This document shows positions 1 through 64,000 of a stretch of 64,000 bases of DNA, piece by piece. The stretch covers positions 1 through 64,000 of the forward strand of contig JAFGAR010000146.1 of the NCBI GenBank assembly GCA_016933575.1, in the 5' to 3' direction. The translations under genes were made by a program, and so were the position numbers. Positions within the stretch are counted from its first letter, which is position 1; each line of letters begins with the position of its first letter. This DNA is from Candidatus Thorarchaeota archaeon. GTDB taxonomy: Archaea > Asgardarchaeota > Thorarchaeia > Thorarchaeales > Thorarchaeaceae. The notes below the pieces were generated by a model, which worked only from the letters and a program-made list of their open reading frames with translations, was not told the DNA's origin and did no database searches.

Positions 1-38
1 CGGAACATCTTTTCTTCATCCGACTCTTCAAAATGCAT
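1..38 (-). CDS. 5' end of a gene running off the left window edge (MHFEESDEEKMF...)
   Basis: Minus-strand ATG at 38 preceded by GAGGT SD-like motif; frame open to the edge; a decayed copy of the same 5' end lies at ~6806-6890. Confidence 0.4.
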   Translation of the reverse strand, partial: MHFEESDEEKMF

Positions 39-90
39 AGTAACTACCTCTTGCTAGCTTGAGTCTTGCCTGCGAGCGAGAGGGGAGCGG

Positions 91-122
91 GTCTTGCTTA
101 TAGTTCCTTCGTATGAGGCTCT
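91..122 (+). repeat. Intergenic direct repeat copy 1 (GTCTTGCTTATAGTTCCTTCGTATGAGGCTCT)
   Basis: 77-122 matches 4107-4152 with 3 mismatches in 46 nt; 13-70 resembles 6836-6890. Confidence 0.9.
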
Positions 123-253
123 ATCTGTTAATGACATGAACATAAATCTTAAGCAATGTATCACAAGCAGGAAATATCTCGTGGCATCCATCTGATTTTT
201 TATTCCCTCGTGAGAAAGAGATATCAGGTTGTTCTTATAGGATGGGCTAAACA

Positions 254-706
254 ATGAGAACGAAAAACGAGCAGAATAAAAATGATACAGGAAAAGTACG
301 TGGCACAACATTGAGAGTTTATCATCATTTAATTCGCTCTTCAGAGTCAAAAACAGCAAGAGCGATTCAACGGGACTTGGGTCTCTCAAGTCCAAGTTTG
401 GCTCTTTATCATTTGAATCGGCTTATTGAATATAATCTTGTTGAAACTGATTCAGCTGGGCAATATTTTGCATCGAAAGTTGTTCGGATTGGCATTCTTC
501 GTTCCTATTTGAAGATTGGTAACCTGCTTGTTCCAAGACAGATTTTCTATGGCATATTCTTCCTCTCGACACTGATTTTCTCCTTACTTTTTTTTGATAT
601 CATCTTACGACCTGTTGATATCACATTTCTCATCGTACTTATCGTTGGAACAATTACATCCTTTCTTGAAGCTTATTGGCTTTTAAATCGTGAAATAGAG
701 GTGTAG
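254..706 (+). CDS. Winged-HTH transcriptional regulator with two C-terminal TM helices
   Basis: ARAIQRDLGLSSPSLALYHLNRL HTH motif followed by two hydrophobic segments. Confidence 0.8.
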   Translation: MRTKNEQNKNDTGKVRGTTLRVYHHLIRSSESKTARAIQRDLGLSSPSLALYHLNRLIEYNLVETDSAGQYFASKVVRIGILRSYLKIGNLLVPRQIFYGIFFLSTLIFSLLFFDIILRPVDITFLIVLIVGTITSFLEAYWLLNREIEV

Positions 707-803
707 ACGTACTGATCTATGTTTTGAGCTCTTAATTTTCTGGAAGCTCTAAACATACAATTATACCTATATTTGATGTATAATGACATAGTGATTTGAT
801 TAT

Positions 804-1973
804 ATGAAGCACACAGATGGATTACATATTTCATATTTCTATGCGATCATCGCAGGCTTATTCGTATCTCTCCTTGTCATTGCTTCAGTAAATACAGTCA
901 TTTCTCTTTCAACACCATCATCTAATTCAGATTTGGTTCTTCCAGGAAGTTCTATTGAATCAACTGTGTTTTCCAATATAACAAGTGATAATTTAGATCA
1001 ATGTGTTTTCAATGGAACATGGAAACATGTTTCAAATGAGCCATATTTGATGAACCTGACCCTCCCAGAAAATAAAGTAAATGTAAGTCAAGCACATCAG
1101 GTTTGCGAGAACTTCCTTGGCTCTGATCTTTATGCACTCCTATCATTCGATAGTTATCTCACACCAGTAGATAATCAGACACATCTCTGGGGACTTGCAT
1201 TTTCATATTCTGCGAATACAAGTGCATTTGCTGCTAACATTTGGATTAATGCGATATCTGGAAAAGTATGTGCATATGCGGAGCATGCATCAAGCACCCA
1301 GTGGTTCAAAGAACACAACCTCATCGATCCATCTCTGAATCCAACAGATACAGATCCGAATTATGTTGATTCTATTGCACTGGAATTTTTGCAAGTGCAT
1401 AATTATACGATTCTTCCAGAGGCTCGTCATATTAGAACACATACAGTTGAATCTAGCACTGAGAGCATTTTGTATGAGGTTGAAATCGCTATACCTAATC
1501 AAGGCATATTCTCTAGTCGATTACTTTCAGGAGTCATACTGATTGTCGATTCTTCTATTTCAAGAGTCATATCCCTATCGTACACATATATTCGTCTACC
1601 TATGATTGATTTATCTAGCGTCAAGCTATGCTCCTCTGAAGATGCTCGAGCCTTTGCCTCAAGATTTGTAAGTCCTAGTAAGATTCAGTGGGAAGGCACA
1701 TACCTCAGAATGATTCCTAAAACTCCACTATTCGTCGATGAAATGCAATTCCAACTAGCATTTGGATTTGAATTTATTCATGCTAATAATGAAATAGACG
1801 AAATACAGGTCGATGCAATAACAGGACAGTATTCTGATTTGTACACTGGTATTGTACTGCATCGATATGATACATCCTTTGGTGTTTTAATGTTCTCATT
1901 ATCTTGTGTTGGGTTTTCAGTAACTATCTGTTTTGCTTCTCGTTTTCTCATACAGCGAAATAGAAGACCTTGA
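804..1973 (+). CDS. Membrane-anchored extracellular protein with PepSY-like motifs
   Basis: N- and C-terminal TM segments; INAISGKV and VDAITGQ resemble PepSY IDAxTG motifs. Confidence 0.55.
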   Translation: MKHTDGLHISYFYAIIAGLFVSLLVIASVNTVISLSTPSSNSDLVLPGSSIESTVFSNITSDNLDQCVFNGTWKHVSNEPYLMNLTLPENKVNVSQAHQVCENFLGSDLYALLSFDSYLTPVDNQTHLWGLAFSYSANTSAFAANIWINAISGKVCAYAEHASSTQWFKEHNLIDPSLNPTDTDPNYVDSIALEFLQVHNYTILPEARHIRTHTVESSTESILYEVEIAIPNQGIFSSRLLSGVILIVDSSISRVISLSYTYIRLPMIDLSSVKLCSSEDARAFASRFVSPSKIQWEGTYLRMIPKTPLFVDEMQFQLAFGFEFIHANNEIDEIQVDAITGQYSDLYTGIVLHRYDTSFGVLMFSLSCVGFSVTICFASRFLIQRNRRP

Positions 1974-2174
1974 ATGTTGTTCGAGCTATTCTCTAGATAC
2001 GGTGTCGTCTACGAAACTTCGTGAATACTTGAATCAGCTGAATTCTAAAATTGTTGGTGGTAGTGGTTGGTTTTTCGAAACAATTGACCTTGACCAATTG
2101 GGAAGCTATTTTTTTGCATATTATTTATATTCAAGTACAATATAATACATTACGCTTGTTGATAACAAGAAGGG

Positions 2175-3848
2175 GTGAAGTTTCTTTTGGGAAAGAGAAC
2201 AATTGCTATGATCTTTGTAATTCAAGTGGTTTTTTTGATTGCGCAAGTATATCCAGTAGCTGCACAGTCGTCGAACAATGAAGCCATTCTACAGAGCAAA
2301 CCTGACATGCAAGAAAGAGTTGAATTCGCATCGAATAAAGCACAGGCTCAAGTTATGGATTTCATGAGCCGGGATTGGACTATAATTGACTGTTCATCTC
2401 CTCATGCCAACGATTTATCGATAAACAACCAACCTGCTAAAATCTCAGACTCTCAACCAATATCAAAGGAAACGAACATTAGCGACGTCAATGAACCCAT
2501 AGTTCAGTTTGAAAAATATCCATCAATAGATATTAATCAGCCTGAACTATCAGCATCTGGTGCATCATCATCAAACATAATGAGTTCTGAGGATATTCTC
2601 GCGAGCAATCCATCTTATTATCCCTACACTGAAACCTATAGTTTTCCAGCTCCGATTATGTCTCCCACAAAAGATGGTAATTGGTTTCCAAAACAGAGCT
2701 ACTCAGTACTTGCTTTTGAGTATAATAATCCCCTTTTGTGTTGTGTGAACTTCTGGATAGACATTCAACGAGACCAAGACGTATACTCACGTTACCTAAC
2801 TATTTACCAAGATGGAGGACTAATCCTTCAAGTTGTAATAGGATCAGGAGGTTATCATGGTGCTGTTGACTTAGGTTGGTCATTACAAGGCAATCACAAA
2901 ATTGAAGTTCAGATTAATTATTGCGGCTGGAAAGATCATCAATGGAAACTTACTTATGCGCAGCCATTCATTGCTCATTGGACTGGAGAAAAAGAGCCAA
3001 TCTATGATTTCTGGGAATATTTCCCGTCAGGATATTATCCAACACTTGAATGGCAGGTGCAAGCTGGATTTGATTCCTATATTCATTTAGAAACCAATGT
3101 TATATCAGGCTCAGCGCACTACATCTACATCTACATTAATGGAGTATATCGTGCATTAGTGCGGTCTGGGGGGGCTTCTGCATTAATACTTCAGTCGTAT
3201 CCTGATGACTCAGTAGTAACTGTGAAACTCAAGCTCTCTACAAGTGCTGAAGAGTATTATGGAACTAAAATCAAGTATTTCACCATCAGTCATAACGTAG
3301 TAACTCTGGAGATTGATTGGATGGGCTTAAGCGATGGAACTCCACTCGTTCCATTTGCGGATCTATTTACAATGACTGAGTATGTGCGGTCCTACTATAT
3401 ACTCCATGGATATGCTCGCCTTGACTGCATAGTAGACAATTGGATATTGAAGGACGCTCACACAACACCTGATGATTACAAATACTATCGATCAATAAAC
3501 TATGCACATGCTGGGAACAGCAAATTTGAGTGGGTTCTTATTGCAGAATATGGTGGTGGATATTATTCCGAAACTTACGGTTGGCATTGGAAAGATGCAA
3601 CAGCGGATTGGGGAATTGCCATCTTTGCTTCACAGTGTGGAACCCTCAATTATATGCGGATGGTCTTGCTTCATGAATTTGGCCATCATGCTGGTATAAT
3701 AGAATACGATAATGTTGGTGAGGAGAAATATTGCAGTAATTTTGGTTGTTGTATGTCTTATGCCACTGGTTCAAATGCAGTAGCTGCTCCTTGGTATTGT
3801 ATAAAGCACTGGTCTCTGAGGGAGTATCCATTTACTCCTCAAGGATAA
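2175..3848 (+). CDS. Secreted zinc metalloprotease (C-terminal metzincin/archaemetzincin-like domain)
   Basis: Signal peptide ending VAA-Q; HEFGHHAG at nt 3672; C..CCMS Met-turn-like segment and CxxH. Confidence 0.7.
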   Translation: MKFLLGKRTIAMIFVIQVVFLIAQVYPVAAQSSNNEAILQSKPDMQERVEFASNKAQAQVMDFMSRDWTIIDCSSPHANDLSINNQPAKISDSQPISKETNISDVNEPIVQFEKYPSIDINQPELSASGASSSNIMSSEDILASNPSYYPYTETYSFPAPIMSPTKDGNWFPKQSYSVLAFEYNNPLLCCVNFWIDIQRDQDVYSRYLTIYQDGGLILQVVIGSGGYHGAVDLGWSLQGNHKIEVQINYCGWKDHQWKLTYAQPFIAHWTGEKEPIYDFWEYFPSGYYPTLEWQVQAGFDSYIHLETNVISGSAHYIYIYINGVYRALVRSGGASALILQSYPDDSVVTVKLKLSTSAEEYYGTKIKYFTISHNVVTLEIDWMGLSDGTPLVPFADLFTMTEYVRSYYILHGYARLDCIVDNWILKDAHTTPDDYKYYRSINYAHAGNSKFEWVLIAEYGGGYYSETYGWHWKDATADWGIAIFASQCGTLNYMRMVLLHEFGHHAGIIEYDNVGEEKYCSNFGCCMSYATGSNAVAAPWYCIKHWSLREYPFTPQG

Positions 3849-4120
3849 TTCAGGAAGTAACTCTTACAATTAATCAAAATTCCCTAGGAGCGCATCAATT
3901 ATCTTATGATGCAGATCCACCAGTTTTACTCTTAGACGTTTGAGGATTTTCATGATAAAGATATTGTTGCAGAATGGAGAAATCTATATTGAATTCTAAA
4001 AAAAGTATAGAAAAAATTCTACCTGATAATCATCCAAAGGCAGACAAAAATGCATGATGCAACATGGAGTTCAGTTTTTTTTATTATGTGAAACCTTGCT
4101 TGCCACCGAGAGGGGGGCGG

Positions 4121-4152
4121 GTCTTGCTTATACTTCCTTCGAATGAGGCTCT
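4121..4152 (+). repeat. Intergenic direct repeat copy 2
   Basis: GTCTTGCTTATACTTCCTTCGAATGAGGCTCT. Confidence 0.9.
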
Positions 4153-4318
4153 GCCTGCCATTGCATCTATTGCTAGTAGCAAATTACTGTTCTCTCTGAA
4201 CAATCAATATGCTGCCTGAACAAGTCATACAGCACGAGCCCAAGTAGACCAACAAGAACCGGTGCAACTGGAGAAAACTGCGAATTTATCAGGAATTTGT
4301 GAAGCGCAATCTTAATAT

Positions 4319-4350
4319 GTAAATTCTACTTTACGTATAATATACTTTAC
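4319..4350. promoter_or_regulatory. Tandem palindromic operator (GTAAA-N6-TTTAC x2) upstream of XRE regulator
   Basis: GTAAATTCTACTTTAC then GTATAATATACTTTAC, directly before the HTH gene. Confidence 0.6.
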
Positions 4351-4352
4351 AT

Positions 4353-4604
4353 TTGGTGTGGCGAGTGGTAATTACAAACAAACTCAAGGAATATCGTGAA
4401 CAGAAGATGCGCCTTGCGTCAAATTCCTCGGATTGGACTCAAGAAACCATCGCACTTCGTGTTGGAGTGACACGACAGACAATAATCTCGATAGAGAAAG
4501 GAACATACAACCCCTCTCTGGAACTAGCATTCCGTCTCGCTAGTTTGCTCAATGTAAGAATCGACGATCTCTTTCAATTTGAAGGTGATGAAATTGAATA
4601 CTAA
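4353..4604 (+). CDS. XRE/Cro-family HTH transcriptional regulator
   Basis: TQETIALRVGVTRQTIISIEKGTYNPSLELAFRLA. Confidence 0.92.
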   Translation: MVWRVVITNKLKEYREQKMRLASNSSDWTQETIALRVGVTRQTIISIEKGTYNPSLELAFRLASLLNVRIDDLFQFEGDEIEY

Positions 4605-4959
4605 GCATGCTGTCTATATTCTGATGTTTCTGTATGTCGCAATCGTCCTTGTGACTGTCATTATATTATTTCCTGACAGTTATCTCTCGGGAATAATTTC
4701 TGGAATCTTCTCTGCTGTCCTCGTGGGATTACTTGCTCGGAAATCGAATTTCGATTCACACAAAGATGAAAGAACAATACTGATTGCGAACAAGTCTGCT
4801 GGAATCGCATTAATATTCTTCATCTTTGGTGTGCCGCTTTTTGGAGTTCTGACCATGGCAGAGATTCCCGTTTTAGACACAGGATTTTCTCTATGGTTGC
4901 TGTATTTCATGGTGCTCAGTGTGTGGTGGCTTTCAGCAGGTTACTACTATAAGAAGTAG
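4579..4959 (+). CDS. DUF2178-like 4-TM membrane protein
   Basis: DERT motif between TM pairs; usual partner of XRE regulators. Confidence 0.7.
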   Translation: MKVMKLNTKHAVYILMFLYVAIVLVTVIILFPDSYLSGIISGIFSAVLVGLLARKSNFDSHKDERTILIANKSAGIALIFFIFGVPLFGVLTMAEIPVLDTGFSLWLLYFMVLSVWWLSAGYYYKK

Positions 4960-5042
4960 ATACAATCAAAGAAGTAGATGGCCAGAATCAATACTTGACC
5001 ATTTTGTTTAGATTCACCTTTGGGAATAGACTTAATGACATT

Positions 5043-5070
5043 GCCCTGCTTATAGTTCCTTCAACTGAGG
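5043..5070 (+). repeat. Intergenic direct repeat copy 3
   Basis: GCCCTGCTTATAGTTCCTTCAACTGAGG. Confidence 0.85.
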
Positions 5071-5163
5071 ATTTTCTAACCAAAGTATCTCATCGCAAAA
5101 CAACAACCGACTTGGAAGGACATGCTCCAAAGAGCGTAACTGAATCCAATACTAGATGAATAA

Positions 5164-5985
5164 CTATTCGACCATTTTAACCAGAAAAGCGACTTCCTTT
5201 GGAAAGTTGGCTTTCAGTCTATTCTTCTTCAGATTCTCTCTGACAATCCACTTTATGTCGGTATCGTTACTCTGAGCAAGTTCTTCAAGAAATCGAAATC
5301 CCGCTGAAGGGATTGCTCGCACTACCACACTAATCGAATAGCCTAGCGCCTTACGCAGAGTTCTGAACTCTTCTGACTTTCGATCTTCTGAGGATGCAGT
5401 TCTCTTGATGACTCTTCTATTTGCCTTAAGTGCCCACTCTGCAGAACTGCTATCCTTCAATAGACTTGGTTCTGCAATACCTGCTACGACCCCTCGCAAC
5501 ACCAACCATCCATCGCTCTTGATCCATTCCTCCAATTCTCTCCAGACCTTGACATCGCCGCCAGAGAGTAGCTTCTGAAGAGCAAATGCGACACCTTCAC
5601 GCATCCGCCAGCGAGAGTCTTTTGCCAAAGTTCGTAGATCAAGGAGTGCCTTCTTTTGATATTCCGGAAGCGTTGCTCCGACTGCCCCTAGTCCTCTAAC
5701 ACCACAGAATGCTATGAACTCTCTTGGATCATTGACTGGCGCTTCTTCAGCCGATATTCTTGCCATCGTTGAGCAGAGTTCCCAGATTTCCTTGGGCGGG
5801 TCTATAGCAGCTCTGCTGGAAATCATCTCTTCGAAAGCAGCTGCAAGCTCCAAGTTACCTCTTGGTCCTGGTAGATTGCTATTTGCGGTGAGATATTTGA
5901 AGAGGTATTCACTGATATTACTATTCGGAAAATGACTGAAGATTTCTGACAATTCGACAACGTGTTTCTGTTCTTTGCTCAACAT
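5164..5985 (-). CDS. HEAT-repeat protein (DNA-alkylation-repair AlkC/AlkD-like fold)
   Basis: NSNLPGPRGNLELA, DSRWRMREGVA, WIVRENLKKNRL helical-repeat motifs. Confidence 0.65.
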   Translation of the reverse strand: MLSKEQKHVVELSEIFSHFPNSNISEYLFKYLTANSNLPGPRGNLELAAAFEEMISSRAAIDPPKEIWELCSTMARISAEEAPVNDPREFIAFCGVRGLGAVGATLPEYQKKALLDLRTLAKDSRWRMREGVAFALQKLLSGGDVKVWRELEEWIKSDGWLVLRGVVAGIAEPSLLKDSSSAEWALKANRRVIKRTASSEDRKSEEFRTLRKALGYSISVVVRAIPSAGFRFLEELAQSNDTDIKWIVRENLKKNRLKANFPKEVAFLVKMVE

Positions 5986-6102
5986 CGCTCACTCCTTGGA
6001 CACCCATCCAACTTGATATACGTCTTTCGTGATTTTGCCTGTAGCCCTCTCAACTATTTAGCTTCTAGAATCAGGAGTTCTCAACAATGTAAGTCTGGAA
6101 AA

Positions 6103-6134
6103 GCCGTGTCTATAGTTCCTTCATATGAGGCTCT
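6103..6134 (+). repeat. Intergenic direct repeat copy 4
   Basis: GCCGTGTCTATAGTTCCTTCATATGAGGCTCT. Confidence 0.85.
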
Positions 6135-6310
6135 ACCTGTCACCAAACACATGACTATTTACAGGTTAGGCTCTTGATGTCACCATCATGGTCCATGAAC
6201 TCTGCGAGAGAGAGCTACTTCGTAATTTCATTTAGATTGACGTCCAACCTAGTGGTGGAAACAGAAGACTGCATCATAGGTTTTCGAGGTGGTAAAGGCT
6301 GCTGTCTGTC

Positions 6311-6721
6311 TTAGTTCGATTGGTCCAGTTTTAACCATTGAACCACTTCCTCTATCAATACTGCTAGTACAATCAATAGTGCAAAAGGGGGGATTACGAA
6401 TAGGAATGGAACCTCAGGATCCATACCGGGCGGATGTATACCGACAAGAGTAAGTAGCACTACAACTAGAATCACGATGGCACCTATGGAAATTGCTGAA
6501 TTGACTCTGCCAAATTTGTAGGCATTCACTTCATCCATTCGACGTTTCCGCCCCCACCATCCTAAGAGAGTGATACCCGCCAGACCACCTATAGAAATCA
6601 CTAGAAATAATTGAGTATTGAGTTCAAGAGGAATTGCAACAAGTCCTAGATGATTAGCAATGAGAATAATTAGAATGGCACATACTAAGATGAGAAAGTC
6701 TATCCTACTCCGTTCGCCCAT
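6311..6721 (-). CDS. Hypothetical 4-TM membrane protein
   Basis: ATG-initiated 136-aa ORF with four hydrophobic segments. Confidence 0.7.
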   Translation of the reverse strand: MGERSRIDFLILVCAILIILIANHLGLVAIPLELNTQLFLVISIGGLAGITLLGWWGRKRRMDEVNAYKFGRVNSAISIGAIVILVVVLLTLVGIHPPGMDPEVPFLFVIPPFALLIVLAVLIEEVVQWLKLDQSN

Positions 6722-6835
6722 ACAAATGTCCCATTGACCATTGTGTCATAACAGTTATTCAATTTGTTGTTCAATGGATTTTAATTGTTATTAACACCCA
6801 CCAGCTAGACTCTCATTTGCCCTTGGAGCTTTCTC

Positions 6836-6936
6836 TCTTCATTCGACTCTTCAAGATGCAAGTAAACTACCTCTTCACTTGAGTCTTGCCGTGGTCTAGA
6901 TTCAAGTGTCCTGATTCATAGTTCCTTCGTATGAGG
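6836..6936 (+). repeat. Intergenic direct repeat copy 5 with extended left flank
   Basis: Core GTCCTGATTCATAGTTCCTTCGTATGAGG at 6908-6936; 6836-6890 resembles 13-70. Confidence 0.88.
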
Positions 6937-7033
6937 TCTTTTGTGGTTTGAAGAAGTGGACAAACAATGAATCTTAATTCTAAAGCCATACTAATGTATA
7001 TCAGCAAGTTCTTTCAATAACATCTGACTCATA

Positions 7034-7654
7034 ATGCAAAACATAAGCTCTGAACTCTATCATGTGACAAAACGTGACATCAAGAAGGTAATTGAAACCT
7101 TGGCACGGGCATTTTCTGAGGATCACCTGATGTGTTATTTCGCTCCTGACCCTGAGAGAAGGTTGAGATTTCTTCCAAGATACTTCAACTATCGTATCAG
7201 AAACACTCTCATTGATGGAAATATCTATGCCACCTCTGAAGACATAGAGGGCGTTGTCTTCCTTACACAAACAGAGTACAAGAGTACCTACAGTTTGCCA
7301 AGGGCAATGCGAACAGGAGGGTTGGGCCTATATCGAGTCGCCGGGTCTGAGAATGTCAGAAAAATGCGAGAAGTAGAGAGATTTGTGTCTGACAAGAGAG
7401 ATGAGTGTATCTCTGAACAATATTTGTACCTGGGATCATTGGCAGTTCATCCAGACTATCAAGGAAAAGGTCTGGCTAGCAAACTCATTCGACCTATTCT
7501 GGAGGCTTGCCATTCTCATAACAGGCTCTGCGTCCTCGATGCTGAAGATGAAAGCCTTGTGCAAATGTACGAACATTTTGGGTTTGAAGTAGTTGATTCA
7601 TACATATTGCCTGATGCCAACATCCAACATTGGATCATGGCAAAACGTCCCTAA
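7034..7654 (+). CDS. GNAT N-acetyltransferase
   Basis: YLGSLAVHPDYQGKGLAS motif A; MYEHFGF. Confidence 0.92.
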   Translation: MQNISSELYHVTKRDIKKVIETLARAFSEDHLMCYFAPDPERRLRFLPRYFNYRIRNTLIDGNIYATSEDIEGVVFLTQTEYKSTYSLPRAMRTGGLGLYRVAGSENVRKMREVERFVSDKRDECISEQYLYLGSLAVHPDYQGKGLASKLIRPILEACHSHNRLCVLDAEDESLVQMYEHFGFEVVDSYILPDANIQHWIMAKRP

Positions 7655-7868
7655 CTAATGAAACACCATCTCCCTGTATCTCTTAAGAAAGAAGAGCAGT
7701 TACCGCAGTTGAGGGGCTCACAGCCGTAGTCTTAGCTGACCTTGTCCTGAGAGGAAGATGAGTCAGAAAAAGGATGATTCAAACATTATAGATTACTATA
7801 ATAGGTATCATTCTCTCATAAGCCAACAGCCATCAGATGTGGTGCGGTCAAAGAGAGTGAAGATAAGA

Positions 7869-10412
7869 ATGGATACTAGCAGGAAGATATTGAGCATCTT
7901 GCTCATGTGTGTACTTCTATTGAGTTTTGGAGCTTCAACAGAGATCCGAGACATCGGTTTCTTAGAATCTCCGACTAGCAAACCAAACAACCGTAGTACG
8001 CTATCAGAGGGTCTGGACCTCTATACCAACGAACCCTTGACGGGTTATGTTGAAGCCTGGTCTGATAATGCGACAAGTTCTGGAGTGGCATTCACTGGCA
8101 ATGTGATTGGAGAACCAGATAGTTTCAAAATGGAGATGGTGTTTCTAGAAGCATATGAATACGCCCTCCTGAAGATAAATGGCTCTATCATGAGTGATTC
8201 AATGACTCTCCATGGATGCGTGGATGAAGCAGGCTCCGATACAATCTTACAAGTCTACACTTGGATTGATGCTTATACAGAACCTGACCTCACAGGAGTC
8301 CCTGACGCCATTCCTAATGAAAACTGGGCAATTCTCTATACTTCTTTCTTGAGTAATGGAGACGTCTTTATGTTTTATGAGAATACTTCTATTGAGTATA
8401 TCCTTCTAGTAGGCCTAAGTTTTCCTGCTGGAATAGGGAGTTACCACGACTTTGATGCCATTGAGGTCCATGGTTATACAAATATCATGGCTGATGAACA
8501 GAATGATGGCATTCCGGATATCTGGCAGTACCCTGATGTTGTTATGAACAATGTATCTGTCGATGTTGACCTATTTGGTTATACTTGGGGGATTTCAGGC
8601 TTTATAGGAATTGCACCTGAAGGAAGCACAAATCTCGATTTTCTGACGCCTTTTATCAAGCTAGGTGTAATTGAACCTGAAGATGTCGATGAGACCCACT
8701 TCTATGTCATCTGTCAATGTGAACTTGCACTACCATGGGCCGGCAATGATATACACGCCCTAGATGTTCCATACTTGAACTTCTTGGGTTCATATGACCT
8801 GCTTAACATGACCTTCCTTTCTGAAAACATGACAGTATGGAACGAGCTTGTAAACGGATTTGATCGGTACATAGCTAACGATGGCAGGATTCGGACATAT
8901 CATTTCGCAGACTACACAGTGGATGGGTCTTTTGATCCTCACAACTACTATGGTGCAACTGGTCAGATTAATGCGGAATATAATATGCTAGATGTGAAGA
9001 CAAGCAGTCCTCAGAGCGTGAAAGAGGAGTTCGACCTTGATATCAGTATCGTTCTTGATATCATGGAGAATGTAATGGATGCAGTTCAGGGCGGATCGGA
9101 CTTGGTCAAGCAGTTCATGAGTAAGATCATAGGTTTCATTCAAGGGAAGATGCTTGATGGTATCGGAAAGGAGCTTCTCGAGAAGATAACAAAGAAGGCT
9201 CTCAAGACTGCTCTCAAGGCAATCCTGTCAATCACTACCATCAAAGACATCATAGTCAAGGGCTCAAAGATCTTAGAGAAATTTGGAGTCGAGCTTCCTG
9301 ATTGGCTCAGAAAGGCTCGTGACTTTGTTGACAGTATTCCATTCATTGATCCACCGGTGGAGATCTGGAAGGTACGTTTGACCTTTGTCAATGAGTCTAC
9401 TGACCTGCCTATTCTAGGGTACGATTACATAAACAATGTATCCATCTACTCCCATCCTCAGGGACTCTACTTTGGTGATACCTATAGTGCACAAGTGATT
9501 CTCTCCTCACGGGACATCTTTCCAGTGGTAGAAAGAATCCAATCAGTAAATGGGTCAAGGACCTTGACTGGGTATCTCTATGTTGAGGACATCGGAACAC
9601 TTGAGGCGACCATGGCTAAATCATCCCTCGAACCAGGTGAGGTAGCAAGAGGAAGAGTATATGGTGTACCTCCAAATGGTACCCTTGTCATCAGTCAGTG
9701 TCACATCTCAGTTGCATCAAGTCTTCCCTCTACCATTGAACTTGGGGTCCACCTCAATGTGTCACTAGCAGTGCATGATGAGAACGGCACATCACTGAAC
9801 AATGTATCAATAGCGCGTGCAGCAATCAACAACATGCCCGGATCCATGGTCCAGTTACCACTTGTGGCTGAAGCAGATGGCACACTTACACTGATGGTAG
9901 AAACGGAAAATCTCGGGGTATCTCTTGGCGACCACATGATTGCTGCTATCTACAAACCCACGGCAATGTTCCATGACTACTGGAACTTCACCTTTGTACT
10001 GGAAGACACTGTTGTTCCTGCATTTGATAATGTCACAGCTCAAGTCAGTGCGGATGGTACTACCATCACCTTCAGTGCAATCGTCACAGACTACGATCTG
10101 AACGCCAGTAGTGTTGTACTGAAGACCATTGATGGTTCCACTGACCTTGCTCTTGCTACATCTCATCTGATGACAAGCAATGGTACACACTATATTGTAG
10201 CTCTTACCTCCTCAAACTTTACTGCATTAACAGTCTACTACAGAGTAGAGGCATCTGATAATTCAGGAAATGCAGGACAGTCCACCTTGGAGTCAATTGC
10301 TCGAGGAACTCCATCCGAGCTTGGCCCGCTTGGAATCTTTCTCGCAGTTGGTATAGGTGCTGTAGTTACTGTTGGTCTCGTCGTCTACTTTGTCAAGCAC
10401 CCCAAGAGCTAA
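7869..10412 (+). CDS. Large cell-surface protein (signal peptide, internal amphipathic helical block, Ig-like domains, C-terminal TM anchor)
   Basis: Probable start ATG 7869 (MDTSRKILSILL...); EDTVVPAF...YRVEASDNSGN Ig-like unit; TM plus KHPKS tail. Confidence 0.8.
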   Translation: MDTSRKILSILLMCVLLLSFGASTEIRDIGFLESPTSKPNNRSTLSEGLDLYTNEPLTGYVEAWSDNATSSGVAFTGNVIGEPDSFKMEMVFLEAYEYALLKINGSIMSDSMTLHGCVDEAGSDTILQVYTWIDAYTEPDLTGVPDAIPNENWAILYTSFLSNGDVFMFYENTSIEYILLVGLSFPAGIGSYHDFDAIEVHGYTNIMADEQNDGIPDIWQYPDVVMNNVSVDVDLFGYTWGISGFIGIAPEGSTNLDFLTPFIKLGVIEPEDVDETHFYVICQCELALPWAGNDIHALDVPYLNFLGSYDLLNMTFLSENMTVWNELVNGFDRYIANDGRIRTYHFADYTVDGSFDPHNYYGATGQINAEYNMLDVKTSSPQSVKEEFDLDISIVLDIMENVMDAVQGGSDLVKQFMSKIIGFIQGKMLDGIGKELLEKITKKALKTALKAILSITTIKDIIVKGSKILEKFGVELPDWLRKARDFVDSIPFIDPPVEIWKVRLTFVNESTDLPILGYDYINNVSIYSHPQGLYFGDTYSAQVILSSRDIFPVVERIQSVNGSRTLTGYLYVEDIGTLEATMAKSSLEPGEVARGRVYGVPPNGTLVISQCHISVASSLPSTIELGVHLNVSLAVHDENGTSLNNVSIARAAINNMPGSMVQLPLVAEADGTLTLMVETENLGVSLGDHMIAAIYKPTAMFHDYWNFTFVLEDTVVPAFDNVTAQVSADGTTITFSAIVTDYDLNASSVVLKTIDGSTDLALATSHLMTSNGTHYIVALTSSNFTALTVYYRVEASDNSGNAGQSTLESIARGTPSELGPLGIFLAVGIGAVVTVGLVVYFVKHPKS

Positions 10413-10417
10413 GATTC

Positions 10418-11581
10418 TCAGACATATGGCAGGATGACTAGATACACTCCTGCCTTCTGTCTTTTTATCAGATTAGAGATTGTGACTGCTGCGATTATCA
10501 GAGTTACACCTATGACAGCGCCGCTTCCAAGCACGAGTAACATGAATCCCGAATCCGATGAATTCCGTACTACAAACGCTAGGACATCAGTAAAGTTACA
10601 ACTATTGCCAAAGATATCTTGAGTGAAAATATCTACCGTGTAGTTTCCCTCTCCAAACGGTTCCAAGCATGCCTCATATTGTGCTTGCGATACATTCTCC
10701 AACATCACCGTGCGATATGGCTCTGTGGAGTTTCTATCTCCTGTGCCCAAATCAATTGCGTAGAATCTGGCAACAACCTGATCCACCCCTGATTCCTCTA
10801 GAATGTCTACAATGAGACTAGAATTGTCATTAGTGGTCAGCTCAATAGGATCTAGCTGTACTGAGGTCACATCAGGCGCGTTCTCCTCAAAGACTCCAAT
10901 TGCCCTTGCGATTGCCTCGCACATATCGGGACGATAGAATCGACTTCGGACAGTAGTGACGATATTGCCGTCAATAACTGGAGGTACATCGCCCGGGATA
11001 TAATTTGCTCCTGCTGCGATATACTCAGATGCAAAACTTGCATGTCCGGAGACATTCTTCCCGTTGATGACACCCGCTGCCGCTAGGACTCTGACAGCCT
11101 TGCACCATGCACTGACAACTATTCCCATATCCGCTGCAGATTTGATGAGATCCAGAGCAGCTTGCGAGTTGAGAAGTCCTTCATGGCTCTCTCCTGGCAT
11201 GATTGAGATAGCATCATAGTCTGAGAGGCTCGAGACCTCAGAGATGAGCATATCCATGTCTAATGTTGCCGAACTGGATTGGTAGTCACATGGCTCTATG
11301 GTCATCTCAGTCCCAGTAAGGGTCACTTCCCATCCCCATCCCTCAAGGATTGGGCGGATGAAGTGATAGTTCGCTCCATAATCATTGTCCATGATGAACA
11401 GGATCTTTACATCATTCGTAGACTTGGTCTCTGTTATGGTGACCTTTGATAGGTCCATTATCACGCTCCCATCTCTCATCTCGTAAGATATGGGTCCTGT
11501 TGTCATCAAGACAAGGGTAAGAATAGTAAGAATTATGACACTCCTACGTTTGTTACTCAACATCATGCAATCAGGAAACAA
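10418..11581 (-). CDS. Surface-anchored DJ-1/PfpI-family protein
   Basis: YDAISIMPG, VSAWCKA nucleophile elbow, VIDGNIVT; N-terminal signal and C-terminal TM. Confidence 0.8.
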   Translation of the reverse strand: MFPDCMMLSNKRRSVIILTILTLVLMTTGPISYEMRDGSVIMDLSKVTITETKSTNDVKILFIMDNDYGANYHFIRPILEGWGWEVTLTGTEMTIEPCDYQSSSATLDMDMLISEVSSLSDYDAISIMPGESHEGLLNSQAALDLIKSAADMGIVVSAWCKAVRVLAAAGVINGKNVSGHASFASEYIAAGANYIPGDVPPVIDGNIVTTVRSRFYRPDMCEAIARAIGVFEENAPDVTSVQLDPIELTTNDNSSLIVDILEESGVDQVVARFYAIDLGTGDRNSTEPYRTVMLENVSQAQYEACLEPFGEGNYTVDIFTQDIFGNSCNFTDVLAFVVRNSSDSGFMLLVLGSGAVIGVTLIIAAVTISNLIKRQKAGVYLVILPYV

Positions 11582-11944
11582 ATTGGTTCACCCTTTTCTT
11601 CGTGGAATGTTGAAAATTCAACTAATAATAGGATGATAGTTCGAAGCAACTTTTTCTGAATGAGGTTTTAGGAAACAAGATATACCTCGTATGCTCTTTT
11701 AGAATGAAGTGATGTTCCTATCCACTGTGGGAAGCGTGTCCGTTTGTTAAGTTCTGTAAATATTCAACAATCGTGATTCTCTCTGTGAGTCGCTCTTCTT
11801 CATTCTACGCCCATAGAACGAGCCCTAACAGCCTCTAGTCTCGAAATAATGCTCTGATATAAAAGTAACATATTATATGATAATTTTTTACTAATTAACC
11901 ACAGGGACAATACTGCGGAGGAATAGTATCCGAGGACAAAAAAA

Positions 11945-12568
11945 ATGGCAAATACTTCGAACTCCCCTCTCATGGAAGAGAATGTGACCTTTGCTCCAGC
12001 AGCTGGTAAATCCCGCCTGACCAAGGCTCTTGTAGCAGGTTCTGGAGCTGTAGGAAAGACCACTCTTGTGCGAGTACTGAAAGAAGGTAAATCGATCAAC
12101 GAGTCTAACTCTACTCAGGAGTATCATAGAACCCCCTTTCTCGAGCTTGAAACCATCAAAGTTGAGAGAGTTGGTGGGACCGGGTCCAGTGGCATCTATC
12201 TCTTGGTAGATGTGGCAGGACAACTAGACCAGCCAATTCATGCTATCCGAGACCTCAGTAAGATTGCGCTGGGGAGTGTTGAGTTGGTATTCTTGATATT
12301 CTCTGCTGAGAACCTCCAATCTCTGTTAGACCTTAGGGACTGGGTCTCTTTGATCAAGACCCAATACAAAGAGGTCCCTGGGAAGGAACTGAAGTTCGTG
12401 CTTATCATGAACAAGTGCGACCTGGGGAGTTGTTTTGATTCTGAGCTAGTATCGAGATTCATCCAGTCTGAACCTATGATCTCGGGATATTTTGAGGTCA
12501 GTTGTAAGAGCGGTGACGGAATCTCGGAACTGCAAACTTGGCTAGTAAAAAATGTGACATCAGAATAA
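11945..12568 (+). CDS. Ras/Rab-like small GTPase
   Basis: G1 GSGAVGKT, G2 T, G3 DVAGQ, G4 NKCD, G5 SCK. Confidence 0.9.
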   Translation: MANTSNSPLMEENVTFAPAAGKSRLTKALVAGSGAVGKTTLVRVLKEGKSINESNSTQEYHRTPFLELETIKVERVGGTGSSGIYLLVDVAGQLDQPIHAIRDLSKIALGSVELVFLIFSAENLQSLLDLRDWVSLIKTQYKEVPGKELKFVLIMNKCDLGSCFDSELVSRFIQSEPMISGYFEVSCKSGDGISELQTWLVKNVTSE

Positions 12569-12587
12569 ACAAGGAGCTTTCGACCAG

Positions 12588-13508
12588 ATGACATTGGCAA
12601 GTAACATTACTGAATTCAAATGTAGAGTGTGCGGCAAGCAGATACAATTTGACCCTAAAGATCCATCCTCGTACCTATCAAAGTCAGAGCATGAGGATTT
12701 CTTTGGGATGAAACTCACAACATTTCGCATTGCTCACGATTCAAAAGATGAACGTCACTACAATACTGTGATTGTTGATCAAGCTGGATTCTTCAGGGGT
12801 CATAGAGATGCATACACTGAACCTATTAACGAACTTAAACCATCTTTTGATAGAGAATACTGGGTATTCCATGAAGAAGGTCCAACCATCGAGAAGACGC
12901 ACAATGTTGCTCTTGCGGTTCTCATCAGTAGGAGTGACCGTTGGGTGATCGATATTGTATGTCCGAGGAATCTGAATGCATCTCATATAGCAACTCTCGT
13001 AGTAGATCGAGTTGAGGAGGCATGGCGTGTATATGATTCCATCCCCCGGCCACTGGACATGAGAGTTGCTGACATGGAGATGAAGGTATGGTCTTCTGAA
13101 TCTCGAGTATTGTGTGTTTGTTTTACAAACGGTTCATTGATGAAATCGATAGATTCTGTTGCTGAGCATATCGTGAATGAGCGCGATGGTTCAATCATCC
13201 CACGAAGAAGGAATCTGAATGTCATATTTCGGATTCTCGAGAGTGATTCTAATCTAGACCCATCGATACTCTCACGAATTATCAACGAGGATATGCTATT
13301 CGCCACACTTCACACACCTTATGAAGATAGGATTCCCAGCATTGTGGAAAGAACTGCATCAAGATATCCTATTGCTGGGGAGCTATTGGGTCCACTATTG
13401 CGTGGTTACATTACATTGATCGAAGCTCTTGAGGGCGATTTCAGTTCAAGATACAAGGAAGTCTTTGAGTTGATTGATTTTGTTAACCGGAGACGAATAT
13501 TGGGATAG
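12588..13508 (+). CDS. Hypothetical protein with N-terminal CxxC/His metal-binding module and C-terminal wHTH-like helices
   Basis: CRVC...H...H; operonic spacing with GTPase (19 nt) and MTase (8 nt). Confidence 0.7.
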   Translation: MTLASNITEFKCRVCGKQIQFDPKDPSSYLSKSEHEDFFGMKLTTFRIAHDSKDERHYNTVIVDQAGFFRGHRDAYTEPINELKPSFDREYWVFHEEGPTIEKTHNVALAVLISRSDRWVIDIVCPRNLNASHIATLVVDRVEEAWRVYDSIPRPLDMRVADMEMKVWSSESRVLCVCFTNGSLMKSIDSVAEHIVNERDGSIIPRRRNLNVIFRILESDSNLDPSILSRIINEDMLFATLHTPYEDRIPSIVERTASRYPIAGELLGPLLRGYITLIEALEGDFSSRYKEVFELIDFVNRRRILG

Positions 13509-13516
13509 ATTTTGGA

Positions 13517-14569
13517 GTGAGTAAAATGCTACCGACAATAGGTGCTTGGACAGAACTTTTGAAAATTGGTGGCACTGGCCGTACCAGGAAGAAGGAGTTA
13601 CGAGCATATTATCGTGCACTCTCCTTCAATGTTTTGAGAAAAGAGGGTTTGTTTGATTTTCTAGTAACACCACAGTCAGTTCAGAGTATTGCTAATCGTT
13701 TTGGATATACAGATATTCAATTTCTCACCAAATACTTGGATGCTTACACAGAAGATGAAATACTAATTAGAGAAAACGGAACTTATCGAACTAACGGCAT
13801 TATCAAAGAATTCGCTGTTATCGCTCCTGATATTTTCAATCCAGGACTCCAACAGATAGCTTCTGATGGAGCCGCAGCTATTCCTGATCGACTAAGAGGG
13901 CAATATTCAACCTTCTCAGATGAGATGAACACTTTCAACTGGGATGATGCTCTTCAATTAAAGATGTACGATCATATACGGAATGCTGCTTTTGGATATT
14001 CAGGGGCCTTGAAGAGACGGGGTAAATTCATTGATGTTGGATGTGGTAATGGGGTTGGAACAGCGGCAATCTGGGGCAAATTCTACAAGAGAGGTGCTTT
14101 CGAATCAGGTAATCCTATGAAAATGTATGCATTGGAATACGACCCAAATCTAAAGCAAATAGCAGAGGAGGAGTTTCCGTTATCTGTTTCCCGTTTGTTT
14201 AATATTGATCGTACTATCATTGATAATCTATCCCCACACTACCCTACTTTCGTTCAAGGTTCTGCTGAGGAGCTGCCTTTCGAGGACGAATTCTTTGATA
14301 TGGTATATACATCTCAAGTTCTGCACTGGTGTGACGCTGAGAGAGCAACCAAGGAAATGATGCGAATTCTAAAACCTGGCGGGCTTTTCTTTGGTACTGA
14401 AGCTTTTTACCCAATGCTCGATATCTATGTTGAGCTCAATGTTCTGCTCAACGAAGGGGCTCATGGGGCAATTATGAAGGAGGAATTTATTCGATGGGTC
14501 AAAGAGGCTGGAGCTTCTGAGGTGAAAACTGCAACTCCAGCAGGTCTGTTTAAAGTTCTAAAATCCTGA
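13517..14569 (+). CDS. Class I SAM-dependent methyltransferase with N-terminal wHTH-like domain (paralog 1)
   Basis: FIDVGCGNG, GSAEELPFEDEFFDMV, LHW, LKPGG. Confidence 0.9.
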   Translation: MSKMLPTIGAWTELLKIGGTGRTRKKELRAYYRALSFNVLRKEGLFDFLVTPQSVQSIANRFGYTDIQFLTKYLDAYTEDEILIRENGTYRTNGIIKEFAVIAPDIFNPGLQQIASDGAAAIPDRLRGQYSTFSDEMNTFNWDDALQLKMYDHIRNAAFGYSGALKRRGKFIDVGCGNGVGTAAIWGKFYKRGAFESGNPMKMYALEYDPNLKQIAEEEFPLSVSRLFNIDRTIIDNLSPHYPTFVQGSAEELPFEDEFFDMVYTSQVLHWCDAERATKEMMRILKPGGLFFGTEAFYPMLDIYVELNVLLNEGAHGAIMKEEFIRWVKEAGASEVKTATPAGLFKVLKS

Positions 14570-14665
14570 TTTGACTAAAGGAGATATCAACATGGGTCAA
14601 AGAATAGCTACCTGTGAACAACTTTTCAAAATGGATGATATAGAAATAGGGCGTGTGATGAAATA

Positions 14666-15706
14666 ATGTTGTCAACAATTGGTGCATGGGCGGAAATTAT
14701 CTGGTTACTTACTTCAAAGGACAGAGTAAAGATGGTACATGAATACCATCAAGCACTCTCTGTCAATGCAATGAGAAGAGAGGGTTGGTTTGACTACATG
14801 AGGATGCCACAGACTGTCGAGGACCTCATGGATCATTTTGGATACACTGACTTTCCATATCTCATGAAATTTCTAGATGCATTTGTTCATGATGGAATTT
14901 TGATTAGAGAAAATGGAACCTACCGTACTAATGGTCCTATTGCTGAATATCCAATCAACCCTCCTGATATATTCAATGCGGGAATATTGCAGGTACATGC
15001 CGATGCATTAAATGCAGTTCCTAATAGACTGAAAGGAGTCTATACCACCTTCTCAGATGAGATGAACACGTTCAATTGGGATGATACGCTCCAGTTAAAG
15101 ATGTATGATAAAATCAGAAAAGCCGCATTCAGATTTACAGATGCTCTCAAGAGAAGTGGTACATTTCTTGATGTTGGCTGTGGCAATGGGGTTGGAACAG
15201 CAGCAATCTGGGGGTACTACTACAAGAAAGGTGTATTCACTTCAAACAATCCCGTAAAGATTTACGGATTGGAATATGACCCAAATCTTATGCAGATTGC
15301 AGATGCAGAATTTGCCATTTCAGCATCTCGTTTACTCGGTGTGGATCGTAGTGTTATCGATGCTCTTAAGGAACATCACCCCGTCTTTGTTCAGGGAAAC
15401 GCTGAGGAGTTACCTTTCGAGGACGAGTTCTTTGATATGGTATACACATCTCAAGTTCTGCACTGGTGTGATGCAAAGAAAGCAACCCAAGATATTCTGA
15501 GAGTTCTCAAACCTGGTGGTCTCTTCTTTGGTACTGAAGCATTTTATCCAATACTTGATCCCCACATTGAGCTATTCATCCTACTCAATGAGGGTGCTTA
15601 TGGTGCTATCAAGAAGGAAGACTTCTTCCAATGGGCTAAAGAGGCTGGAGCTTCCACAGCAAAATCAGCAACGCCTGCTGGTGTCTTCAAAGTTGTGAAG
15701 AATTAA
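14666..15706 (+). CDS. Class I SAM-dependent methyltransferase (paralog 2)
   Basis: FLDVGCGNG, GNAEELPF, LKPGG; colinear with paralog 1. Confidence 0.9.
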   Translation: MLSTIGAWAEIIWLLTSKDRVKMVHEYHQALSVNAMRREGWFDYMRMPQTVEDLMDHFGYTDFPYLMKFLDAFVHDGILIRENGTYRTNGPIAEYPINPPDIFNAGILQVHADALNAVPNRLKGVYTTFSDEMNTFNWDDTLQLKMYDKIRKAAFRFTDALKRSGTFLDVGCGNGVGTAAIWGYYYKKGVFTSNNPVKIYGLEYDPNLMQIADAEFAISASRLLGVDRSVIDALKEHHPVFVQGNAEELPFEDEFFDMVYTSQVLHWCDAKKATQDILRVLKPGGLFFGTEAFYPILDPHIELFILLNEGAYGAIKKEDFFQWAKEAGASTAKSATPAGVFKVVKN

Positions 15707-15830
15707 TCAATGGAGATTGGGGGCTACTAATACGAAAGGAAGACTTCGTGAATTGACCAGCAGAACACAGGACTACAAGAGTCGAATTTACCGCTCCTTT
15801 GGCTTCAATAAGGTTTACAAGAATTCATGT
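15704..15830 (+). pseudogene. Decayed C-terminal fragment of a third methyltransferase copy
   Basis: Translates LINGDWGLLIRKEDFVN*PAE...TAP versus LLNEGAYGAIKKEDFFQWAKE...ATP; TGA in place of Trp. Confidence 0.5.
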
Positions 15831-15929
15831 ATTGTGTTGATGTGAAATCGATGGTAAGTATTGGAGTATGATACCCACACTATGACAACACTGGTACTAC
15901 AAGAGCTTGATTCAGGAGTGTAGATGTAG

Positions 15930-17081
15930 ATGCTACAGGTGCCAATCTATTGGAATCCATTCACTATGCTAAACACAGTCTACGCGCTTGCAAACGTCAT
16001 ACCCCTGCTGATAATCGCGTTCATAGTCTATCATCGAGATCCGACTTCCAAGATTAACAGACTGTTCTCCTTGGGTTCTGCATTGTTCGCTCTTGCTTAT
16101 GCGCTATTCCCCATCGGTGGTCTGTTCTGGAATGTTTCGATTCTCAGTGTTCAAGTCATCCTTATCTCGACCAGACTCGTCTTCTTTATCGGATTCATCA
16201 GTCAGGTTGTTCTGTGCTGGGTAGCACTAGCTCTCTATGAAGGCGAAGCGATGTGGAGCCGGAGGAGAACAGTCTTTTTTGCTGGTAGCTTGATTCTCAT
16301 CAATCTTGTTGGGGTTCTTACCCCTGACGCTATCTATATCATCAACGGCCCACCAGAGATTGATACTGGAGAGGGGCTTATCTACAGTCTCTTGGGATAT
16401 CCTCTGATTGCTCTTCTCATCACTGTTTCACTTGTGACCTTCTCGAAAACATATTTCGAATTTCATAAAGAAGACCGAATAATTGGGCGTCAGGCGATGG
16501 TGCTGACTATTGGCACCTCTCTTGAATTCACTGCTATGCTCACAGGACTTCTCTCATTGTTACTCCTCATGCATTCTCTCACCTTTCTCGTCTTTGCTGT
16601 CGCCTCCACGGCAACAGTTGTGAAGTCGTTTGGATTTACGCAAGAGGCAAGTCTTGTGAAACTTAAGGTGACCAGTGAACTTCGAAGGATGAAGATTGCT
16701 ATCTCCAAAGGGCAGATTGAACGAGCTGAATTGCAGTTGAAGTTTATCAAGGACCTGGTCGCCCGAGAGAAGTCCATTGTAGCGAATGCACGGATGTTGA
16801 CACTGGAAGGATTAGTGAAGACCTATCAAGCCGACATACCATCTGCTCGTCTTGCCTTCAATGACGCAAAAGAGCTTGCAGAGAATGAGCACCTAACTGG
16901 CCTCTTAAACGAGATTGATGATCATATTGAACATTTACAAGTCTATGAAACTATGTTGACAATCAGCGAATCTGTCACGATTCCCCACAATTATACAAAC
17001 GAAGCAGAAGAAATAGAACGTGCATTAGCATACCTTGATGAGATAACCAAAAGCCCAGATATCATCTTTGAGAGAACATAA
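15930..17081 (+). CDS. 7-TM membrane protein (HisKA_7TM-like) with cytoplasmic TPR-like helical tail
   Basis: About seven hydrophobic helices with P-x-S-K-I-N-R-L-F loop; helical C-terminus; no kinase motifs. Confidence 0.7.
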   Translation: MLQVPIYWNPFTMLNTVYALANVIPLLIIAFIVYHRDPTSKINRLFSLGSALFALAYALFPIGGLFWNVSILSVQVILISTRLVFFIGFISQVVLCWVALALYEGEAMWSRRRTVFFAGSLILINLVGVLTPDAIYIINGPPEIDTGEGLIYSLLGYPLIALLITVSLVTFSKTYFEFHKEDRIIGRQAMVLTIGTSLEFTAMLTGLLSLLLLMHSLTFLVFAVASTATVVKSFGFTQEASLVKLKVTSELRRMKIAISKGQIERAELQLKFIKDLVAREKSIVANARMLTLEGLVKTYQADIPSARLAFNDAKELAENEHLTGLLNEIDDHIEHLQVYETMLTISESVTIPHNYTNEAEEIERALAYLDEITKSPDIIFERT

Positions 17082-17181
17082 GTGCTCCAGAGGTACTCGA
17101 CCCACTTACGGATAATCGTATTGCACCGCACTGTGGTCCTCGTTCTGTAGGGAGTCTGTCATCACGTATTTGATTTTAGAT

Positions 17182-17514
17182 CTAGGGGATGGCTTCCGAT
17201 TGTTTTTGCGCCGCCTTCGGACCATAATATAAACCAATTAGAAATGCGATGATGAGTAGTAAAATCATATTGAAATAGATACCAAAGCCAGCTTGTTCGA
17301 AGGGGAAGATACTTGGTGTAATGTTTAGTACAACATGAAATGCTGCTCCCGTGAAGATAGATCCATTATTGTTATTGTACAGCCAGGTCATTATGATAGA
17401 GAGTGTGGTTGTGTTAGTAATGAAAAGCCAGAATGGTTTGTTTGCATAGGCCTCGATTCCTAAATCCGAAGATAAGTTACGATAGTAATTTGAGGATAGA
17501 GATTTATTAGTCAC
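17182..17514 (-). pseudogene. C-terminal half of a CPBP (Abi/CAAX) protease
   Basis: TWLYNNNNGSIFTGAAFHVVLN motif present; EExxxR motif absent. Confidence 0.6.
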
Positions 17515-17561
17515 GAATCTGTGCGCATCCAGAAATTTCCAATAATAAGGAGAGAGTCTGT

Positions 17562-18395
17562 ATGAAGGAGTTCATCGTCAGACATCAATTAGCATTATTC
17601 GGCCTAATCACTCTGATAATTGGGTGGTTCTGGTGGGGTCAGATGGCCTTACACCTCTGGCCTGCAGAATATATCATTATTCCCTCAACGCTCGGAGGTA
17701 TCTCCCCAATCCTTACTCTTGTGATTCTCCAAAAAATCTCACAGCGTGAAGTGGATCTAGATGGAATTGTGAAGACAGCAAAGGTCGGATTTACTCATTT
17801 TCCGTGGCTCTTTATTGCTGCATTCATTCTTCCGACCGTCATAACACTTGGCAATCTTCTAAACTATGTTCTTGGATTCGAGACCGCGCTTCTTCTCCTA
17901 AATCCTGATCCTGCTGAATTGGGTTGGGCTTTGTTAGCCATCATCCCTATCACCTTTTTCCCTGGACTGATCACCAGTCCACTCTTTGAGGAGACGGGGT
18001 GGCGTGGATTTGCTTTGCCCAAACTACAAGCTAAATTTGGTCGTGAACTGGGGAGTCTTCTTGTTGGTTCGTTCTGGTGGCTCTGGCATCAGATGTCTAA
18101 CATATCCTTTGGTATCTTCCCCTCAGTATTGGGATATCTAACTATGTTGGGACAATCATTTGCAATAGATTCTATGTTCAACTTATCGAGGCGGAATCTG
18201 CTTGTTGCAATGTTTGCCCACGAGTCGCTCTTCATAACATTCACATATCTCTATAGAACTGGCAATGAGTTTGGTTCAATCCTAATTCTTGGGTTAATTT
18301 GGTTGTCTGTTCTTGTCCTAAGGATTGGAGAAAGAATCTGTGGATATCCAACGGAATTGAACCATCCCTTAACGTGTACTGATTCAGACAACTAA
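17562..18395 (+). CDS. CPBP family intramembrane glutamic endopeptidase (Abi/Rce1-like)
   Basis: EETGWRG, WWLWH, FAHES motifs. Confidence 0.9.
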   Translation: MKEFIVRHQLALFGLITLIIGWFWWGQMALHLWPAEYIIIPSTLGGISPILTLVILQKISQREVDLDGIVKTAKVGFTHFPWLFIAAFILPTVITLGNLLNYVLGFETALLLLNPDPAELGWALLAIIPITFFPGLITSPLFEETGWRGFALPKLQAKFGRELGSLLVGSFWWLWHQMSNISFGIFPSVLGYLTMLGQSFAIDSMFNLSRRNLLVAMFAHESLFITFTYLYRTGNEFGSILILGLIWLSVLVLRIGERICGYPTELNHPLTCTDSDN

Positions 18396-18521
18396 TCGTG
18401 CAGATTTGTATAGTCCCCTATCGATTAGAATAATAAGAGATACGAGTGATATTGTCCTAACAGCTCACTAGGCTGAGAAACCATACCCCTCCGATTCAAC
18501 CAGTAACGGGAGTCAAATAGC

Positions 18522-19925
18522 ATGCATGAAAATCTAAAGAGATTCAAGAAAGCCAAACCTGTTCATCCTGTCCTGTATAGAACAATCAGACCATTCAGAG
18601 AGTTTATTCGAATCGAGGCATCTGGCGGCATAATCGTTGTTGCCTGCCTGCTGATAGCTCTACTATGGGTCAATTTGCCAATAGGATCAACATACGACAT
18701 GCTCTGGGAAACTCGTTTCTCAATTGCTATTGGTAATTTTATTCTTGATGAGCCATTGGGTTTTTGGGTCAATGATCTTCTTATGGCCATATTCTTCTTC
18801 CTTATTGGCCTTGAAATAAAGCGAGAACTGCTCATCGGCTGGTTGTGCTCTTTCCAGCAAGCCATTCTTCCAGTCATTGCAGCATTTGGTGCTATGACAA
18901 TCCCGGCTCTAATCTATGTACTGTTTAATCCCCCAGGTAGTCCTGGTTCCATGGGTTGGGCAATCCCGATGGCTACAGATATAGCGATATGTCTGGGCAT
19001 TTTAAATCTCTTTGGAAACAAGATTCCTACTCCAACAAAGGTGTTTCTTACTACTCTAGCAATAGTCGATGACTTGGCTGGCATATTGGTCATTGCAATA
19101 TTTTATTCACATGGTCTACATATCGAATATCTCTTATTGAGTATTGTACTAGCTGTATCACTAATTGGACTCAATCGACTCGGCATTCGCAGACTTGTTC
19201 CGTATTTGTTGATAGGCGCCTTACTCTGGACTTCTCTCCTCCTCGGAGGCATTCATCCAACAATTGCTGGTGTTCTCCTTGCAGTGAGTATCCCTGCAAC
19301 GACGAAGATCAACTATGAGGAATTCAAGGATATTAATGACCAGTTATATGGTCGACTCGAGAAAATAGTCAGTTGTGCACCTGAGGAAGTTGATACCAAA
19401 GCCTTCCTGAACACAACAAATACGCTTGAGAGGGCCTGTCGAGATGCTGAGGCTCCCCTCCAACGTACTGAAATCATGCTTGCGCCTTGGGTTGCTTTCT
19501 TCATTGTACCCCTCTTTGTTCTTGCTAATGCAGGTGTTAGAATTGAGTCGAACCTCCTCGAACTCTTCACACACCCTGTTACTTTGGGGATTATCTTTGG
19601 GCTTGTCATTGGCAAACCACTGGGTGTAATCTCAAGTATCTGGTTGATAGAAAAGACCGGTCGTATCCAGGTTTCTGCTGCCTTTAATCGAGAACTTCTA
19701 GTTGGTATCTCATTATTGACTGGTATCGGATTCACAATATCACTTTTCATCTCGGGTCTATCCTTCGCACCTGGTGTCTTATTGGAATCAGCGAAGACCG
19801 GTATCTTGATTGCAGCCCTTATATCTGGCATTCTTGCTCTGTTCACACTCAGACGAGCAGTAGGAAAGATAGAATCTGCAAAGAAAGAAGAAATTGTGAT
19901 GCAGATCTCCGCACATCCCACCTAG
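18522..19925 (+). CDS. nhaA: Na+/H+ antiporter NhaA
   Basis: NDLLMAIFF, GLEIKRE, GWAIPMATDIA, LAIVDD, GKPLG. Confidence 0.95.
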   Translation: MHENLKRFKKAKPVHPVLYRTIRPFREFIRIEASGGIIVVACLLIALLWVNLPIGSTYDMLWETRFSIAIGNFILDEPLGFWVNDLLMAIFFFLIGLEIKRELLIGWLCSFQQAILPVIAAFGAMTIPALIYVLFNPPGSPGSMGWAIPMATDIAICLGILNLFGNKIPTPTKVFLTTLAIVDDLAGILVIAIFYSHGLHIEYLLLSIVLAVSLIGLNRLGIRRLVPYLLIGALLWTSLLLGGIHPTIAGVLLAVSIPATTKINYEEFKDINDQLYGRLEKIVSCAPEEVDTKAFLNTTNTLERACRDAEAPLQRTEIMLAPWVAFFIVPLFVLANAGVRIESNLLELFTHPVTLGIIFGLVIGKPLGVISSIWLIEKTGRIQVSAAFNRELLVGISLLTGIGFTISLFISGLSFAPGVLLESAKTGILIAALISGILALFTLRRAVGKIESAKKEEIVMQISAHPT

Positions 19926-20101
19926 ACAACAAGAATCTACCTCAGGCTGCCCCAACTATACATGACAGCAGTGGGTCTTCGCAGAGATAGGAAATTTACA
20001 TGGTCTGTACCATATTGACCTATTGAAAGCATGTAGAGCATCAAATCGACAATGTAAAAGGATATATCATTTTTTTACACAATTTTGTAGCTAGTTGGCG
20101 A

Positions 20102-20491
20102 TTGCTAATCATGAATGTAAGTAAAGCAACAGATTCAAACACAAATTCCCCAATGACTGAGATGTTCTCTCATCTGGGGCGTCCCTGTACAGTTCCTCTC
20201 ATTTTTGCGCTCGGTGAGCGTTCGTACAATGCCAACATTCGCGAGTTGCGAAACAGTATTGATATGAGTGACGGTAAGAGACTAAGCGAGTCTACAATCT
20301 CGAAATGTCTAACTGACCTTACTCAGATCGGTATTGTTGAAGGAACTGAACATGCACACTCTCCCCCGAAGGCAGAATACTGTCTGACCTCAACAGGTCA
20401 ACAGCTCTATAGACACCTTCTCCAGATACGACATCTGGCTGAAAGAGCCTCTTCGGAACCAAATTTCCTTGATAGCATGTCTGCCTGCTAA
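20102..20491 (+). CDS. HxlR-like winged-helix regulator
   Basis: LSESTISKCLTDL...PPKAEYCLTSTG. Confidence 0.75.
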   Translation: MLIMNVSKATDSNTNSPMTEMFSHLGRPCTVPLIFALGERSYNANIRELRNSIDMSDGKRLSESTISKCLTDLTQIGIVEGTEHAHSPPKAEYCLTSTGQQLYRHLLQIRHLAERASSEPNFLDSMSAC

Positions 20492-20507
20492 GGATTTTTT
20501 GGGGGTC

Positions 20508-20548
20508 GGCTAGAGCCCCTCAGGGCTCTGCCACCATCATTTCTTTTT
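20508..20548 (+). terminator. GC hairpin plus T-rich tract after HxlR gene
   Basis: GGCTAGAGCCC-CTCA-GGGCTCTGCC followed by TTTCTTTTT. Confidence 0.55.
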
Positions 20549-20645
20549 CAAATACATGGAAACCTTCAGCTCTGATGGGTTTCATCATTTTCATACTCTG
20601 AAACTTCTGGAAATCCCTATATACTAACTTCAAGGGAAAACGCCT

Positions 20646-20848
20646 GCCAATGAATAGGATGTGTATTCGACTACAAGGGAGTTTTCACTACTGACAGTGC
20701 TTGCTGACATCGCACTGCCAATGGTCTAGGTCGTACACTCATTGGTGATCTTTTCTAACAGACTGAACAATGAGTTCTAGCTCATTCTCTATGTGACAAC
20801 TTCTCTGAGTTCTGTCTGCACATCTCATTCGTATTAGGAGGTAAGAAA
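20646..20848 (+). promoter_or_regulatory. Structured 5' leader, candidate riboswitch/attenuator of the homocysteine-asd-aspartokinase operon
   Basis: TATATA at ~20618; nested helices 20646-20746; alternative pairings; SD GGAGGT 20837-20842. Confidence 0.5.
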
Positions 20849-22207
20849 ATGAAAGAGAACGAGAAATCTATTGAAGAGATCAACATCAGAATTGCTGATG
20901 GAAATGCACGTGTCGTCACTGCGGATGAGATGGTCAAGATCGTCGCAGAGATGAGTGTTGATGAAGTAGTACATGAAGTCGATGTTGTCACAACGGGTAC
21001 GTTTGGTGCGATGTGCTCTTCCGGAGTCTGGATGAACTTCGGACATTCTGAACCTCCTATGAAAATGTCCAGGGTCTGGCTGAATGATGTAGAGGCCTAC
21101 TCGTCCGTGGCTGCTGTTGACGCCTATCTTGGAGCAACACAACCTTCACGGAGCCTAGGAATTGAATATGGCGGAGGTCATGTCATTGAAGACCTTGTTC
21201 GAGGAAGATCTGTCCGTCTTGAGGCAGAAGGTACATCCTCTGATTGCTACCCACTAAAGAGTCTCTCAGCTGATATCAAACTTGAAGACATGAATCAGGC
21301 TATCATGTCGAACCCTCGCAATTGCTATGAGCGATATGGAGCAGCAACAAACACATCTGATCGCGCCATCAATACATACATGGGGCGACTGCTGCCTTCC
21401 ATGGGGAACGCTACCTATTCTGGAGCGGGAGAACTCTCCCCAATAATCAATGATCCCACTTTTCAGACCGTTGGAATTGGTACTCGAATTCTTCTTGGAG
21501 GTACTGAAGGTTATGTCATCGGCAGTGGTACTCAGCACAATCCTAGTGATGGATTTGGAATCCTTATGGTCCAGGGCAATCTCAAGCAGATGAGTCCTGA
21601 GTTTCTCCGAGGCGCTACTCTGACTGGGTATGGTCCAACACTCTATGTGGGCGTTGGAGTACCGATACCCGTCATCAATGCAGAAGTTGTCAGGAGTACA
21701 GCAGTAGCGGATGGCGATATTGTCACAGATGTCTATGATTACGGTATTCAATCCCGGGATAGACCGACTCTAGCCAAGGTCACTTATGAAGAACTGAAGT
21801 CCGGAATGATTGAGATCAATGGAACAATGGTTCAGACATCAGCACTCTCGAGCTTCAGGAATGCCTTAATGATTGCCAGAAGATTGAGAGACCTGATTCT
21901 GCAAAAGAAATTCTTCCTGACTGAACCTGTTGAGCTACTGAAATCCGAAGGTACTGCATATCCAATGCGCCAGCGAGTCAGGAATGACGCACGAGACCCG
22001 CAGATTGCAGTGAATCACTATTCGGAGTACTATGTTCAACGTGATGAAACAAATTGTGTTCACTGTGGATTATGTGTTCCATACTGCTCAGCTGGAGTGT
22101 TTCAGCAGAATGTTGACTGGACAGTGTCCTATGAACCAAGTCGATGTGTAGAGTGCGGCGAGTGTCGAGATGTCTGTCCTCAACGTGCTATTCATCTTCG
22201 AGGGTGA
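20849..22207 (+). CDS. Homocysteine biosynthesis protein (DUF39, aspartate-semialdehyde sulfurtransferase) fused to 2[4Fe-4S] ferredoxin
   Basis: VDVVTTGTFGAMCSSG, YGGGHVIEDL, TYMG; C-terminal CVHCGLCVPYC and CVECGECRDVCP. Confidence 0.9.
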   Translation: MKENEKSIEEINIRIADGNARVVTADEMVKIVAEMSVDEVVHEVDVVTTGTFGAMCSSGVWMNFGHSEPPMKMSRVWLNDVEAYSSVAAVDAYLGATQPSRSLGIEYGGGHVIEDLVRGRSVRLEAEGTSSDCYPLKSLSADIKLEDMNQAIMSNPRNCYERYGAATNTSDRAINTYMGRLLPSMGNATYSGAGELSPIINDPTFQTVGIGTRILLGGTEGYVIGSGTQHNPSDGFGILMVQGNLKQMSPEFLRGATLTGYGPTLYVGVGVPIPVINAEVVRSTAVADGDIVTDVYDYGIQSRDRPTLAKVTYEELKSGMIEINGTMVQTSALSSFRNALMIARRLRDLILQKKFFLTEPVELLKSEGTAYPMRQRVRNDARDPQIAVNHYSEYYVQRDETNCVHCGLCVPYCSAGVFQQNVDWTVSYEPSRCVECGECRDVCPQRAIHLRG

Positions 22208-22218
22208 GGTGATGCAAA

Positions 22219-22947
22219 ATGGAACGATATTATCTCAGAATTGGAGAGACTATAGCTACGCTCATCTCCGAACCAGAATACCACTCGATAGCAGAGCATG
22301 CCGTACGATTCGCGCGACGACAGGTTATTGACTACATAGAAAAAGTGCCAGAATTCAAGACAAGCTATGCACCTCTGGAGATTAAAGACAATGCTCCTGA
22401 TATTGTGCAGTCCATGGGCCGAGCAGCTTTCAAGACAAACGTAGGTCCAATGGCTGCAGTCGCTGGTGCTATCGCTCAATTTGCTATAGAAAGTATGATG
22501 GATGCAGGTGCCAGCCATGTAGTCTTTGACAATGGAGGGGACATAGCAATGTATCTCGACCATCCCATCATTGTCGGACTCTATACTGGTACGAAAGGTC
22601 CACAGGGGCTTGGTTTCAAAGTGACTAGGACTGGAACACTCCTTGGTCTCTGTACCTCATCCGCAACAATTGGACACTCGTTCAGTTTTGGGAACACCGA
22701 TTCTTCAACTGTCTATGCTACTGATGTGGCTCTTGCCGATGCATACGCAACTGCTCTAGGAAACGCAGTCACAATCCCTGACTATACTCTCATTGAATCT
22801 TCGCTTCGGGGTGTGATGATTCCGGGTATTCTTGGAGCAATGGTGACAATCGATGATGCTGTTGGCACCTGTGGCATGCTACCTGAGTTGGTCCAGGCTC
22901 GGGTCGACTATGATTTAATCTCAAAGGGTCTGGGGGGATATGAGTGA
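22219..22947 (+). CDS. UPF0280/COG2122 ApbE-like sulfide-assimilation protein
   Basis: VGPMAAVAGAIA, DNGGDIA, CTSSATIGHSFSFG, ADAYATALGN. Confidence 0.9.
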   Translation: MERYYLRIGETIATLISEPEYHSIAEHAVRFARRQVIDYIEKVPEFKTSYAPLEIKDNAPDIVQSMGRAAFKTNVGPMAAVAGAIAQFAIESMMDAGASHVVFDNGGDIAMYLDHPIIVGLYTGTKGPQGLGFKVTRTGTLLGLCTSSATIGHSFSFGNTDSSTVYATDVALADAYATALGNAVTIPDYTLIESSLRGVMIPGILGAMVTIDDAVGTCGMLPELVQARVDYDLISKGLGGYE

Positions 22948-23999
22948 AGAAACTAAGAGCGTGTATCCTTGGTGCTACAGGGATTGTTGGGCAGCACTTC
23001 ATTCGAATCTTGGCTGACCATCCATTCTTTGAGATAGAAGCATTGACTGCATCGCCTCGTTCTCAGGGTCATGAGTATGGCAGACAAGTAGACTGGCTTG
23101 TATCTGAGAGAGTCCCTGAGATTGTGCAGGAGATGGTCATTCAGGACACATGTGCGGATACTGTGTTGAGACTTGACCCGGACATAGTCTTCAGTGCACT
23201 ACCAAGTGGAATCGCCTCAGATATTGAAGCTCAATTGGCCACTGCTGGCCTACCAGTCTTCTCCAATACTGGTGCTCACCGGATGGACTCCTCAGTTCCC
23301 ATATTGATACCTGAGGTCAATCCGGACCATCTGGAATTGATCAAATATCAGGACCTAGGTGATGGTTACATTGTCACAAACTCAAACTGCTCTACTTCAG
23401 GCTTGGTTCTGGCTCTCAGACCCCTGATGGAATTAGGCGTGCGTAAGCTCACTGTGACTACGTTTCAAGCAGTCTCAGGAGCGGGAAGACGGGGTGTGTC
23501 ATCTCTGGACATCCTAGGAAATGTCATCCCCTTCATCACAAACGAGGAAGCGAAGATTGTGGGAGAGACCAAGAAGATACTAGGCACCAGGTCTACAGGT
23601 GAGGTCATTCCAGCTCCTATCGATGTGAATGCAAGTTGTGCAAGAGTGCCCGTCTTAGATGGACACCTTGAGAGTGTCGTTATAGATATGGATGAACCTG
23701 TTTCAATTGACAGAGTGGTCGAGTTACTGGAGAACTTTACCGGCGAACCACAGGCTCTTACTCTTCCAATGGCTCCCAGTAGACCCCTTGTGGTCCTTCA
23801 TGAGAATGACCGGCCGCAACCCAAGAGAGACCTCTCCTTAGGGTCTGGCGATCTGGGGATGACCGTAAAGCTGGGTCGCCTCCGCTGTCAGGGCAACCAG
23901 CTCAACATGTTTCTCTTGGTCCATAATACCATACGTGGCGCAGCAGGTGCCTCTGTGCTTAATGCTGAGTTTGCACGAGCAAAGGGGGTGTTGGCGTGA
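22944..23999 (+). CDS. asd: Aspartate-semialdehyde dehydrogenase
   Basis: LGATGIVGQ, PEVN, NSNCST, QAVSGAG, HNTIRGAAG. Confidence 0.95.
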   Translation: MKKLRACILGATGIVGQHFIRILADHPFFEIEALTASPRSQGHEYGRQVDWLVSERVPEIVQEMVIQDTCADTVLRLDPDIVFSALPSGIASDIEAQLATAGLPVFSNTGAHRMDSSVPILIPEVNPDHLELIKYQDLGDGYIVTNSNCSTSGLVLALRPLMELGVRKLTVTTFQAVSGAGRRGVSSLDILGNVIPFITNEEAKIVGETKKILGTRSTGEVIPAPIDVNASCARVPVLDGHLESVVIDMDEPVSIDRVVELLENFTGEPQALTLPMAPSRPLVVLHENDRPQPKRDLSLGSGDLGMTVKLGRLRCQGNQLNMFLLVHNTIRGAAGASVLNAEFARAKGVLA

Positions 24000-25381
24000 G
24001 AGTGGCTAAATTCGGTGGTGGCTGTCTCAGAGATGCCTCCGATTTCTTACGTGTGGCTGAAATCATCAAGCAGGACCAAGCTGAAGGTGTTGTCGTTGTT
24101 GTGTCTGCAGTCTTCGGAGTCACTGATATGCTTTACAATGGTGCCAGATATGCTCTCAATTCCGAGGCAAGCATTCCTCAGACAATGAGAAATATTCGGA
24201 CAAGACATCTCGATATCATCGAAGCTGGAGTGCACAACCCTGTGATCATGGTTCAGGTCAAGAGACTCATCGAGGAACGGCTTCAGAAGCTCGAACGTCT
24301 TCTCTATGGGGTTGCCTATATCGGAGAACTAACAGAGTCGGTCAGAGTGCTCGTCCTTAGTCAAGGGGAACGTCTAGCTGCAGTAATTCTCGCTCATGTT
24401 CTGCAGGCTTCTGGCATTGATTCTGAGGTCTTGGAGACTGATTGCATTGGATTACTCACCGACAATGTGTTTGATGGTGCGAGTGCAAATCTATCAAGGG
24501 CTCGTTATAATATTCAACGCCAAGTCACTCCACTGATTACAAGTAATGCGACTCCAGTCATCACTGGCTTCTTTGGATGCAACGAGGCTGGTCAGACAAC
24601 GACCTTTGGAAGGAATGGCTCTGACTATAGCGCAGCAGTGATTGCCTGTGCTTTAGATGCCAGAGTCTTGGATATCTGGAAAGATGTCAATGGATTCATG
24701 ACAGCAGATCCCAAGATAATTGAACATGCAATACCAATCGAACTACTCTCCTACAGTGAGGCTGCTGAGCTGTCCTATTTTGGGGCTAAGATCTTGCATC
24801 CACGAACAGTGGAACCACTTCGTGATTCTAACATCGAGATCAATATCCGAAATATCCGCTCTCCCGACGGTCCACGAACTGTGATTTGGCCCAGAGGGCA
24901 AGCTGAGAGGGATGTGATAAAGAGCATTGCCTGCAATAGCGGAATCTCAGTCTTGAAGATTCATGGTGCTGGAGTTGGCTTTAAACCCGGAATAATAGGT
25001 GAGATTGGAAAGACTCTCTCACTTGTCAATATCAACATCTTCTCAGTGATCACCTCTCAGACCTGTATCAATCTATTACTCGATTCTCGTGACTCATTAA
25101 TGAGCCGGGATGCCCTTTTACCACTTGTCGGAGGTGTCATTGGTGAGATTGATGTCCGAGACGATCTAGCATTGATAGCAGTAGTTGGTGAAGGTCTCTT
25201 GACAACCCGGGGTCTTGCAGCTCGAGTGTTCTCTGCAGTGGCTGAGAGTGGGGTCAATGTAGAGATGTTCTCAGCTGGAGCCTCTGATGTAGCATATTAT
25301 TTCATTGTCAAACGAGAGGATATGGAGCCTGCAATACAGGCTGTGCACAGGAGCTTCTTCGAGTCTAAAGCAACAACATAG
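23996..25381 (+). CDS. lysC: Aspartate kinase with two ACT domains
   Basis: KFGG, GRNGSDYSA, DVNGFMTADP, YFGAKILHP. Confidence 0.92.
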   Translation: MRVAKFGGGCLRDASDFLRVAEIIKQDQAEGVVVVVSAVFGVTDMLYNGARYALNSEASIPQTMRNIRTRHLDIIEAGVHNPVIMVQVKRLIEERLQKLERLLYGVAYIGELTESVRVLVLSQGERLAAVILAHVLQASGIDSEVLETDCIGLLTDNVFDGASANLSRARYNIQRQVTPLITSNATPVITGFFGCNEAGQTTTFGRNGSDYSAAVIACALDARVLDIWKDVNGFMTADPKIIEHAIPIELLSYSEAAELSYFGAKILHPRTVEPLRDSNIEINIRNIRSPDGPRTVIWPRGQAERDVIKSIACNSGISVLKIHGAGVGFKPGIIGEIGKTLSLVNINIFSVITSQTCINLLLDSRDSLMSRDALLPLVGGVIGEIDVRDDLALIAVVGEGLLTTRGLAARVFSAVAESGVNVEMFSAGASDVAYYFIVKREDMEPAIQAVHRSFFESKATT

Positions 25382-25402
25382 TTCAAAGAAGCAACCACTC
25401 TG

Positions 25403-25427
25403 GGAGGGACCGCTCCCTCCTTTTTTT
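25403..25427 (+). terminator. Intrinsic terminator (hairpin plus T7)
   Basis: GGAGGGA-CCGC-TCCCTCC-TTTTTTT just after the aspartokinase stop. Confidence 0.8.
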
Positions 25428-25471
25428 CTAAATGAACAATTTTACATGGAGATCAATCACTAGTTGTTTGA

Positions 25472-26221
25472 TTGCCTATGTTCAAGAATACCATCGACTA
25501 TGACAAGGTCTCTAAAGTGTATGACCAAGTTCGAACTGGTGATCCTGAGATGGTGCATCAGATCTTAGATGGGGTCTCTGTGACACAGGACTCGTTAGTC
25601 TTGGACATGGGTTGTGGTACTGGGAACAATACACTACTTTTCGCTGTAGCTTCTCAATCCCTTGTTCTTGGCCTTGACATCTCCTTTGGTATGTTAGAGA
25701 AGGCTCATGAGAAAAAAAGTTCATTGCCTCTTGTTCAGGCTCCTGCAGACAACCTACCCTTCACCTCCGACTCTTTTGACCTCGTGTTCATGACTGAGGT
25801 CATCCATCATCTTCCTAATATCCTAGGTTCGTTCGAAGAGACCTATCGAATTCTGAAGAGACCTGGCTCTCTTTGCATTGTTACACAGTCTCATGCACAG
25901 ATTGACCACAGAATGACCTCCAGGTTCTTTCCAGCCTCTGCAAAGATAGACAAGGCTCGATATCCTGATGTTGATGAGATAGAAGATCTACTCTTCAAGA
26001 CTGGTTTCAATGAAGTCAATCCTATACCTTATGTGTTCAAGCCAGTGCGTCTTGGTAATGACTATCTCGAGACTGTGACAAAAAGAGGATACTCGATGCT
26101 CCATAAGATACATACGGAAGACTATGAGAGAGGTCTCAGAGATCTTCAGGTCGCCTTTGCATCTGGTGAGGAATTGAGTTACTCTGCAGAATATACTTTC
26201 ATCTGGAGCTACAAGAGATAG
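25472..26221 (+). CDS. SAM-dependent methyltransferase (type 11)
   Basis: VLDMGCGTG, ADNLPF, FDLVF. Confidence 0.9.
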   Translation: MPMFKNTIDYDKVSKVYDQVRTGDPEMVHQILDGVSVTQDSLVLDMGCGTGNNTLLFAVASQSLVLGLDISFGMLEKAHEKKSSLPLVQAPADNLPFTSDSFDLVFMTEVIHHLPNILGSFEETYRILKRPGSLCIVTQSHAQIDHRMTSRFFPASAKIDKARYPDVDEIEDLLFKTGFNEVNPIPYVFKPVRLGNDYLETVTKRGYSMLHKIHTEDYERGLRDLQVAFASGEELSYSAEYTFIWSYKR

Positions 26222-26224
26222 GAC

Positions 26225-26581
26225 TCATAGGACTAAAATGTTGATTGTACACTTACTCTCTACTTCGAAGCGGAAGAGTTCCTCAATGACAATAGTGGTT
26301 CGTCCCTTCTTGATTGCCTTAAAGAACCACTTTCCTCTCTCTGCATCTCCACCTGTCCATCCCGGTTTCTTCATATGTTCTGGATGGAGATACTCGGTCT
26401 CTGTGCCTTCATGTGTAATCACTGAGGTGTCTCCTATCGTGAATTGCGCATCTTCGCCGACTGACCCGTGCCTATGGAATTGGTAATAGAACTTGTTTCC
26501 CACATAAAATGCGATGATACTGTCATCACCAGCGCATGTGATTCTTTGAATCTCTTCTTCGTTTTCTGGTTTCATGTGCAC
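26225..26581 (-). CDS. Chagasin/I42-like protease-inhibitor-fold protein
   Basis: PGWTGGD...WFFKAIKKGRTTIVI resembles the I42 C-terminal motif. Confidence 0.5.
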   Translation of the reverse strand: MHMKPENEEEIQRITCAGDDSIIAFYVGNKFYYQFHRHGSVGEDAQFTIGDTSVITHEGTETEYLHPEHMKKPGWTGGDAERGKWFFKAIKKGRTTIVIEELFRFEVESKCTINILVL

Positions 26582-27348
26582 TATTCTCCTAGTCTTTGGA
26601 CAAGGGGTTTCTTTCCTCTGTATGCTTGTAGCACAAGGAATGCTATGATTAAACCAATGACTCCACCAATAGCTATTATCAATATTGTTGAGAGCTGCAG
26701 GTCCTCGCCCAAGATTGTTGGCATGCCCTCATACCAATGAACGAATATGACATCAATGATATCCGTACCTAGAGTTGAGTATCTATGTCTGAGATAATTC
26801 AGAGTGCCATTCTCTTTCTCATACCGCATCTCTACATAGACCGAAATAATGCTGTCATCGCTTGCTTGGAAGGAACCTGCGGCCTGAGTTCCCCACTCAT
26901 CTGCAGTATCAATGAGGGTAATCCCTTGAATTGATGTGAGATTGCCTATTGCTTCTAGGAACTCCCAGTCTCCAATTGGAATGACGAATCCTGAAGCATC
27001 CGTAATTATCGAGACCGAGTCGTTTGCTCGTCCCAGACTGCATGACGACGTTGGGACCTCTTCAGACTCATTGATGAGGCTTGGAATTGCATCTAGAGCA
27101 GTCACTCTCATGATGGCTTTCTCTCCAAGTGTGAGCCCGGCGAGATAGGGGATGTCGTATTCTACCACCGCCCTATACGCTTGGTCTGCAAAGAAATCTC
27201 TCTGTAGGACATAGGTGAACTCTTCATCTACGCTGACTCCCCACTCAAGAGTATTGTTTGACTGTGCAGTAACTGAACATGGTAGCCCAGTACTGATCAA
27301 GAGAAACATGATAATGGGTAGGGGTCTTAGTTTCAATGAATTCACCAC
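26581..27348 (-). CDS. Membrane-anchored surface protein
   Basis: Signal peptide, LEWGV, YEKENGTL, C-terminal TM with basic tail. Confidence 0.8.
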   Translation of the reverse strand: MVNSLKLRPLPIIMFLLISTGLPCSVTAQSNNTLEWGVSVDEEFTYVLQRDFFADQAYRAVVEYDIPYLAGLTLGEKAIMRVTALDAIPSLINESEEVPTSSCSLGRANDSVSIITDASGFVIPIGDWEFLEAIGNLTSIQGITLIDTADEWGTQAAGSFQASDDSIISVYVEMRYEKENGTLNYLRHRYSTLGTDIIDVIFVHWYEGMPTILGEDLQLSTILIIAIGGVIGLIIAFLVLQAYRGKKPLVQRLGE

Positions 27349-27403
27349 ATATTTTCAGGTAAAAAGAGGCCATAATGAAGCTATTCATTCCCACAATAAT
27401 CTT

Positions 27404-28132
27404 CTACAGAATCTCCAAGAGATCCATGATATCTTCAATGACAATGACGTCCGATGTGATCTTATCATACTCCTGAGGATCTAACCATGTGAGTAGTATA
27501 GGTAACATACCTGCCCGTTCAGCAGCAACAATGTCCTGTTCCACGATATTCCCAATGTATGCGCATTTTCGTGGATTGATCTGAAGTTCCTCAGTAAGAC
27601 GAAGGAGCATGAATGGTGATGGTTTTCGATATCCCGGTACATTGGTATACTCGATTGCATCAAAGAGACCATGAATCGAGTCCTTCATGAGGAGCTTGCT
27701 GGGGTCCCTGAATCTGTTCGATGCAATTCCTAGTTTAAACCCTCTCTCATGAAGTTCCTCGAGGCACTCTTTGCATCCATTCATTATCTCAGGTGTTGAG
27801 TCTTCGACGAACTCATCCCACTTGCTCTGATACTGCATTACTACTTCAGTATCTTCAACACCTAAAGCTTTCAGGAGCAATTTATCATATTCAATCCAGT
27901 GTTCATTAGATGGTTGCCAGTGTTGGTCGACTTCATTCTCAATCATATAGCTGGTCAGCCATTCATCTGGCTCTTGAATAGCTCTTCTGATTGTTGTGTC
28001 TGGAAAGTCTTCATGTGTTCCGACTTCAGCTTCGATTAGAAAATCTCTTGTTAGACCACACAGATTTGATACCGGTCTATAGAGGGTTCCTCCCAGGTCA
28101 AAGATGAGTGCCTTGATTCCTTCTATCTTCAT
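27404..28132 (-). CDS. HAD-superfamily hydrolase
   Basis: FDLGGTL, SN, KPSP, YIGNIVEQD. Confidence 0.9.
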   Translation of the reverse strand: MKIEGIKALIFDLGGTLYRPVSNLCGLTRDFLIEAEVGTHEDFPDTTIRRAIQEPDEWLTSYMIENEVDQHWQPSNEHWIEYDKLLLKALGVEDTEVVMQYQSKWDEFVEDSTPEIMNGCKECLEELHERGFKLGIASNRFRDPSKLLMKDSIHGLFDAIEYTNVPGYRKPSPFMLLRLTEELQINPRKCAYIGNIVEQDIVAAERAGMLPILLTWLDPQEYDKITSDVIVIEDIMDLLEIL

Positions 28133-28210
28133 GGTTACTCACGCATGCAATTTGTTACTATTGTATTCTTCGTAGGTGGCACATCTCAATCCTTTTGAAG
28201 ACTAAATGGA

Positions 28211-29371
28211 GTGTACAACCTGATTTCAATGGAAGACTTGGATGTGACCCTGAAAGCGGTTGAAATGCATCTCCAGAATAATCCAAATGATGCATCCGCC
28301 TGGAATACAAAGGGCGTGATTCTTGCCCAGAAACATGACTGGGGCGAGGCTCTTCGTTGTCTAGAACAGGCAATTCGCTTAGATGGTGAACTTGCAGCTG
28401 CTCATCTGAATCGAGGACGTGTCCTTCTCTCTTTAGGTCCTGAGAAGGCAAGAGAGGCACTGCGGTCTTTCAACAGATCTTTAGAACTTAATCCGAATGA
28501 TCTGGAGGCATTACGTGACAAAGCGGTCTCTCTGAGGGTTCTCAAACAAGCAAAACAGGAACTTGATTGTTATCTGACGATGAGTGAGCTTGAGAAAGGT
28601 GAATGGGGTATCTGGTTACGATTAGGAGACCTACAACTTGAACTCAGGGATACAAAGTCTGCAATTTCAAGTTACACACGGGCTCTGGAACTAAAGGATG
28701 ACCTCGTTTCTGCCTATATCCGAATGGCGATTGCCTATGGACTCGAAGAGAACTTTGACGCTGCCCTGAAGTCTGCAAAGACTGCGACAAAACTAGACCC
28801 TGAGAATCCTGAAGCATGGCTCATCCTTGGTGATGTCAATCTTCGTGCAGGAAGACACAAGTCTGCTATGAAATCTCTGGAGAAGGCATCTGAGCTTGAC
28901 CCGACGGATGCAAGTGTAGAGAACACCATGGGTATGGTGGCATATAAGGATGGAAAACTACAGGATGCTGTCAAGCATCTTCGTAGAGCACTCATTCGCA
29001 AGAAGCAGTACCCTACAGCCATGCGAAATCTTGCCTTCGTGTTGATGGAACTTGAAGAGTGGGAGGCGTCTACTCAAGTCTTCAATGACTTGACTGAACT
29101 TGTCAAGGATGACCCTGATGTCTATGATGCGAAGGCGACAGCATTTGCAAGGTTGGATGATTTCTGTAGTGCTGAAGAGGCCTGGGAGCGAGCTCGAAAA
29201 CTCTACAAGAAACAGGGTGATGAAAAAGAAGCCGAACGTGTTACAGTTCTGGGCAGAGCTGCACGAATCAACTGCCATAGGATCCGGAAAGCCCTGAAGG
29301 CACAACGAGAAAATGAGAAGGCTCAACGTCGTTTCTCTGACCGTCATGAAATTCGGAAGAAGAGGTCATAG
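28211..29371 (+). CDS. Tetratricopeptide repeat protein
   Basis: Repeated AW..KG/LG...A...A..L.P motifs. Confidence 0.9.
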   Translation: MYNLISMEDLDVTLKAVEMHLQNNPNDASAWNTKGVILAQKHDWGEALRCLEQAIRLDGELAAAHLNRGRVLLSLGPEKAREALRSFNRSLELNPNDLEALRDKAVSLRVLKQAKQELDCYLTMSELEKGEWGIWLRLGDLQLELRDTKSAISSYTRALELKDDLVSAYIRMAIAYGLEENFDAALKSAKTATKLDPENPEAWLILGDVNLRAGRHKSAMKSLEKASELDPTDASVENTMGMVAYKDGKLQDAVKHLRRALIRKKQYPTAMRNLAFVLMELEEWEASTQVFNDLTELVKDDPDVYDAKATAFARLDDFCSAEEAWERARKLYKKQGDEKEAERVTVLGRAARINCHRIRKALKAQRENEKAQRRFSDRHEIRKKRS

Positions 29372-29374
29372 ATG

Positions 29375-29692
29375 CTATACAACATCTGAATCAAGACTAG
29401 AGAATGAATCTGCAATCGTGGTATCTGTTTCCATCTTCCTGATGAGCTTATCTAGCCTCTTCCATGCTTCCTCATAGTGTGGATTGACTGCCATTGACTT
29501 CTGATATGCATTATATGCTTGAAGATAGTGCCCTCTTCTCTCAAGCAATGTACCATAATAGCACCAGCCCTCGAAGTCATTCGGTCTGGCAATGAGAAGT
29601 TGTCCTATCGTGTGTGTGACAAGTGAAGGAATCATCATGATGAGACAAAGGGTCACAATCCCCGCAATTAACAACGGGATGAAGAGAGCCAT
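29375..29692 (-). CDS. Small TM-anchored TPR protein
   Basis: N-terminal TM; GWCYYGTLL...AYQKSMAVNP. Confidence 0.7.
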   Translation of the reverse strand: MALFIPLLIAGIVTLCLIMMIPSLVTHTIGQLLIARPNDFEGWCYYGTLLERRGHYLQAYNAYQKSMAVNPHYEEAWKRLDKLIRKMETDTTIADSFSSLDSDVV

Positions 29693-29738
29693 ACACTATC
29701 TTTGACTTTTCTCCTAATCAACAATCTGTTTTGTGATT

Positions 29739-30572
29739 CTATACGACGACCTTATCAAAGAGGACCGATTTCAAGAAGAAGTCAATACCGAATCTACCCT
29801 TGGTGAGTTCGAGGTACCATGGTCCCTCAAGTTCAAGGATTTGCTGCATCTCTTCAATCGATTTTCCTGACTCGTGTAATTCCTTTGCCTTCTGTTGTAT
29901 CTCAATGATGTAATCAATTCGTGTCTGAATATGTTTCTGAGGCGAGTGAATTGCCCCCCTGTGAGAATCAAAGAGGATGTCAATGTCCATCGTCAGTATC
30001 TTTTCCATGGTTGCCACCATCTGGGGTATGTTCTCATCGGGCATGGCAATTCTCTTCTTCGATGGCAGAGGGACTGCATCTGCAGAGAAGAACCATTTCT
30101 TCTCAGGTTCATAGAACCCGACCATCTCCATGGTATGGCCGGGAACAGGCACGACCTCAAACCTAAGGTCTCCAATCGAGAACGTCTTAGGCAAGTCTGT
30201 CAGGTCTGAGACCGGTTCTGGCTGTCCCCAAACATAATTGAAGAACTCACCATAGAATGGGGGTTTACGCAGGATCTCTTGCGTTGCAGGTGTAGCAAAG
30301 ATGCTCGCGGTCTTTTCAAACACTGTGCAACAGCCACAATGGTCCTCATGAGAGTGTGTTATGTAGACATCATTGATCTCGTTCTTCCGCGCAAATTCTC
30401 GTATCTCATCAATCGCATTTGCACAGCCTGCATCAAAGAGTGCATCTCTGACAAGGAACGCGTAGACGAACATGATTGCGTTTCCGTCTTGTTCAGTAGC
30501 AGTCTTGACGCAGGTTATATCCTCATTGAACTGAACGATCTCAATCATAATAGAAGCAGCAATGCATACCAA
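29739..30572 (-). CDS. Metallo-beta-lactamase-fold hydrolase
   Basis: THSHEDH, PGHT, FSAD, SH. Confidence 0.9.
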   Translation of the reverse strand: MVCIAASIMIEIVQFNEDITCVKTATEQDGNAIMFVYAFLVRDALFDAGCANAIDEIREFARKNEINDVYITHSHEDHCGCCTVFEKTASIFATPATQEILRKPPFYGEFFNYVWGQPEPVSDLTDLPKTFSIGDLRFEVVPVPGHTMEMVGFYEPEKKWFFSADAVPLPSKKRIAMPDENIPQMVATMEKILTMDIDILFDSHRGAIHSPQKHIQTRIDYIIEIQQKAKELHESGKSIEEMQQILELEGPWYLELTKGRFGIDFFLKSVLFDKVVV

Positions 30573-30593
30573 GAAATGAGTCCTTTGGTCGCA

Positions 30594-31724
30594 CTATACA
30601 ACAGCCTGCATGTCTCTGAGAACAGGTGGAGCAAATTTCCGGAGCCGTTTCAGGCCAAGGACCTTTTCACGTCTTCCCATCTTTGCATCATTCAGAGCCT
30701 GCTCCATGAAAGCTATCGCTTTATCGTAGTCTTTTCTTGGAACCGGAAAGGGGACACCATCCTTCCCACCAAATGCGAAACACATCCTGACAGGGTCTGA
30801 CCAAGATGGTGGAGTCCCAAATATCATCTCGGAGATGAGTGAGAGGCCTCGCACAGTTGCGGGTCCAAAGCCATCCATTAAGAGAAGGCCTTCATAGTCC
30901 TCTGGTTGCGTTTCGTATGCTCGTCGGACAGCATTCCAGTCCATTCTGGTTGGAATGACCTTGTAGGCAGGTAGGGCAATCTCAGCGTTGTCCTCATCTA
31001 GCCAAGGTATCAGGGTGGTTTCACCGTACGACTTGATGTCCTCAAAGTATCGTCTTATTCTAGCAGGATCCTCTTTAATAATGTCCAGGCTGACCTGACG
31101 ACATTCCTCTGATTTATGAGAGGTCATGTCCAGCGCACAGTCCTTTATCTCTCCTGAGATGAGCCCTGTATGTGGCTCATCGATATAGCTTCGAGTCTCA
31201 TCAGCTGTCCAATGATATCGTCGTGCATCATTGTTTTTGCTGTCGAGACCCTGCTGAACCACAGTCCAGTTCTCTTCAGAATCAACAAAGAAGAGATGCT
31301 GGTACAGCTGATACCCGTCTTGAACTCCCGCATTGTCTACCTTTGCAACTGCCTTACTGATATCGACCAATCGCGCACCATCAAGTCCATAGTCCTCTAA
31401 CGCACGAAGTTGTTCAGGAACCTTCTTTGAGGCAATACCTTTGCCGCCAATACCGACCATTCCATGGGTCTCAAAGTCAAGTGCAGATTTCAAGACACCA
31501 CAGGTCACAGTGGTCGAACCAGAGCTATCCCAATCGTAGCCTAAAACATTGGATAATGCTTGAAACCAGACCGGGTCTGCGAGGCGATGTAGGAGTTCTG
31601 AAGTCCCAAACTCATCCACTATGAACTTGCAGAGAGCATCGGCCATTGGGATCATACGTTTGACTAACCAGTGTGGTGCCTTTCCAGGATGCAATTTCAG
31701 GTCTGCGACGCCAGCTCTCTTCAC
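30594..31724 (-). CDS. DUF763 family protein
   Basis: DWDSSGSTT, QDGYQLY, VVQQG, RRYHW, GGKDGVPFPV. Confidence 0.9.
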   Translation of the reverse strand: MKRAGVADLKLHPGKAPHWLVKRMIPMADALCKFIVDEFGTSELLHRLADPVWFQALSNVLGYDWDSSGSTTVTCGVLKSALDFETHGMVGIGGKGIASKKVPEQLRALEDYGLDGARLVDISKAVAKVDNAGVQDGYQLYQHLFFVDSEENWTVVQQGLDSKNNDARRYHWTADETRSYIDEPHTGLISGEIKDCALDMTSHKSEECRQVSLDIIKEDPARIRRYFEDIKSYGETTLIPWLDEDNAEIALPAYKVIPTRMDWNAVRRAYETQPEDYEGLLLMDGFGPATVRGLSLISEMIFGTPPSWSDPVRMCFAFGGKDGVPFPVPRKDYDKAIAFMEQALNDAKMGRREKVLGLKRLRKFAPPVLRDMQAVV

Positions 31725-31745
31725 TATACTAGCTCCACGAAGCGA

Positions 31746-32108
31746 TTAGAGTGAGGCTCGATACTTCTCCAGATTCTGCTTCATTTCGTCCCCTGACTTT
31801 TCAAACCACTTCTGCAGGATATCGCAACCATAATCCTCACAGTGGGCACAGGTCTCTACACCCCGTTGGCTTGCACAGTTATGGACAGAGCATTTAGAGC
31901 AGAAGGCAAAATGTGGTCCGTTTGATTTGCATCCTGCACAATCGAGAGTCTCCATGGTGACAGGAAATGCTGGAGAGGTCCACTTCTGAACGGTTTCTCT
32001 CCGAAGCTTGTCATCATCATTGACATATGCAAGATGCGCCGGGCATTCTGAGCAGACGATTCCACAATATGCTCTCATACTATCGGACATGAGAAAAGAA
32101 GTAGTCAC
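31746..32108 (-). CDS. DUF3795 Cys-rich protein
   Basis: YCGIVCSEC, CAGC, CSKC, CAHCEDYGC. Confidence 0.85.
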   Translation of the reverse strand: MTTSFLMSDSMRAYCGIVCSECPAHLAYVNDDDKLRRETVQKWTSPAFPVTMETLDCAGCKSNGPHFAFCSKCSVHNCASQRGVETCAHCEDYGCDILQKWFEKSGDEMKQNLEKYRASL

Positions 32109-32261
32109 AATAGTATAAAAGATGAACAGATAGCCGAAACTAATTATCGAGATTACTCAAAGGGCTCTTGCATTAAACAATCTTTTTATCCGATTATGCG
32201 TGAAATAGTATGCTGAGCATTGTTGGGTTTGCTCAGATAGTATTCTTTCACACCTATCGAG

Positions 32262-32810
32262 TTGATACATATGGCTGAGAATGCAGAATGGGATAAAGCA
32301 GTGAATTTCAAAGATTTCCTGAAGAAAGCCCGTGAGAACGTAGAGATAATGAAGGCCCGATATACTGACCTTCAGTTAAATGAGACTGATCTGGAAACCC
32401 TGAAAAGCATTCAGAATGACATCAAGATTCTTGTCATCGGAACAGACCGATGCACTGACACTGCTGGAAATCTACCAATTCTCGCAAAGATGGTTGATGC
32501 CTCTTCAAAATTGGAATTGCGGTTACTTGATAGTGATGAGAATGTTGACTACCATATGAACTTCAAAGTCAACGGAAAGCGCAAGACTCCTGTTGTGCTA
32601 TATTTGAACAAGGCTCTTGAAGAGATCTGTCGCTGGGTCGAGAGGCCAAATGCTATCTACAAGATCATCAACGAGGGAACTATACAGTCCATCGAGGATC
32701 GAAAGGCAGAACTCAAGAAACTCTACAGTGATCCTGAGATTCAACGCCAGAGTCTTGGAGAATTCCTGCGACTTGTCCTGCGAGCTGACTTCATTCTAGG
32801 ACGAAAATGA
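32262..32810 (+). CDS. Thioredoxin-fold protein (Thioredoxin_9-like)
   Basis: CTD motif, cis-Pro KTP, RWVERP. Confidence 0.75.
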   Translation: MIHMAENAEWDKAVNFKDFLKKARENVEIMKARYTDLQLNETDLETLKSIQNDIKILVIGTDRCTDTAGNLPILAKMVDASSKLELRLLDSDENVDYHMNFKVNGKRKTPVVLYLNKALEEICRWVERPNAIYKIINEGTIQSIEDRKAELKKLYSDPEIQRQSLGEFLRLVLRADFILGRK

Positions 32811-32811
32811 T

Positions 32812-33468
32812 ATGACTCATCATCTGGGAAAAGCCAATTGGAATGATGAGGAACGAATTAATGGGCTCATCAGGTCTTATTCTACAAGATACGATAACCT
32901 ATTTTGGAAGACCTTTATCCCCCTCGTAGGTCCAGAGCCTCGGAAAGCCATAGCGGACTTTGGTTGTGGTCCAGGTCTCTTCCTTGTGGACGCCGCTGAG
33001 AAGTTCTCTGCTCAGGTTCTGATTGGACTTGATGAGAGTCAAGAGATGCTCGACCACGCAGAGCAGTTCATCCAAGAACGAACCTCTGTTGAATCCTATG
33101 AATTGAAGACCATTAATTTCGACGTGACTCGTATTCCTTTGCAACCGGACTCAGTCGATCTCGCCTTTTCAGGTTACATGCTTCACGAGGTCTCGGACCC
33201 ACAGGATTTTGTCAAACAGATTGGCAGAATCGTAAGAAGAGGCGGGGTGTATGTTGTCTATGACTTTGTATCTGGAAATGAAGCAGTATTTGTCCAAAAG
33301 ATGATTGAACGTGACATGTCAGAAGAACAGGCACGAAAACGCTATCCCCATATGTGCAAACACTCGATTGATGATATCATCTCTCTGATGAGAGATGCAG
33401 GGCTGAAAGAAGTAAAAGGCAGAGCCGTTAATGATATACGTGCAGTTGTAGTTGGGCATATGAAGTAG
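32812..33468 (+). CDS. SAM-dependent methyltransferase
   Basis: ADFGCGPG, VDLAF, LHE. Confidence 0.88.
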   Translation: MTHHLGKANWNDEERINGLIRSYSTRYDNLFWKTFIPLVGPEPRKAIADFGCGPGLFLVDAAEKFSAQVLIGLDESQEMLDHAEQFIQERTSVESYELKTINFDVTRIPLQPDSVDLAFSGYMLHEVSDPQDFVKQIGRIVRRGGVYVVYDFVSGNEAVFVQKMIERDMSEEQARKRYPHMCKHSIDDIISLMRDAGLKEVKGRAVNDIRAVVVGHMK

Positions 33469-33483
33469 CCTGACATTTAGTAA

Positions 33484-33705
33484 TTGAAGGAAATTGTGTA
33501 CAGCATGTCTTCGAACAGACGAAAGTCACCATGGGCCTATAATGAACCTGAATTGCAGTGTCCGAATTGCAAGAGTACGAGGATCAATCGTGTAGTGAAT
33601 ATTTGGGCAATGCGTCAAGGAATCCAGATGTTCAAGTGTGCTGTCTGTGGTAAGAAATTCTATGATCGAGATGTTGATGATTATCAACCAACTTTCGAGA
33701 GGTAG
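33484..33705 (+). CDS. Small zinc-ribbon protein
   Basis: CPNC...CAVC; directly upstream of priL. Confidence 0.7.
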   Translation: MKEIVYSMSSNRRKSPWAYNEPELQCPNCKSTRINRVVNIWAMRQGIQMFKCAVCGKKFYDRDVDDYQPTFER

Positions 33706-33717
33706 CAACTGAATGGA

Positions 33718-34869
33718 GTGAGCGATATGTCAAGTAATCTCCAGCAGCTGAAGTATCCCTTTTCTGTCTCTGCTCGACAAGCCTCTACACGACTTGCAAG
33801 AGACCTCGGGGCACTTGTAAAACTCCTCGAGCATCCAGACAATCACTATATCATCGAAGAGGCTGAACGGAGAGTCTACGCAGCAATCACTCAATCCGAG
33901 ATCTCCTTCTCAGATATGCGAGACGAAAAGGAAGTCCTAGTATATCCAACTGCTAGAGTCATTGTTGAGGAGATAGGCAATGCAAAGCTCAGAGCCCTCC
34001 AGGCTGAAGCTGAATCTAAGGCTGTGAATAGACTGCTTGGAGATGAAGAGAGTGATTTTGTCGAAGACCTCGCTACGAGTTCCTTTGGTTGGAAGGTCGA
34101 GTCGTTGGGCGACCTCCACAAACGTGCCAAGATGGAGCTTGCCTTGCGCTCTTTTGAGTTTCGAATACGCTTTGAGAATTTCCTAGAGGTTGCTCCCGAC
34201 TTTCATGCTGACGAGTGGAAACTTATCAATCGATATGTTGACAGGGGTTGGGTACTGATTCGAAGAAAAGAACTAAACAGGTTAATCTCTGGCAGGTTTA
34301 GACAGATCATTGTGTTTGGCCAGTTAGACATCCCCAAACTCTCACGAAGATTGACCGAGGCGGTGCACCGGGTCGAAGAAGAGGTGAAGGGAAAAATCCG
34401 TCAATATGAGCCTGTGAAAATCACTGGTCAGATCACTTCTGCCTTTCCGCCATGTATACAAGAGATGTATGACAAGTCAATCAGTGGAACTGGCAATCTC
34501 TCACATGATGCTCGATTTGCACTTGCAGCATTCCTCCTTCGAATAGGGATGAGTGAAGATGAGGTGAACAAAGTGTTCGGTCACTCACCTGATAGGGACA
34601 CCCGGTTAATCGAATATCAGGTAGGCCATATATCATCAAAACGGTCGATAAGTTCCGAGAGTCCGGGGTATACCCCAACTGGGTGCAAAAAGCTTCAGAC
34701 TAATAATCTCTGTCCTGTCTATCTTGGTCTGACCTTTGACCCACTATGTGAATATGTTCTGAATCCACTTGCATTCTATAGTACCCGTGCCTGGGAATTG
34801 TCACGAACTCCTCCAATCACCAATCACTCTTGGTATTCAAAGTCAAAGGACAAGAAACAGTCATTCTAA
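33718..34869 (+). CDS. priL: DNA primase large subunit
   Basis: YPF, WKLINR...GWV, FPPCI, LSHDARF, YQVGHI, Fe-S cysteines. Confidence 0.92.
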   Translation: MSDMSSNLQQLKYPFSVSARQASTRLARDLGALVKLLEHPDNHYIIEEAERRVYAAITQSEISFSDMRDEKEVLVYPTARVIVEEIGNAKLRALQAEAESKAVNRLLGDEESDFVEDLATSSFGWKVESLGDLHKRAKMELALRSFEFRIRFENFLEVAPDFHADEWKLINRYVDRGWVLIRRKELNRLISGRFRQIIVFGQLDIPKLSRRLTEAVHRVEEEVKGKIRQYEPVKITGQITSAFPPCIQEMYDKSISGTGNLSHDARFALAAFLLRIGMSEDEVNKVFGHSPDRDTRLIEYQVGHISSKRSISSESPGYTPTGCKKLQTNNLCPVYLGLTFDPLCEYVLNPLAFYSTRAWELSRTPPITNHSWYSKSKDKKQSF

Positions 34870-35714
34870 CATGTTGGCCCCTTTCCTCGAGACCTGGCGT
34901 AATAGTAGAGATATTGTTGTGCATAGCCACCATATCTACCAAAATAGCTCCGCGCAGCTACTGATTTTTTAGTGTAGGATTTTCCTGATTCTGTGAAGAC
35001 ATCATAGTGCTCCTGAATCGTTCTCTCAATCCACACATCGATAGGGAATGCCTCCAAGAAACCAAGAGAGAAGAGGCATACACAATCAGCCACCTTATCT
35101 CCCACACCACTTAGGGTCTTGAGAGAGTCATGAGCCTCCAAGTATGTCATATCTCCAAGTGCCTCCTCTGTGATATCCCCCCTTGCAATGACATCTGCTG
35201 AATGTTTCAGATACTTTGCTCTATATCCAAGCCCAAGTCCCTCCAGACCTTTGAGACTCATCCCTGCAAGTCTCTCGGGAGCAGGTAGACCATGAAACAT
35301 CTTTCCCCTGAATTCATACACGGGACCTAGTTCAGATCTAATATTCCTCATCATCATCTGAATTGCTGGGATATTCTTACAGGTCGAACATATGAACGAA
35401 ACAAGACATGAGAAGAATGGGTCCCTTACTATTCTGAGGTCTGGTGCAAATTCTATGCTCTGTTTCATCAGACCATCCCGCAATATCTCACTTTGAATCT
35501 CATCGAGCGGATCATCAAGACGGAACAGCCTATTCAGAGAGACCTTCTCGGAAGATGAAGTTTCATAGTATAGTCTATCACCTTTCTGTTCGACATAGAT
35601 GACCTGGCCCATATCTGCATTGACATACCCTTCTCCCTCACGAATCCAAGTAAATGTCTGACCGCACTCAAGGGTGTCAAAGAGGCTGAAACGTTTGGCA
35701 CTAATACTTCTCAT
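34866..35714 (-). CDS. ogg: 8-oxoguanine DNA glycosylase (OGG_N plus HhH-GPD, Ogg1-type)
   Basis: TLECGQTF, LGYRAKY, GVGDKVADC, FPIDVW, GYAQQYL; probable start 35714. Confidence 0.88.
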   Translation of the reverse strand: MRSISAKRFSLFDTLECGQTFTWIREGEGYVNADMGQVIYVEQKGDRLYYETSSSEKVSLNRLFRLDDPLDEIQSEILRDGLMKQSIEFAPDLRIVRDPFFSCLVSFICSTCKNIPAIQMMMRNIRSELGPVYEFRGKMFHGLPAPERLAGMSLKGLEGLGLGYRAKYLKHSADVIARGDITEEALGDMTYLEAHDSLKTLSGVGDKVADCVCLFSLGFLEAFPIDVWIERTIQEHYDVFTESGKSYTKKSVAARSYFGRYGGYAQQYLYYYARSRGKGPTC

Positions 35715-35888
35715 TGAGAGGACGCACATCATAATCCAAAATGAGTATTGTCCTATAGCTCTTTCAACGAGCTTTGACAAGGCTAATAACAACAGTATTC
35801 TTTCATCAAATGCGGCTGTGATGAACTCCTTAACGAGAGATTGTGAACAAATGATCGACCTTAGGGGTATCTGAGCCGCAACTTCTTT

Positions 35889-36386
35889 TCAGATACTTAG
35901 CTGCTGAAGATTGATTGCATCTCGTTTGATTATCTTCACAATACCATCAATATCTGTTGACTTGAGGACTGGAGGTGTTTCATCCTTGTCTACACTCTTC
36001 TCAAACCAGCTGATGATGGCCTTAATGGACTCGTTGAGGTCTTCGGGAGTGATCTTTGATCCACCAACGCACCAGACCTTCGGAATTTCGCTTTCCTTCA
36101 TTCCCTCTATGATTAGAAAATCTGCATCTGTCCTTCTGACAAGGGCTGAGATCTTCTTCCGAGCACGATGATGCACTACAGAACTATTCGGCCCAAGAAG
36201 TATGGTGATCTTTGCTCCTGCTTGAACATGTCGGTAAGAATCAGTGCCTTCTTGGTCTTCGTAATCATGTTTGGAACTCTTGGCAGTGGCAATGGTAAAG
36301 CCCTCATCACTCAACCTCGTTACAATTGATTCCACTAAGGTTGTCTTTCCGGTTCCTGAATATCCTGACACTGCAAATACGCGCAT
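35889..36386 (-). CDS. mobB: Molybdopterin-guanine dinucleotide biosynthesis protein B
   Basis: GYSGTGKTT, GTDSYRH, IIEGMK. Confidence 0.88.
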   Translation of the reverse strand: MRVFAVSGYSGTGKTTLVESIVTRLSDEGFTIATAKSSKHDYEDQEGTDSYRHVQAGAKITILLGPNSSVVHHRARKKISALVRRTDADFLIIEGMKESEIPKVWCVGGSKITPEDLNESIKAIISWFEKSVDKDETPPVLKSTDIDGIVKIIKRDAINLQQLSI

Positions 36387-36506
36387 GATACCTCTTATGA
36401 TAACAACTGTGCCATAAGGTCATTTCGTTATCGAATCTTGAAAGAATGCTCAAAGCAGTTCCCTTAAAACGGAGTCTTTATCCTTCGAGAAACTGGTGAA
36501 TCACCA

Positions 36507-37283
36507 TTGGCCGCCGAGAAGCAAGCCGCAGTGACCTGCATAGATGTCAGAAGAGATTTCCAAGATGGCTCCCGCGTTATCAAGGTACTTCAGGGTACCA
36601 ATCTCACAGTTTATCGTGGTGAGTTTGTAGCTATTGTTGGAGCGAGCGGATCTGGAAAGACAACCCTCCTGAACCTGATTGGAGGACTCGATACACCCAC
36701 ATCGGGAACCATCCTCATTGATGGAGATGACATCACAAAACTTGATGATGATGAAATGTCTGAAGTGCGGCGTCACAAGATTGGCGTCCTCTTCCAAGAC
36801 CAACACCTGCTACCCATCTTTACGGCACTAGAGAATGTAGAGGTTCCCATGCTTCTTGATAACATCCCTGCAAAGGAACGTGAAGAACGTGCCATGAAAC
36901 TCTTGGACACTGTCCTTGTCAGTCATCGAGCACAACATATGCCTCACGAGCTCTCTGGCGGAATGCGTTCTCGTGTGGCTCTTGCTCGAGCCCTCGCTAA
37001 TGATCCAGCTGTGCTTCTCTGCGACGAGCCTACAGGCGATCTCGACCATAAGAGCGGTGGGGAGATCATCCAGTTAATGAGCGACCTTGCGAAGAAACAG
37101 AATCGCGCAGTCATTGCAGCAACACATGACCCTGAGACTGCGAGAATGGCTGATAGAATTCTCCTACTTCGCGATGGTGTTCTTGTTGATGAACTTGTTA
37201 GTGACTTCTTCAAGACAAGCGGTATAGACGTGAGGACTAGAAGAGAATCTCGAAAGAAAGTCGAGGAAGAGACCTCTGTCTAG
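36507..37283 (+). CDS. ABC transporter ATPase (LolD/MacB-like)
   Basis: GASGSGKT, LSGG, DEPTGDLD, H-loop. Confidence 0.93.
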   Translation: MAAEKQAAVTCIDVRRDFQDGSRVIKVLQGTNLTVYRGEFVAIVGASGSGKTTLLNLIGGLDTPTSGTILIDGDDITKLDDDEMSEVRRHKIGVLFQDQHLLPIFTALENVEVPMLLDNIPAKEREERAMKLLDTVLVSHRAQHMPHELSGGMRSRVALARALANDPAVLLCDEPTGDLDHKSGGEIIQLMSDLAKKQNRAVIAATHDPETARMADRILLLRDGVLVDELVSDFFKTSGIDVRTRRESRKKVEEETSV

Positions 37284-37285
37284 GA

Positions 37286-40186
37286 GTGATTGGATTGGTG
37301 GCTGCGAGATCGAAGAAGACTAGGACTCTCAAATCCAATGGGAACAAAGGATACGGATTGTCATATGCATTGAGCACAATTCGTGCCAATCCCTTCAGAG
37401 CGATCAGTCTAGCCCTAACGCTGAGTCTTGGTATCAGTCTCTTTGCATCAACAATGGTGTGGGGTGATACCGGGGTCTATGTGAGTATCTATGAACACCT
37501 TGAACAGAATCCGTTCCAGGTGGCGATCTCTACTTCTGCTGGCGATTTAGGCGAGCTTGCCCTTGCAGAGTCATATCTGCAGAGTAGTCCTTTCATTGAG
37601 AGCACATACCGTTTGAATTCAACAATTGGACTGGTATGGGGCACTGAACTACCTGATTCAAAAGTGTATGATATTGGTGGGTATGTCTATAGTGATGGAA
37701 TGAAGGACTGTCAGGTCTTCTTTATTGATAATGAATTTCTGAATCTGACCTATAATGAGTTCTGGCATCAAGGTGCATCGCAACTCCAAACAGGGGAGAT
37801 ACTTGTCACATCTCTCTTCATTCATAATGTCAGATCTGTCTTCAATCTGACACTAGAGATTGGTGATATTATCGACATTGAGCTTCTTACGGGAGAAGCA
37901 GCTGTCGCACCAATTGGCGACCTTGGTCGTCTAAGCCTGACTGACCTTCGTATTGTTGGTACCTATGATCCTGTCAAGATTGGCGGATTAATGGAGCTAG
38001 CTCTTCCCACCGTACGAAGAGAACACTGGAATCAGACAAATATTCGGTACCCAGTCCTTGGCTTACGCGACAGTGTCATGATATTGAAGGATTCCATCCC
38101 GCCTGATTCTCTTTCAGAGAATGGGTTCTTTGAACCTGTGGTCTTTGGCAGAGTGTCTTCGTCTGTCCTTGCTGCTAATGGACCTGAGAATGTAGCAAGT
38201 AACCTGTTTGGTCTGATGTACCGTACTGAAGAACTCTATGAGATCGAATGGTTAGGAACCAATGATATCAATGACATGCAGGATTCAATCAATACATATG
38301 TATCTACACTATCACTATCTGTTCTTGCACTCCCAGTCATCCTCCTCGCACTCTTCTTCTCAGTATTTGCAGCTGATGCTTTCATGGCCCCTCGTACAGT
38401 GGAAGTCGGTATTATCAGGTCCAAGGGTGCTAGCTATTCCCAGGTCTCTACAATCTTCCTCTGGGAGACCTTACTGATCTCTTCATTTGCAGTGCTCATG
38501 GGCGTGATCTTCAGTATCCTATTCGCTCCTCTGATCCCTGCTTCAACTAACTTCATGACATTCGACTGGAGTATCTACTTCTATTACATCTCTAAGACAG
38601 TCCTCACTTCCAATACTACGCTTCGTGCAATTACACTTACTGTTCTTCCGAGTATGCTTTTCATTCTCTATAGAGCACGACGAGCCGCCCAGACTGAGAT
38701 TGGTCTGACCTTAATGGAAGTGGAAGAGGAGACTACTGAACAGGCTGAGTCTCACGGATTCACTATTGGAGCCTCAATCGTTCTTCTTGGCATTGTGATA
38801 CTATTGATCTTCATTCTTCCCAAGACAACCATCTTCTTCTGGATGGAGCTCTCATTCGGTACTGCAGCGTGGTTCTTCATCGCCTATAATGGCTCTCGAC
38901 TCTCGCGGGTTGGGCTTGCTAAAGTATCTGAGAAACTCTCCTTCGTACTAGGCCAGAAGAATCTCATCTCTGCTGGGTATTTGAAGATGAGAAAGGGACG
39001 AATCATACCACTCATGGTCGTGCTGACATTGACAATGTCTTCAACAATTGCATTTGCGGTGCAATCAGAGAGTCTTAGGGTCGATTTGGGCAGGGAGATC
39101 AACTACTCTATAGGTGCAGATCTACGGATTGATTGCACAGCGCGAGAACTATCATATAATGATACTATAGGAGCGTATGATGGGATCGAGAGTGTGATGC
39201 CTGTCCTCAGAACCTGGGCAAAATTGGGACCTGAACAGCTCACAGTTGAAGCGATATACCCCTTGCAGTACACATCTATAGGACACTTCGATGAATCAAG
39301 TTTTCCTGATCGAGAACCTGAAGAGATTCTATCGGCACTTGCTGCAGTGAGTAATGGTATCATCATTAGTGATTTTCATGCAACCATCTGGAATAAGACC
39401 GTTGGGGACTCTCTGACCATGGAAATGAGCGGTGTTGGCACAAACCAATGGGTCGTGTTTGAAGTGGTTGGTGTGGTTCATAGTGCGCCTGGGTTTGGAT
39501 ATGCGACAGCTGCTGAAATTCCGTACTCATCACAAGGAACAGGATTTGGTTACCAAGCTGGCTACAACGGTTTTGTCTTGGCAAATATGGAGTTCATTCA
39601 ATCAAAGATCACGAATCATCAGACAAGCCTATTTCTTGCAAGCCTTGGGGATGATGCCAATCAGACTCAATTAATCGACGATCTCAGATTGCTCCCCGGA
39701 ATCTATCCCAATACGCCTGAGAGTTTTGATCTCAAATCCCACTCTCTGTATACTGCATTATTTCTCAATACTGTTGAGGGTCTGTTCTCAATAGGCTTTG
39801 TCATGTCACTGATCTTGAGCATCTTCGCATTATCTATCTCACTGGGATCTGTTGTGAGAGAGCGTAGAAAGGAGTATGCAGTAATCCGTGCAATAGGTGG
39901 GTCAAGGAGTCAAGTAGTGAGTATGGTCTTTTCTGAGTTCACAGGAGTGGTTCTTGCTTCACTTGCTCTTAGCCTGATTCTCGGTGCTGTCTTTGGATTT
40001 GTCATGCAATTTTTGCTCAATAATATGAGTCCGTTTTCCCGGGTCTTGGCAACAACAATATCATTTCCAATGCAATTTCTCTCAATAGTACTTCTCATTG
40101 AGATACTGACTATGATAATAGGGGCTTACTTACCAGCACGAGAGGCTGCAAGAACTGAGCCCGCTGTAGTATTAAGGAATATGTGA
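37286..40186 (+). CDS. FtsX/MacB-like ABC permease (duplicated-domain type)
   Basis: RSKGAS, GADLRI, RAIGGS, PAREAARTEP. Confidence 0.88.
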   Translation: MIGLVAARSKKTRTLKSNGNKGYGLSYALSTIRANPFRAISLALTLSLGISLFASTMVWGDTGVYVSIYEHLEQNPFQVAISTSAGDLGELALAESYLQSSPFIESTYRLNSTIGLVWGTELPDSKVYDIGGYVYSDGMKDCQVFFIDNEFLNLTYNEFWHQGASQLQTGEILVTSLFIHNVRSVFNLTLEIGDIIDIELLTGEAAVAPIGDLGRLSLTDLRIVGTYDPVKIGGLMELALPTVRREHWNQTNIRYPVLGLRDSVMILKDSIPPDSLSENGFFEPVVFGRVSSSVLAANGPENVASNLFGLMYRTEELYEIEWLGTNDINDMQDSINTYVSTLSLSVLALPVILLALFFSVFAADAFMAPRTVEVGIIRSKGASYSQVSTIFLWETLLISSFAVLMGVIFSILFAPLIPASTNFMTFDWSIYFYYISKTVLTSNTTLRAITLTVLPSMLFILYRARRAAQTEIGLTLMEVEEETTEQAESHGFTIGASIVLLGIVILLIFILPKTTIFFWMELSFGTAAWFFIAYNGSRLSRVGLAKVSEKLSFVLGQKNLISAGYLKMRKGRIIPLMVVLTLTMSSTIAFAVQSESLRVDLGREINYSIGADLRIDCTARELSYNDTIGAYDGIESVMPVLRTWAKLGPEQLTVEAIYPLQYTSIGHFDESSFPDREPEEILSALAAVSNGIIISDFHATIWNKTVGDSLTMEMSGVGTNQWVVFEVVGVVHSAPGFGYATAAEIPYSSQGTGFGYQAGYNGFVLANMEFIQSKITNHQTSLFLASLGDDANQTQLIDDLRLLPGIYPNTPESFDLKSHSLYTALFLNTVEGLFSIGFVMSLILSIFALSISLGSVVRERRKEYAVIRAIGGSRSQVVSMVFSEFTGVVLASLALSLILGAVFGFVMQFLLNNMSPFSRVLATTISFPMQFLSIVLLIEILTMIIGAYLPAREAARTEPAVVLRNM

Positions 40187-40195
40187 GGTGAAAAA

Positions 40196-43111
40196 ATGGC
40201 CAAAAAGAAGAATACAAAGGACATCCTCAAGGGCAATCGTCTATGGTCTATTGGCTACGCACTCGTTTCACTGAAGCATAATCCCACACGAAATATTGGA
40301 ATTGCGCTTGTTTTAGCTATTAGCATAGCCCTCCCGACAACAGTCTTCTCCTGGACAAACACAGGCACAATTCTCGCAGTTGAAGATTACTTCAATAATA
40401 ATGCATACCAGTTCAGTGTTCAGAGTAGCCCTGGTGATATTGATTATACACACCTCTTTGATGCTCAGAACCTCATTATGGCTAGCCCTTTCACCAGATA
40501 CGCTCACGTTGTTCCAAGCACTGTAGGGCTTCTTAGAATCGATGGAACGACTCCAGAATGGGAAGTATACTATACAGGCTCTCTCAATTATGCCCTGGGA
40601 TTGAAGGATACAAGAGTCATTACTGTGACTCCTGAGATTCTCGATGTATGGTCCACTGAATTAGTATGGGAAGGCAACTTTTCACTCAATCCTGGAGAGA
40701 TTCTTGTATCCCAACGATTCATCGATACTGCATTACAAGTCACAGGTGGTTCGGTTGAGATTGGTCTAGGTTCAGAGATAGGCATAGACGTTCTCTGCAA
40801 TCGATACATACCTAGAAGTGGTCAACCATTTGACCCGCTCGAACTTGAACGTCAGATAGTGAGAAATCTCACGATAGTTGGTGTCTACCAGATTGTGCGT
40901 TCATCTATTGTCGGACAATCATTCCCCGAGATTTACAGAAGGAACTGGGATCCCATGGGAATGGCTGAGAGTGTTTTGGGAATTTCAGATTCTGTTCTGA
41001 TGCTACAGGATGAGCTCCCTGAGGATTCTATTGATACCATGATTAACAACGGTTTCTTCTCGCCGGTCTGCTTTGTGCGTGGTTCCTCTGATGGACTCAT
41101 CGCCGCTGGACCCTTTGCTGCTGCTTTCAATATGCAGTCCCTCAGTATCCAAGTAGAAGAGAGTGACCAGACACTAACCGTCGTGACACTGGGTTCAATC
41201 GAGAATCTTCAGACACATATCAACACGTATGCTGCAAGTCAGGTCTTGATTATCTTGGGACTCCCCATAATGATCATGAGCTTGATGTTGACCATATTCA
41301 CCTCTGAAACATCAGTTTCACAGAGGAAGGGTGAGATCAGTGCGTTACGATCAAAAGGAGCCTCATTCAACCAGATCTTCTCAGCATTCATCTGGGAGTC
41401 GTTAATTCTCTCCCTCTCAGGATTTATCATTGGATTGAGTTTTACGTTGCTGATGGCTCCTCTCATGGGGTCATCCACTGGTCTCCTATCAATTGACCCA
41501 ATCAAATACGAGCTGTTTGTGAGTAGGTTTGCTTTACCCGGAGAGGCAATAACCCTAGCCGCCATCATTGCTCTATTCCTACCAGCTGCATATCTATTCC
41601 ATGTTTCTAGAAGGATAGACATAACTGAAATCGGTCAACCAACAATACGCCAGACATATGAAGTCCCTGAAGAAGTTGGATTCACAGTCTATGCAGTCGG
41701 TCTTGCAGTCGTACTAGCAATTCTCGTACTTGTCCCATTACTCGTTGCTCCCAATGGGCAGAATGCCCTCTATGAAATCCTTCTCTCGACACTTCTATTG
41801 TTTGCATCAGCCTACCTCGGTTCACGAGCCATGCGACTCATCACCGCTGAAGCCTCTGAGAAAATCACGCGAATAATGGGTGAAAAACGACTGTACTTGA
41901 CACAGAGCTTACGCAGAAGGAAGGGACAATTCATCCCTCTCCTTGTTGTCCTTACCCTGACACTGACAACAACAACAATGATGCTTATTCAGACAGCAAG
42001 CTTTGAGAACACCCTCATAAACGAGGCAAACTACTCCCTTGGGTCAGATATACGAATTCAGACTCCTGAACAGGACTTTGACTGGATTGACAGTCTACCC
42101 TCCTCCACCTTGATTGATGGAGCAACACCTGTAATCGAAGCTCTTTCGCATGTGGGAACAGAAGGTTTCTATCTTGAGGGAATCGATGCTGCAGTGTATA
42201 GGGACATCGGGAATTTCAAGTCCACAAGTTTTGTTGGTGGGACTCCGGAGAGCATTCTAAGCGAACTTGATATCACCCCGAATGGGATCGTCATTAGTCA
42301 GTACTATGCATCGAGCTGGAATCTAACCATTGACATGACAGTCCCGATTGAAGTATTGACGGATTCAGGCAATGAGCTTGTCGTCTTTCAGGTCGTTGGC
42401 ATTATGCAGAGCGCTCCTGGATTTGGAATGGCCTCCACGCGTGACCTGTATGGCACTCCTTTTGGTTCATACTTCGACTTTCAGCCTGGCCTTGGTGGAT
42501 TTGCACTTGTGAATCTTGATTTTCTTAGAATTCGCACTGGCATTGAAACATCAGAGACCTTCTTTGTTGGCGTGTCATCTCTCTTAGATGTAGCTCCTAT
42601 GATCGATTATTTGGAGAGTCAAGTCTATACCGATGTGTATACTACAGATAACATTGAGTTCAGTCCCGACTCAGTTACTGGATTGTTCCTTGCAGGTCTT
42701 CAAGGACTTACAATGATTGGTTTCATTCTCTGTGCAGCTATGGGTATTGCATCAATTGCACTCTTCCTTGGGTCTGCTGTCATCGAGCGTGAACCTGAGT
42801 ATGCTCTCTTCCGTGCAATCGGAGGTACGAAAAAACAGGTCATTAGTCTGGTGTTTGGAGAATTTGCAGGCAGTGTACTCGCTGCAGTGCTCATCAGTCT
42901 TGTACTGGGAATCATATTCGGTTACACAGCAACATTATTGACCTTTGGTATTTCCACAGTGTGGCCAATCTTACCAAAGATATTGACATATCCACTCTTT
43001 GCAATGCTACTTACTGTTGCATTAGAGTGTGCAGTAATGATAATTGCGTGCTACTATCCAGCACGCCGAGCAGGAAACACCAATCCTGCAGAGGTACTAC
43101 GAAATATGTGA
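40196..43111 (+). CDS. FtsX/MacB-like ABC permease, paralog
   Basis: LRSKGAS, GSDIRI, RAIGGT, PARRAGNTNP. Confidence 0.88.
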   Translation: MAKKKNTKDILKGNRLWSIGYALVSLKHNPTRNIGIALVLAISIALPTTVFSWTNTGTILAVEDYFNNNAYQFSVQSSPGDIDYTHLFDAQNLIMASPFTRYAHVVPSTVGLLRIDGTTPEWEVYYTGSLNYALGLKDTRVITVTPEILDVWSTELVWEGNFSLNPGEILVSQRFIDTALQVTGGSVEIGLGSEIGIDVLCNRYIPRSGQPFDPLELERQIVRNLTIVGVYQIVRSSIVGQSFPEIYRRNWDPMGMAESVLGISDSVLMLQDELPEDSIDTMINNGFFSPVCFVRGSSDGLIAAGPFAAAFNMQSLSIQVEESDQTLTVVTLGSIENLQTHINTYAASQVLIILGLPIMIMSLMLTIFTSETSVSQRKGEISALRSKGASFNQIFSAFIWESLILSLSGFIIGLSFTLLMAPLMGSSTGLLSIDPIKYELFVSRFALPGEAITLAAIIALFLPAAYLFHVSRRIDITEIGQPTIRQTYEVPEEVGFTVYAVGLAVVLAILVLVPLLVAPNGQNALYEILLSTLLLFASAYLGSRAMRLITAEASEKITRIMGEKRLYLTQSLRRRKGQFIPLLVVLTLTLTTTTMMLIQTASFENTLINEANYSLGSDIRIQTPEQDFDWIDSLPSSTLIDGATPVIEALSHVGTEGFYLEGIDAAVYRDIGNFKSTSFVGGTPESILSELDITPNGIVISQYYASSWNLTIDMTVPIEVLTDSGNELVVFQVVGIMQSAPGFGMASTRDLYGTPFGSYFDFQPGLGGFALVNLDFLRIRTGIETSETFFVGVSSLLDVAPMIDYLESQVYTDVYTTDNIEFSPDSVTGLFLAGLQGLTMIGFILCAAMGIASIALFLGSAVIEREPEYALFRAIGGTKKQVISLVFGEFAGSVLAAVLISLVLGIIFGYTATLLTFGISTVWPILPKILTYPLFAMLLTVALECAVMIIACYYPARRAGNTNPAEVLRNM

Positions 43112-43121
43112 GGTAGTTAGA

Positions 43122-44150
43122 ATGAATACGATTGAGATCGAAGAAGAATTGGACCTTTACGGTGACCTACCTGATGATGTTGTAGTCAGTGTCAATGATT
43201 GCTACAAGATCTACAAAGCACAGGAACTTGAGGTCGTTGCACTCAGCGGAGTCTCCCTTCAGATTCTTGAAGGAAAGATCATGGCTGTTGTTGGTCCAAG
43301 CGGTAGCGGCAAGACCACGCTGATTAATGTGATTGGTGGCATTACAAAGGCCACAGTGGGAAAGGTCTACTGGGCTAATCTCAGAACTGACATCACAAAG
43401 CTCAGCGAGCGAGTTCTAACTGAGGCGCGACGGAACTTTATTGGATTCCATTTCCAACTGAATAATCTACTACCTCATCTAAATGCGTGGCAAAATGTAG
43501 AACTAGCTGCTAGAATTGCTGGAGTTCCCCGTCAGATCCGAAAGGAACGAGTAAATCGTCTGATCAAGATGGTTGGACTTGAGGAACGAAAACGGAACAA
43601 GGCAACAACTCTTAGTGGTGGTGAGAAATCTCGAGTAGCAATTGCAAGTGCTCTTGTTAATCTTATTGACACTGAAGGAAAAGGCCTCGTCCTATGCGAC
43701 GAACCTACCGGGGATCTTGACCCAGAGACCGGTGAACGTATTCTTGACCTCTTCCAAGAACTGAATGAGACCATTGGAACGTCCTTCTTCATCGTCACAC
43801 ATAGTCAACAAGTGGCTTCGAAGGCAGATGTCACAGTGGAGCTGCGTGACGGTGTCATTTCCGGGTTCCATCAGGCTGGTATTGACCTTGACATGCTGGA
43901 TACAACTCGAATCGTGCGATTGGATGACAAGTCTCGACTCCCTATGCCCACTGACCTTCTTGACCTGGCTGGCAATCCTCGCGAGTTTAGGTTGAGTTAC
44001 ACTGACAACAAGTTTGTCCTCGTCCCACAGACTGATGATGTTGTGGATACAATGCGGGCAAAGAAGGCAAGGACCTGCAGGGTCTGCGGTTCAGAGATTC
44101 CCGGTGGCAAGTTCATCTGTCCCAACTGCGGAAGCCAAGTTGTAGTCTAG
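43122..44150 (+). CDS. ABC ATPase with C-terminal AbrB/MraZ-like and zinc-ribbon domains
   Basis: GPSGSGKT, LSGGE, DEPTG; LDDKSRL; CRVC...CPNC; probable start 43122 after GAGGT. Confidence 0.88.
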   Translation: MNTIEIEEELDLYGDLPDDVVVSVNDCYKIYKAQELEVVALSGVSLQILEGKIMAVVGPSGSGKTTLINVIGGITKATVGKVYWANLRTDITKLSERVLTEARRNFIGFHFQLNNLLPHLNAWQNVELAARIAGVPRQIRKERVNRLIKMVGLEERKRNKATTLSGGEKSRVAIASALVNLIDTEGKGLVLCDEPTGDLDPETGERILDLFQELNETIGTSFFIVTHSQQVASKADVTVELRDGVISGFHQAGIDLDMLDTTRIVRLDDKSRLPMPTDLLDLAGNPREFRLSYTDNKFVLVPQTDDVVDTMRAKKARTCRVCGSEIPGGKFICPNCGSQVVV

Positions 44151-44266
44151 GCTGTCGTCTATTGATAATATGAACAATAGTCAACTCCAATCGACTGACT
44201 TACTCCCCGAAGGGTCTGTACCTAGAAACAAACCTGCTACCTATGCGTGAGAAATGATGAAATTGA

Positions 44267-44686
44267 TTACTGATGACTTGCCTCTGGCGAATCGCTCCGG
44301 TCGAGCAGTGAGACAAACTCTTCAATACATCTCCAAGTAGCCATATACTTTCTAATCCTACGACGAACTCCTTGGAGTGTCTTTGCCCCACTCAATTCAA
44401 GTTCCTTCTCAAGGTATCGAAAAATCTTCATCCCTTCTCTATCATAATCCGTAAGGATTAGTACATTCCCTTTTTTCCCAGCAACTTCAACAATCTTCTC
44501 TACAATGCGGTGCCTTGGGAGGCTTGATTGTGTCTTGATAATAGGCGCTTTTACACCAAGACTGCGAAGAATAGCGACATCACGATTTCCTTCCACAACA
44601 ATGATGAGATTCTCATATTTTGCATCAAGACTCTGGAGAATCTCAAGTAGTGCACGTTCGTTGTCTTGTAGTTTAGTTGGTCTCAT
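44267..44686 (-). CDS. Toprim-domain protein (UPF0292-like)
   Basis: VVEGNRD, LTDYDREG. Confidence 0.85.
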   Translation of the reverse strand: MRPTKLQDNERALLEILQSLDAKYENLIIVVEGNRDVAILRSLGVKAPIIKTQSSLPRHRIVEKIVEVAGKKGNVLILTDYDREGMKIFRYLEKELELSGAKTLQGVRRRIRKYMATWRCIEEFVSLLDRSDSPEASHQ

Positions 44687-44774
44687 ATGTCTTTTCTCTG
44701 GAGTTCCGGTTAGTTCTCCTTTTCTTCTCTGTGAATCCACATTCTTTCTACCCAAGGGGTGCACCTGATATCTT

Positions 44775-45818
44775 CTAAGGTGAGATTGAGACCTTCATGC
44801 TTTTTCCAGCACTCATCATCTCTAATGCTTCATTTATTCGTTCAAGCGGCATATCATGAGATATCAATAGGTCTGGATTGACATCCTTTGCTATGATAAG
44901 TTGAAGGGCTTGCTCGACATGTCTTGGTTTGAGATGGAACACTCCCTTCAGAGTGAGCTGGCCATAATGGAATCGAACCGTATCTACCTCAAAGGTAGTT
45001 CCTGAAGCAGCTCCGCCAAAGAGCACTGTAGTTCCCGCATCCCGGGTCATATCTACTGCCTGTTCCCATAATTTTGGTAGACCCACCGCCTCAATGACCA
45101 CGTCTGCACCTCTTCCTGAGGTCTCTTCCTTCACTCGTTCAACCGGGTCCTCATTAGCTGGATTGATGGCAATATCCGCTCCCGCCTTCTCCGCAATATC
45201 ACGTCTGAAGTCCGCAAGATCTGAGACAATCACAGTGGAGGCTCCACTCTTCTTTGCGAGCATCACCATCATCTGTCCAATCGGTCCAGCTCCAATGACC
45301 ACTACGGTATCACCCAGTCTGATATTTGCTTCTTCAATCCCATGAACCACACAGGCTAATGGTTCTGTCAGAGCTGCGTCTCTGAAGGATAAGGTGTCTG
45401 GAATCTGATGTGTGTTCCATCGAACAACCTCTTTTGGCACGCGGATATACTCAGCAAAGGCTCCATTCACAAGACTGTCTTTCAGTTTCGCACATAGGTT
45501 TGGCATGTCCCGCTTACAGAAATAGCAATCCCCACAGGGAGCTGAATTTGTGGCAACAACACGCATCCCGGGCTTGAACTTCTCTACTCCTTCGCCCACT
45601 GCCTCAATTGTTCCTGCATATTCATGCCCAAAGAGGGCAGGAGTATGTTTGATCAATATCGGATGTCCTCTCTTGTAGGTCTTGACATCAGTACCACAGG
45701 TTAGTGCTTTTCCTATCTTGATGAGGAGTTCCCCTGGACCTGCCTTGGGAATGTCAGTCTCCTCATACCTGACATCTCCGATTCCATAGTACATTGCAGC
45801 TCTCATCTTTCCAGACAT
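44775..45818 (-). CDS. Zinc-dependent alcohol dehydrogenase (threonine/sorbitol dehydrogenase-like)
   Basis: CGTD, GHE, CGDCYFC...C, GAGPIG. Confidence 0.9.
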   Translation of the reverse strand: MSGKMRAAMYYGIGDVRYEETDIPKAGPGELLIKIGKALTCGTDVKTYKRGHPILIKHTPALFGHEYAGTIEAVGEGVEKFKPGMRVVATNSAPCGDCYFCKRDMPNLCAKLKDSLVNGAFAEYIRVPKEVVRWNTHQIPDTLSFRDAALTEPLACVVHGIEEANIRLGDTVVVIGAGPIGQMMVMLAKKSGASTVIVSDLADFRRDIAEKAGADIAINPANEDPVERVKEETSGRGADVVIEAVGLPKLWEQAVDMTRDAGTTVLFGGAASGTTFEVDTVRFHYGQLTLKGVFHLKPRHVEQALQLIIAKDVNPDLLISHDMPLERINEALEMMSAGKSMKVSISP

Positions 45819-45917
45819 GACAATCCCATCAATGCCACTCAATGTCCGTTTAAATGACTTCCTGACGAACCCTACCGGAATCCTAATCACCATGTTCTTG
45901 AAGAGAGTCCTTGGCGC

Positions 45918-46376
45918 TTGACAATGAGATTGAAGTCAAAATATCCCGAGAAGATAGAGTACCATTCTAGCTCTGAATGGGATGGTACGACTGGTGGTAC
46001 TGCCACAGTCAGTAATGGTCGAAAGATTATCTACGACACTCCTGAGACCTATGGTGGTCGAGGTGATGGTATCTGTCCCGATGAACTCTTCGTGTCTGCT
46101 GTTCTTGGTTGTCTCAACAATACATTCCTTGACTTCCAACGTCGGTTTGAGATGGATCTGAGAAAGTTGGACCTGAAGGGAACCGCGACTGCAATCTTCG
46201 ATGGAACGGGGTACAAGATCACTGGCGTCAGTATCTCAGGTGAGGTTGTTGTTGGAGAGGATGAACTAGGGACCGGCGAACGATGCGTGCAACTCATGAA
46301 AGAATACTGCCATCTAACTCGTACCATCAAGACCTGTATACCCTTCACTTATGATATCTCTGTCCGGGAGGAATAG
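45918..46376 (+). CDS. OsmC/Ohr family protein
   Basis: GGRGDGICPDELF...GC and second Cys YCH. Confidence 0.85.
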   Translation: MTMRLKSKYPEKIEYHSSSEWDGTTGGTATVSNGRKIIYDTPETYGGRGDGICPDELFVSAVLGCLNNTFLDFQRRFEMDLRKLDLKGTATAIFDGTGYKITGVSISGEVVVGEDELGTGERCVQLMKEYCHLTRTIKTCIPFTYDISVREE

Positions 46377-46377
46377 C

Positions 46378-46869
46378 CTAGGACTTCAGTTCCTCCATGA
46401 GGTCAGCAATTCGTACCATATAGTCATCGATATTGGTCCATTGCCCTCCTTGGAAGAAGACACTTTTGCAGTACTTGCAATACCAAAATTCTTGATAGTA
46501 ATTGTAGGTCTGGTCAGGAACAAGGTCTTTTATCTGAGCCTTTTCAGTGCCTTCAACGTGGATAAGGTCTCCATTGCATTTTGTACATCGTGATATTGCA
46601 GGGTCTGCTTTTGGTTCAATTCCATACTTGAGAAATACACTTGCTACCTCTTCGTCAACACTTCCCCTCACAAGCATTGTTTCTATACCTTCATTTGATG
46701 CACGTGTTGAGAGAATTGCATCGGATGTGAGCAGGATTCTATTCTGTTCCTTTGCAATACGAAGGAGTTCATCATCATGTACCTTTGTTGAATAGAAAGT
46801 ATCGTATCCTGTGAGTCGAAGCCAAGTTGCAAGCTTGCCAAGCATGGCATCTACAATGAACGTCTTCAT
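46378..46869 (-). CDS. Mut7-C RNase domain protein
   Basis: DAMLGKLATWLRLTGYD, RCTKCNG, CKYC. Confidence 0.92.
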   Translation of the reverse strand: MKTFIVDAMLGKLATWLRLTGYDTFYSTKVHDDELLRIAKEQNRILLTSDAILSTRASNEGIETMLVRGSVDEEVASVFLKYGIEPKADPAISRCTKCNGDLIHVEGTEKAQIKDLVPDQTYNYYQEFWYCKYCKSVFFQGGQWTNIDDYMVRIADLMEELKS

Positions 46870-47771
46870 GATCTCTCACCAAAGAAAATCCGTGCAGCAT
46901 TCCTCGACATAACTTTCTCGATCTCCTCACTCGTGATCTGAGGATATCCAATATCTGTCAGTTCATCTGGAAGTCTAAGATTACTAAAGAACTCAACCCA
47001 TTGCTCTAGAGGCATAGCATATTCAAAGAGCGGAAAATCACTCCCAAATATTAGTCTATTCGGAAAGACTCGTGATATCTTTGCCTCTGCTATCATCTGA
47101 TAGACTTTCATTGGTACTCGTGAGGCGAAGACTTGCCATCCCGAAACATCAACAGAAACGTTCGGACTCTTCGAAGCAACCATCAATGCTTCGTCGGTCC
47201 ATGGTACACCAACATGTGCCAGTACTATCTTTAGGTCTGGAAAGTCCGCTGCAACCTTGTCAACGTAGACTGGTTGTCCATATTTCACATGCTTGAATCG
47301 TGATGTAAAGCCGGTATGAATGACAATGGGAATGTTCAGCTCAACGCATCTCTCGTAGTATGGATAGAACTTGTCATCATCTGGATAGAATCCATTCGGA
47401 GGATATATCTTCCACCCACGACAGTCCTTCTCCATGACAGCGCGCTCAAGTTCGATGAGTCCCTCTTCTCCTCTACGAGGGTCAATTCCAACAAAGGTGA
47501 TTATGTCTGGATACTTGGCGACCTCATCAGCATGCCAGTTCGTCTTCGCCTGAAGACTAAGAGGCATTGTCTGCGAGAGTCCACTATCAATGGGCAGCAC
47601 TACAGCTCGGTCAACGTGACCTCTCTCCATGGCTATCTTCAGAGATTCTATGGGTGAATCAAGCTGCGGTTCGATACCAGCTCGTTCAGCTGCTATCTCA
47701 CGAGCTCTTCTGTCCTTTTCGCTAATGATATCCTTTGTCCAAGTATGGGTGTGTGCATCTATAATACGCAA
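46866..47771 (-). CDS. Amidohydrolase family 2 protein
   Basis: IDAHTH, IHTG, AHVG, FGSDFP. Confidence 0.9.
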   Translation of the reverse strand: MRIIDAHTHTWTKDIISEKDRRAREIAAERAGIEPQLDSPIESLKIAMERGHVDRAVVLPIDSGLSQTMPLSLQAKTNWHADEVAKYPDIITFVGIDPRRGEEGLIELERAVMEKDCRGWKIYPPNGFYPDDDKFYPYYERCVELNIPIVIHTGFTSRFKHVKYGQPVYVDKVAADFPDLKIVLAHVGVPWTDEALMVASKSPNVSVDVSGWQVFASRVPMKVYQMIAEAKISRVFPNRLIFGSDFPLFEYAMPLEQWVEFFSNLRLPDELTDIGYPQITSEEIEKVMSRNAARIFFGERS

Positions 47772-47829
47772 GATAATCCCACATTGTTTTTCTCTTAAGA
47801 ACGGTTAAGGTTTCTGTACTCTTTTTGCT

Positions 47830-48687
47830 CTATGACCTGCTTACTACATCTGCAGCCTCTCGAAGTCTGTCTATCACTTCGATTGGCACTGTCATGCTTC
47901 CGAGATCATTATGGGTATTATCGCCATGAAAGTCAGTTCCACCGGTTTCTATCAGACCAAGCCCACTTGCTGCTCTCTGGACCTCTCGAATGTTGTCCTC
48001 TAAGGTAGTATCTCTATCATAATTATACACGACCTCTACTCCAATCAGACCCATGTCTTTCAATATGTGCAGTAATTCCCTTAGGTTTCCACCTGTGTAA
48101 TAGAGTGGATGTGCCAATACAGGGACTGCACCTACTTCTCGTAGTAGTCTGATACCGTCGGATATGTCTGGCCTTGCCCTCCTTACATACGCAGGCTTTC
48201 CTTCTGCCAGGTACTTTTCAAAGGCTTCGTCAATAGTATCTACGACTCCCATATCTATTAGGATTCTTGCCAGGTGAGGTCTCCCCGGTGAAGCTGCGGT
48301 CTCGAGTACTTCTCTGACATCTGAGTCCTTGATATCAAATCCCATATCTCTGAGTTTCTGAACCATCTTTGGAAATCGTGAGTGCCTATCACCTCTGAAA
48401 GCAACCAGTCTCTTCTCAAGAATCTCATCGTTCTCTGGGACATAGTATCCAAGTAGATGTAACTCGAATCCCTCGTAGTCTGTGCTGATCTCAACTCCGG
48501 GTATGCATTGAATGTCCAATCCTGCGGATGCACTGAGTAGCTCCTCATTTCCAACTATCGTATCGTGATCGGTGAGAGCAATCCCTCCTAGTCCAAGATC
48601 AATAGCCATCTCAACCAACCTTTCAGGAGGGTATACTCCATCTGAGTGACTTGAATGCAGGTGCAGGTCAGCACGGGCTTTCACCAT
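47830..48687 (-). CDS. PHP-domain phosphoesterase (TrpH/YciV-like)
   Basis: DLHLHSSHSDG, LTDHD, GRPH, AHP, GGTDFHG. Confidence 0.92.
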   Translation of the reverse strand: MVKARADLHLHSSHSDGVYPPERLVEMAIDLGLGGIALTDHDTIVGNEELLSASAGLDIQCIPGVEISTDYEGFELHLLGYYVPENDEILEKRLVAFRGDRHSRFPKMVQKLRDMGFDIKDSDVREVLETAASPGRPHLARILIDMGVVDTIDEAFEKYLAEGKPAYVRRARPDISDGIRLLREVGAVPVLAHPLYYTGGNLRELLHILKDMGLIGVEVVYNYDRDTTLEDNIREVQRAASGLGLIETGGTDFHGDNTHNDLGSMTVPIEVIDRLREAADVVSRS

Positions 48688-49084
48688 GTGCAGCCTCCCA
48701 TCGTAATCTTTCAACAAGTTTTCTGACCTTATGACATATCTTTCTGATTTCTTCCCTACTTACAGTGCTCGCAGATGGGCAGTCAGTATCAACGATGCAC
48801 TTTTTCTTTCGTGAATCATAGATAATCGGGTAGTACCTGCACCCCTCCGGTCGACTCTCATAGATTATACATTTCTTTGAGTCAGGGTCATAGAAATAAC
48901 AGTGTCCATCCACATTTTTGAGTTCACAAAAACCTGCCATTACTCTGATGAGAAAGTCCTTCTTATCATACCCCAAGGCCTCTATTCTCTCTGCATCCTC
49001 CTTGGTCAATGTCATCTCAGTCTCAGTGCAGCAGATTCTGACTTCTTCACATGAGCCATCATGATTACAGACAAAGGGCGACAA
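48668..49084 (-). CDS. YkgJ/CxxCxxCC cysteine-cluster protein
   Basis: ICC, C.FYD...C.IYESRP..CRYYP. Confidence 0.85.
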   Translation of the reverse strand: MSPFVCNHDGSCEEVRICCTETEMTLTKEDAERIEALGYDKKDFLIRVMAGFCELKNVDGHCYFYDPDSKKCIIYESRPEGCRYYPIIYDSRKKKCIVDTDCPSASTVSREEIRKICHKVRKLVERLRWEAAHGESPC

Positions 49085-49121
49085 GTTAGGTTTGAACTCC
49101 TATACATAGTTATACTGGTAG

Positions 49122-49198
49122 ATCGGTCAGTCTGCGGTTTAACGGGTCATCGCGGTGATGAGCTCGCTCACCATCCCTGCATTCATCATCATCCCGAT
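49122..49198 (-). ncRNA. Box C/D 2'-O-methylation guide sRNA (probable 16S rRNA targets)
   Basis: Terminal stem ATCGG/CCGAT, box C ATGATGA, D' GTGA, C' GCGATGA, D CTGA; D guide complementary to CUGCGGUUUAA. Confidence 0.8.
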
Positions 49199-49240
49199 AA
49201 GAGTTGAAATACTCTGGAGCCTAAATATGCTTTTCAACGG

Positions 49241-49864
49241 TCACTTTTTACCACTTCGAAGTAAAGCTACCAGTCCGATGATGATTGCTAGTTCAACAAG
49301 GATTCCAGCAAGCAGATATCCTTCTATTCTGATATAGGTTGCATCAAGATCATCTAAATTATCAGAGGTTATGAAATATTCTTCTGAATCGATCCAATAA
49401 TTCCCTGGAAATGCGCCTCCCTCTTGATAAAACATCCACATGAGAAACAAACCCATATCCTTGCTGTAGAATACTTCTTCACCTTCCTCAATTCCACTCC
49501 AACACGCAAGATTATGGACAATACTCTGATTTCCAGTGATATTGAGAATATGGTCTCCAACAGTGACTAGGAGCCCAACCTCCCATGTACTAGTATTTGC
49601 CCACAATGGAAACCCGTTGATATCCTCAGAACCAAGAACCTCTGGTAATGTATTGTTTGACACATTGATGCTCACAGGAATGTATTCTTCCTCGCCTCTC
49701 CACCCAAGGGTTGAATCAAAGGTTGAGTGAGTATGCTTGTAGACTAAGGACAGTTCAATGACTCTATCATTACTCGGTACGTCTAAGAATGCTACTGGAA
49801 CGTATGATGATACAATGAGCAAGACGCAAATAGAACCAATGACTATCTTCTTTGAAATCTCCAA
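49241..49864 (-). CDS. Membrane-anchored surface protein
   Basis: N-terminal signal, YSKDMGLFL, C-terminal TM. Confidence 0.7.
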   Translation of the reverse strand: MEISKKIVIGSICVLLIVSSYVPVAFLDVPSNDRVIELSLVYKHTHSTFDSTLGWRGEEEYIPVSINVSNNTLPEVLGSEDINGFPLWANTSTWEVGLLVTVGDHILNITGNQSIVHNLACWSGIEEGEEVFYSKDMGLFLMWMFYQEGGAFPGNYWIDSEEYFITSDNLDDLDATYIRIEGYLLAGILVELAIIIGLVALLRSGKK

Positions 49865-49926
49865 TCCCTATGGAGATTTCTCTTGTATTGCTATAAATCT
49901 AATGATTCTAAGCCGATTTCTTCACT

Positions 49927-50160
49927 CTATAGACCCTTTCTTGCGAGTCTTTTCGAAGGTGATAAGTTCTTGGTGATATCACTGAAATCCTCCCCAGATG
50001 GAGGTGTGAGTGTTGGAAGTGTCTTTCCAGTCAATTTCAGGTATGTTGCTGCACGAACCCCATAGAGGTAGGAAATGAGATCTGTTGGGGGCGAGATTGC
50101 TCCAGTCCTGAGAGCACGTCTTCTTCCAAACATATCAAAGAGTCGTTCCAGTAGATTCAT
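49927..50160 (-). CDS. Small hypothetical protein
   Basis: ATG-initiated 77-aa ORF filling an intergenic gap. Confidence 0.4.
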   Translation of the reverse strand: MNLLERLFDMFGRRRALRTGAISPPTDLISYLYGVRAATYLKLTGKTLPTLTPPSGEDFSDITKNLSPSKRLARKGL

Positions 50161-50286
50161 CTTATTCTATCCAATCAATCCTTTGGATGGATTGCAGAAA
50201 AGAATTTGGAAGTAGACATTTGATTGTCTATCAGTACCTGAACATAACACTACGGAACAGATTATAAGAAGTCTTCCCAGTGGTGA

Positions 50287-50613
50287 TTGAAATCGATGAG
50301 TATGAAGCGTCTGTTGTGGTGGATTATTGCTGGTACCCGCGGAGGAGCGAACCGGGCAAGAATCATTACTATTCTGCATGATAGGCCATCAAATGCAAAT
50401 CAATTAGCAGAGATGCTCAATCTCGATTACAAGACCATACGTCATCATCTTGATGTCCTCACAAAGAATGGGATTATCGTTACTCAGGGGGATGGGTATG
50501 GTATGGTCTATTTTCTCTCTGTTGAAGTTGAGGAAGAGTATGCTATTTTTCAAGACATATGGGAGAGATTTGGGAAAACACGGAAAAGCAAAACCCGCTC
50601 TGAGGAGGACTAA
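50287..50613 (+). CDS. ArsR-like winged-HTH regulator
   Basis: GTRGGANRARII...NANQLA...DYKTIRHHL. Confidence 0.88.
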   Translation: MKSMSMKRLLWWIIAGTRGGANRARIITILHDRPSNANQLAEMLNLDYKTIRHHLDVLTKNGIIVTQGDGYGMVYFLSVEVEEEYAIFQDIWERFGKTRKSKTRSEED

Positions 50614-50615
50614 TA

Positions 50616-51038
50616 ATGAAACACACTCGATTGTTGATTTGGATTATAGTATCAGTAGTTGCAGCCATTATCTTAGGATTTATTCTATCCCCCATCGTAT
50701 TGAAACCTCCTGCTCAACCCCCGGCTCCAATCCCTCCTGAAGGTAATGACCAACTTGCGTTCCTTGTCACTCTAAAGACAATTGTTTCCTTCGTGAATAT
50801 TGCTTTGATTGCCACATTGCTTGGACTCTACTATCGGATCTACTCAGAGATACGATCACGATTCACACTCGGCCTAATCCTCCTCATCCTTGTACTTTTG
50901 ATGTATGCCATCACTTCAAATCCCCTTATTCACATTCTCTTTGGGTACTATCCCTTTGGCTTAGGACCCTTCACTGTTCTTCCTGACCTATTCTCATCCT
51001 TTGCTCTCATCGTTCTTCTCTATCTTAGCTCAGAATAG
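50616..51038 (+). CDS. Small 4-TM membrane protein, partner of the ArsR-like regulator
   Basis: RSRFTLGL; four TM segments. Confidence 0.75.
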   Translation: MKHTRLLIWIIVSVVAAIILGFILSPIVLKPPAQPPAPIPPEGNDQLAFLVTLKTIVSFVNIALIATLLGLYYRIYSEIRSRFTLGLILLILVLLMYAITSNPLIHILFGYYPFGLGPFTVLPDLFSSFALIVLLYLSSE

Positions 51039-51148
51039 GGTAAGATTTGGGAATGATTCAGGTGAGAATTCGGTTAGAGATTATATAGTATTCACATCAA
51101 GCTCTTGCTCAGATGACATTCTAACCGAAACCCGGAGAAATATCTACC

Positions 51149-52648
51149 ATGACTGAGAACACGCCTCAACAAAACCAGCCGCGCCTTTTTGATAGGAGTC
51201 ATCTCCGTGACTACACACTATTCACAATTGGTCTTGGGTTCATAATCAGTCTATACTATGTCTTTTCTGGATCATTTTCAAATGGACCTGGTCGTTCACC
51301 CTCACCTCCAGGAGGCTTTAGCCCTCCTGCGGATTCTGTGGTCATGCCAAATATGCCGGGATTGATGTACAACATATGGCCTCTCTGGGGTCAGTTAGTT
51401 GTTCCATCTCTGGAAGGTGTAGCAATTGCTGTTCTAGCTATCACTCTTTTAGGCATTTCATTACTTGCTCTGAAGAAGCGCCAGTACAGGTTACCAGCTC
51501 TTCCAATTCTCCTCACGTTGGGTCTTGTCCTCATAGTCCTCACAAATCTCATACATGGATGGACTACAGGGATTGCGGATACTATTGGTGCTGCTAGTGA
51601 AATATACTCAGACATCTCTAAAGTAGTAGATCCGATATCCTTCATCTCCAACTACAACTCACTCCAAGAAATTCTCTCTCTCCACGCGCAGACCCAACCC
51701 CCAGGAGCAGTTCTTGCAATCTATCTCCTTAACTTGATATTTCAGACCCCTGCGTTCATAGCCATCGGACTCAGTGTGATCTCTGGTATTCTCTCTGCAT
51801 ACTTCATCAATGGGCTCTATACCCGACTCTTTGAAAAGGAGTCAGCAAGATATGGTGTCTTTCTCTATCTTCTATTGCCTGCAGTTCAAGTCTATTATCT
51901 GGCTAATATCTATGCTATCGTAGCGACTCTTGCCGCAGGAGCGTCGTATTTCTATTTTCATCCCAATAAGATAGTCAGTCTGATTGGCATAATAGTGACT
52001 GTGTTTCTTGGAACTTTCATCTCATTCCTCTTTGTCTATATTCCAATTCTCTTTCTGACCTATGAGTTACTGAATTCTTGGTCTACATCCCGGAATCAAC
52101 CTCTTTCCACGAGGGTGTTCCATTGGATGTTATCTCTCAATAAGATCATAGTGGCTGGAGTATGCATAGTCCTTGTCTATGCTGTCCTGTATTTTGGACT
52201 TGGTTTCAGCTATGTGCAAGCCTTTCTCTATGCGAGTTCACTTGAGAATCCTAGTGGATTCATGCTCCTAGCTAGTCCTCTCGATTATGTTGTCACTAGG
52301 TTGCAGGATATACTTGACATCGTGGTCTTCTTTGGACCCGTGTTATCTGTTTTAGCGTATCGTGGCTTGAAATCAATGAAGCTCACAATGCCTCTAGAAG
52401 AGAATGCGACCAAAACATTCAATCTTGTTGCTGCTTCTCTTGTAGCCTTGCTTCTGCTCTTCGTAACAGGAGCTCCCAAAAAGGGCGAGACCGCACGCAT
52501 CTGCATGTTCGTACTTCCGCTACTCTTGATTCCCGTACTCTACTATCTCAATAATACTGCTTTTAGTCGGGCTGAGAAGATCAAACTCCTGCTACTGGTT
52601 TTCGGGCAGGCGGTACTGCTACAGTTATTTGGTCTTTACATATGGTAG
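51149..52648 (+). CDS. Polytopic membrane protein, GT-C/mannosyltransferase-like
   Basis: HAQTQPPG loop, GETARI, many TM helices. Confidence 0.6.
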   Translation: MTENTPQQNQPRLFDRSHLRDYTLFTIGLGFIISLYYVFSGSFSNGPGRSPSPPGGFSPPADSVVMPNMPGLMYNIWPLWGQLVVPSLEGVAIAVLAITLLGISLLALKKRQYRLPALPILLTLGLVLIVLTNLIHGWTTGIADTIGAASEIYSDISKVVDPISFISNYNSLQEILSLHAQTQPPGAVLAIYLLNLIFQTPAFIAIGLSVISGILSAYFINGLYTRLFEKESARYGVFLYLLLPAVQVYYLANIYAIVATLAAGASYFYFHPNKIVSLIGIIVTVFLGTFISFLFVYIPILFLTYELLNSWSTSRNQPLSTRVFHWMLSLNKIIVAGVCIVLVYAVLYFGLGFSYVQAFLYASSLENPSGFMLLASPLDYVVTRLQDILDIVVFFGPVLSVLAYRGLKSMKLTMPLEENATKTFNLVAASLVALLLLFVTGAPKKGETARICMFVLPLLLIPVLYYLNNTAFSRAEKIKLLLLVFGQAVLLQLFGLYIW

Positions 52649-52697
52649 AATCGTGCGGCCTCAGCCCACCCTTTTTGGGATTTTGCAGTCGTAAGAG

Positions 52698-52734
52698 AAT
52701 GGTCACTAAGCCAAAGCGCTAAATAGTGACCATT
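52698..52734. promoter_or_regulatory. 11-bp inverted repeat around the putative ABCE1 promoter
   Basis: AATGGTCACTA-N15-TAGTGACCATT. Confidence 0.55.
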
Positions 52735-52773
52735 GTCTCACTTGGACAGCTCTTCTATGGGTGTGAAGTATAG

Positions 52774-54594
52774 ATGCGTATTGCCATTGTAGACCGAGCC
52801 AGATGTAGACCAAAGGACTGCTCTCACGAATGTCAGAGGTTCTGTCCTCGCGTTCGTACTGGCGACGAGACCGTGATCTTTCCAGAGGGTCCAGACAAAC
52901 CTCCTGTCATTGTCGAAGCCTTATGTAGTGGTGAGGCCATATGCGTCAAGAAATGTCCCTATCACGTCATCAAGATTGTAAATCTCCCTGAAGAGCTGGA
53001 GTCTGATACTAGCCATCGATACAGTGTGAATGGCTTCAAGCTGTTCCGTCTCCCAACACCTAAAGTGGGCCAGGTACTTGGATTGATTGGACCAAATGGT
53101 GTCGGAAAGACAACAGCAATCCAGATACTTGCTGGTGAGCTGAGACCAAATATGGGTCGAATTGACAATCCTCCTGAATGGGATGAAATTATCCATCAAT
53201 ATCGCGGTTCTGAACTTCAACCCTTCTTTGAACGGATTCAGGCAGGTAACATTGTTCCTGTACACAAACCTCAGACCATCACAGATATCCCAAAAATGAA
53301 AGCTATTGCGGATCGCCCCATCAGTGACCTTCTTGAGTCTTCAGATACATCTGGCCGTCTTAAAGAACTCAAGGATGACATGAATCTTGGAGACATCTGG
53401 GACCGTCCTGTCAAGGTCCTCAGTGGCGGCGAGCTCCAACGTGTGGCTATCACTGCAGCTCTTGTCCGTGAGGGTGACATTTACTTCTTCGACGAACCCA
53501 CTGCGTATCTTGACGTTCGTGAACGTCTCAGGGTAGGACGCGCAATACGTCAGCTTGCTGACCTAGGAAAGACAGTCATCGTTGTTGAACACGACCTGTC
53601 TATCTTGGACTATGTATCTGACCTCGTGTGTCTATTTTACGGCAATCCCGGAGTGTATGGTATTATCTCCAATCCTCATGGTACCAGAGTAGGAGTGAAT
53701 CAGTTTCTTGATGGATTCATTCCTGATGAGAACATGCGATTCCGTGACACCTCAATCTCATTCAAGGGAATGTCTACAGAGGATATTGAGTTCACCTCTT
53801 CTGAGCCCCTCGTTGAATATGGGAACATGAAGAAGAGCTTTGAAGATTTCTCTCTAGAAGTGATGAGTGGTAGAGTCTCGAAGGGACAGGTCATTGGAAT
53901 TCTTGGACCTAATGGTATTGGTAAGACAACCTTTGTACGAATGCTTGCTGGCGAGCTTGACCCTGATGAGGGTGAGGCACCAAAGAAGACGATCTCTGGG
54001 CTTGATCTGAAGATCAGCTATAAGCCCCAGTATATTCCCAAAGACTTCGAGGGCAACTTGCGGATGTATCTCCGAGAGGCTGGTGGAAATACCATCGATA
54101 GTGCTGACTTCAAGACATCGGTCATCAATAAGCTAGAATTGGAGCATCTATTAGACCACCAGATCCAGGACCTAAGTGGTGGAGAACTTCAACGAGCTGC
54201 AATTGCAGCCTGTCTCTCTCGAGAGGCTGATATCTACCTGTTGGATGAACCCTCTGCCTTCTTGGACATCGAACAGCGCCTTGCTAGTTCAAGAGCTATA
54301 CGAAGGCATGTTCGGATAAATCTGAAGACTGCATTTGTCGTCGAACACTCAATTCTCATGGCTGACTATCTCAGTGACAGCTTGGTGGTGTTCAAAGGAA
54401 ATCCTGGAAAGACTGGTATTGCCTCTTCTGTTCAGACTCTACGTAGTGGCATGAATTCCTTCCTCAAGGAGATGGGCGTGACTTTCCGGAGAGACCCCCA
54501 GACTGGTCGTCCCCGAGTGAACAAGGATGGATCTCAATTAGACTCTCAACAGAAGGCATCCGGTGATTATTACTACGTGGGAAAAGGCAAGTAA
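52774..54594 (+). CDS. rli: Ribosome recycling ATPase ABCE1/Rli1
   Basis: N-terminal Fe-S domain, two NBDs (GPNGVGKT, GPNGIGKT, LSGGELQR), TFRRD...RPRVNK. Confidence 0.97.
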   Translation: MRIAIVDRARCRPKDCSHECQRFCPRVRTGDETVIFPEGPDKPPVIVEALCSGEAICVKKCPYHVIKIVNLPEELESDTSHRYSVNGFKLFRLPTPKVGQVLGLIGPNGVGKTTAIQILAGELRPNMGRIDNPPEWDEIIHQYRGSELQPFFERIQAGNIVPVHKPQTITDIPKMKAIADRPISDLLESSDTSGRLKELKDDMNLGDIWDRPVKVLSGGELQRVAITAALVREGDIYFFDEPTAYLDVRERLRVGRAIRQLADLGKTVIVVEHDLSILDYVSDLVCLFYGNPGVYGIISNPHGTRVGVNQFLDGFIPDENMRFRDTSISFKGMSTEDIEFTSSEPLVEYGNMKKSFEDFSLEVMSGRVSKGQVIGILGPNGIGKTTFVRMLAGELDPDEGEAPKKTISGLDLKISYKPQYIPKDFEGNLRMYLREAGGNTIDSADFKTSVINKLELEHLLDHQIQDLSGGELQRAAIAACLSREADIYLLDEPSAFLDIEQRLASSRAIRRHVRINLKTAFVVEHSILMADYLSDSLVVFKGNPGKTGIASSVQTLRSGMNSFLKEMGVTFRRDPQTGRPRVNKDGSQLDSQQKASGDYYYVGKGK

Positions 54595-54603
54595 TTGTTG
54601 AAG

Positions 54604-55431
54604 TTACTTATTGAGTCGACGATGCCAGTATCTCTTTCCATCTTTTTGTTCATCTAGCTCTGCAAGTATCTTCACAGCTTCATTACCGCATTTAATGACA
54701 TCTGCCTCTCCCCTGACTGCAAACTCATCCCGTACGCGATTTGCATAGACTGCACAGGCAGCTCCGGTCCTGAATCCATAGATATTGCCGAGAGTCAATA
54801 ATGTTGCAGCCTCCATCTCAAAATTCATCACATTTGCCTTAGTTAAGTCTTGAATCAGTGTTTCACTCATAGTCTGCGTATACCCATTGAATCCCGGTCT
54901 TGATTGACCAAGATAAAATGAATCAGTTGAAGCAGAGATTCCCAAATGATAGGTCAAACCTAGCGTTTCTGCCGCCTCAACAAAGGCAAGAATGACTTCA
55001 TAGCACGCTGAAGCAGGATATTCTTGCCTAACATATTGTTTACTTGTCCCTTCTAGGCGTACTGCTCCAGTGGTTATGATAATGTCACCAATATTGACAT
55101 CTTCCTTCAGAGTCGCACATGATCCAATTCGGAGAAATGTGTCTGCTCCGACATTGGCGAGTTCCTCGATCACAATCGCTGTACCTGGCCCTCCGATTCC
55201 TGTGGAACATGCAGAGATGTCCTTCCCCTTGTACTTGCCTGTGTGAGTCACAAACTGACGGTGGGAAGCAGCCTCTCTATAAGAGTCCCAGTGAGCACTT
55301 ATTCGCTCCACTCGTTGTGGATCTCCTGGTATCAGAACAGATCTAGCAACATCTCCTTCCTTGACCTCAAGATGGTATTGCTTCCTGTCAAGTGTAACTG
55401 GTTTTTTTGCTGAAACCTTCTTGTCTGTCAT
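54604..55431 (-). CDS. udp: Uridine phosphorylase
   Basis: PGDPQR, STGIGGP, RIGSC, SFYLGQ, NFEME. Confidence 0.9.
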   Translation of the reverse strand: MTDKKVSAKKPVTLDRKQYHLEVKEGDVARSVLIPGDPQRVERISAHWDSYREAASHRQFVTHTGKYKGKDISACSTGIGGPGTAIVIEELANVGADTFLRIGSCATLKEDVNIGDIIITTGAVRLEGTSKQYVRQEYPASACYEVILAFVEAAETLGLTYHLGISASTDSFYLGQSRPGFNGYTQTMSETLIQDLTKANVMNFEMEAATLLTLGNIYGFRTGAACAVYANRVRDEFAVRGEADVIKCGNEAVKILAELDEQKDGKRYWHRRLNK

Positions 55432-55557
55432 TTCTCTACCTCTCGGATACCTTTTATTGTAATCAGAATTCCCTTTTGTATTCAACGCCTAGCCAGTCTC
55501 GTTAAGCATATAGGAAGAATCGGCTACAAAAAGGGCGTATCACTGAGGTAAAACGTT

Positions 55558-56445
55558 ATGACATCACTCGATGAACTGGACCATCTCAGCTTGGGAAAAC
55601 GAGTACGCTTACACAGAATGATGTATGAACACGGCCCTGGAAACGGGAAGTTAATGATACTTCCTATCGACCAAGGTCTAGAACATGGTCCGGTTGACTT
55701 CTTTACCAATCCTGCATCAGCTGATCCTGAGTATCAATTCAAGCTTGCTGTTAAGGGCGGTTATTCAGGCATTGCGTTACATCTTGGTCTAGCAGAGAAA
55801 TATGGTCCAAAATATGCTGGAAAGATACCTATGGTCCTGAAGATAAATGGCAAGACACGGATTCCCCCAGCCAATGAACCAATATCTCCAATGACTGGTT
55901 CAGTAGAGGACGCGGTACGAATTGGAGCCGATGCCATTGGTTACACATTGTATGTTGGTAGTCCCAATCAGACCCTTGATTTCACGCAGTTCAGGAAGGT
56001 CAAGAAAGATGCAGAGAGATATGGAATGCCTATTATCATGTGGGCATATCCGCGAGGTGAGGCTGTCGATAAGAAGGGGGGTCGTGACTCGCTCTATGCT
56101 ATTGATTATGCCGCACGTGTAGCTGATGAGCTGGGTGCTGACATTGTGAAACTCAATGTACCTGAAGATGATCCCAAGATACGTTCCCTGCAGCCCAGTC
56201 CCTATGATAAATTGGAGCTAAGCTATGAGGAACGTGTTCGAAAGGTTGTGAAGACAGCAGGCAAGTGCATGGTGTTATTCTCTGGCGGTAGTCGGGTTAG
56301 TGATGATGATGTCATCCATCGAGCCAAAGTATGCCTCGAAGAAGGTGCAACAGGTCTCATATTTGGGAGAAATCTGTGGCAGAGAGAATGGACGGATGCA
56401 CTTGCAATGACCAAGCGGCTCAAAGATATGATAAAGAACCTGTAA
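55558..56445 (+). CDS. fbaB: Class I fructose-bisphosphate aldolase (DhnA/FbaB type)
   Basis: PIDQGLEHGP, WAYPRG, LGADIVK, FGRN. Confidence 0.9.
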   Translation: MTSLDELDHLSLGKRVRLHRMMYEHGPGNGKLMILPIDQGLEHGPVDFFTNPASADPEYQFKLAVKGGYSGIALHLGLAEKYGPKYAGKIPMVLKINGKTRIPPANEPISPMTGSVEDAVRIGADAIGYTLYVGSPNQTLDFTQFRKVKKDAERYGMPIIMWAYPRGEAVDKKGGRDSLYAIDYAARVADELGADIVKLNVPEDDPKIRSLQPSPYDKLELSYEERVRKVVKTAGKCMVLFSGGSRVSDDDVIHRAKVCLEEGATGLIFGRNLWQREWTDALAMTKRLKDMIKNL

Positions 56446-56577
56446 TCGTACAGTCATATTTGCCACTCACACTGTTGCCTTACTAAATGATAACTATTAT
56501 ATGGGGAAAGAATAGTCGAAGGTCTCAGCGGGGCATGATTTTTTGCAGCCTCCAAGAAAAAAGATTGAAGGAGCGAA

Positions 56578-57732
56578 ATGCAAATGGTCGAAACCACCAT
56601 TAGCGTGATTAAAGCTGATATTGGATCACTAGCTGGTCATGTTGTTGTTCCCGACTTCCTCTTTGAATTGGCAAGGAAGTCGTTGAAAGAAGCCGTGGAG
56701 AAGAAAATAATCAATGACTTCCACGTATCAAATGCTGGAGATGACCTCGAGCTTATAATGACCCATAACAAGGGTGACGGAAATGAGGAAGTCCACAAGT
56801 TAGCTTGGGACACATTCATCAAAGGCACAGAACTTGCGCGGAAGAATAAGATCTATGCAGCAGGTCAAGATATCCTTGCTGACACTTTCAGTGGTAATGT
56901 GAAGGGTATGGGTCCCGGTTCAGCAGAGATGACTTTTGAAGAGCGAAAGTCGGAACCTATTGCAGTCTTTATGGCTGACAAGACTGAGCCTGGAGCATAC
57001 AATCTACCACTATTCAAGATCTTCGCAGACCCATTCAACACAGCGGGTCTTGTTATTGATCCCAATCTACACGATGGATTCCGTTTTGTCATTCAGGACA
57101 TCATGAAGGATGTACCATGCTTCATTGAAATGAAAGCTCCTGAAGAGATGTACGACATACTGGCGCTTCTTGGGAGCACTGGTCGTTACACTATCAAGAA
57201 GGTCTATCGCTATGATGGAATGATCACGGCATCTGTGAGCACTGACAAACTCCATGCAGTCGCTGGTAAGTATGTTGGCAAGGATGATCCTGTTGCCATC
57301 GTACGCGCACACTCTGGTCTTCCAGCTATGGGCGAAGTTCTAGAAGCATTTACACTTCCTCACCTGGTATCTGGTTGGATGAGAGGATCACATACAGGAC
57401 CTCTCTTGCCTGTTGGTCTGAAAGACTCTCGATGTACTCGTTTCGATGGACCTCCAAGAGTAATAGCACTTGGTTTCCAAGTCTCCCACGGAAAACTACT
57501 TGGTCCTGTGGATCTCTTTGATGACGTTGCCTTTGACATCAGCCGTCAGAGAGGTATGGAGATGGCCGACTACCTACGAAGACATGGACCATTCCAGCCT
57601 CACAGACTCAGCGATGATCAAATGGAGTACACGACACTACCCAAAGTACTCACAAGATGTGAAAACCGATTCGTCACAAAAGAAATCGTACCCACTGGAA
57701 AGGCTAAGGATCACTCTAGCTCTGCAGAGTAG
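56578..57732 (+). CDS. fbp: Bifunctional FBP aldolase/phosphatase
   Basis: IKADIG, GQD, DKTEPGA, YVGKDDP, GWMRGSH, EYTTLP. Confidence 0.95.
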   Translation: MQMVETTISVIKADIGSLAGHVVVPDFLFELARKSLKEAVEKKIINDFHVSNAGDDLELIMTHNKGDGNEEVHKLAWDTFIKGTELARKNKIYAAGQDILADTFSGNVKGMGPGSAEMTFEERKSEPIAVFMADKTEPGAYNLPLFKIFADPFNTAGLVIDPNLHDGFRFVIQDIMKDVPCFIEMKAPEEMYDILALLGSTGRYTIKKVYRYDGMITASVSTDKLHAVAGKYVGKDDPVAIVRAHSGLPAMGEVLEAFTLPHLVSGWMRGSHTGPLLPVGLKDSRCTRFDGPPRVIALGFQVSHGKLLGPVDLFDDVAFDISRQRGMEMADYLRRHGPFQPHRLSDDQMEYTTLPKVLTRCENRFVTKEIVPTGKAKDHSSSAE

Positions 57733-57795
57733 AAGTAAGTGCGGGATTCAATACTCCCGCCCCTTCATCCTTTCCAAATTAGAGATATTCATACA

Positions 57796-58086
57796 CTATC
57801 CAGTTCTTTTAATGATATGATATCCAAATTTCGTCTTCACCGGATCTATTGTCATTGCTCCAATACTCAGACCAAATGCAGCTTTTTCGAACTCTGCCAC
57901 CATCTGCCCTTTTGCGAACCAACCGAGGTCACCGCCCTTCTTCTTGGAAGGACATGTACTGTATTCTCTAGCAATCTTTGTGAAATCTTCTCCAGAGTTG
58001 ATTCTCCCAATGAGTGCCTGAGCTTGGCTATGCTTCTCTACAAGGATATGACTTGCGCGTACCTTTCCGCCTTTTACTTTTGACAT
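57796..58086 (-). CDS. Parvulin-type peptidyl-prolyl isomerase
   Basis: ASHILV, STCPS..KGGDLG, FGYHII. Confidence 0.93.
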
Positions 58087-58222
58087 ATAATCACCAAATT
58101 ATGGTTAGATAGTTCTACCATTATAGAGAGTGTCTTAAAGTTGTCCACATACACTCTAGCTGAGAAAGGCAAGAATTTATGACGAAAGAAGCTGGTACTC
58201 TTACACTCCAAGGGTGTGAAAG

Positions 58223-59263
58223 ATGAAAGCAACAGTATTTCACAAACATGGTTCTCCTGAGGTTCTCTCTTACGAGGACTATGATGACCCTCAGGTCACA
58301 TCAAATCAAATACTAATTCAGGTTAAAGCCGTGGCTTTGAATCATCTAGATCTCTTTGTTCGTAGTGGGATTCCCGGTCTCAATCTAGAGATGCCTCATA
58401 TCCTTGGAAGTGATATCAGTGGAGTGGTTGTGGAACTTGGTAAGAATGTCCAGAACTCATTCCAAATCGGTCAGCAGGTCATTATAGATCCTGGAATATC
58501 CTGTGGTATTTGTGAGTTCTGCATCCGTGGTGAACAATCACTCTGTCCTTCATATGGAATTCTTGGCGAACACTATCGCGGCGGATATGCAGAACTTCTA
58601 GCAATAGACGCTAAGAATGTTGTACCAATCCCTGGTGATGCGCCTCTTGATATTGTGAATGCTGCTGCCGTACCGCTTACTTTAATGACCGCGTGGAGGA
58701 TGCTAATATCCAAGGCTCAGATACAACCTGGTGACGATCTATTAATCATAGGCATTGGCGGGGGTGTAGCTCTAGCAGGGCTTCAAATTGCTAAGACTGC
58801 TGGCGCAAGAGTAATTGTCACAAGCTCGTCGAATAGTAAATTGGAGCGAGCGAAAGAACTGGGAGCTGATATTGTAATCAATCACAATGAGATGCCGGAT
58901 TATCATAAGGAGATAGGTCGATTAACAAAGAATCGTGGTGTTGATGTCGTTCTTGATTCTGTAGGCCAGGCTACTTGGACTAGGAGCTTGAGAAGCCTAC
59001 GGAAAGGTGGTCGTCTGGTAACATGTGGGGCAACCTCTGGACCTAATGCTGAAACAAATATCAACTCTGTATTCTGGAGACAGCTTGAAATCCTTGGCTC
59101 AACGATGGGAAGCCGAGATGAACTACGCACAGCACTGAAATTGGTCTGGAATGGCAAAATTCATCCGGTAGTTGACAGAGTCCTTCCTCTCTCAAAGGCA
59201 AGAGAGGCTCATGAGCTATTAGAACGTGGTGAGCAGTTCGGAAAACTGGTGCTTACACCTTAG
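58223..59263 (+). CDS. Zinc-binding dehydrogenase/quinone oxidoreductase (MDR family)
   Basis: LNHLD, CGICEFC...C, GGGVA, FGKLVL. Confidence 0.9.
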   Translation: MKATVFHKHGSPEVLSYEDYDDPQVTSNQILIQVKAVALNHLDLFVRSGIPGLNLEMPHILGSDISGVVVELGKNVQNSFQIGQQVIIDPGISCGICEFCIRGEQSLCPSYGILGEHYRGGYAELLAIDAKNVVPIPGDAPLDIVNAAAVPLTLMTAWRMLISKAQIQPGDDLLIIGIGGGVALAGLQIAKTAGARVIVTSSSNSKLERAKELGADIVINHNEMPDYHKEIGRLTKNRGVDVVLDSVGQATWTRSLRSLRKGGRLVTCGATSGPNAETNINSVFWRQLEILGSTMGSRDELRTALKLVWNGKIHPVVDRVLPLSKAREAHELLERGEQFGKLVLTP

Positions 59264-59332
59264 GAGTTAGTAATACCTAGATACGCACCAGAATCAGACA
59301 CCGTTTCTTTACGGGTTTTGTAATGACTGATA

Positions 59333-59572
59333 TTGGTCACTATGAGAGTCGTCACTATCTGCTTACCAGAATCTTATGTTGAAGGCGTTGATGAACTGAT
59401 AGGCCAGAACAAGTATCCGAATCGTTCGGAAGTCATTCGAATTGCTATCAGAGATCTTCTTGTTGATGAATTATGGGGTGAGCGAAAACCATCCGGTGGC
59501 ATTCCTCTTCTTGCTCAGTTAGAGAAGATGGCACTTGTCCAACAGACTCCTGAACCAAATCCCCCTGCTTGA
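59333..59572 (+). CDS. Ribbon-helix-helix (CopG) regulator
   Basis: VTICLP...YPNRSEVIRIAIRDLL. Confidence 0.88.
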   Translation: MVTMRVVTICLPESYVEGVDELIGQNKYPNRSEVIRIAIRDLLVDELWGERKPSGGIPLLAQLEKMALVQQTPEPNPPA

Positions 59573-59656
59573 TGAGTATAACTGAGCTATCTTTTTCTAT
59601 ATCTATGTTGCATTTGTGACTACTAGCTCGCTAACTATAAAGGAGCGAATCTGAAT

Positions 59657-60223
59657 ATGTCACGATTCTTTAAGCGCAAGAAATCAGAAGAAGAAAAAAC
59701 AGAAACAGAGAAGGTAGAGTCCACAGAGGATGCTCCAACTGGGACTGAAACCACTGAAGAGGAAGTTCATGAAGCTGAAGGTGCAGAGGCTGAAATTGAA
59801 GCAACACCTACAGGTCGACAGGCAACTATTCCTTATCATTCAACAATTCAAGAGCGTCTAATGTACATGTTCAATGATTCGCATATGGGCGCAGGAATTG
59901 AAGGGACCGATGAATTCTACATCGAGTTCATGGCCATGGGTGAACGTTTCTGGATTGGAAAAGCTCCCCTTGGAGACATTGCGATGAAGACGGGTGCAAT
60001 GACCGAACAAGACGCACATGTTCGAATGTCGAACGATGTTGTTGCAGACCTGCTCTCAGCTGCAACGTTCTCAGAGTTCTCAAAGATTTATCTCCAGTAC
60101 TACAAAAATGCTGAGGCTGGTAAGTTCATCAAGATTGAGGTACGAAAGCCAATAACAGATCTGAATAGACGGGGATACGCCCGAGTACCAGTCATGAAGC
60201 TTCTAATTGGTTCTGCCAGATAG
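59657..60223 (+). CDS. Hypothetical protein with acidic N-terminal region
   Basis: SD AAGGAG; Glu/Thr-rich N-terminus then globular domain. Confidence 0.75.
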   Translation: MSRFFKRKKSEEEKTETEKVESTEDAPTGTETTEEEVHEAEGAEAEIEATPTGRQATIPYHSTIQERLMYMFNDSHMGAGIEGTDEFYIEFMAMGERFWIGKAPLGDIAMKTGAMTEQDAHVRMSNDVVADLLSAATFSEFSKIYLQYYKNAEAGKFIKIEVRKPITDLNRRGYARVPVMKLLIGSAR

Positions 60224-60306
60224 TATGCAGATAAAGACCCACTCTGTCCTCTAGTAATAGTTATAATCAGGACTTTGGCAGTTAGAGGCATTCAGGTGGG
60301 ATATGA

Positions 60307-60990
60307 TTGGATAATATAGAAACACCAGTTGTCATTATCAATCTGAAGACGTACTCACAAGCTACCGGCGAGAAGGCAGTCCTGATGGCTCAGGCTTGCG
60401 AGAGGGTCTCAAATGAATATGATGTTCCAATAGTTGTAGCACCACAAATGCCAGATCTATATCGTGTTGCTAAGGCTGTTGAGATACCTGTGTTTTCGCA
60501 GCATATGGACCCTGGGGAACCTGGACGTTTTACTGGGCATGTTTTGGGTGAAGCACTTGTCGAATCTGGATGTGCTGGAACCCTTCTCAATCACTCTGAG
60601 CATAGAATGCAATTAGCAGATATTGAAGAAGCGATTCAAATTGCACATAAACTCCATCTCTATTCTGTAGTGTGCACAAACAACATTCAGGTAAGTGTTG
60701 CTGCAGCATGCATGAGACCTTGGTCAGTTGCTGTGGAACCTCCAGAATTGATAGGGTCTGGAATATCTGTTTCTCAAGCTCAGCCTGAGATCATCTCTGG
60801 TACAGTGAAAAAGATACGGGCAGTTAACAAGGACGTAGTGATACTCTGTGGTGCAGGTATCAGCAATGGTGAAGACGTTACTTCAGCTATAAAACTCGGT
60901 GCACAGGGAGTCCTGCTTGCCTCTGCAGTTGCCAAATCACCAAAGCCAGAATCTGTTCTTGCTGATCTCGTAGGTCCCTTGAGCAAATAG
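60307..60990 (+). CDS. tpiA: Triosephosphate isomerase (archaeal type)
   Basis: NLKTY, NHSE, AVEPPELIG, CGAGI, LLAS. Confidence 0.96.
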   Translation: MDNIETPVVIINLKTYSQATGEKAVLMAQACERVSNEYDVPIVVAPQMPDLYRVAKAVEIPVFSQHMDPGEPGRFTGHVLGEALVESGCAGTLLNHSEHRMQLADIEEAIQIAHKLHLYSVVCTNNIQVSVAAACMRPWSVAVEPPELIGSGISVSQAQPEIISGTVKKIRAVNKDVVILCGAGISNGEDVTSAIKLGAQGVLLASAVAKSPKPESVLADLVGPLSK

Positions 60991-61044
60991 CACCTTCCGG
61001 TTCATTTTTCACTGGTTCTGGAAGTGGCTCCTTAGGCGATATCA

Positions 61045-61926
61045 GTGAAAGTTTCTCTAGAATGCGCGCATTGTCTCTTGGAACGGGCGGGGAATCAGGT
61101 ACGATTAGCCACTGATGATCCAGATCTTCAGATGCGAGTCATTCAAGCCATGACAAAGTTTCTGGGAGAGAACTTTGATAGTGATGCGGTACCCAGTCAT
61201 ATTGGAACTGATAGAGACCTCCTTGTGCAGCGTATGACTGGAAGGGACCCGTATAAGGATTTGAAGCATCAATCCAATGTAATGGCTCTTAGCATCCTTC
61301 CTGAATTGTTGCAGCTAGTTGATGAGAAAGATGGTTCTGAGTCAAGATTCAGGACCGCGACTCTAATTGCAGCAGCAGCCAATTCAATTGAGTTTGATGT
61401 ATCCGGTCGAGAATTCAGTCTTAGCGAGTTAAAGACAATTATTGAGAATGTTGAAGCTGATTTGGCCTTGGACCAAGTAGACGAATTCCGAGAACTTTGT
61501 AAAACCGCTCAGAACGTTCTCTATCTCATGGACAATGCTGGAGAGGTTGTCTTGGATATGATCTTGATCCGCGAGATCAAGAGGTTGGGTCCAAAGGTAA
61601 CCGCAGTGGTGAAGGGTGGACCAATCCTCAATGATGCAACTATGATTGATGCAGATGAAGTCGGCCTTGGAGAGTATGCAGACGATGTTGTGGATACTGG
61701 AGCTCCAGCCATTGGCGTGAATCTAGAGCGAAACTCACAGGAGTTCAAAGAACTTCTCTCATCATCAGAATTGATAGTAGCAAAAGGAATGGGCAATTTT
61801 GAGTCAATGACAGAGTTTGAACCAAGTTCTCCAACGGTTCATATAATGCGAACAAAGTGTAATCCTGTTGCCAGACATGTGGGTGTTCCGAAGAACAAGA
61901 ATGTGGTGTTGATCAGAAGTCCATAG
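61045..61926 (+). CDS. DUF89/ARMT1-like damage-control phosphatase
   Basis: CAHC, DPY, DNAGE, PILNDAT, KGMGNFE, KC. Confidence 0.92.
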   Translation: MKVSLECAHCLLERAGNQVRLATDDPDLQMRVIQAMTKFLGENFDSDAVPSHIGTDRDLLVQRMTGRDPYKDLKHQSNVMALSILPELLQLVDEKDGSESRFRTATLIAAAANSIEFDVSGREFSLSELKTIIENVEADLALDQVDEFRELCKTAQNVLYLMDNAGEVVLDMILIREIKRLGPKVTAVVKGGPILNDATMIDADEVGLGEYADDVVDTGAPAIGVNLERNSQEFKELLSSSELIVAKGMGNFESMTEFEPSSPTVHIMRTKCNPVARHVGVPKNKNVVLIRSP

Positions 61927-61934
61927 TAAACATG

Positions 61935-62765
61935 TTATGCCATATCTTCCGTGTATGGTCTCAAGCCCAGAGTGAGTGGTGAAGATGCCATGAACTCGAT
62001 CTTCAACTCTGGAAAATCAAGACTGATACTATCTCTGAGTCGTTTCATCCCAGGGTCTTCAGTCACGAAGGCACCTAGTTCTATAGTATTAATTCCCTCC
62101 TCATTCGCAAGTAATCTGATCTCAGGAGCAAGTTCGCCTGTGACGATTGTCTGGATGTCTTGTTTCTTTGCATTGATTATATCTGGCATGTCTACTACGC
62201 TACCAGCTATTAGGAGAAATTCTTCCACTTCGTCATCAAGGTCTCCGCTGAAAAAGACCGTATTGAGTCCCATCTTGGAGGCTATATAATTTGCAAAGCC
62301 AGAATGATTCTTCACACCTGGAGGATTGCAGATTCTACCGAATGGTTCTTGTTGACCAAAGTCACTCTCAACAAAGAAGTCTCCTGATTTCTCTATTCCA
62401 AGTGTGTCGACAAGAGCATCATTCATCCCATCTCTCGCGCAGAGCCAACCACTTCCAATAGTGTAGGTAGAGATGTAATTCTTAGTCAGAAGACGTACAC
62501 GAACAAGATCAAGTCCTGACAGTCTATCAACGACGAACGGAAATAGAGGGCGATATGTGATAATGAGGTTTGATTTGTCCTGGGAGGCTTTTGTTACTGC
62601 TCTCGCAGAGAGATAGGAAACCACTAGAATCTTGTTGACCGTCGTGTTTGCCTGTTCTGTAACAGTCTGAGGTCCCACTTCCACCCGATTCTCCATTCCG
62701 CGAAGCACTTTGTCGGAAGGCGAGAGTTCTTGAAGCCGTTTTAGAATTTGAAGTAAACTTGTCAT
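61935..62765 (-). CDS. NIF3-like (DUF34) protein with degenerate metal sites
   Basis: ITYRPLF, GMNDAL, GRI, IVTGE, ELGAFVTE. Confidence 0.75.
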   Translation of the reverse strand: MTSLLQILKRLQELSPSDKVLRGMENRVEVGPQTVTEQANTTVNKILVVSYLSARAVTKASQDKSNLIITYRPLFPFVVDRLSGLDLVRVRLLTKNYISTYTIGSGWLCARDGMNDALVDTLGIEKSGDFFVESDFGQQEPFGRICNPPGVKNHSGFANYIASKMGLNTVFFSGDLDDEVEEFLLIAGSVVDMPDIINAKKQDIQTIVTGELAPEIRLLANEEGINTIELGAFVTEDPGMKRLRDSISLDFPELKIEFMASSPLTLGLRPYTEDMA

Positions 62766-62856
62766 ACCTACTCTCCTCTTCTGCAGTGGTCAGATTGCTA
62801 ATGGGTAATATCCGTCTTATTCTTTTTGATGATTGGCGATATGAAGTTCTTCTTAA

Positions 62857-63225
62857 TTAATCGGATGCATCCTCATTTTCTTCAAAGTCTTCATCCAGAT
62901 CTTCATCATCATAAGAGTAGAGCTCTTCTAGTTCGTCATCGATTTCTTCGACTTCTTCCAGAACTTCTCCGATTACTGGTTCCTCATCAATGACTTCAAG
63001 TTCTGGCTCCTTGACTTTCTTTTCCTTCTCAGGTTTTGCTTTCTTCTCAATCTTACCCTTGGTATCTGCTTTCTTCTCTGGTACTACAGCCCTCTTCTTC
63101 ATCTTCCAATATTCTGTCTTTGCGGATCTCTTTCTACCCATGATTTTGTAGTCAATCTGCTCTGGATTCTGAAGATTTCTAAGTCTAGTCCGTTCACGTT
63201 TGAGGGTCTTATCTCTGTTCACCAT
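62857..63225 (-). CDS. Low-complexity protein, basic N-half and acidic tail
   Basis: Lys/Arg-rich then Glu/Asp-rich composition. Confidence 0.6.
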   Translation of the reverse strand: MVNRDKTLKRERTRLRNLQNPEQIDYKIMGRKRSAKTEYWKMKKRAVVPEKKADTKGKIEKKAKPEKEKKVKEPELEVIDEEPVIGEVLEEVEEIDDELEELYSYDDEDLDEDFEENEDASD

Positions 63226-63365
63226 CGACTATCACCGTCGCGTTCCTGCGGAGTCCTCTGATTTGTTTTATAACTGTGTCGAAAGAGAGAGAAGACAACC
63301 CTTTTGTCCTTGGTCTACTCTCAATAATTGTCTTAAGCTTCGACTTCAGTATAGGAGAAGGAATA

Positions 63366-63887
63366 ATGCCAAAGAAAGGTGTTGATGATACAATAAGCAT
63401 TCGAGTGCGTCTTGAGAAATCGCTCATAGATCGACTTGACAAGGCGGTTGGCGAGGGAAATCGTCAACGATTCATCAGAGATGCAGTTGAATGGCGTTTG
63501 GACGAGGAACTTCCACCAATCTATTATGAACTATCTGAGGAATTGGCACAACTCAACGTACGTGTTGCACATCTAGAAAAATCTCAATCAACTAGTGTCT
63601 TTCTTGGCGAACTCAACACTACTACTAATGATCAGATCTGTGCTGATGACCTAGATCGTAAATTACTAGCCTTCTTTATTCGAAATGAGGGTGGAACCAC
63701 TCCTGAACTGGCAGAGCATCTCCTCGGGGACTCTGGCAAGCGACGAACAATTCTTGATAGGATCGATAGATTGAACACACGGGCTCAGGAACTAATCGGT
63801 TCTCCCGTCCTCGAATACAAGAAGGGGTTTGTTAAGGACAAACGCGGTGCTTGGTGGCTTGTCGACCCAACATCTATTATGACATAG
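63366..63887 (+). CDS. RHH-domain protein with coiled coil and C-terminal wHTH
   Basis: ISIRVRLEKSLIDRLD...NRQRFIRDAV; TTPELAEHLL; probable start 63366 after GGAGAAGG. Confidence 0.75.
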   Translation: MPKKGVDDTISIRVRLEKSLIDRLDKAVGEGNRQRFIRDAVEWRLDEELPPIYYELSEELAQLNVRVAHLEKSQSTSVFLGELNTTTNDQICADDLDRKLLAFFIRNEGGTTPELAEHLLGDSGKRRTILDRIDRLNTRAQELIGSPVLEYKKGFVKDKRGAWWLVDPTSIMT

Positions 63888-63940
63888 TATACATGTCTTC
63901 GGAGCAAATCCTTTAAGAAACTCTGTTCTCATTGGCACTT

Positions 63941-64000
63941 GGGGCCGTAGTCTAGCCTGGATAAGGCACCAGCCTCCGGAGTTGGTAATCCCCGGTTCGA
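63941..64000 (+). tRNA. tRNA-Arg(CCG), truncated by the window end
   Basis: GGGGCCG acceptor, GTCT/AGGC D-stem, CCAGC-CTCCGGA-GTTGG anticodon arm, GGTTCGA T-loop; TTTAAG promoter ~25 nt upstream. Confidence 0.95.

Follow-up and report, generated by a model that had tools for sequence, protein, structure and literature searches.

A repeat-bounded gene-cassette array at the promoter edge of an acyl-CoA dehydrogenase gene in Thorarchaeota, a probable additive genomic island

On Acinetobacter plasmids, 28-bp pdif sites with an 11-6-11 dyad flank modules in alternating orientation. Additive islands, which contain repeated copies of the end of an anchor gene, are already in print (10.1101/2020.12.28.424599; PMC10872708). 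The repeats of fGI-2 in 'Ca. Methylopumilus' correspond to the last 20 nt of tRNA-Lys (PMC10872708). Tycheposons in Prochlorococcus use tyrosine recombinases, with one or two elements per genome, and their excision has been shown experimentally (10.1101/2020.12.28.424599). For Thaumarchaeota, the targets named in the available part of a survey of integrated elements are tRNA genes, intergenic regions and the 3'-distal regions of genes, with no promoters or 5' ends among them (PMC6563490). Integrons have been reported in about 8% of Asgard genomes (PMC9668308).

Here we analyze a 64,000-nucleotide stretch of a Candidatus Thorarchaeota genome (the window), which starts in an acyl-CoA dehydrogenase (ACAD) gene and contains five same-strand copies of a repeat with the core ATAGTTCCTTCGTATGAGG. 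The 20-nt core is found at 99, 4129, 5051, 6111 and 6917, always on the plus strand and with 0-3 mismatches; 0 matches are expected, as none occurred in 100 shuffles. All five copies are placed between long open reading frames, in line with the first-pass annotation, which had described five intergenic copies of a ~28-nt motif in the same orientation. The copies and the cassettes between them are arranged as follows.

1-38, minus strand: 5' end of the anchor gene ACAD (first 12 codons, ATG at 38), the remainder of which runs off the contig
39-98, minus strand: ACAD 5' UTR with Shine-Dalgarno GAGGT (50-46) and C-rich leader, conserved genus-wide in an alignment of 16 loci
89-128, plus strand: copy 1, the anchor copy (profile score 40 bits), conserved in all ACAD upstream regions
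129-4118, plus strand: cassette 1, with a wHTH and TM protein (254-706), a 389-aa protein (804-1973) and a 557-aa HEFGH protein (2175-3848)
4094-4166, plus strand: copy 2, medium, 73 nt; its homologous stretch is window 64-137, which covers the core, the right extension and part of the ACAD leader
4167-5041, plus strand: cassette 2, with an XRE-type HTH protein (4353-4604) and a DUF2178 membrane protein (4579-4959)
5042-5075, plus strand: copy 3, short, found by profile, the left limit of HEAT-cassette homology in L131 and L132
5076-6101, minus strand: cassette 3, with a HEAT-repeat protein (5164-5985)
6102-6141, plus strand: copy 4, short, found by profile; read on the strand of the HEAT gene, it is 126 nt upstream of that gene
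6142-6823, minus strand: cassette 4, with a 136-aa membrane protein (6311-6721)
6824-6944, plus strand: copy 5, long, a pseudo-copy of ACAD codons 1-10, leader and core by local alignment to window 2-128
6945-7730, plus strand: cassette 5, with a GNAT acetyltransferase (7034-7654)
7731-25474, no strand assigned: remaining variable region without motif copies, ending at the methyltransferase of the conserved right flank at 25475

A genome-wide weight-matrix scan had been proposed as a check. We performed it with a profile made from 36 copies in 12 genomes, and the complete 3.47-Mb assembly returns the same five copies (24-40 bits) and nothing else above 9 bits. The motif is thus restricted to the ACAD locus, which extends to the assembly the earlier remark that the window holds no further good copy, and which leads us to reject a genome-wide promoter, transcription-factor site or regulon. 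A degenerate remnant, missed by the profile and matching at 11 of 19 positions by eye, is located at about 7700-7730, where the GNAT cassettes of relatives bear their right-hand motif. Internal copies conserve ~33 nt, GCCCTGCTTATAGTTCCTTCGTATGAGGCTCT, instead of the 28-nt dif-like unit suggested at first pass. In place of 11-6-11 arms, reading of the repeat reveals only an imperfect dyad with 6-nt arms (CTTATA / TATGAG, one G-T mismatch) and a 9-nt center, and we reject a dif-like dyad on this ground. Repeat length varies from 33 nt to ~146 nt overall, with some copies reaching into ACAD codons; in the window, copy 5 is long (~120 nt) and aligns with the L031 and L034 anchors as well, copy 2 is of medium length (~73 nt), and copies 3 and 4 are short. 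The window contains no tRNA, which rules out a tRNA fragment as the source of the repeat, and positions 1-12000 have no match to a known RNA family at E up to 1.

An integron, or a CALIN (clustered attC sites with no integrase) as reported in Asgard archaea, would account for the layout of an array of small cassettes. Folding of 81-nt windows around all five copies produced no hairpin on either strand (z between -0.67 and +1.81 against shuffles), RYYYAAC/GTTRRRY boxes are absent on reading, the neighboring gene is ACAD rather than an IntI-type tyrosine recombinase, and gene orientation is mixed, though 25 of 36 cassettes have a single gene. This explanation is refuted on the defining features tested (attC folds, boxes, neighbor gene and orientation), and we assign it a negligible probability; that the repeats are not attC sites had been proposed before.

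The source of the repeat lies next to ACAD. Window 1-127 is 77-89% identical to the equivalent place in 18 congeners, and full ACAD orthologues are present at L031 (8786-10030) and L034 (12238-13476), with Acyl-CoA_dh_N, _M and _1 domains at E values of 1e-13 to 1e-31. The remainder of the ACAD gene was not found in the source assembly, which contains only 30% paralogues. On the minus strand, copy 1 reads CTATAAG (TATA-like, 103-97), preceded by ACGAAGGAA. In the alignment of ACAD upstream regions, similarity between genomes ends right after the ...GAGG of copy 1, and the motif is conserved upstream of ACAD even in genomes that have no array. The repeat is thus the predicted distal (BRE/TATA-side) edge of the promoter region of the divergent ACAD gene, and what had been raised as a caveat, a BRE-TATA promoter on the minus strand, turns out to describe its origin.

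In the same Thorarchaeota genus, 2-8 same-strand copies occur at this locus in at least 12 genomes, with differing cargo. The locus is fixed: in at least seven congeners it is bordered by ACAD and, at its far end, by a conserved gene block, which in the window is a methyltransferase-HAD-TPR block at 25475-32807. The variable region, which the first-pass annotation had closed at 7654, goes on to this flank. Empty sites exist in G015, G024 and G007, where ACAD adjoins the flank genes with no array. We counted 36 motif-to-motif cassettes in the 12 genomes (median 920 nt), which hold one to four genes; 25 have a single gene, which often stops no more than about 20 nt from the motif. Cargo occurs in both orientations, as noted earlier (28 plus and 22 minus genes across the 36 cassettes). 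We interpret the region as that part of an additive, hypervariable genomic island which lies closest to the anchor. The island occupies a fixed locus and would have been built by recombination at the motif; we put the probability of this reading at about 60%.

In line with such an island, the farther a copy lies from the anchor, the lower its motif quality (rho -0.36; permutation within arrays, p 0.0014), though the profile stems partly from anchor copies, which favors high scores near the anchor. The internal copies decay, and many may therefore be dead scars. Outward decay of motif scores would also be expected of a graveyard of integrative plasmids or viruses, each with an integrase and an attP matching the ACAD promoter, that were later reduced to a few cargo genes; that one att site is used repeatedly in tandem and that older elements decay is well established (10.1101/2020.12.28.424599; PMC6563490). 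No integrase fragment occurs in any of the 36 cassettes (12 genomes), however, the 25 one-gene cassettes frequently end close to the motif, and the same compact cassette is found intact in other slots at 83-94% identity. We consider such a graveyard improbable.

Comparison of relatives shows that, as proposed earlier, the motif marks the exact points at which modules are added, removed or reordered. When two copies share only the left cassette, identity is high leftward and falls to background 2-3 nt past GAGG (13 pairs); copies sharing only the right cassette show the reverse pattern (19 pairs), and the junctions at the motif are also visible by eye in alignments. The HEAT cassette occupies slot 3 in the window, slot 1 in the metagenome contig L132 (94% identical) and slot 2 in another such contig, L131 (83%), and its homology, spanning 5042-6132 and 5042-6126, respectively, stops exactly at motifs. 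The GNAT cassette has a motif at both ends in G004 and G001 and follows a motif in G009, and the neighbors of the GNAT, epimerase, fam21, fam31 and fam10 cassettes differ between genomes. One contig from the unrelated run X2 shares the anchor, has 3141 other letters replacing cassette 1, and then follows window 4301-6130 at ~96%; past 6130 it contains other DNA and resumes at 6915 (its 119>6915 joint is weak, with 25 letters only on one side).

Cassettes are also more alike than the core genes around them. Between G014 and G016, two cassettes are 94.4% and 93.8% identical, compared with 74-85% for seven flanking core genes; the corresponding values are 89-91% and 71-80% for G003 and G013, and 91% and 79% for G001 and G012. 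Taken together, these sequence comparisons indicate that single genes enter, leave and cross between species at the ACAD locus. The position of the crossover could be read from polymorphisms in one clean case only (G014/G016), the other cassettes being too diverged. There, polymorphisms at the core ends segregate with the left and right neighbors, which places the exchange inside TTCCTTCG(TA). In G023 the exchange appears to lie left of the core: the anchor and an internal long copy differ in the core and agree in the ACAD part, which puts it outside the core.

The motif might instead be a mobile promoter or operator that was duplicated ahead of genes and has no role in recombination. Consistent with this, the TATA-like CTATAAG on the minus strand follows a purine-rich stretch and lies 62 nt before the ACAD start, and in many minus-strand cassettes the motif is found 52-84 nt upstream of the start codon. 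This geometry fits minus-strand genes only: with 28 plus and 22 minus genes, the motif is behind, and points into, more than half of the genes. The motif is found nowhere else in the genome, and module homology breaks exactly at it. We thus regard a pure promoter role as very improbable; in the island that we favor, the right-hand copy probably also acts as a promoter for minus-strand cassette genes.

The array behaves like the additive islands behind tRNA genes, with a different anchor and no recombinase in sight. We find a fixed locus with empty sites, direct repeats of the anchor end, and units that vary with breakpoints at the repeats; no integrase-bearing element or other insertion agent turned up. 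As in fGI-2, judged from the available part of its description, direct repeats copying the end of an anchor gene bound varying numbers of small units of accessory or unknown genes at a fixed locus, and no integrase is described for the island (PMC10872708). Unlike in fGI-2 as described there, the anchor is the promoter (5') side of a protein gene rather than the 3' end of a tRNA, and the host belongs to the Asgard archaea; in our arrays, the limits of the cassettes and their changes of slot are resolved to single nucleotides. Tycheposon islands likewise grow by successive integrations at one site that push older elements outward, with partial target copies separating the elements and degenerate remnants present; ACAD arrays differ in that no recombinase gene was found. 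Direct-repeat att sites and re-use of one site into arrays are shared with archaeal integrated elements, which are kilobases long and mostly integrase-bearing (PMC6563490), unlike our cassettes. With integrons the arrays share stacked, mostly single-gene cassettes that have no recombinase of their own and are exchanged between genomes, but they lack IntI, folded attC, an attI beside the integrase, a common orientation and a shared outside promoter. Short sites bound accessory modules as in Xer/dif systems, from which the arrays differ in that all copies are direct, the dyad is an imperfect 6-9-6, and an Xer-type gene was not detected in most of the draft genomes. Of the non-integron gene capture proposed at first pass, the module boundaries and the lack of attC stand, while its novelty was overstated, additive islands having been published.

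We could not detect a recombinase or transposase in any array or flank. The right flank holds only methyltransferase, HAD, TPR, MBL and DUF763 genes, and left of the window, where a recombinase had been expected, relatives have a complete ACAD. Pfam tyrosine recombinases are found in 8 of 28 genus genomes, as are serine recombinases (also 8 of 28), and most array-bearing genomes have neither by Pfam. PF00589 has no match in 20 of the 28 (drafts, 71-99% complete) or on any array contig; G000 encodes one such protein on a 1.4-kb contig without the motif. Exact-word scans of viral, metagenome and genome collections returned no free element with a single extended motif: every extended-motif match is an ACAD array, leaving no candidate for an attP-bearing element. 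Viral L077-L079 and metagenome contigs L083, L087, L090, L091, L097 and L098 have a bare 17-18-mer only and look like chance matches, and the bacterial matches in the genome collection are all single 18-mers. The fam21 cassette protein has no match in viral contigs, and no circle or deletion junction was observed among contigs.

In the island that we propose, the ~33-nt promoter-edge repeat would serve as the recombination site. A DNA circle with one copy would recombine with a chromosomal copy, usually the well-kept one beside ACAD, and the inserted unit would then lie between two direct copies, with older units shifted outward. Insertion would occur mainly at the anchor, and two copies recombining with each other would delete or release a unit; insertion and deletion at copies would yield units that are motif-to-motif cassettes of one to four genes, able to move between slots and between species. 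The catalyst would be encoded outside the arrays. A site-specific recombinase acting in trans, brought by an unbinned plasmid or virus or belonging to an unrecognized family, seems its most likely source, at slightly less than even odds. The weak dyad symmetry is a point against a site-specific reading, and a crossover inside the core does not explain the long copies that include ACAD codons.

The same island could form without a dedicated enzyme, if circular or linear DNA bearing the ACAD promoter segment entered by Campbell-type homologous recombination and unequal crossing-over shuffled and deleted units. Copy lengths from 33 to ~146 nt, some extending into ACAD codons, are what homology-length duplication would produce; the G023 exchange outside the core, the undetectable tyrosine and serine recombinases in most genomes and a separate repeat family elsewhere in the genome (contig C139) point the same way. 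Yet 33 nt of imperfect homology are a poor substrate, the sharp end at GAGG in every copy and the motif-exact cassette limits fit a defined site better, and the first acquisition of a copy by unrelated genes would be left unexplained. This enzyme-free route thus appears unlikely, though a serious contender. The separate repeat family on C139 was confirmed; the screen used misses even the ACAD-locus array. A broader view, in which the genus and perhaps Asgard archaea at large practise integron-free capture, with integrase-less cassettes inserted and excised at copies of host gene ends by an unrecognized recombinase or a homology-templated route, and with more than one such locus in a genome, every locus having a different repeat, strikes us as rather doubtful.

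No known organisms are more closely related to eukaryotes than the Asgard archaea, whose large accessory gene content has attracted much discussion; to our knowledge, how these archaea take up genes is poorly known. The ACAD locus provides a concrete place of gene entry and exit, reproducible genus-wide and with junctions defined to the nucleotide, which no known recombinase explains. If an enzyme were found, it would represent either a new class of archaeal integrase target (a promoter) or a new type of cassette recombination, and the 33-bp site is short enough for direct testing. In sediment metagenomes, the arrays could be used as markers to tell strains apart.

The cargo itself is diverse. 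Cassette 1 is GC-poor (37-39%, compared with 42% for the genome), in line with the proposed island; it is carried by no relative, and an exact look-up of its 389-aa protein returned matches in the source sample only. 'PepSY-like' and 'metalloprotease' labels given to its products have no Pfam support, though the 557-aa protein contains an HEFGH motif. A homologue of the cassette 4 protein is encoded outside any array on contig C13 of G004. Beyond the last motif copy, a Ras-like / 306-aa / methyltransferase block (11945-14569) sits between two motif copies in G023; the methyltransferase of the block and its second paralogue (14666-15706) match one and the same G023 gene. The stretch from 20.8 to 25.4 kb contains core-like biosynthetic genes.

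The 20-nt core TATAGTTCCTTCGTATGAGG matches the window at 99, 4129, 5051, 6111 and 6917, always on the plus strand, between long ORFs and with 0-3 mismatches; zero matches are expected from 100 shuffles of the window. The window is positions 1-64000 of contig C131 in assembly G000 (3.47 Mb, 215 contigs). A mismatch scan of the whole assembly located no further core copy, and a motif profile derived from 36 copies of 12 genomes returned the same five matches with 24-40 bits, all others scoring below 9 bits. We found no tRNA gene in the window and no Rfam match at the array.

Window positions 1-38 (minus strand) hold the start (MHFEESDEEKMF...) of a gene that is complete in congeners, where it encodes an acyl-CoA dehydrogenase (ACAD) of 412-415 amino acids in which the three Pfam domains are all present. 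The left neighbor is no recombinase. The segment 1-127 shares 77-89% identity with the corresponding segment of 18 other congeners. The conserved block runs from the ATG to ...TATGAGG and comprises a Shine-Dalgarno sequence, a C-rich leader, a TATA-like CTATAAG on the ACAD strand 62 nt before the ATG and, just upstream of it, the core. Likeness between genomes ends directly past GAGG, which makes copy 1 the distal border of the predicted ACAD promoter region. The caveat in the first-pass annotation, that the minus strand of the motif reads like a BRE-TATA promoter, is thus correct for copy 1. The remainder of ACAD is missing from the G000 assembly. Two independent assemblies break within the ACAD 5' end or leader (window position 1, and contigs C34/C35 of the congener G001), which is likely caused by long internal copies repeating this ∼120-nt segment.

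Internal copies conserve ∼33 nt, GCCCTGCTTATAGTTCCTTCGTATGAGGCTCT, with a sole dyad, CTTATA/TATGAG, flanking the 9-nt GTTCCTTCG; single-strand folding of the copies is no better than that of shuffles. The copies fall into three length classes: short (just the 33 nt; the stop codon of the gene before it can lie as near as ∼20 nt), medium (like window copy 2, 73 nt) and long (115-146 nt, extending into the ACAD leader, as in copy 2 of G012). Window copy 5 and an internal copy in G023 also hold ACAD codons 1-10 to about 1-21.

We compared the ACAD contigs of 20 congeners by calling ORFs, clustering their proteins and mapping the motif. A conserved far-side block (small ATP-cone protein, methyltransferase, two unknowns, HAD hydrolase, TPR protein, MBL-fold protein and DUF763) begins at 25475 in the window. 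In three genomes (G015, G024 and G007) ACAD adjoins these flank genes with no array, and the core is the variant ATAG[A/G]TAATTCG.... Twelve genomes carry arrays of 2-8 same-strand copies, defining 36 motif-to-motif cassettes (median 920 nt, range 399-4030), 25 of which contain one gene and 7 two genes, with 28 cassette genes on the plus and 22 on the minus strand. Their proteins form 17 shared families and 24 singletons. The cargo is accessory: an epimerase, GNAT, ICMT/PEMT-type methyltransferases, an MGMT-like protein, CAAX proteases, a metal hydrolase, β-helix and PKD surface proteins, HTH regulators and several proteins without any family. The HEAT-repeat protein of cassette 3 (window 5164-5985, ∼270 amino acids) is a member of a very large family, with 1841 proteins at E ≤ 1e-20 spread over Bathyarchaeia, Asgard and Methanomicrobia. 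A Ras-family small GTPase, a 306-amino acid unknown and SAM-methyltransferases lie without flanking motifs 12 kb into the window island (11945-15706); in G023 (contig C181), two motif copies enclose this block. Immediately left of the motif, unrelated minus-strand cassettes have in common a ∼40-nt sequence, GATTCACCTTTAAGTATAGAC..., for example in these left flanks:

Locus L038, 4440-4480, left flank of a minus-strand cassette
Locus L035, 3785-3825, left flank of a minus-strand cassette
Window, 5012-5041, left flank of a minus-strand cassette

On the gene strand, this sequence resembles a second TATA-like box together with a GGTGA ribosome site, and may be a common leader of minus-strand cassettes.

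Three lines of evidence identify the motifs as module boundaries. First, we calculated per-position identity for copies paired across genomes that have one neighboring cassette, but not the other, in common. In 13 pairs sharing only the left cassette, identity is high on the left and reaches background 2-3 bases past GAGG; 19 pairs sharing only the right cassette have the reverse pattern. Second, a homolog search with the HEAT cassette, which occupies slot 3 from the anchor in the window, returned two metagenome contigs. In one it occupies slot 1, immediately next to the ACAD anchor (94% identity over window 5042-6132, copy 3 to copy 4), and in the other in slot 2, behind a kinase-like cassette (83% over 5042-6126). 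Third, the neighbors of the GNAT, epimerase, fam21, fam31 and fam10 cassettes differ from genome to genome. The units of G014 and G016 are collinear except for an additional cassette at the anchor and another further in. Contigs from a sequencing run of another study (X2) share the anchor (53-121), continue with 3141 other letters, match window 4301-6130 at ∼96%, pass into other DNA and resume at 6915; as they were placed at 90% likeness, they count as supporting evidence only.

Cassettes are more alike between species than their surroundings. They are 94.4% and 93.8% identical between G014 and G016, compared with 74-85% for seven flanking core genes; the corresponding values are 89-91% versus 71-80% for G003/G013, and 91% versus 79% for G001/G012. 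The 94% stretch spans motif to motif and includes non-coding DNA, and therefore protein selection does not explain the likeness in G014/G016. Our data establish a fixed-locus, recombination-delimited cassette array that is exchanged horizontally. Within arrays, motif score drops with rank from the anchor (ρ = -0.36, p = 0.0014, 5000 within-array permutations, with the caveat that the profile was partly built from anchor copies), and the first window cassette is GC-poor (37-39% versus 42% for the genome). Both fit a scheme in which most insertions happen at the anchor while older copies decay.

In G014/G016 the core carries polymorphisms at both ends that track the left and right neighbors, respectively, and so locate this exchange within TTCCTTCG(TA). 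In G023, anchor and long internal copy are the same in the ACAD part and differ in the core, so exchange there seems to have occurred further left. A site-specific enzyme may act on the array in trans, and the sharp common edge and motif-exact units favor a defined site. Alternatively, the cell's homologous recombination may do the work, as favored by the varying repeat length and the lack of recombinases. No recombinase or transposase was found in any array, or in the window island up to 25.4 kb. PF00589 (tyrosine recombinases) and PF00239 (serine recombinases) each occur in 8 of 28 genus genomes, and Pfam searches detected neither in the array-rich G004, G012, G016, G017 and G013, all genus genomes being drafts (71-99% complete) from which plasmids and viruses are often unbinned. 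G000 has no PF00239 match and a single PF00589 protein, a 368-amino acid frame alone on a 1415-base contig (C189) without the motif, which may belong to an unassembled mobile element or a contaminant. As 20 of the 28 genomes have no PF00589 match, a XerA-type chromosome resolvase seems missing or too diverged there, which is unexpected for archaea. When viral, metagenome and species-genome collections were scanned for exact words, the extended motif turned up in ACAD arrays alone, and the public contigs that carry it are all named Candidatus Thorarchaeota (SMTZ1-45, AB_25, OWC2 and others).

Judged by the defining features that we tested, the array qualifies neither as an integron (PMC9668308) nor as Xer/dif modules. 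It belongs to a known category, additive flexible islands in which copies of the end of the anchor gene recur (PMC10872708), together with tycheposon islands (10.1101/2020.12.28.424599) and archaeal att arrays (PMC6563490). Three features set it apart from the published cases: its anchor is a promoter, at the 5' side of a protein-coding gene; it resides in an Asgard host; and its compact cassettes carry no integrase, nor is any recombinase visible. Our literature search found no published description of the ACAD array.

The same genome contains other repeat arrays. On contig C139 (750-11164, outside the window) a different repeat, ...TGTTGAGCCACCCTTT plus a T-tract, occurs 7-8 times on the same strand; it has no sequence in common with the ACAD motif. 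Spaced 1-2.2 kb apart, its copies separate mostly toxin-antitoxin-like pairs of PIN-like proteins and small antitoxin-like partners. Contig C38 (5938-9603) carries four direct copies of a ∼100-130-nt repeat, 0.9-1.4 kb apart.

Follow-up and report, generated by a model that had tools for sequence, protein, structure and literature searches.

Asgard archaea encode dozens of eukaryote-like small GTPases together with roadblock and longin proteins. To our knowledge, the pairing of partner with GTPase and the controlled process have been worked out for almost none of these GTPases. The locus studied here, in a window of 64,000 nucleotides from an Asgard archaeon whose partner homologues carry the name Candidatus Thorarchaeota, raises the question of which genes around one such GTPase belong with it and what they may do together. 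An earlier note on this DNA had joined five genes (a small GTPase, a CxxC/His partner, twin methyltransferases and a 7TM protein) into a candidate signalling system, with methylation as its output or as chemotaxis-like adaptation, and had proposed a gene-neighbourhood survey and complex prediction as checks. Five co-oriented ORFs were confirmed on the + strand at 11945-17081. The features of the locus are as follows.

11855..11905, +: AT-rich TATA-like stretch lying 40-90 nt before the GTPase start codon, candidate trio promoter (read from sequence)
11945..12568, +: Ras-superfamily small GTPase, 207 aa (Pfam Ras, family alignment, linkage)
12588..13508, +: partner (adaptor), whole gene, 306 aa (ORF)
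12588..12827, +: partner N-terminal beta-rich domain, aa 1-80 (alignment A1, AF2 model, profile matches)
12867..13196, +: partner middle domain of the roadblock/longin superfamily, aa 94-203 (VIA-align, Foldseek)
13206..13508, +: partner C-terminal helical domain, aa 207-306, predicted methyltransferase docking (complex model, locus survey)
13526..14569, +: MT1, class I SAM methyltransferase, 347 aa from ATG, alternative GTG at 13517 (Pfam, AF2, VIA, tree)
14666..15706, +: MT2, MT1 paralogue (64% identity, tree)
15930..17081, +: HisKA_7TM-like 7TM protein with helical tail, a neighbour outside the module (Atlas, hydropathy, survey)

The partner ORF begins 19 nt past the GTPase stop and the 7TM ORF begins 223 nt downstream of MT2, in agreement with the 19 nt and about 220 nt noted previously. 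The distance of 8 nt given between the partner and the first methyltransferase fits the GTG start of MT1 at 13517; however, the ATG at 13526, 17 nt past the partner stop, is the likelier start because it agrees with the starts of MT2 and the orthologues.

The GTPase, its adaptor and the methyltransferases

The GTPase matched the Pfam Ras model at 40.6 bits (cutoff, 21.6), and its profile was nearest to Ras and Rho structures, with K-Ras and N-Ras at an E value of 2e-14. In the family alignment A3, which holds 19 GTPase sequences, the G1 motif GSGAVGKT, switch-I Thr63, G3 (D89-x-x-G92-Q93), G4 (N156-K157-x-D159) and G5 (S186) were invariant or nearly so, and Arg62, directly before Thr63, formed an invariant R62-T63 pair with it. 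G3 has the canonical form DVAGQ, with Gln93 as the catalytic Gln. The C terminus, KNVTSE, lacks a CaaX motif, a C-terminal Cys and a lipidation motif, and a C-terminal Cys was present in 0 of the 19 aligned relatives. [quoted passage not shown] The Rab family in the eukaryotic sense was rejected, since the C-terminal Cys prenylation motif is absent in all 19 aligned sequences.

The adaptor showed no Pfam or NCBIfam match. In alignment A1, residues C12, C15, H35, H50 and H57 of its N-terminal domain were invariant, which bears out the CxxC/His description, and this Cys2/His beta domain is presumed to form a zinc site. According to profile matches to residues 6-85, the N-terminal domain is common to TPR proteins of about 740 aa; in adaptor forms of about 395 aa it is duplicated as a tandem copy. 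The middle domain of the AF2 model follows the order strand-strand-helix-strand-strand-strand-helix without an N-terminal helix, an element order nearer to longin. VIA-align matched it, over about 100 residues each time, to Asgard Roadblock3 9jue (Z 9.1, rmsd 3.0, 99 residues aligned), to the Thorarchaeota roadblock 7f8m (Z 8.1), to 7yh1 (also 8.1) and to MglB 6hjm (Z 7.9), and the Foldseek matches were Mon1-Ccz1, Ragulator and MglB. Pfam Robl_LC7 had no sequence match in the adaptor; by structural similarity of its model, the middle domain belongs to the roadblock/LC7-longin superfamily, in keeping with the earlier statement that such regulators often sit beside Asgard GTPases. The adaptor ends in an invariant N300-R301-R302 tail.

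The same pairing is known from MglA-MglB of Myxococcus and Thermus, in which a Ras-like GTPase is co-encoded with a roadblock-fold GAP. Besides the MglB match of the middle domain, the trio GTPase has an invariant Arg directly before the switch-I Thr, the position described for the intrinsic arginine finger of MglA (PMC10933270). Unlike MglA, the trio GTPase keeps the canonical DxxGQ. Unlike MglB, the adaptor consists of three domains, including the presumed zinc-beta domain and the predicted enzyme-docking domain, and lacks a Robl_LC7 sequence match; and unlike the MglA-MglB polarity and motility machinery, the trio has a methyltransferase as its third part.

MT1 and MT2 are 64% identical, and each matched Methyltransf_11 with an E value of about 1e-17 (65 bits; cutoff, 21.2). 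The AF2 model of MT1 (pLDDT 88.6) has an N-terminal helical, winged-helix-like lid, as the former description of wHTH-SAM methyltransferases had it, and motif I (D170, G172, G174, G176) and H267/W268 were conserved in the methyltransferase family alignment. The Rossmann-like core, motif I and the family match identify both proteins as class I SAM-dependent methyltransferases. At full length, the methyltransferase model aligned with the CurJ C-methyltransferase (5thy) at a VIA Z of 27.3 (316 residues, rmsd 2.9) and with the AprA, DszA and citrinin C-methyltransferases at Z 24-25, with 315-321 residues aligned in these four cases, whereas generic class I cores matched at a lower Z of 17-20. Counting the ladderane-cluster enzyme 8hd2 with the polyketide-synthase C-methyltransferase domains CurJ 5thy, AprA MT2 6d6y, DszA 6cca and citrinin CMeT 5mpt, the lid and class I core are alike over 273-321 residues at Z 22-27, with just 14-16% sequence identity. 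The model therefore has the lid-plus-core architecture of a polyketide-type C-methyltransferase. This whole-fold similarity favours a small molecule or an acyl group as the substrate over a role in receptor adaptation, and the idea of chemotaxis-like methylation was not supported: a CheR-type enzyme was rejected, as no CheR model was among the Pfam and NCBIfam matches at E <= 0.01, and no che genes were found in any surveyed neighbourhood. Unlike the domains of polyketide synthases, the trio enzyme is free-standing, with no synthase nearby and no carrier protein gene near the trio in the surveyed neighbourhoods. C-methyltransferases typically carry a catalytic His-Glu dyad; in the family sequence alignment, H267 is invariant and the column of the candidate Glu varies (E/Q/N/V).

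The twin methyltransferases are real in this genome, but one copy is normal at other loci and the second is local. In the tree, MT2 is sister to the methyltransferase of the same-genus genome G009 (SH-aLRT 98), and MT1 branches outside the genus group. By these tree positions, MT2 is the orthologue of the single methyltransferase at same-genus loci, and MT1 is a lineage-specific, non-orthologous extra copy.

Linkage of the trio across Asgard archaea

The survey was based on 41 full-length adaptor loci, which come from six or more Asgard families and have flanks that are unrelated to one another. The methyltransferase adjoined the adaptor in 36 of the 41 loci, leaving five full-length adaptors without a methyltransferase neighbour, and the GTPase lay directly upstream of the adaptor in 27; these counts overstate independence because the loci are related by phylogeny. 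Among the 27 GTPase-linked loci, one (P0051/L061) carries an in-frame fusion of GTPase and adaptor, with the methyltransferase gene next in line. The methyltransferase-linked adaptor of one large family (f9) lacks an adjacent small GTPase.

The adaptor variants were informative about the C-domain. It was present in 36/36 methyltransferase-linked loci; the short and TPR-type variants, none of which has a methyltransferase neighbour, lack it. Adaptors of about 248 aa without the C-domain kept the GTPase in 4/4 genes and had a methyltransferase neighbour in 0/4. For the TPR-type relatives of about 740 aa, the upstream gene encodes a member of this GTPase subfamily in 18 of 22 loci, none of them with a methyltransferase neighbour. 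An adaptor core with exchangeable outputs (methyltransferase docking, TPR or none) suggests modular wiring of GTPase effectors in the archaeal relatives of eukaryotes.

The GTPase, adaptor and methyltransferase trees share their major clades, and support for the window's clade was 99/99/100. Genome G344 holds two paralogous trios, which fall into different clades in all three trees. The trio is inherited as a unit. Its retention across many Asgard lineages points to a GTPase that is wired to an enzyme, and the earlier proposal that GTPase, CxxC/His partner and methyltransferase belong together was upheld by the conserved linkage, the co-inheritance, the fusion and the complex model described below. 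From the genome, a pairing can be read off that joins a single GTPase subfamily to a dedicated family of adaptors and a single enzyme. No published description of the trio was found in the literature. Another Asgard operon contains a LAMTOR1-like roadblock protein, a Rab-like GTPase and a DENN-domain protein (10.1101/2020.10.19.343400); it is likewise a conserved neighbourhood of a small GTPase with roadblock/longin-superfamily proteins, and that report makes no mention of a methyltransferase-linked module. The third part of that operon is a DENN domain, a GEF-type regulator, whereas the third part of the trio is an enzyme, and the adaptor architecture differs.

Predicted docking and the proposed module

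The complex was modelled as three chains and scored on the methyltransferase chain only; in the model, this chain touches the adaptor and no other chain. The ipSAE for this chain was 0.68, compared with 0.01 for the best control; among solved complexes, 58 of 80 attained that mark, as did 2 of 110 mismatched pairs, counts that apply only approximately to a model with three chains built from our own alignments. The runs shared at least 90% of contacts, and the methyltransferase pLDDT in the complex was at least 85. On the adaptor side, the predicted interface comprised residues 245-255 and 299-304. The lowest-error contacts joined adaptor R301/R302 with methyltransferase F137, D140, D141, I212 and E216, all of them invariant or nearly so. 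As a set, the interface residues showed no significant excess of conservation over background (permutation p of about 0.2), and only the core contacts are invariant. From this model, the adaptor C-domain is predicted to be a methyltransferase-docking domain, with an interface of a few invariant charged residues that can be tested with recombinant proteins.

We consider it probable that the Ras-like GTPase, the dedicated adaptor and the SAM methyltransferase form a three-part module in which the state of the GTPase is coupled to the enzyme, with a C-methyltransferase-type output. In such a module, the zinc-beta and roadblock/longin core of the adaptor would be the GTPase-binding part and, by analogy with MglB and Ragulator, would probably act as a GAP, a GEF or a reader of the nucleotide state. 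The C-domain with its Arg301/Arg302 tail is predicted to clamp the methyltransferase where its lid meets its catalytic core. Through its nucleotide state, the GTPase could thereby influence how active the methyltransferase is, how substrate gains access to it or where it is located. The likely output would be methylation of a putative small molecule or acyl/lipid-type substrate, if signalling runs in this direction, and MT1 could compete with MT2 for one docking site.

Alternative readings and the 7TM neighbour

An unlikely alternative reverses the direction: the methyltransferase-fold protein would mainly sense SAM or another metabolite and pass its state via the adaptor to the GTPase. In animals, SAMTOR and Unmet signal SAM status to regulators of Rag GTPases that consist of longin and roadblock domains, and the trio likewise combines a small GTPase with a roadblock/longin regulator and a protein of methyltransferase fold. 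GATOR1 is the target of SAMTOR, a SAM sensor with a class I methyltransferase fold (PMC10883374), and sensors derived from methyltransferases have been recruited repeatedly (PMC10245982). The SAMTOR/Unmet-GATOR-Rag axis (PMC10883374, PMC10245982) thus couples a methyltransferase-fold protein to longin/roadblock regulators of a small GTPase, a coupling that is predicted for the trio, but no homology was detected between the two beyond generic folds. In the model, docking falls at the lid-core junction, which would be near the SAM entry of class I enzymes. A homocysteine/aspartate-pathway operon also lies beside or near the trio in the window's clade (20849-25381 in the window, and at L066, L074 and on the P0032 contig); this proximity may be plain synteny because it is confined to one vertically related clade. 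The closest structural matches of the methyltransferase did not include SAMTOR, and an active enzyme would equally account for the many invariant residues of the pocket. Moreover, SAMTOR is a sensor without a known methyl-transfer role, whereas the trio methyltransferase keeps its catalytic motifs and has C-methyltransferases as its closest folds. A broader version, which we regard as rather unlikely, would make the trio a GTPase switch for metabolite sensing in archaea: the status of SAM or of the methyl cycle, or substrate availability, would pass via the zinc-longin/roadblock adaptor to the Ras-like GTPase, as a prokaryotic counterpart, perhaps a forerunner in logic, of SAMTOR-GATOR-Rag, with the zinc-roadblock core reused with TPR outputs for other signals.

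Co-location without physical coupling, in which a shared operon reflects a common pathway or co-regulation and no complex forms, would account for the adaptor loci that lack one of the two partners. It seems improbable in view of the in-frame GTPase-adaptor fusion, the tracking of the C-domain with methyltransferase presence, the docking score above controls and the congruence of the trees, paralogous copies included. Decidedly improbable, too, is a protein substrate, with the methyltransferase modifying the GTPase or the adaptor, for example its Arg-rich tail, and so tuning the switch rather than being its output. The N300-R301-R302 tail is modelled against the invariant acidic D140, D141 and E216 of the enzyme, and acidic residues holding an Arg are typical of arginine methyltransferases. 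However, the whole-protein fold is that of small-molecule or acyl C-methyltransferases, not of protein arginine or CheR-type enzymes, and the contact residues belong to the junction of lid and core and to the helix that follows strand 2. Methylation of the adaptor Arg tail is no more than a lead.

The preferred three-part module leaves out the 7TM protein. About seven hydrophobic segments were seen by hydropathy in its residues 16-225, its tail is helical and a kinase domain is absent, as previously described. Its ESM Atlas model resembles HisKA_7TM proteins (TM 0.5-0.6), with no Pfam match to HisKA_7TM (PF16927) at E <= 0.01. Streptomyces conservons (CvnA-D) comprise a membrane sensor kinase, a roadblock protein, a DUF742 protein and a Ras-like GTPase, and such a prokaryotic operon joining GTPase, roadblock protein and membrane sensor is the layout behind the earlier reading. 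Unlike in the conservons, conservation of the trio does not extend to the membrane protein, there is no kinase and a methyltransferase takes the third place. Of the 86 family genomes, 4 had homologues of the 7TM protein, each time on a different contig from the trio, and two genomes of the same genus that have the trio (G009 and G023) gave no 7TM match. The survey, which upheld the linkage of GTPase, adaptor and methyltransferase across Asgard, found no 7TM neighbour at any other trio. It is extremely unlikely that a 7TM receptor acts via the GTPase and that methylation of a chemotaxis-like kind provides the output or the adaptation: the gene is co-oriented with MT2 with no obvious T-run terminator between, and the input module of 7TM histidine kinases is similar in fold to the model, but the linkage to the GTPase module is not conserved, and the receptor model is already contradicted by the comparative data. 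At the same-genus locus L063, an NhaA gene directly follows the methyltransferase, with the 7TM gene absent between. Rare homologues off the trio contigs and this absence make the 7TM gene look like an unrelated local insertion outside the trio, in line with the reservation, made earlier, that it may be independent.

Linkage and inheritance of the gene trio

The five ORFs of the region are all co-oriented on the plus strand, as the earlier note had described, with successive gaps from the GTPase gene to the 7TM gene of 19 nt, 8 nt (to the GTG of MT1) or 17 nt, 96 nt, and 223 nt.

Genes of the region (window coordinates, strand, product)
11945-12568, +, Ras-like GTPase, 207 aa
12588-13508, +, partner (adaptor), 306 aa
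13517/13526-14569, +, methyltransferase MT1, 350/347 aa
14666-15706, +, methyltransferase MT2, 346 aa
15930-17081, +, 7TM protein, 383 aa

The ATG at 13526 appears the likelier start of MT1 because it agrees with the starts of MT2 and the orthologs. Named homologs of the adaptor belong to Candidatus Thorarchaeota, and the host is therefore an Asgard archaeon. A PADLOC scan returned only a generic methyltransferase match (mad2) and none for the GTPase, the adaptor, or the 7TM protein.

In the gene-neighborhood survey that the earlier note had proposed, the order GTPase, adaptor, and ~347-aa methyltransferase recurred across many genomes, and the flanks were unrelated between loci. The methyltransferase gene was adjacent in 36 of 41 distinct full-length adaptor loci, and a GTPase gene of the same subfamily lay directly upstream in 27 of the 41 (one fragmented and one fused among the 27); this tally takes in two loci with other gene order, and because the genomes that supplied the loci are related, the counts are not independent. 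One family has the order methyltransferase, GTPase, partner. Trees of the GTPase, adaptor, and methyltransferase shared their main clades, and the clade of the window was supported by SH-aLRT values of 99, 99, and 100 in the three trees. The two trios of one genome, G344, fell into separate clades in each of the three trees, indicating that the trio is inherited as a unit, beyond species relatedness. Thus, of the cluster of GTPase, partner, methyltransferase, and 7TM protein claimed earlier, the trio was supported by linkage and trees, but the 7TM gene was not, as its homologs lay on no trio contig.

Several loci varied around this arrangement. In locus L038 (G339:C4:191000-209000), two complete trios stand in tandem on one strand, showing that the module is duplicated in its entirety. 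In six loci of the window's clade (L064, L065, L068, L009, L010, and L012), a second, paralogous GTPase gene lies directly 5' of the trio GTPase gene. The second trio of genome G351 has its GTPase gene split into two short fragments (L050:7620-8234, the same site as L069), and its adaptor and methyltransferase genes are intact. Locus L074 is an 8.7-kb contig (CAZWAO010000108.1) binned as "uncultured Ignavibacteria bacterium" that carries a trio, with an adaptor 73% identical to that of the window, followed by HcyBio; the contig is most likely mis-binned Thorarchaeota. At six loci of one Thorarchaeota trio clade (e.g., L039:8929-10606), the trio is flanked by a gene pair, one gene for a ~373-aa wHTH protein and the other for an uncharacterized ~167-aa protein. 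The pair was set aside as a source of extra partners, since in the window's genome it is on another contig (C140:87949-89553).

Adaptor domains and their partners

The adaptor matched no Pfam or NCBIfam family, and scans of 17 aligned members against both collections gave only marginal zinc-ribbon matches (E > 0.05). The family is small, comprising 104 clusters (50% identity) in a set of 1.84 billion representative proteins. Its profile matched in 92 of 400 genomes of the Asgard phylum set, many of these matches being to the N-terminal domain alone, inside longer TPR proteins. The CxxC/His character attributed to the partner in the earlier note held across the family alignment, in which C12, C15, H35, H50, and H57 are invariant. 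The AF2 model (mean pLDDT, 83) has three parts.

Domains of the adaptor in the AF2 model (residues, description)
8-79, N-domain, beta-rich
94-203, middle domain, strand-strand-helix-strand-strand-strand-helix
207-301, C-domain, helical

The middle domain matched Asgard roadblock proteins (Z = 9.1 and 8.1) and MglB (Z = 7.9), as well as Ragulator subunits and longin domains. Because it lacks an N-terminal helix, an arrangement of elements nearer to longin, we named it a roadblock/longin-superfamily domain. For the N-domain, the hits of a feature-based Atlas search were all unnamed Asgard clusters and fell short of the trust level.

Adaptor variants differed in their neighbors. TPR proteins of ~740 aa begin with the N-domain and, judging from the Atlas match, contain the middle domain as well; a GTPase gene of the same subfamily lies immediately upstream in 18 of 22 such loci (profile E values of 1e-39 to 1e-58). 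Short adaptors (~248 aa), in which the C-domain is missing, retain the GTPase neighbor and have no methyltransferase neighbor. In P0051 (locus L061), the GTPase and the adaptor are fused in frame, and the methyltransferase gene comes next. In one Asgard family, f9, methyltransferase-linked adaptors carry two tandem N-domains, and no small GTPase gene is adjacent. Thus, the zinc-beta/roadblock core tracks the GTPase, and the C-domain tracks the methyltransferase. The f9 adaptors with the doubled CxxC/His beta domain (L045:6449-7639, L046, L052, L054, and L055) are ~395 aa long, and their genes are followed by those for the methyltransferase, a GNAT-like 330-aa protein, and a B12-binding radical-SAM-like protein. 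The extra regions of two longer adaptor forms, P0062 (N-terminal 300 aa) and P0091 (C-terminal 260 aa), gave no match in profile comparisons with the GTPase and methyltransferase profiles.

The GTPase scored 40.6 bits against Pfam Ras (cutoff, 21.6). In a 19-member family alignment, the P-loop, T63, D89/G92/Q93, N156/K157/D159, and S186 are invariant or almost so and no member has a C-terminal Cys, in agreement with the complete motifs and missing CaaX reported previously. Two Rce1-like CPBP (CAAX-protease family) ORFs adjoin the 7TM gene, at 17182-17514 (minus strand; resembling a fragment) and 17562-18395 (plus strand). An action of their products on the GTPase was rejected, as the GTPase has no CaaX and the CPBP genes are missing at other trio loci.

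Methyltransferase fold and predicted docking on the adaptor

Both MT1 and MT2 are Methyltransf_11 proteins in Pfam, and sequence-level relatives were generic only. The methyltransferase model (pLDDT, 88.6) aligned over its full length with the polyketide-synthase C-methyltransferase domains of CurJ (Z = 27.3; 316 residues; rmsd, 2.9), AprA MT2 (Z = 25.4), DszA (Z = 24.8), and citrinin CMeT (Z = 24.2). A methyltransferase from a ladderane cluster also aligned (Z = 22.2). Z values for ordinary class I cores were 17 to 20 over ~180 residues, and Foldseek was concordant. Motif I and H267/W268 are invariant in the family, and the candidate Glu position of a C-methyltransferase His-Glu dyad varies (E/Q/N/V). 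The modeled fold favors a substrate of the small-molecule or acyl type and disfavors a CheR-like receptor methylase. The chemotaxis analogy drawn earlier was not supported, and neither Pfam nor NCBIfam gave a CheR match for the methyltransferases.

A complex prediction, a kind of check also suggested earlier, was run with three chains and scored on the methyltransferase. The ipSAE was 0.68, against 0.01 for the best control. Of 80 solved complexes in a benchmark, 58 attained this level, as did 2 of 110 mismatched pairs; these counts are approximate here because custom alignments and three chains were used. The runs shared at least 90% of contacts, with a methyltransferase pLDDT of at least 85. 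In the model, the methyltransferase contacts the adaptor alone, and the interface joins adaptor residues 245-255 and 299-304 to methyltransferase residues 106-110, 131-141, and 208-216. The pairs of lowest error link the invariant adaptor residues R301/R302 to the invariant or nearly invariant F137, D140, D141, I212, and E216 of the methyltransferase; conservation of the interface residues as a set was not significantly above background (p about 0.2). To our knowledge, there is no similar solved complex, so that recall from training is unlikely to explain the result. The model supports predicted binding of the adaptor to the methyltransferase.

The trio is of a kind already known in pairing a GTPase with a roadblock/longin regulator. 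The closest known systems are MglA-MglB and the Asgard roadblock-Rab-DENN operon (10.1101/2020.10.19.343400); neither contains an adaptor of this architecture, and in neither is the third member an enzyme. Among open-access papers, none was found that describes a GTPase-roadblock-methyltransferase module, consistent with the earlier statement that no system with such a layout was known. New here are the predicted Arg-tail interface, the correlation of the adaptor C-domain with the methyltransferase, the GTPase::adaptor fusion protein, the GTPase-linked TPR variant, the C-methyltransferase fold assignment, and the recognition of MT1 and the 7TM gene as local additions.

The data show that the linkage is conserved, that a fusion exists, and that adaptor domains correlate with partners; they also provide the folds and a control-checked docking model. 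By analogy with MglB or Ragulator-type domains, the adaptor core would bind the GTPase. The invariant Arg62 ahead of the switch-I Thr could be an intrinsic finger positioned by the roadblock domain acting as a GAP, a concept described previously (PMC10933270). The nucleotide state of the GTPase may then gate the methyltransferase via the lid-core junction. Information could also flow in reverse, with the methyltransferase-fold protein sensing SAM or a metabolite, as animal SAMTOR and Unmet do in acting on Rag-GTPase regulators (PMC10883374 and PMC10245982); the homocysteine operon near the trio in the window's clade offers a weak lead to such sensing. Another possibility is that the methyltransferase methylates the Arg-rich tail of the adaptor.

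Local additions in the window

Compared with the related loci L063, L066, and L074 and the P0032 contig, the window additionally has MT1 between the partner and MT2, and the 7TM and CPBP genes between MT2 and NhaA. In the same-genus locus L063, the NhaA gene comes immediately after a single methyltransferase gene; in the other three, a homocysteine-biosynthesis operon takes that place. In the tree, MT2 is orthologous to the methyltransferase of the genus and sister to that of genome G009 (support, 98), and MT1, 64% identical to MT2, falls outside the group. The twin methyltransferases noted earlier are two real genes, but their pairing is not a conserved feature. Within the MT1-MT2 spacer, a 24-codon ORF (14592-14666) ends in a TAA that overlaps the ATG of MT2 (TAATG); it may be due to chance or be a remnant of the insertion that made the twin genes.

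The 7TM protein has approximately seven hydrophobic segments, and its structural neighbors are HisKA_7TM proteins (TM, 0.5 to 0.6). Homologs were found in 4 of 86 family genomes, each time on a contig other than that of the trio. These results do not sustain the proposed role of the 7TM protein as the receptor of a GTPase circuit. They agree with the caveat in the earlier note that its gene may be independent, as does its absence between the methyltransferase and NhaA genes in L063.

Farther along the window, 5 kb downstream of the trio, 20849-25381 encodes HcyBio with ferredoxin domains, a 242-aa protein, aspartate-semialdehyde dehydrogenase, and aspartate kinase. Either synteny kept within a single clade or a connection with SAM metabolism would account for the position of this operon near the trio.

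Follow-up and report, generated by a model that had tools for sequence, protein, structure and literature searches.

What kind of element occupies the long intergenic region upstream of a predicted homocysteine operon of a Thorarchaeota archaeon is the question raised by the window (i.e., the whole 64-kb stretch of DNA analyzed), which belongs to an incomplete Thorarchaeota MAG (G000). In this window, the region is flanked on its 5′ side by an HxlR/PadR-like winged-helix gene (20102-20491) and on its 3′ side by a gene for a 452-aa protein (20849-22207). Asgard archaea are the closest prokaryotic relatives of eukaryotes, and few cis-regulatory RNAs are known in archaea. A literature search found no cis-regulatory RNA described for Asgard archaea. 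The original prediction placed a translational switch that senses a metabolite upstream of the operon. We consider it probable that positions 20646-20848 form the 5′ leader of the mRNA of an aspartate-to-homocysteine operon and act in cis as a three-strand, two-state switch of translation initiation. This switch is probably lineage-specific and new to description.

The operon, its promoter and the predicted leader

Relatives of the product encoded at 20849-22207 are named homocysteine biosynthesis protein in the source records, and the product encoded at 22219-22947 itself matched only unnamed NCBIfam models of the PRK04334 type, below cut-off (Table 1). Given that homocysteine is made from aspartate semialdehyde by DUF39, ferredoxin and COG2122 proteins (PMC5764234), the operon is predicted to span the route from aspartate to homocysteine. 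The G000 genome encodes TBP and lacks sigma-70. When the entire window was compared with Rfam, no family, tRNA included, reached its gathering score.

Fused HcyBio orthologues were found in 14 of the 81 sampled family genomes, and an additional one, in G011, came from a genus search. At all 15 orthologous family loci in the 14 genomes, the upstream intergenic regions were 240-450 nt long, and nearly all orthologous loci had a Shine-Dalgarno (SD) sequence of the GGAGG type (AGGAGA at one locus) at a constant distance from the start codon. Two variant arrangements were observed. In the genome G086, the operon was present twice (L020 and L021), and both copies are preceded by a leader of the same subtype. 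At locus L031 (G046:C16, 1501-2100), the HcyBio gene has been lost, and the promoter and a 212-nt leader are retained before asd and a 79-codon ORF that is possibly a remnant of HcyBio. In the close subclade described below, synteny is kept between the HxlR/PadR-like gene and the leader. The gene and a hairpin that comes after it lie within 20102-20535. The hairpin, AGAGCCC/GGGCUCU in the window, has a stem that is altered on both sides between species (CAGGGUCC/GGACCCUG in G006 and CAGGAUCC/GGAUCCUG in G023) and is probably the terminator of this gene or an RNA-stability element.

A 21-nt motif with the consensus CATAYTCKGAARYNTCKGRAA ends 5 nt 5′ of TATATA in most HcyBio loci. In the 86 family genomes, this motif had approximately 65 matches, compared to 2 for a reversed control. 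Among 185,579 species genomes, its exact matches were found solely in records named Thorarchaeota or just "uncultured archaeon," and a pattern scan of metagenomes recovered only loci of the Tes class and no new leaders. The TATA box, from which the original prediction placed the start near 20646, is conserved in orthologous loci, and an invariant GCCA ((T)GCCA) follows its first T at 26-28 nt; in the window this GCCA is at 20646. Thus, the spacing behind the proposed start near 20646 is fixed. From this promoter geometry and the pairing analysis described below, we infer that the mRNA starts at the G of GCCA. TATA-like motifs inside the leaders were absent from G000 and limited to a single weak match in each of 4 of the 25 leaders.

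The consensus motif and a TATA box are also found 5′ of the gene for the tetraether lipid synthase Tes (radical SAM, NF045702) across Thorarchaeota (loci L024-L052 and L057-L075), where the leaders are short and contain a conserved hairpin, UACCACYC-N4-YAGUGGUGGU. The motif may be the site of a shared factor that links the supply of homocysteine/SAM with a SAM-dependent lipid enzyme.

In addition, the gap 5′ of the leader promoter contains a candidate box C/D sRNA on the minus strand (20518-20596). Its matches in Rfam were all sub-threshold (sR3, 16 bits, E = 0.1), and it is absent at that position in relatives. No rRNA target of its guides was found in the incomplete G000 MAG; a perfect 12-nt guide match on contig C7 was rejected as an rRNA target, as no Rfam family was found there. 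Given that TATATA is palindromic and lies approximately 25 nt from the 5′ end of this candidate sRNA, it could fire both ways.

Table 1. Positions in the window of the promoter elements, leader segments and genes discussed in the text, together with helices and repeats of the original prediction
Feature	Position	Strand	Remarks
Candidate C/D sRNA boxes	C AUGAUGA 20587-81; D′ CUGA 20568-65; C′ AUGAUGG 20540-34; D CUGA 20523-20	-	
Upstream promoter motif CATACTCTGAAACTTCTGGAA	20592..20612	+	Family consensus CATAYTCKGAARYNTCKGRAA, direct repeat of TCKGRAA; conserved upstream of HcyBio loci
TATA box, TATATA	20618..20623	+	Kept in orthologous loci
S1, GCCAAUGAAUAGGAUGUGUAUU	20646..20667	+	Predicted mRNA 5′ end; shared strand of the proposed switch
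P1 of the original prediction, GCCAATGA with TCATTGGT	20646-53 with 20739-46		
P2, GTGTA/TACAC, extended by CGAC/GTCG	20661-65/20734-38; 20668-71/20730-33	+	5′ strand 20661..20671 (GUGUA..CGAC), 3′ strand 20730-20738
Pseudo-SD, CAAGGGAGUU	20674..20683	+	Near-invariant purine block in the large 5′-side loop of domain 1
AGT-TTTC-ACT and CAGTGC/GCACTG hairpins	within 20680-20718		
Apical hairpin of domain 1, UGACAGUGC...GCACUGCCA	20692..20720	+	
S2	20726..20747	+	First partner of S1, closes domain 1; duplex -15.3 kcal/mol
Second-domain helix of the original prediction, CAGACTGAAC with GTTCTGTCTG	20759-68 with 20809-18		9 of 10 pairs
AATGAG; CTCATT copies	20769-74; 20738, 20781, 20824		
Anti-SD candidate, AACUUCUCUG	20798..20807	+	TTCTCTG recurrence; ACUUCU:GGAGGU in RNAalifold consensus; alternative partner pseudo-SD
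S3	20816..20833	+	Second partner of S1, adjoins SD, 16-33 nt before ATG; duplex -17.5 kcal/mol
Shine-Dalgarno, GGAGGU	20837..20842	+	ATG at 20849
HcyBio (DUF39) fused to 2x[4Fe-4S] ferredoxin, aspartate-semialdehyde sulfurtransferase type	20849..22207	+	PF01837, E = 3e-137; Fer4 domains
COG2122/AbpE-like protein, 242 aa, DUF39 homocysteine pathway	22219..22947	+	PF27030 AbpE_bact in orthologues of related loci
asd, aspartate-semialdehyde dehydrogenase	22944..23999	+	PF01118, PF02774
Aspartokinase with ACT domains	23996..25381	+	PF00696, PF22468

Competing partners of the leader 5′ end

The leaders compared numbered 25 and came from approximately 10 lineages; 17 were from species genomes and 8 further distinct ones were from metagenome or NCBI contigs. 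Their distance from GCCA to ATG is 181-248 nt (approximately 200 nt in the window), and a long leader, predicted to be transcribed as RNA, is conserved at all orthologous Thorarchaeota loci. Between subclades the leaders are not alignable; the architecture is common to the approximately 10 lineages and the sequence is not. The motifs found family-wide are all short (i.e., GCCA, GAA, UGGC and UUCUCUG), and in a k-mer survey no 7-mer except the SD was present in all lineages, the sole non-SD 7-mer in 7 of the 10 lineages being TTCTCTG.

Nearly every leader has two strong complementary partners for its first ~22 nt (S1). The first, S2, is found at roughly -45 to -125 relative to ATG (-157 to -176 in L014) and the second, S3, at -6 to -40, adjoining the SD. 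In G048 (L011), GCCAAUUAAGUCAA lies within 17- and 19-bp duplexes with CUCUUCUGACUUGAUUGGUG (S2) and CUGUAUUUCUUGACUUGAGAGGUG (S3), respectively; in G047 (L014) the S1:S3 helix is 19 bp; and in G046 (L031) GCCA...GAAUCG pairs with both CGAUUC...UGGC and CGAUUUGUUUG.

Because the best partners were chosen, the absolute duplex energies are biased and the controlled part of the following comparison is solely the contrast between cognate and non-cognate pairs: in 17 leaders, the mean energy of S1:S3 was -15.4 kcal/mol for cognate and -9.6 kcal/mol for non-cognate pairs (sd 3.0), and that of S1:S2 was -15.3 and -11.7 kcal/mol, respectively. The matrix of cognate and non-cognate energies was block-diagonal by subclade. 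When S1 was permuted among 10 lineage representatives, an equally good result was obtained in 0 of 100000 permutations for S1:S3 and in 57 of 100000 for S1:S2. Thus, S1 co-varies by lineage with both partners, and the co-variation of S1:S2 points to selection on the alternative pairing. When windows along the leader were compared, the cognate excess of complementarity to the pre-SD region was -7.6 kcal/mol if they began at nt 1 and approximately 0 beyond nt 19. Only windows that begin at leader nt 1-13 show this lineage-specific complementarity, in further support of the 5′ end predicted for the mRNA. In 9 of the 10 lineages, the sense strand had a lower MFE than the antisense strand (mean difference, 8.6 kcal/mol), and the leader helices are rich in G-U pairs. 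The sense-strand bias and the G-U pairs argue for RNA helices rather than inverted repeats of DNA. As judged from these comparisons, two mutually exclusive helices couple the 5′ end of the leader to the SD region.

Taken alone, the G000 leader does not fold more stably than chance: the MFE of 20640-20860 was -60.2 kcal/mol, compared to -53.4 +/- 4.1 kcal/mol for shuffled sequences (z = -1.66), and 12 of 200 shuffles were as good. It is solely the comparison with orthologous leaders that points to structure beyond chance. For G000, the two states were modeled. When S1:S3 was enforced, the ensemble energy (-60.1 kcal/mol) equaled that of the free ensemble (-60.3 kcal/mol). The modeled S1:S3 state is a composite rod, in which 20650-65 pairs with 20817-32 and 20669-88 pairs with 20793-20811. 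The second of these helices joins the purine block CAAGGGAGUU with AACUUCUCUG, so that the pseudo-SD is paired with 20798-20807 in the predicted ground state, and the unpaired probabilities are 0.75 for the SD and 0.94 for AUG. When S1:S2 was enforced, the energy was -53.8 kcal/mol (i.e., a modeled gap of 6.3 kcal/mol between states) and P1 and P2 of the original prediction formed. In this state, S3 (UCUCAUUCGU) alternatively pairs over 9 bp with the start-codon region AUGAAAGAGA (20849-58), and the unpaired probability of AUG falls to 0.16. Pairing of S3 with the start-codon region showed no lineage-specific signal (z = -0.37).

In the model that we propose, the transcript begins at the G of GCCA, 26-28 nt past the TATA box, and its S1 strand (~22 nt) would pair either with S2, closing the rod-like domain 1, or with S3, whose 3′ end is only a few nt from the SD. 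The S1:S3 state is the in silico ground state of G000; in it, the leader would form one long composite rod, its purine block CAAGGGAGUU would capture the pyrimidine-rich anti-SD AACUUCUCUG, and the SD and AUG would be left free (translation ON). Pairing of S1 with S2 would instead release S3 and the anti-SD, which would mask AUG and/or the SD (translation OFF). The choice between states may be biased by a metabolite, a protein or folding kinetics. Access to the ribosome site, measured as the product of the mean unpaired probabilities of SD and AUG (multiplied by hand from the table of values), was greater for the S1:S3 ensemble than for the S1:S2 ensemble in 8 of the 10 lineages (p ~0.055, sign test by hand), and the ON/OFF assignment fails in the other 2; higher access in the S1:S3 state is thus suggested, not decisively, by the modeled ensembles.

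The sign of the predicted energy gap between the states differs among lineages: the S1:S3-constrained ensemble had approximately the energy of the free ensemble in 15 of the 25 leaders, and S1:S2 was the predicted ground state in 8 of the 25. The former count would suit a leader that does not switch, in which a long helix constitutively seals the 5′ end against 5′-end-dependent decay and keeps the SD clear of the pyrimidine-rich leader, S2 being a co-transcriptional folding intermediate. Such a leader is also suggested by the position of S1:S3, the better supported helix, which begins on the predicted 5′ nucleotide or no more than a few nt away, and by the lack of an identifiable effector. However, a purely protective role accounts neither for the co-variation of S1:S2 by lineage (57/100000) nor for the leaders in which S1:S2 is the ground state, and a conserved anti-SD with two alternative partners exceeds what protection needs. 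We therefore regard a constitutive structural leader as doubtful.

Several elements of the original prediction were revised by these comparisons. All of its motifs are present in the window (Table 1), and its translational switch is retained as to architecture, with mutually exclusive pairings between the 5′ end and the SD region; the strands involved needed correction. The competition conserved among leaders is not that of AATGAG for three CTCATT copies but that of S1 for S2 (which includes the copy at 20738) and S3 (which includes that at 20824). No consistent S1-like direct repeats were found elsewhere in the leaders, and the AATGAG/CTCATT competition is therefore specific to G000. The conserved anti-SD candidate is ACUUCU(CU) at 20799-20806 rather than ATCTC, and the second-domain helix is not conserved.

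The leader itself was found once per genome. Searches with nhmmer and motifs detected no paralogous copies in the G000 genome. In other Asgard families, short AT-rich regions precede HcyBio, without this leader and without Rfam matches. Partly palindromic, repeated elements that contain ATGCAT (e.g., GATGCATATTATATGCATT) precede HcyBio in L096 and L101 of other Asgard archaea, with less clear instances in L098 and L099; their sequences suggest operator-based control of these genes instead of a long leader.

Close relatives, known RNA families and the proposed trigger

In an alignment of 12 leaders from close relatives (A2), hardly any variation is seen in S1 and in the 5′ half of domain 1, and P1 (20646-53:20739-46) and P2 are retained. 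P2 has 8-9 bp in all 12 sequences, with 97% of the cells paired. In G000, both strands of P2 have changed and the helix is kept, by eye, in a shifted register, which a fixed-register count scores as unpaired: GUGUAUAC/GUAUACAC is replaced by GUGUA..CGAC/GUCG.UACAC. A similar shift, also by eye, changes GCCA-AUGA/UCAUUGG of P1 to GCCAGAUG/CAUGCUGGC. In the apex of domain 1, GACAG:CUGUC is 90% paired, with one compensatory change of A-U to G-C. The RNAalifold consensus of the 12 leaders includes P2, small inner helices (columns 36-39:59-62, 43-46:53-56 and 63-66:73-76) and ACUUCU:GGAGGU. A helix scan identified the alternative pairing of ACUUCU (columns 156-161) with GGGAGU (columns 33-38) in 93% of the cells, with 5 extra pair types, including, by eye, a double change of G-C to A-U in one sequence.

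At fixed register, P1, P2 and P4 are 94% paired, compared to 20-54% with the partner slid, and show one compensatory pair; the shuffle control was weak, as 19 of 500 shuffles reached the percentage paired and 78 of 500 the covariation score. As the fixed-register helices barely vary, covariation inside the subclade is weak. Covariation across orthologous leaders thus holds by lineage, for S1:S3 and S1:S2, and is weak within the 12 relatives. The mean column identity in the subclade is 84% for domain 1 and 79% for the whole leader, and within domain 1 the block AUCAAGGGAGUUUU is unpaired and near-invariant. R1, a covariance model built on domain 1, detected exactly one locus, always the HcyBio leader, in only 4 of the 86 family genomes, and its scores in other subclades were at noise level (<=13 bits, E>0.3). 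By these alignments and searches, conservation of the inner core does not extend beyond the closest subclade.

No Rfam family matches the leader. In three divergent leaders (G000, L014 and L017), no riboswitch family, SAM families included, was detected in Rfam at E<=10, and Rfam searches of the leaders and 20 loci yielded nothing but noise-level C/D-box matches. SAM-I (RF00162) and the other SAM classes of Rfam 15 had no match at gathering score in the window and 20 related loci, and the lysine riboswitch (RF00168) was likewise absent, both from the window at gathering score and from the leader at E<=10. The T-box model (RF00230) matched neither the window nor the 20 related loci, nor the leader at E<=10, and a conserved specifier codon and a T-box sequence were not found. 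These results agree with the statement in the original prediction that the leader matches no SAM-I, lysine or T-box consensus. The triplet that follows GCCA differs among lineages (AUG, AAG, UAG, ACG and AUU) and therefore is not a methionine specifier. A T-box-like specifier, a K-turn, a bulge-helix-bulge processing stem and an oligo-U attenuator were each considered by eye and rejected, and S3 of G000 contains no U-tract. A conserved upstream ORF rich in a regulatory codon, as expected of a leader-peptide attenuator, was not found: the ATG at 20651 of G000 opens 14 codons, its counterparts encode M-N-stop in G006 and M-K-stop in G023, and other lineages have no ATG at this position.

Bacteria use SAM riboswitches on DUF39 genes. 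The context of the operon matches the sites of these and other leader controls on bacterial DUF39 genes, and the predicted leader, from TATA box to SD, is a 5′ leader of a pathway gene, as riboswitches are. Domain 1 (20646-20747) could accordingly be imagined as an aptamer for SAM, SAH, methionine or homocysteine, whose binding would lock P1 (S1:S2) and leave S3 and the anti-SD to mask the ribosome site. Within the subclade, no other part of the leader is as conserved as domain 1, which includes the unpaired block AUCAAGGGAGUUUU; as translational riboswitches do, it shares a strand (that of P1) with the expression platform, and the gap of 6.3 kcal/mol in G000 seems within the reach of ligand binding. 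However, an aptamer core conserved across distant hosts was not found: R1 finds nothing above noise beyond the subclade, no 7-mer but the SD is universal, the element is single-copy, and no riboswitch family of Rfam appears even at E<=10. The near-invariance in the subclade is also explicable without a ligand, given that the purine block belongs to a chain of SD, anti-SD and pseudo-SD and that S1 has two partners to match. The lack of a conserved core tips the balance against metabolite sensing, and the sensing of SAM, SAH, homocysteine, Met or Lys in the original prediction is unsupported so far. We consider such a riboswitch unlikely. It would be the first metabolite riboswitch class in Asgard archaea, and a fast-evolving rod aptamer (domain 1) would bind a product of the sulfur amino-acid pathway (e.g., SAM or homocysteine) through its architecture and a few nucleotides, not through an extended conserved core, and hold S1:S2 against S1:S3, which appears equally unlikely.

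An architecture that is kept without a core seems closer to protein- or tRNA-dependent leaders than to aptamers. A trans-acting macromolecule might thus set the switch, either an RNA-binding protein on the GCCA/UGGC end, the purine block or UUCUCUG, or an uncharged tRNA in a T-box-like contact, and the shortness of the family-wide motifs fits such a factor. Against this, no T-box model matched, the variable triplet after GCCA provides no methionine specifier, no candidate gene for an RNA-binding protein is linked, and the adjacent HxlR-like gene is of a DNA-binding type and syntenic only in the subclade. A trans-acting setting of the switch is, in our view, quite improbable. Finally, that the complementarities are DNA inverted repeats to which a transcription factor (e.g., the HxlR-like protein encoded upstream) binds as operators is suggested by a palindromic GTATAC in P2, found twice in most subclade members, and by the conserved factor-type motif at the promoter, but is hardly credible, as the palindromes are broken in G000 and the G006 group while the pairing between arms is kept via G-U and both-strand changes, the sense RNA is favored, and the arms co-vary in lineages without an HxlR neighbor.

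The Thorarchaeota leader and known regulatory leaders

The three-strand switch favored here provides a concrete model, testable by mutation, of how long-range competing helices could control translation in Asgard archaea, and the operon that it precedes commits aspartate to homocysteine via the anaerobic DUF39 route. A ligand, if found, would make the leader a new riboswitch class; if there is none, it would be an RNA switch whose architecture is conserved between genera while the sequence changes. Such an architecture-only element escaped the sequence-based search (Rfam) here.

Among the leaders known in bacteria, those of SAM-I (S-box, RF00162) and of the Met-specific T-box (RF00230) control DUF39/COG2122 homocysteine genes and thus the same pathway, from the same position before a DUF39 gene, but the Thorarchaeota leader scores with neither model at E<=10 and has no four-way junction, conserved specifier codon, T-box sequence or terminator. 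With translational OFF platforms such as the E. coli thiM TPP riboswitch and SAM-II/SAM-V, it has in common that it is a cis 5′ leader before a biosynthetic operon, that its closing helix and expression platform share a strand, and that a chain of SD, anti-SD and anti-anti-SD gives two mutually exclusive folds. It differs from them in the absence of an aptamer core across genera and of any Rfam match, in its single copy per genome, and in its shared strand, which is the extreme 5′ end, with the alternative partner approximately 170 nt away beside the SD. Similar to the trp leader attenuator of E. coli (1:2/2:3/3:4), it has at least three competing strands, one of which has two alternative partners; in contrast to the trp leader, it lacks a conserved leader peptide and a conserved oligo-U terminator (G000 has none), and its output is likely translational. 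As in bacterial mRNAs that are stabilized by 5′-terminal stems, such as the ompA 5′ UTR, the first nucleotides of its transcript are predicted to be base-paired, but here the partner is distal and a second partner co-varies with the same strand.
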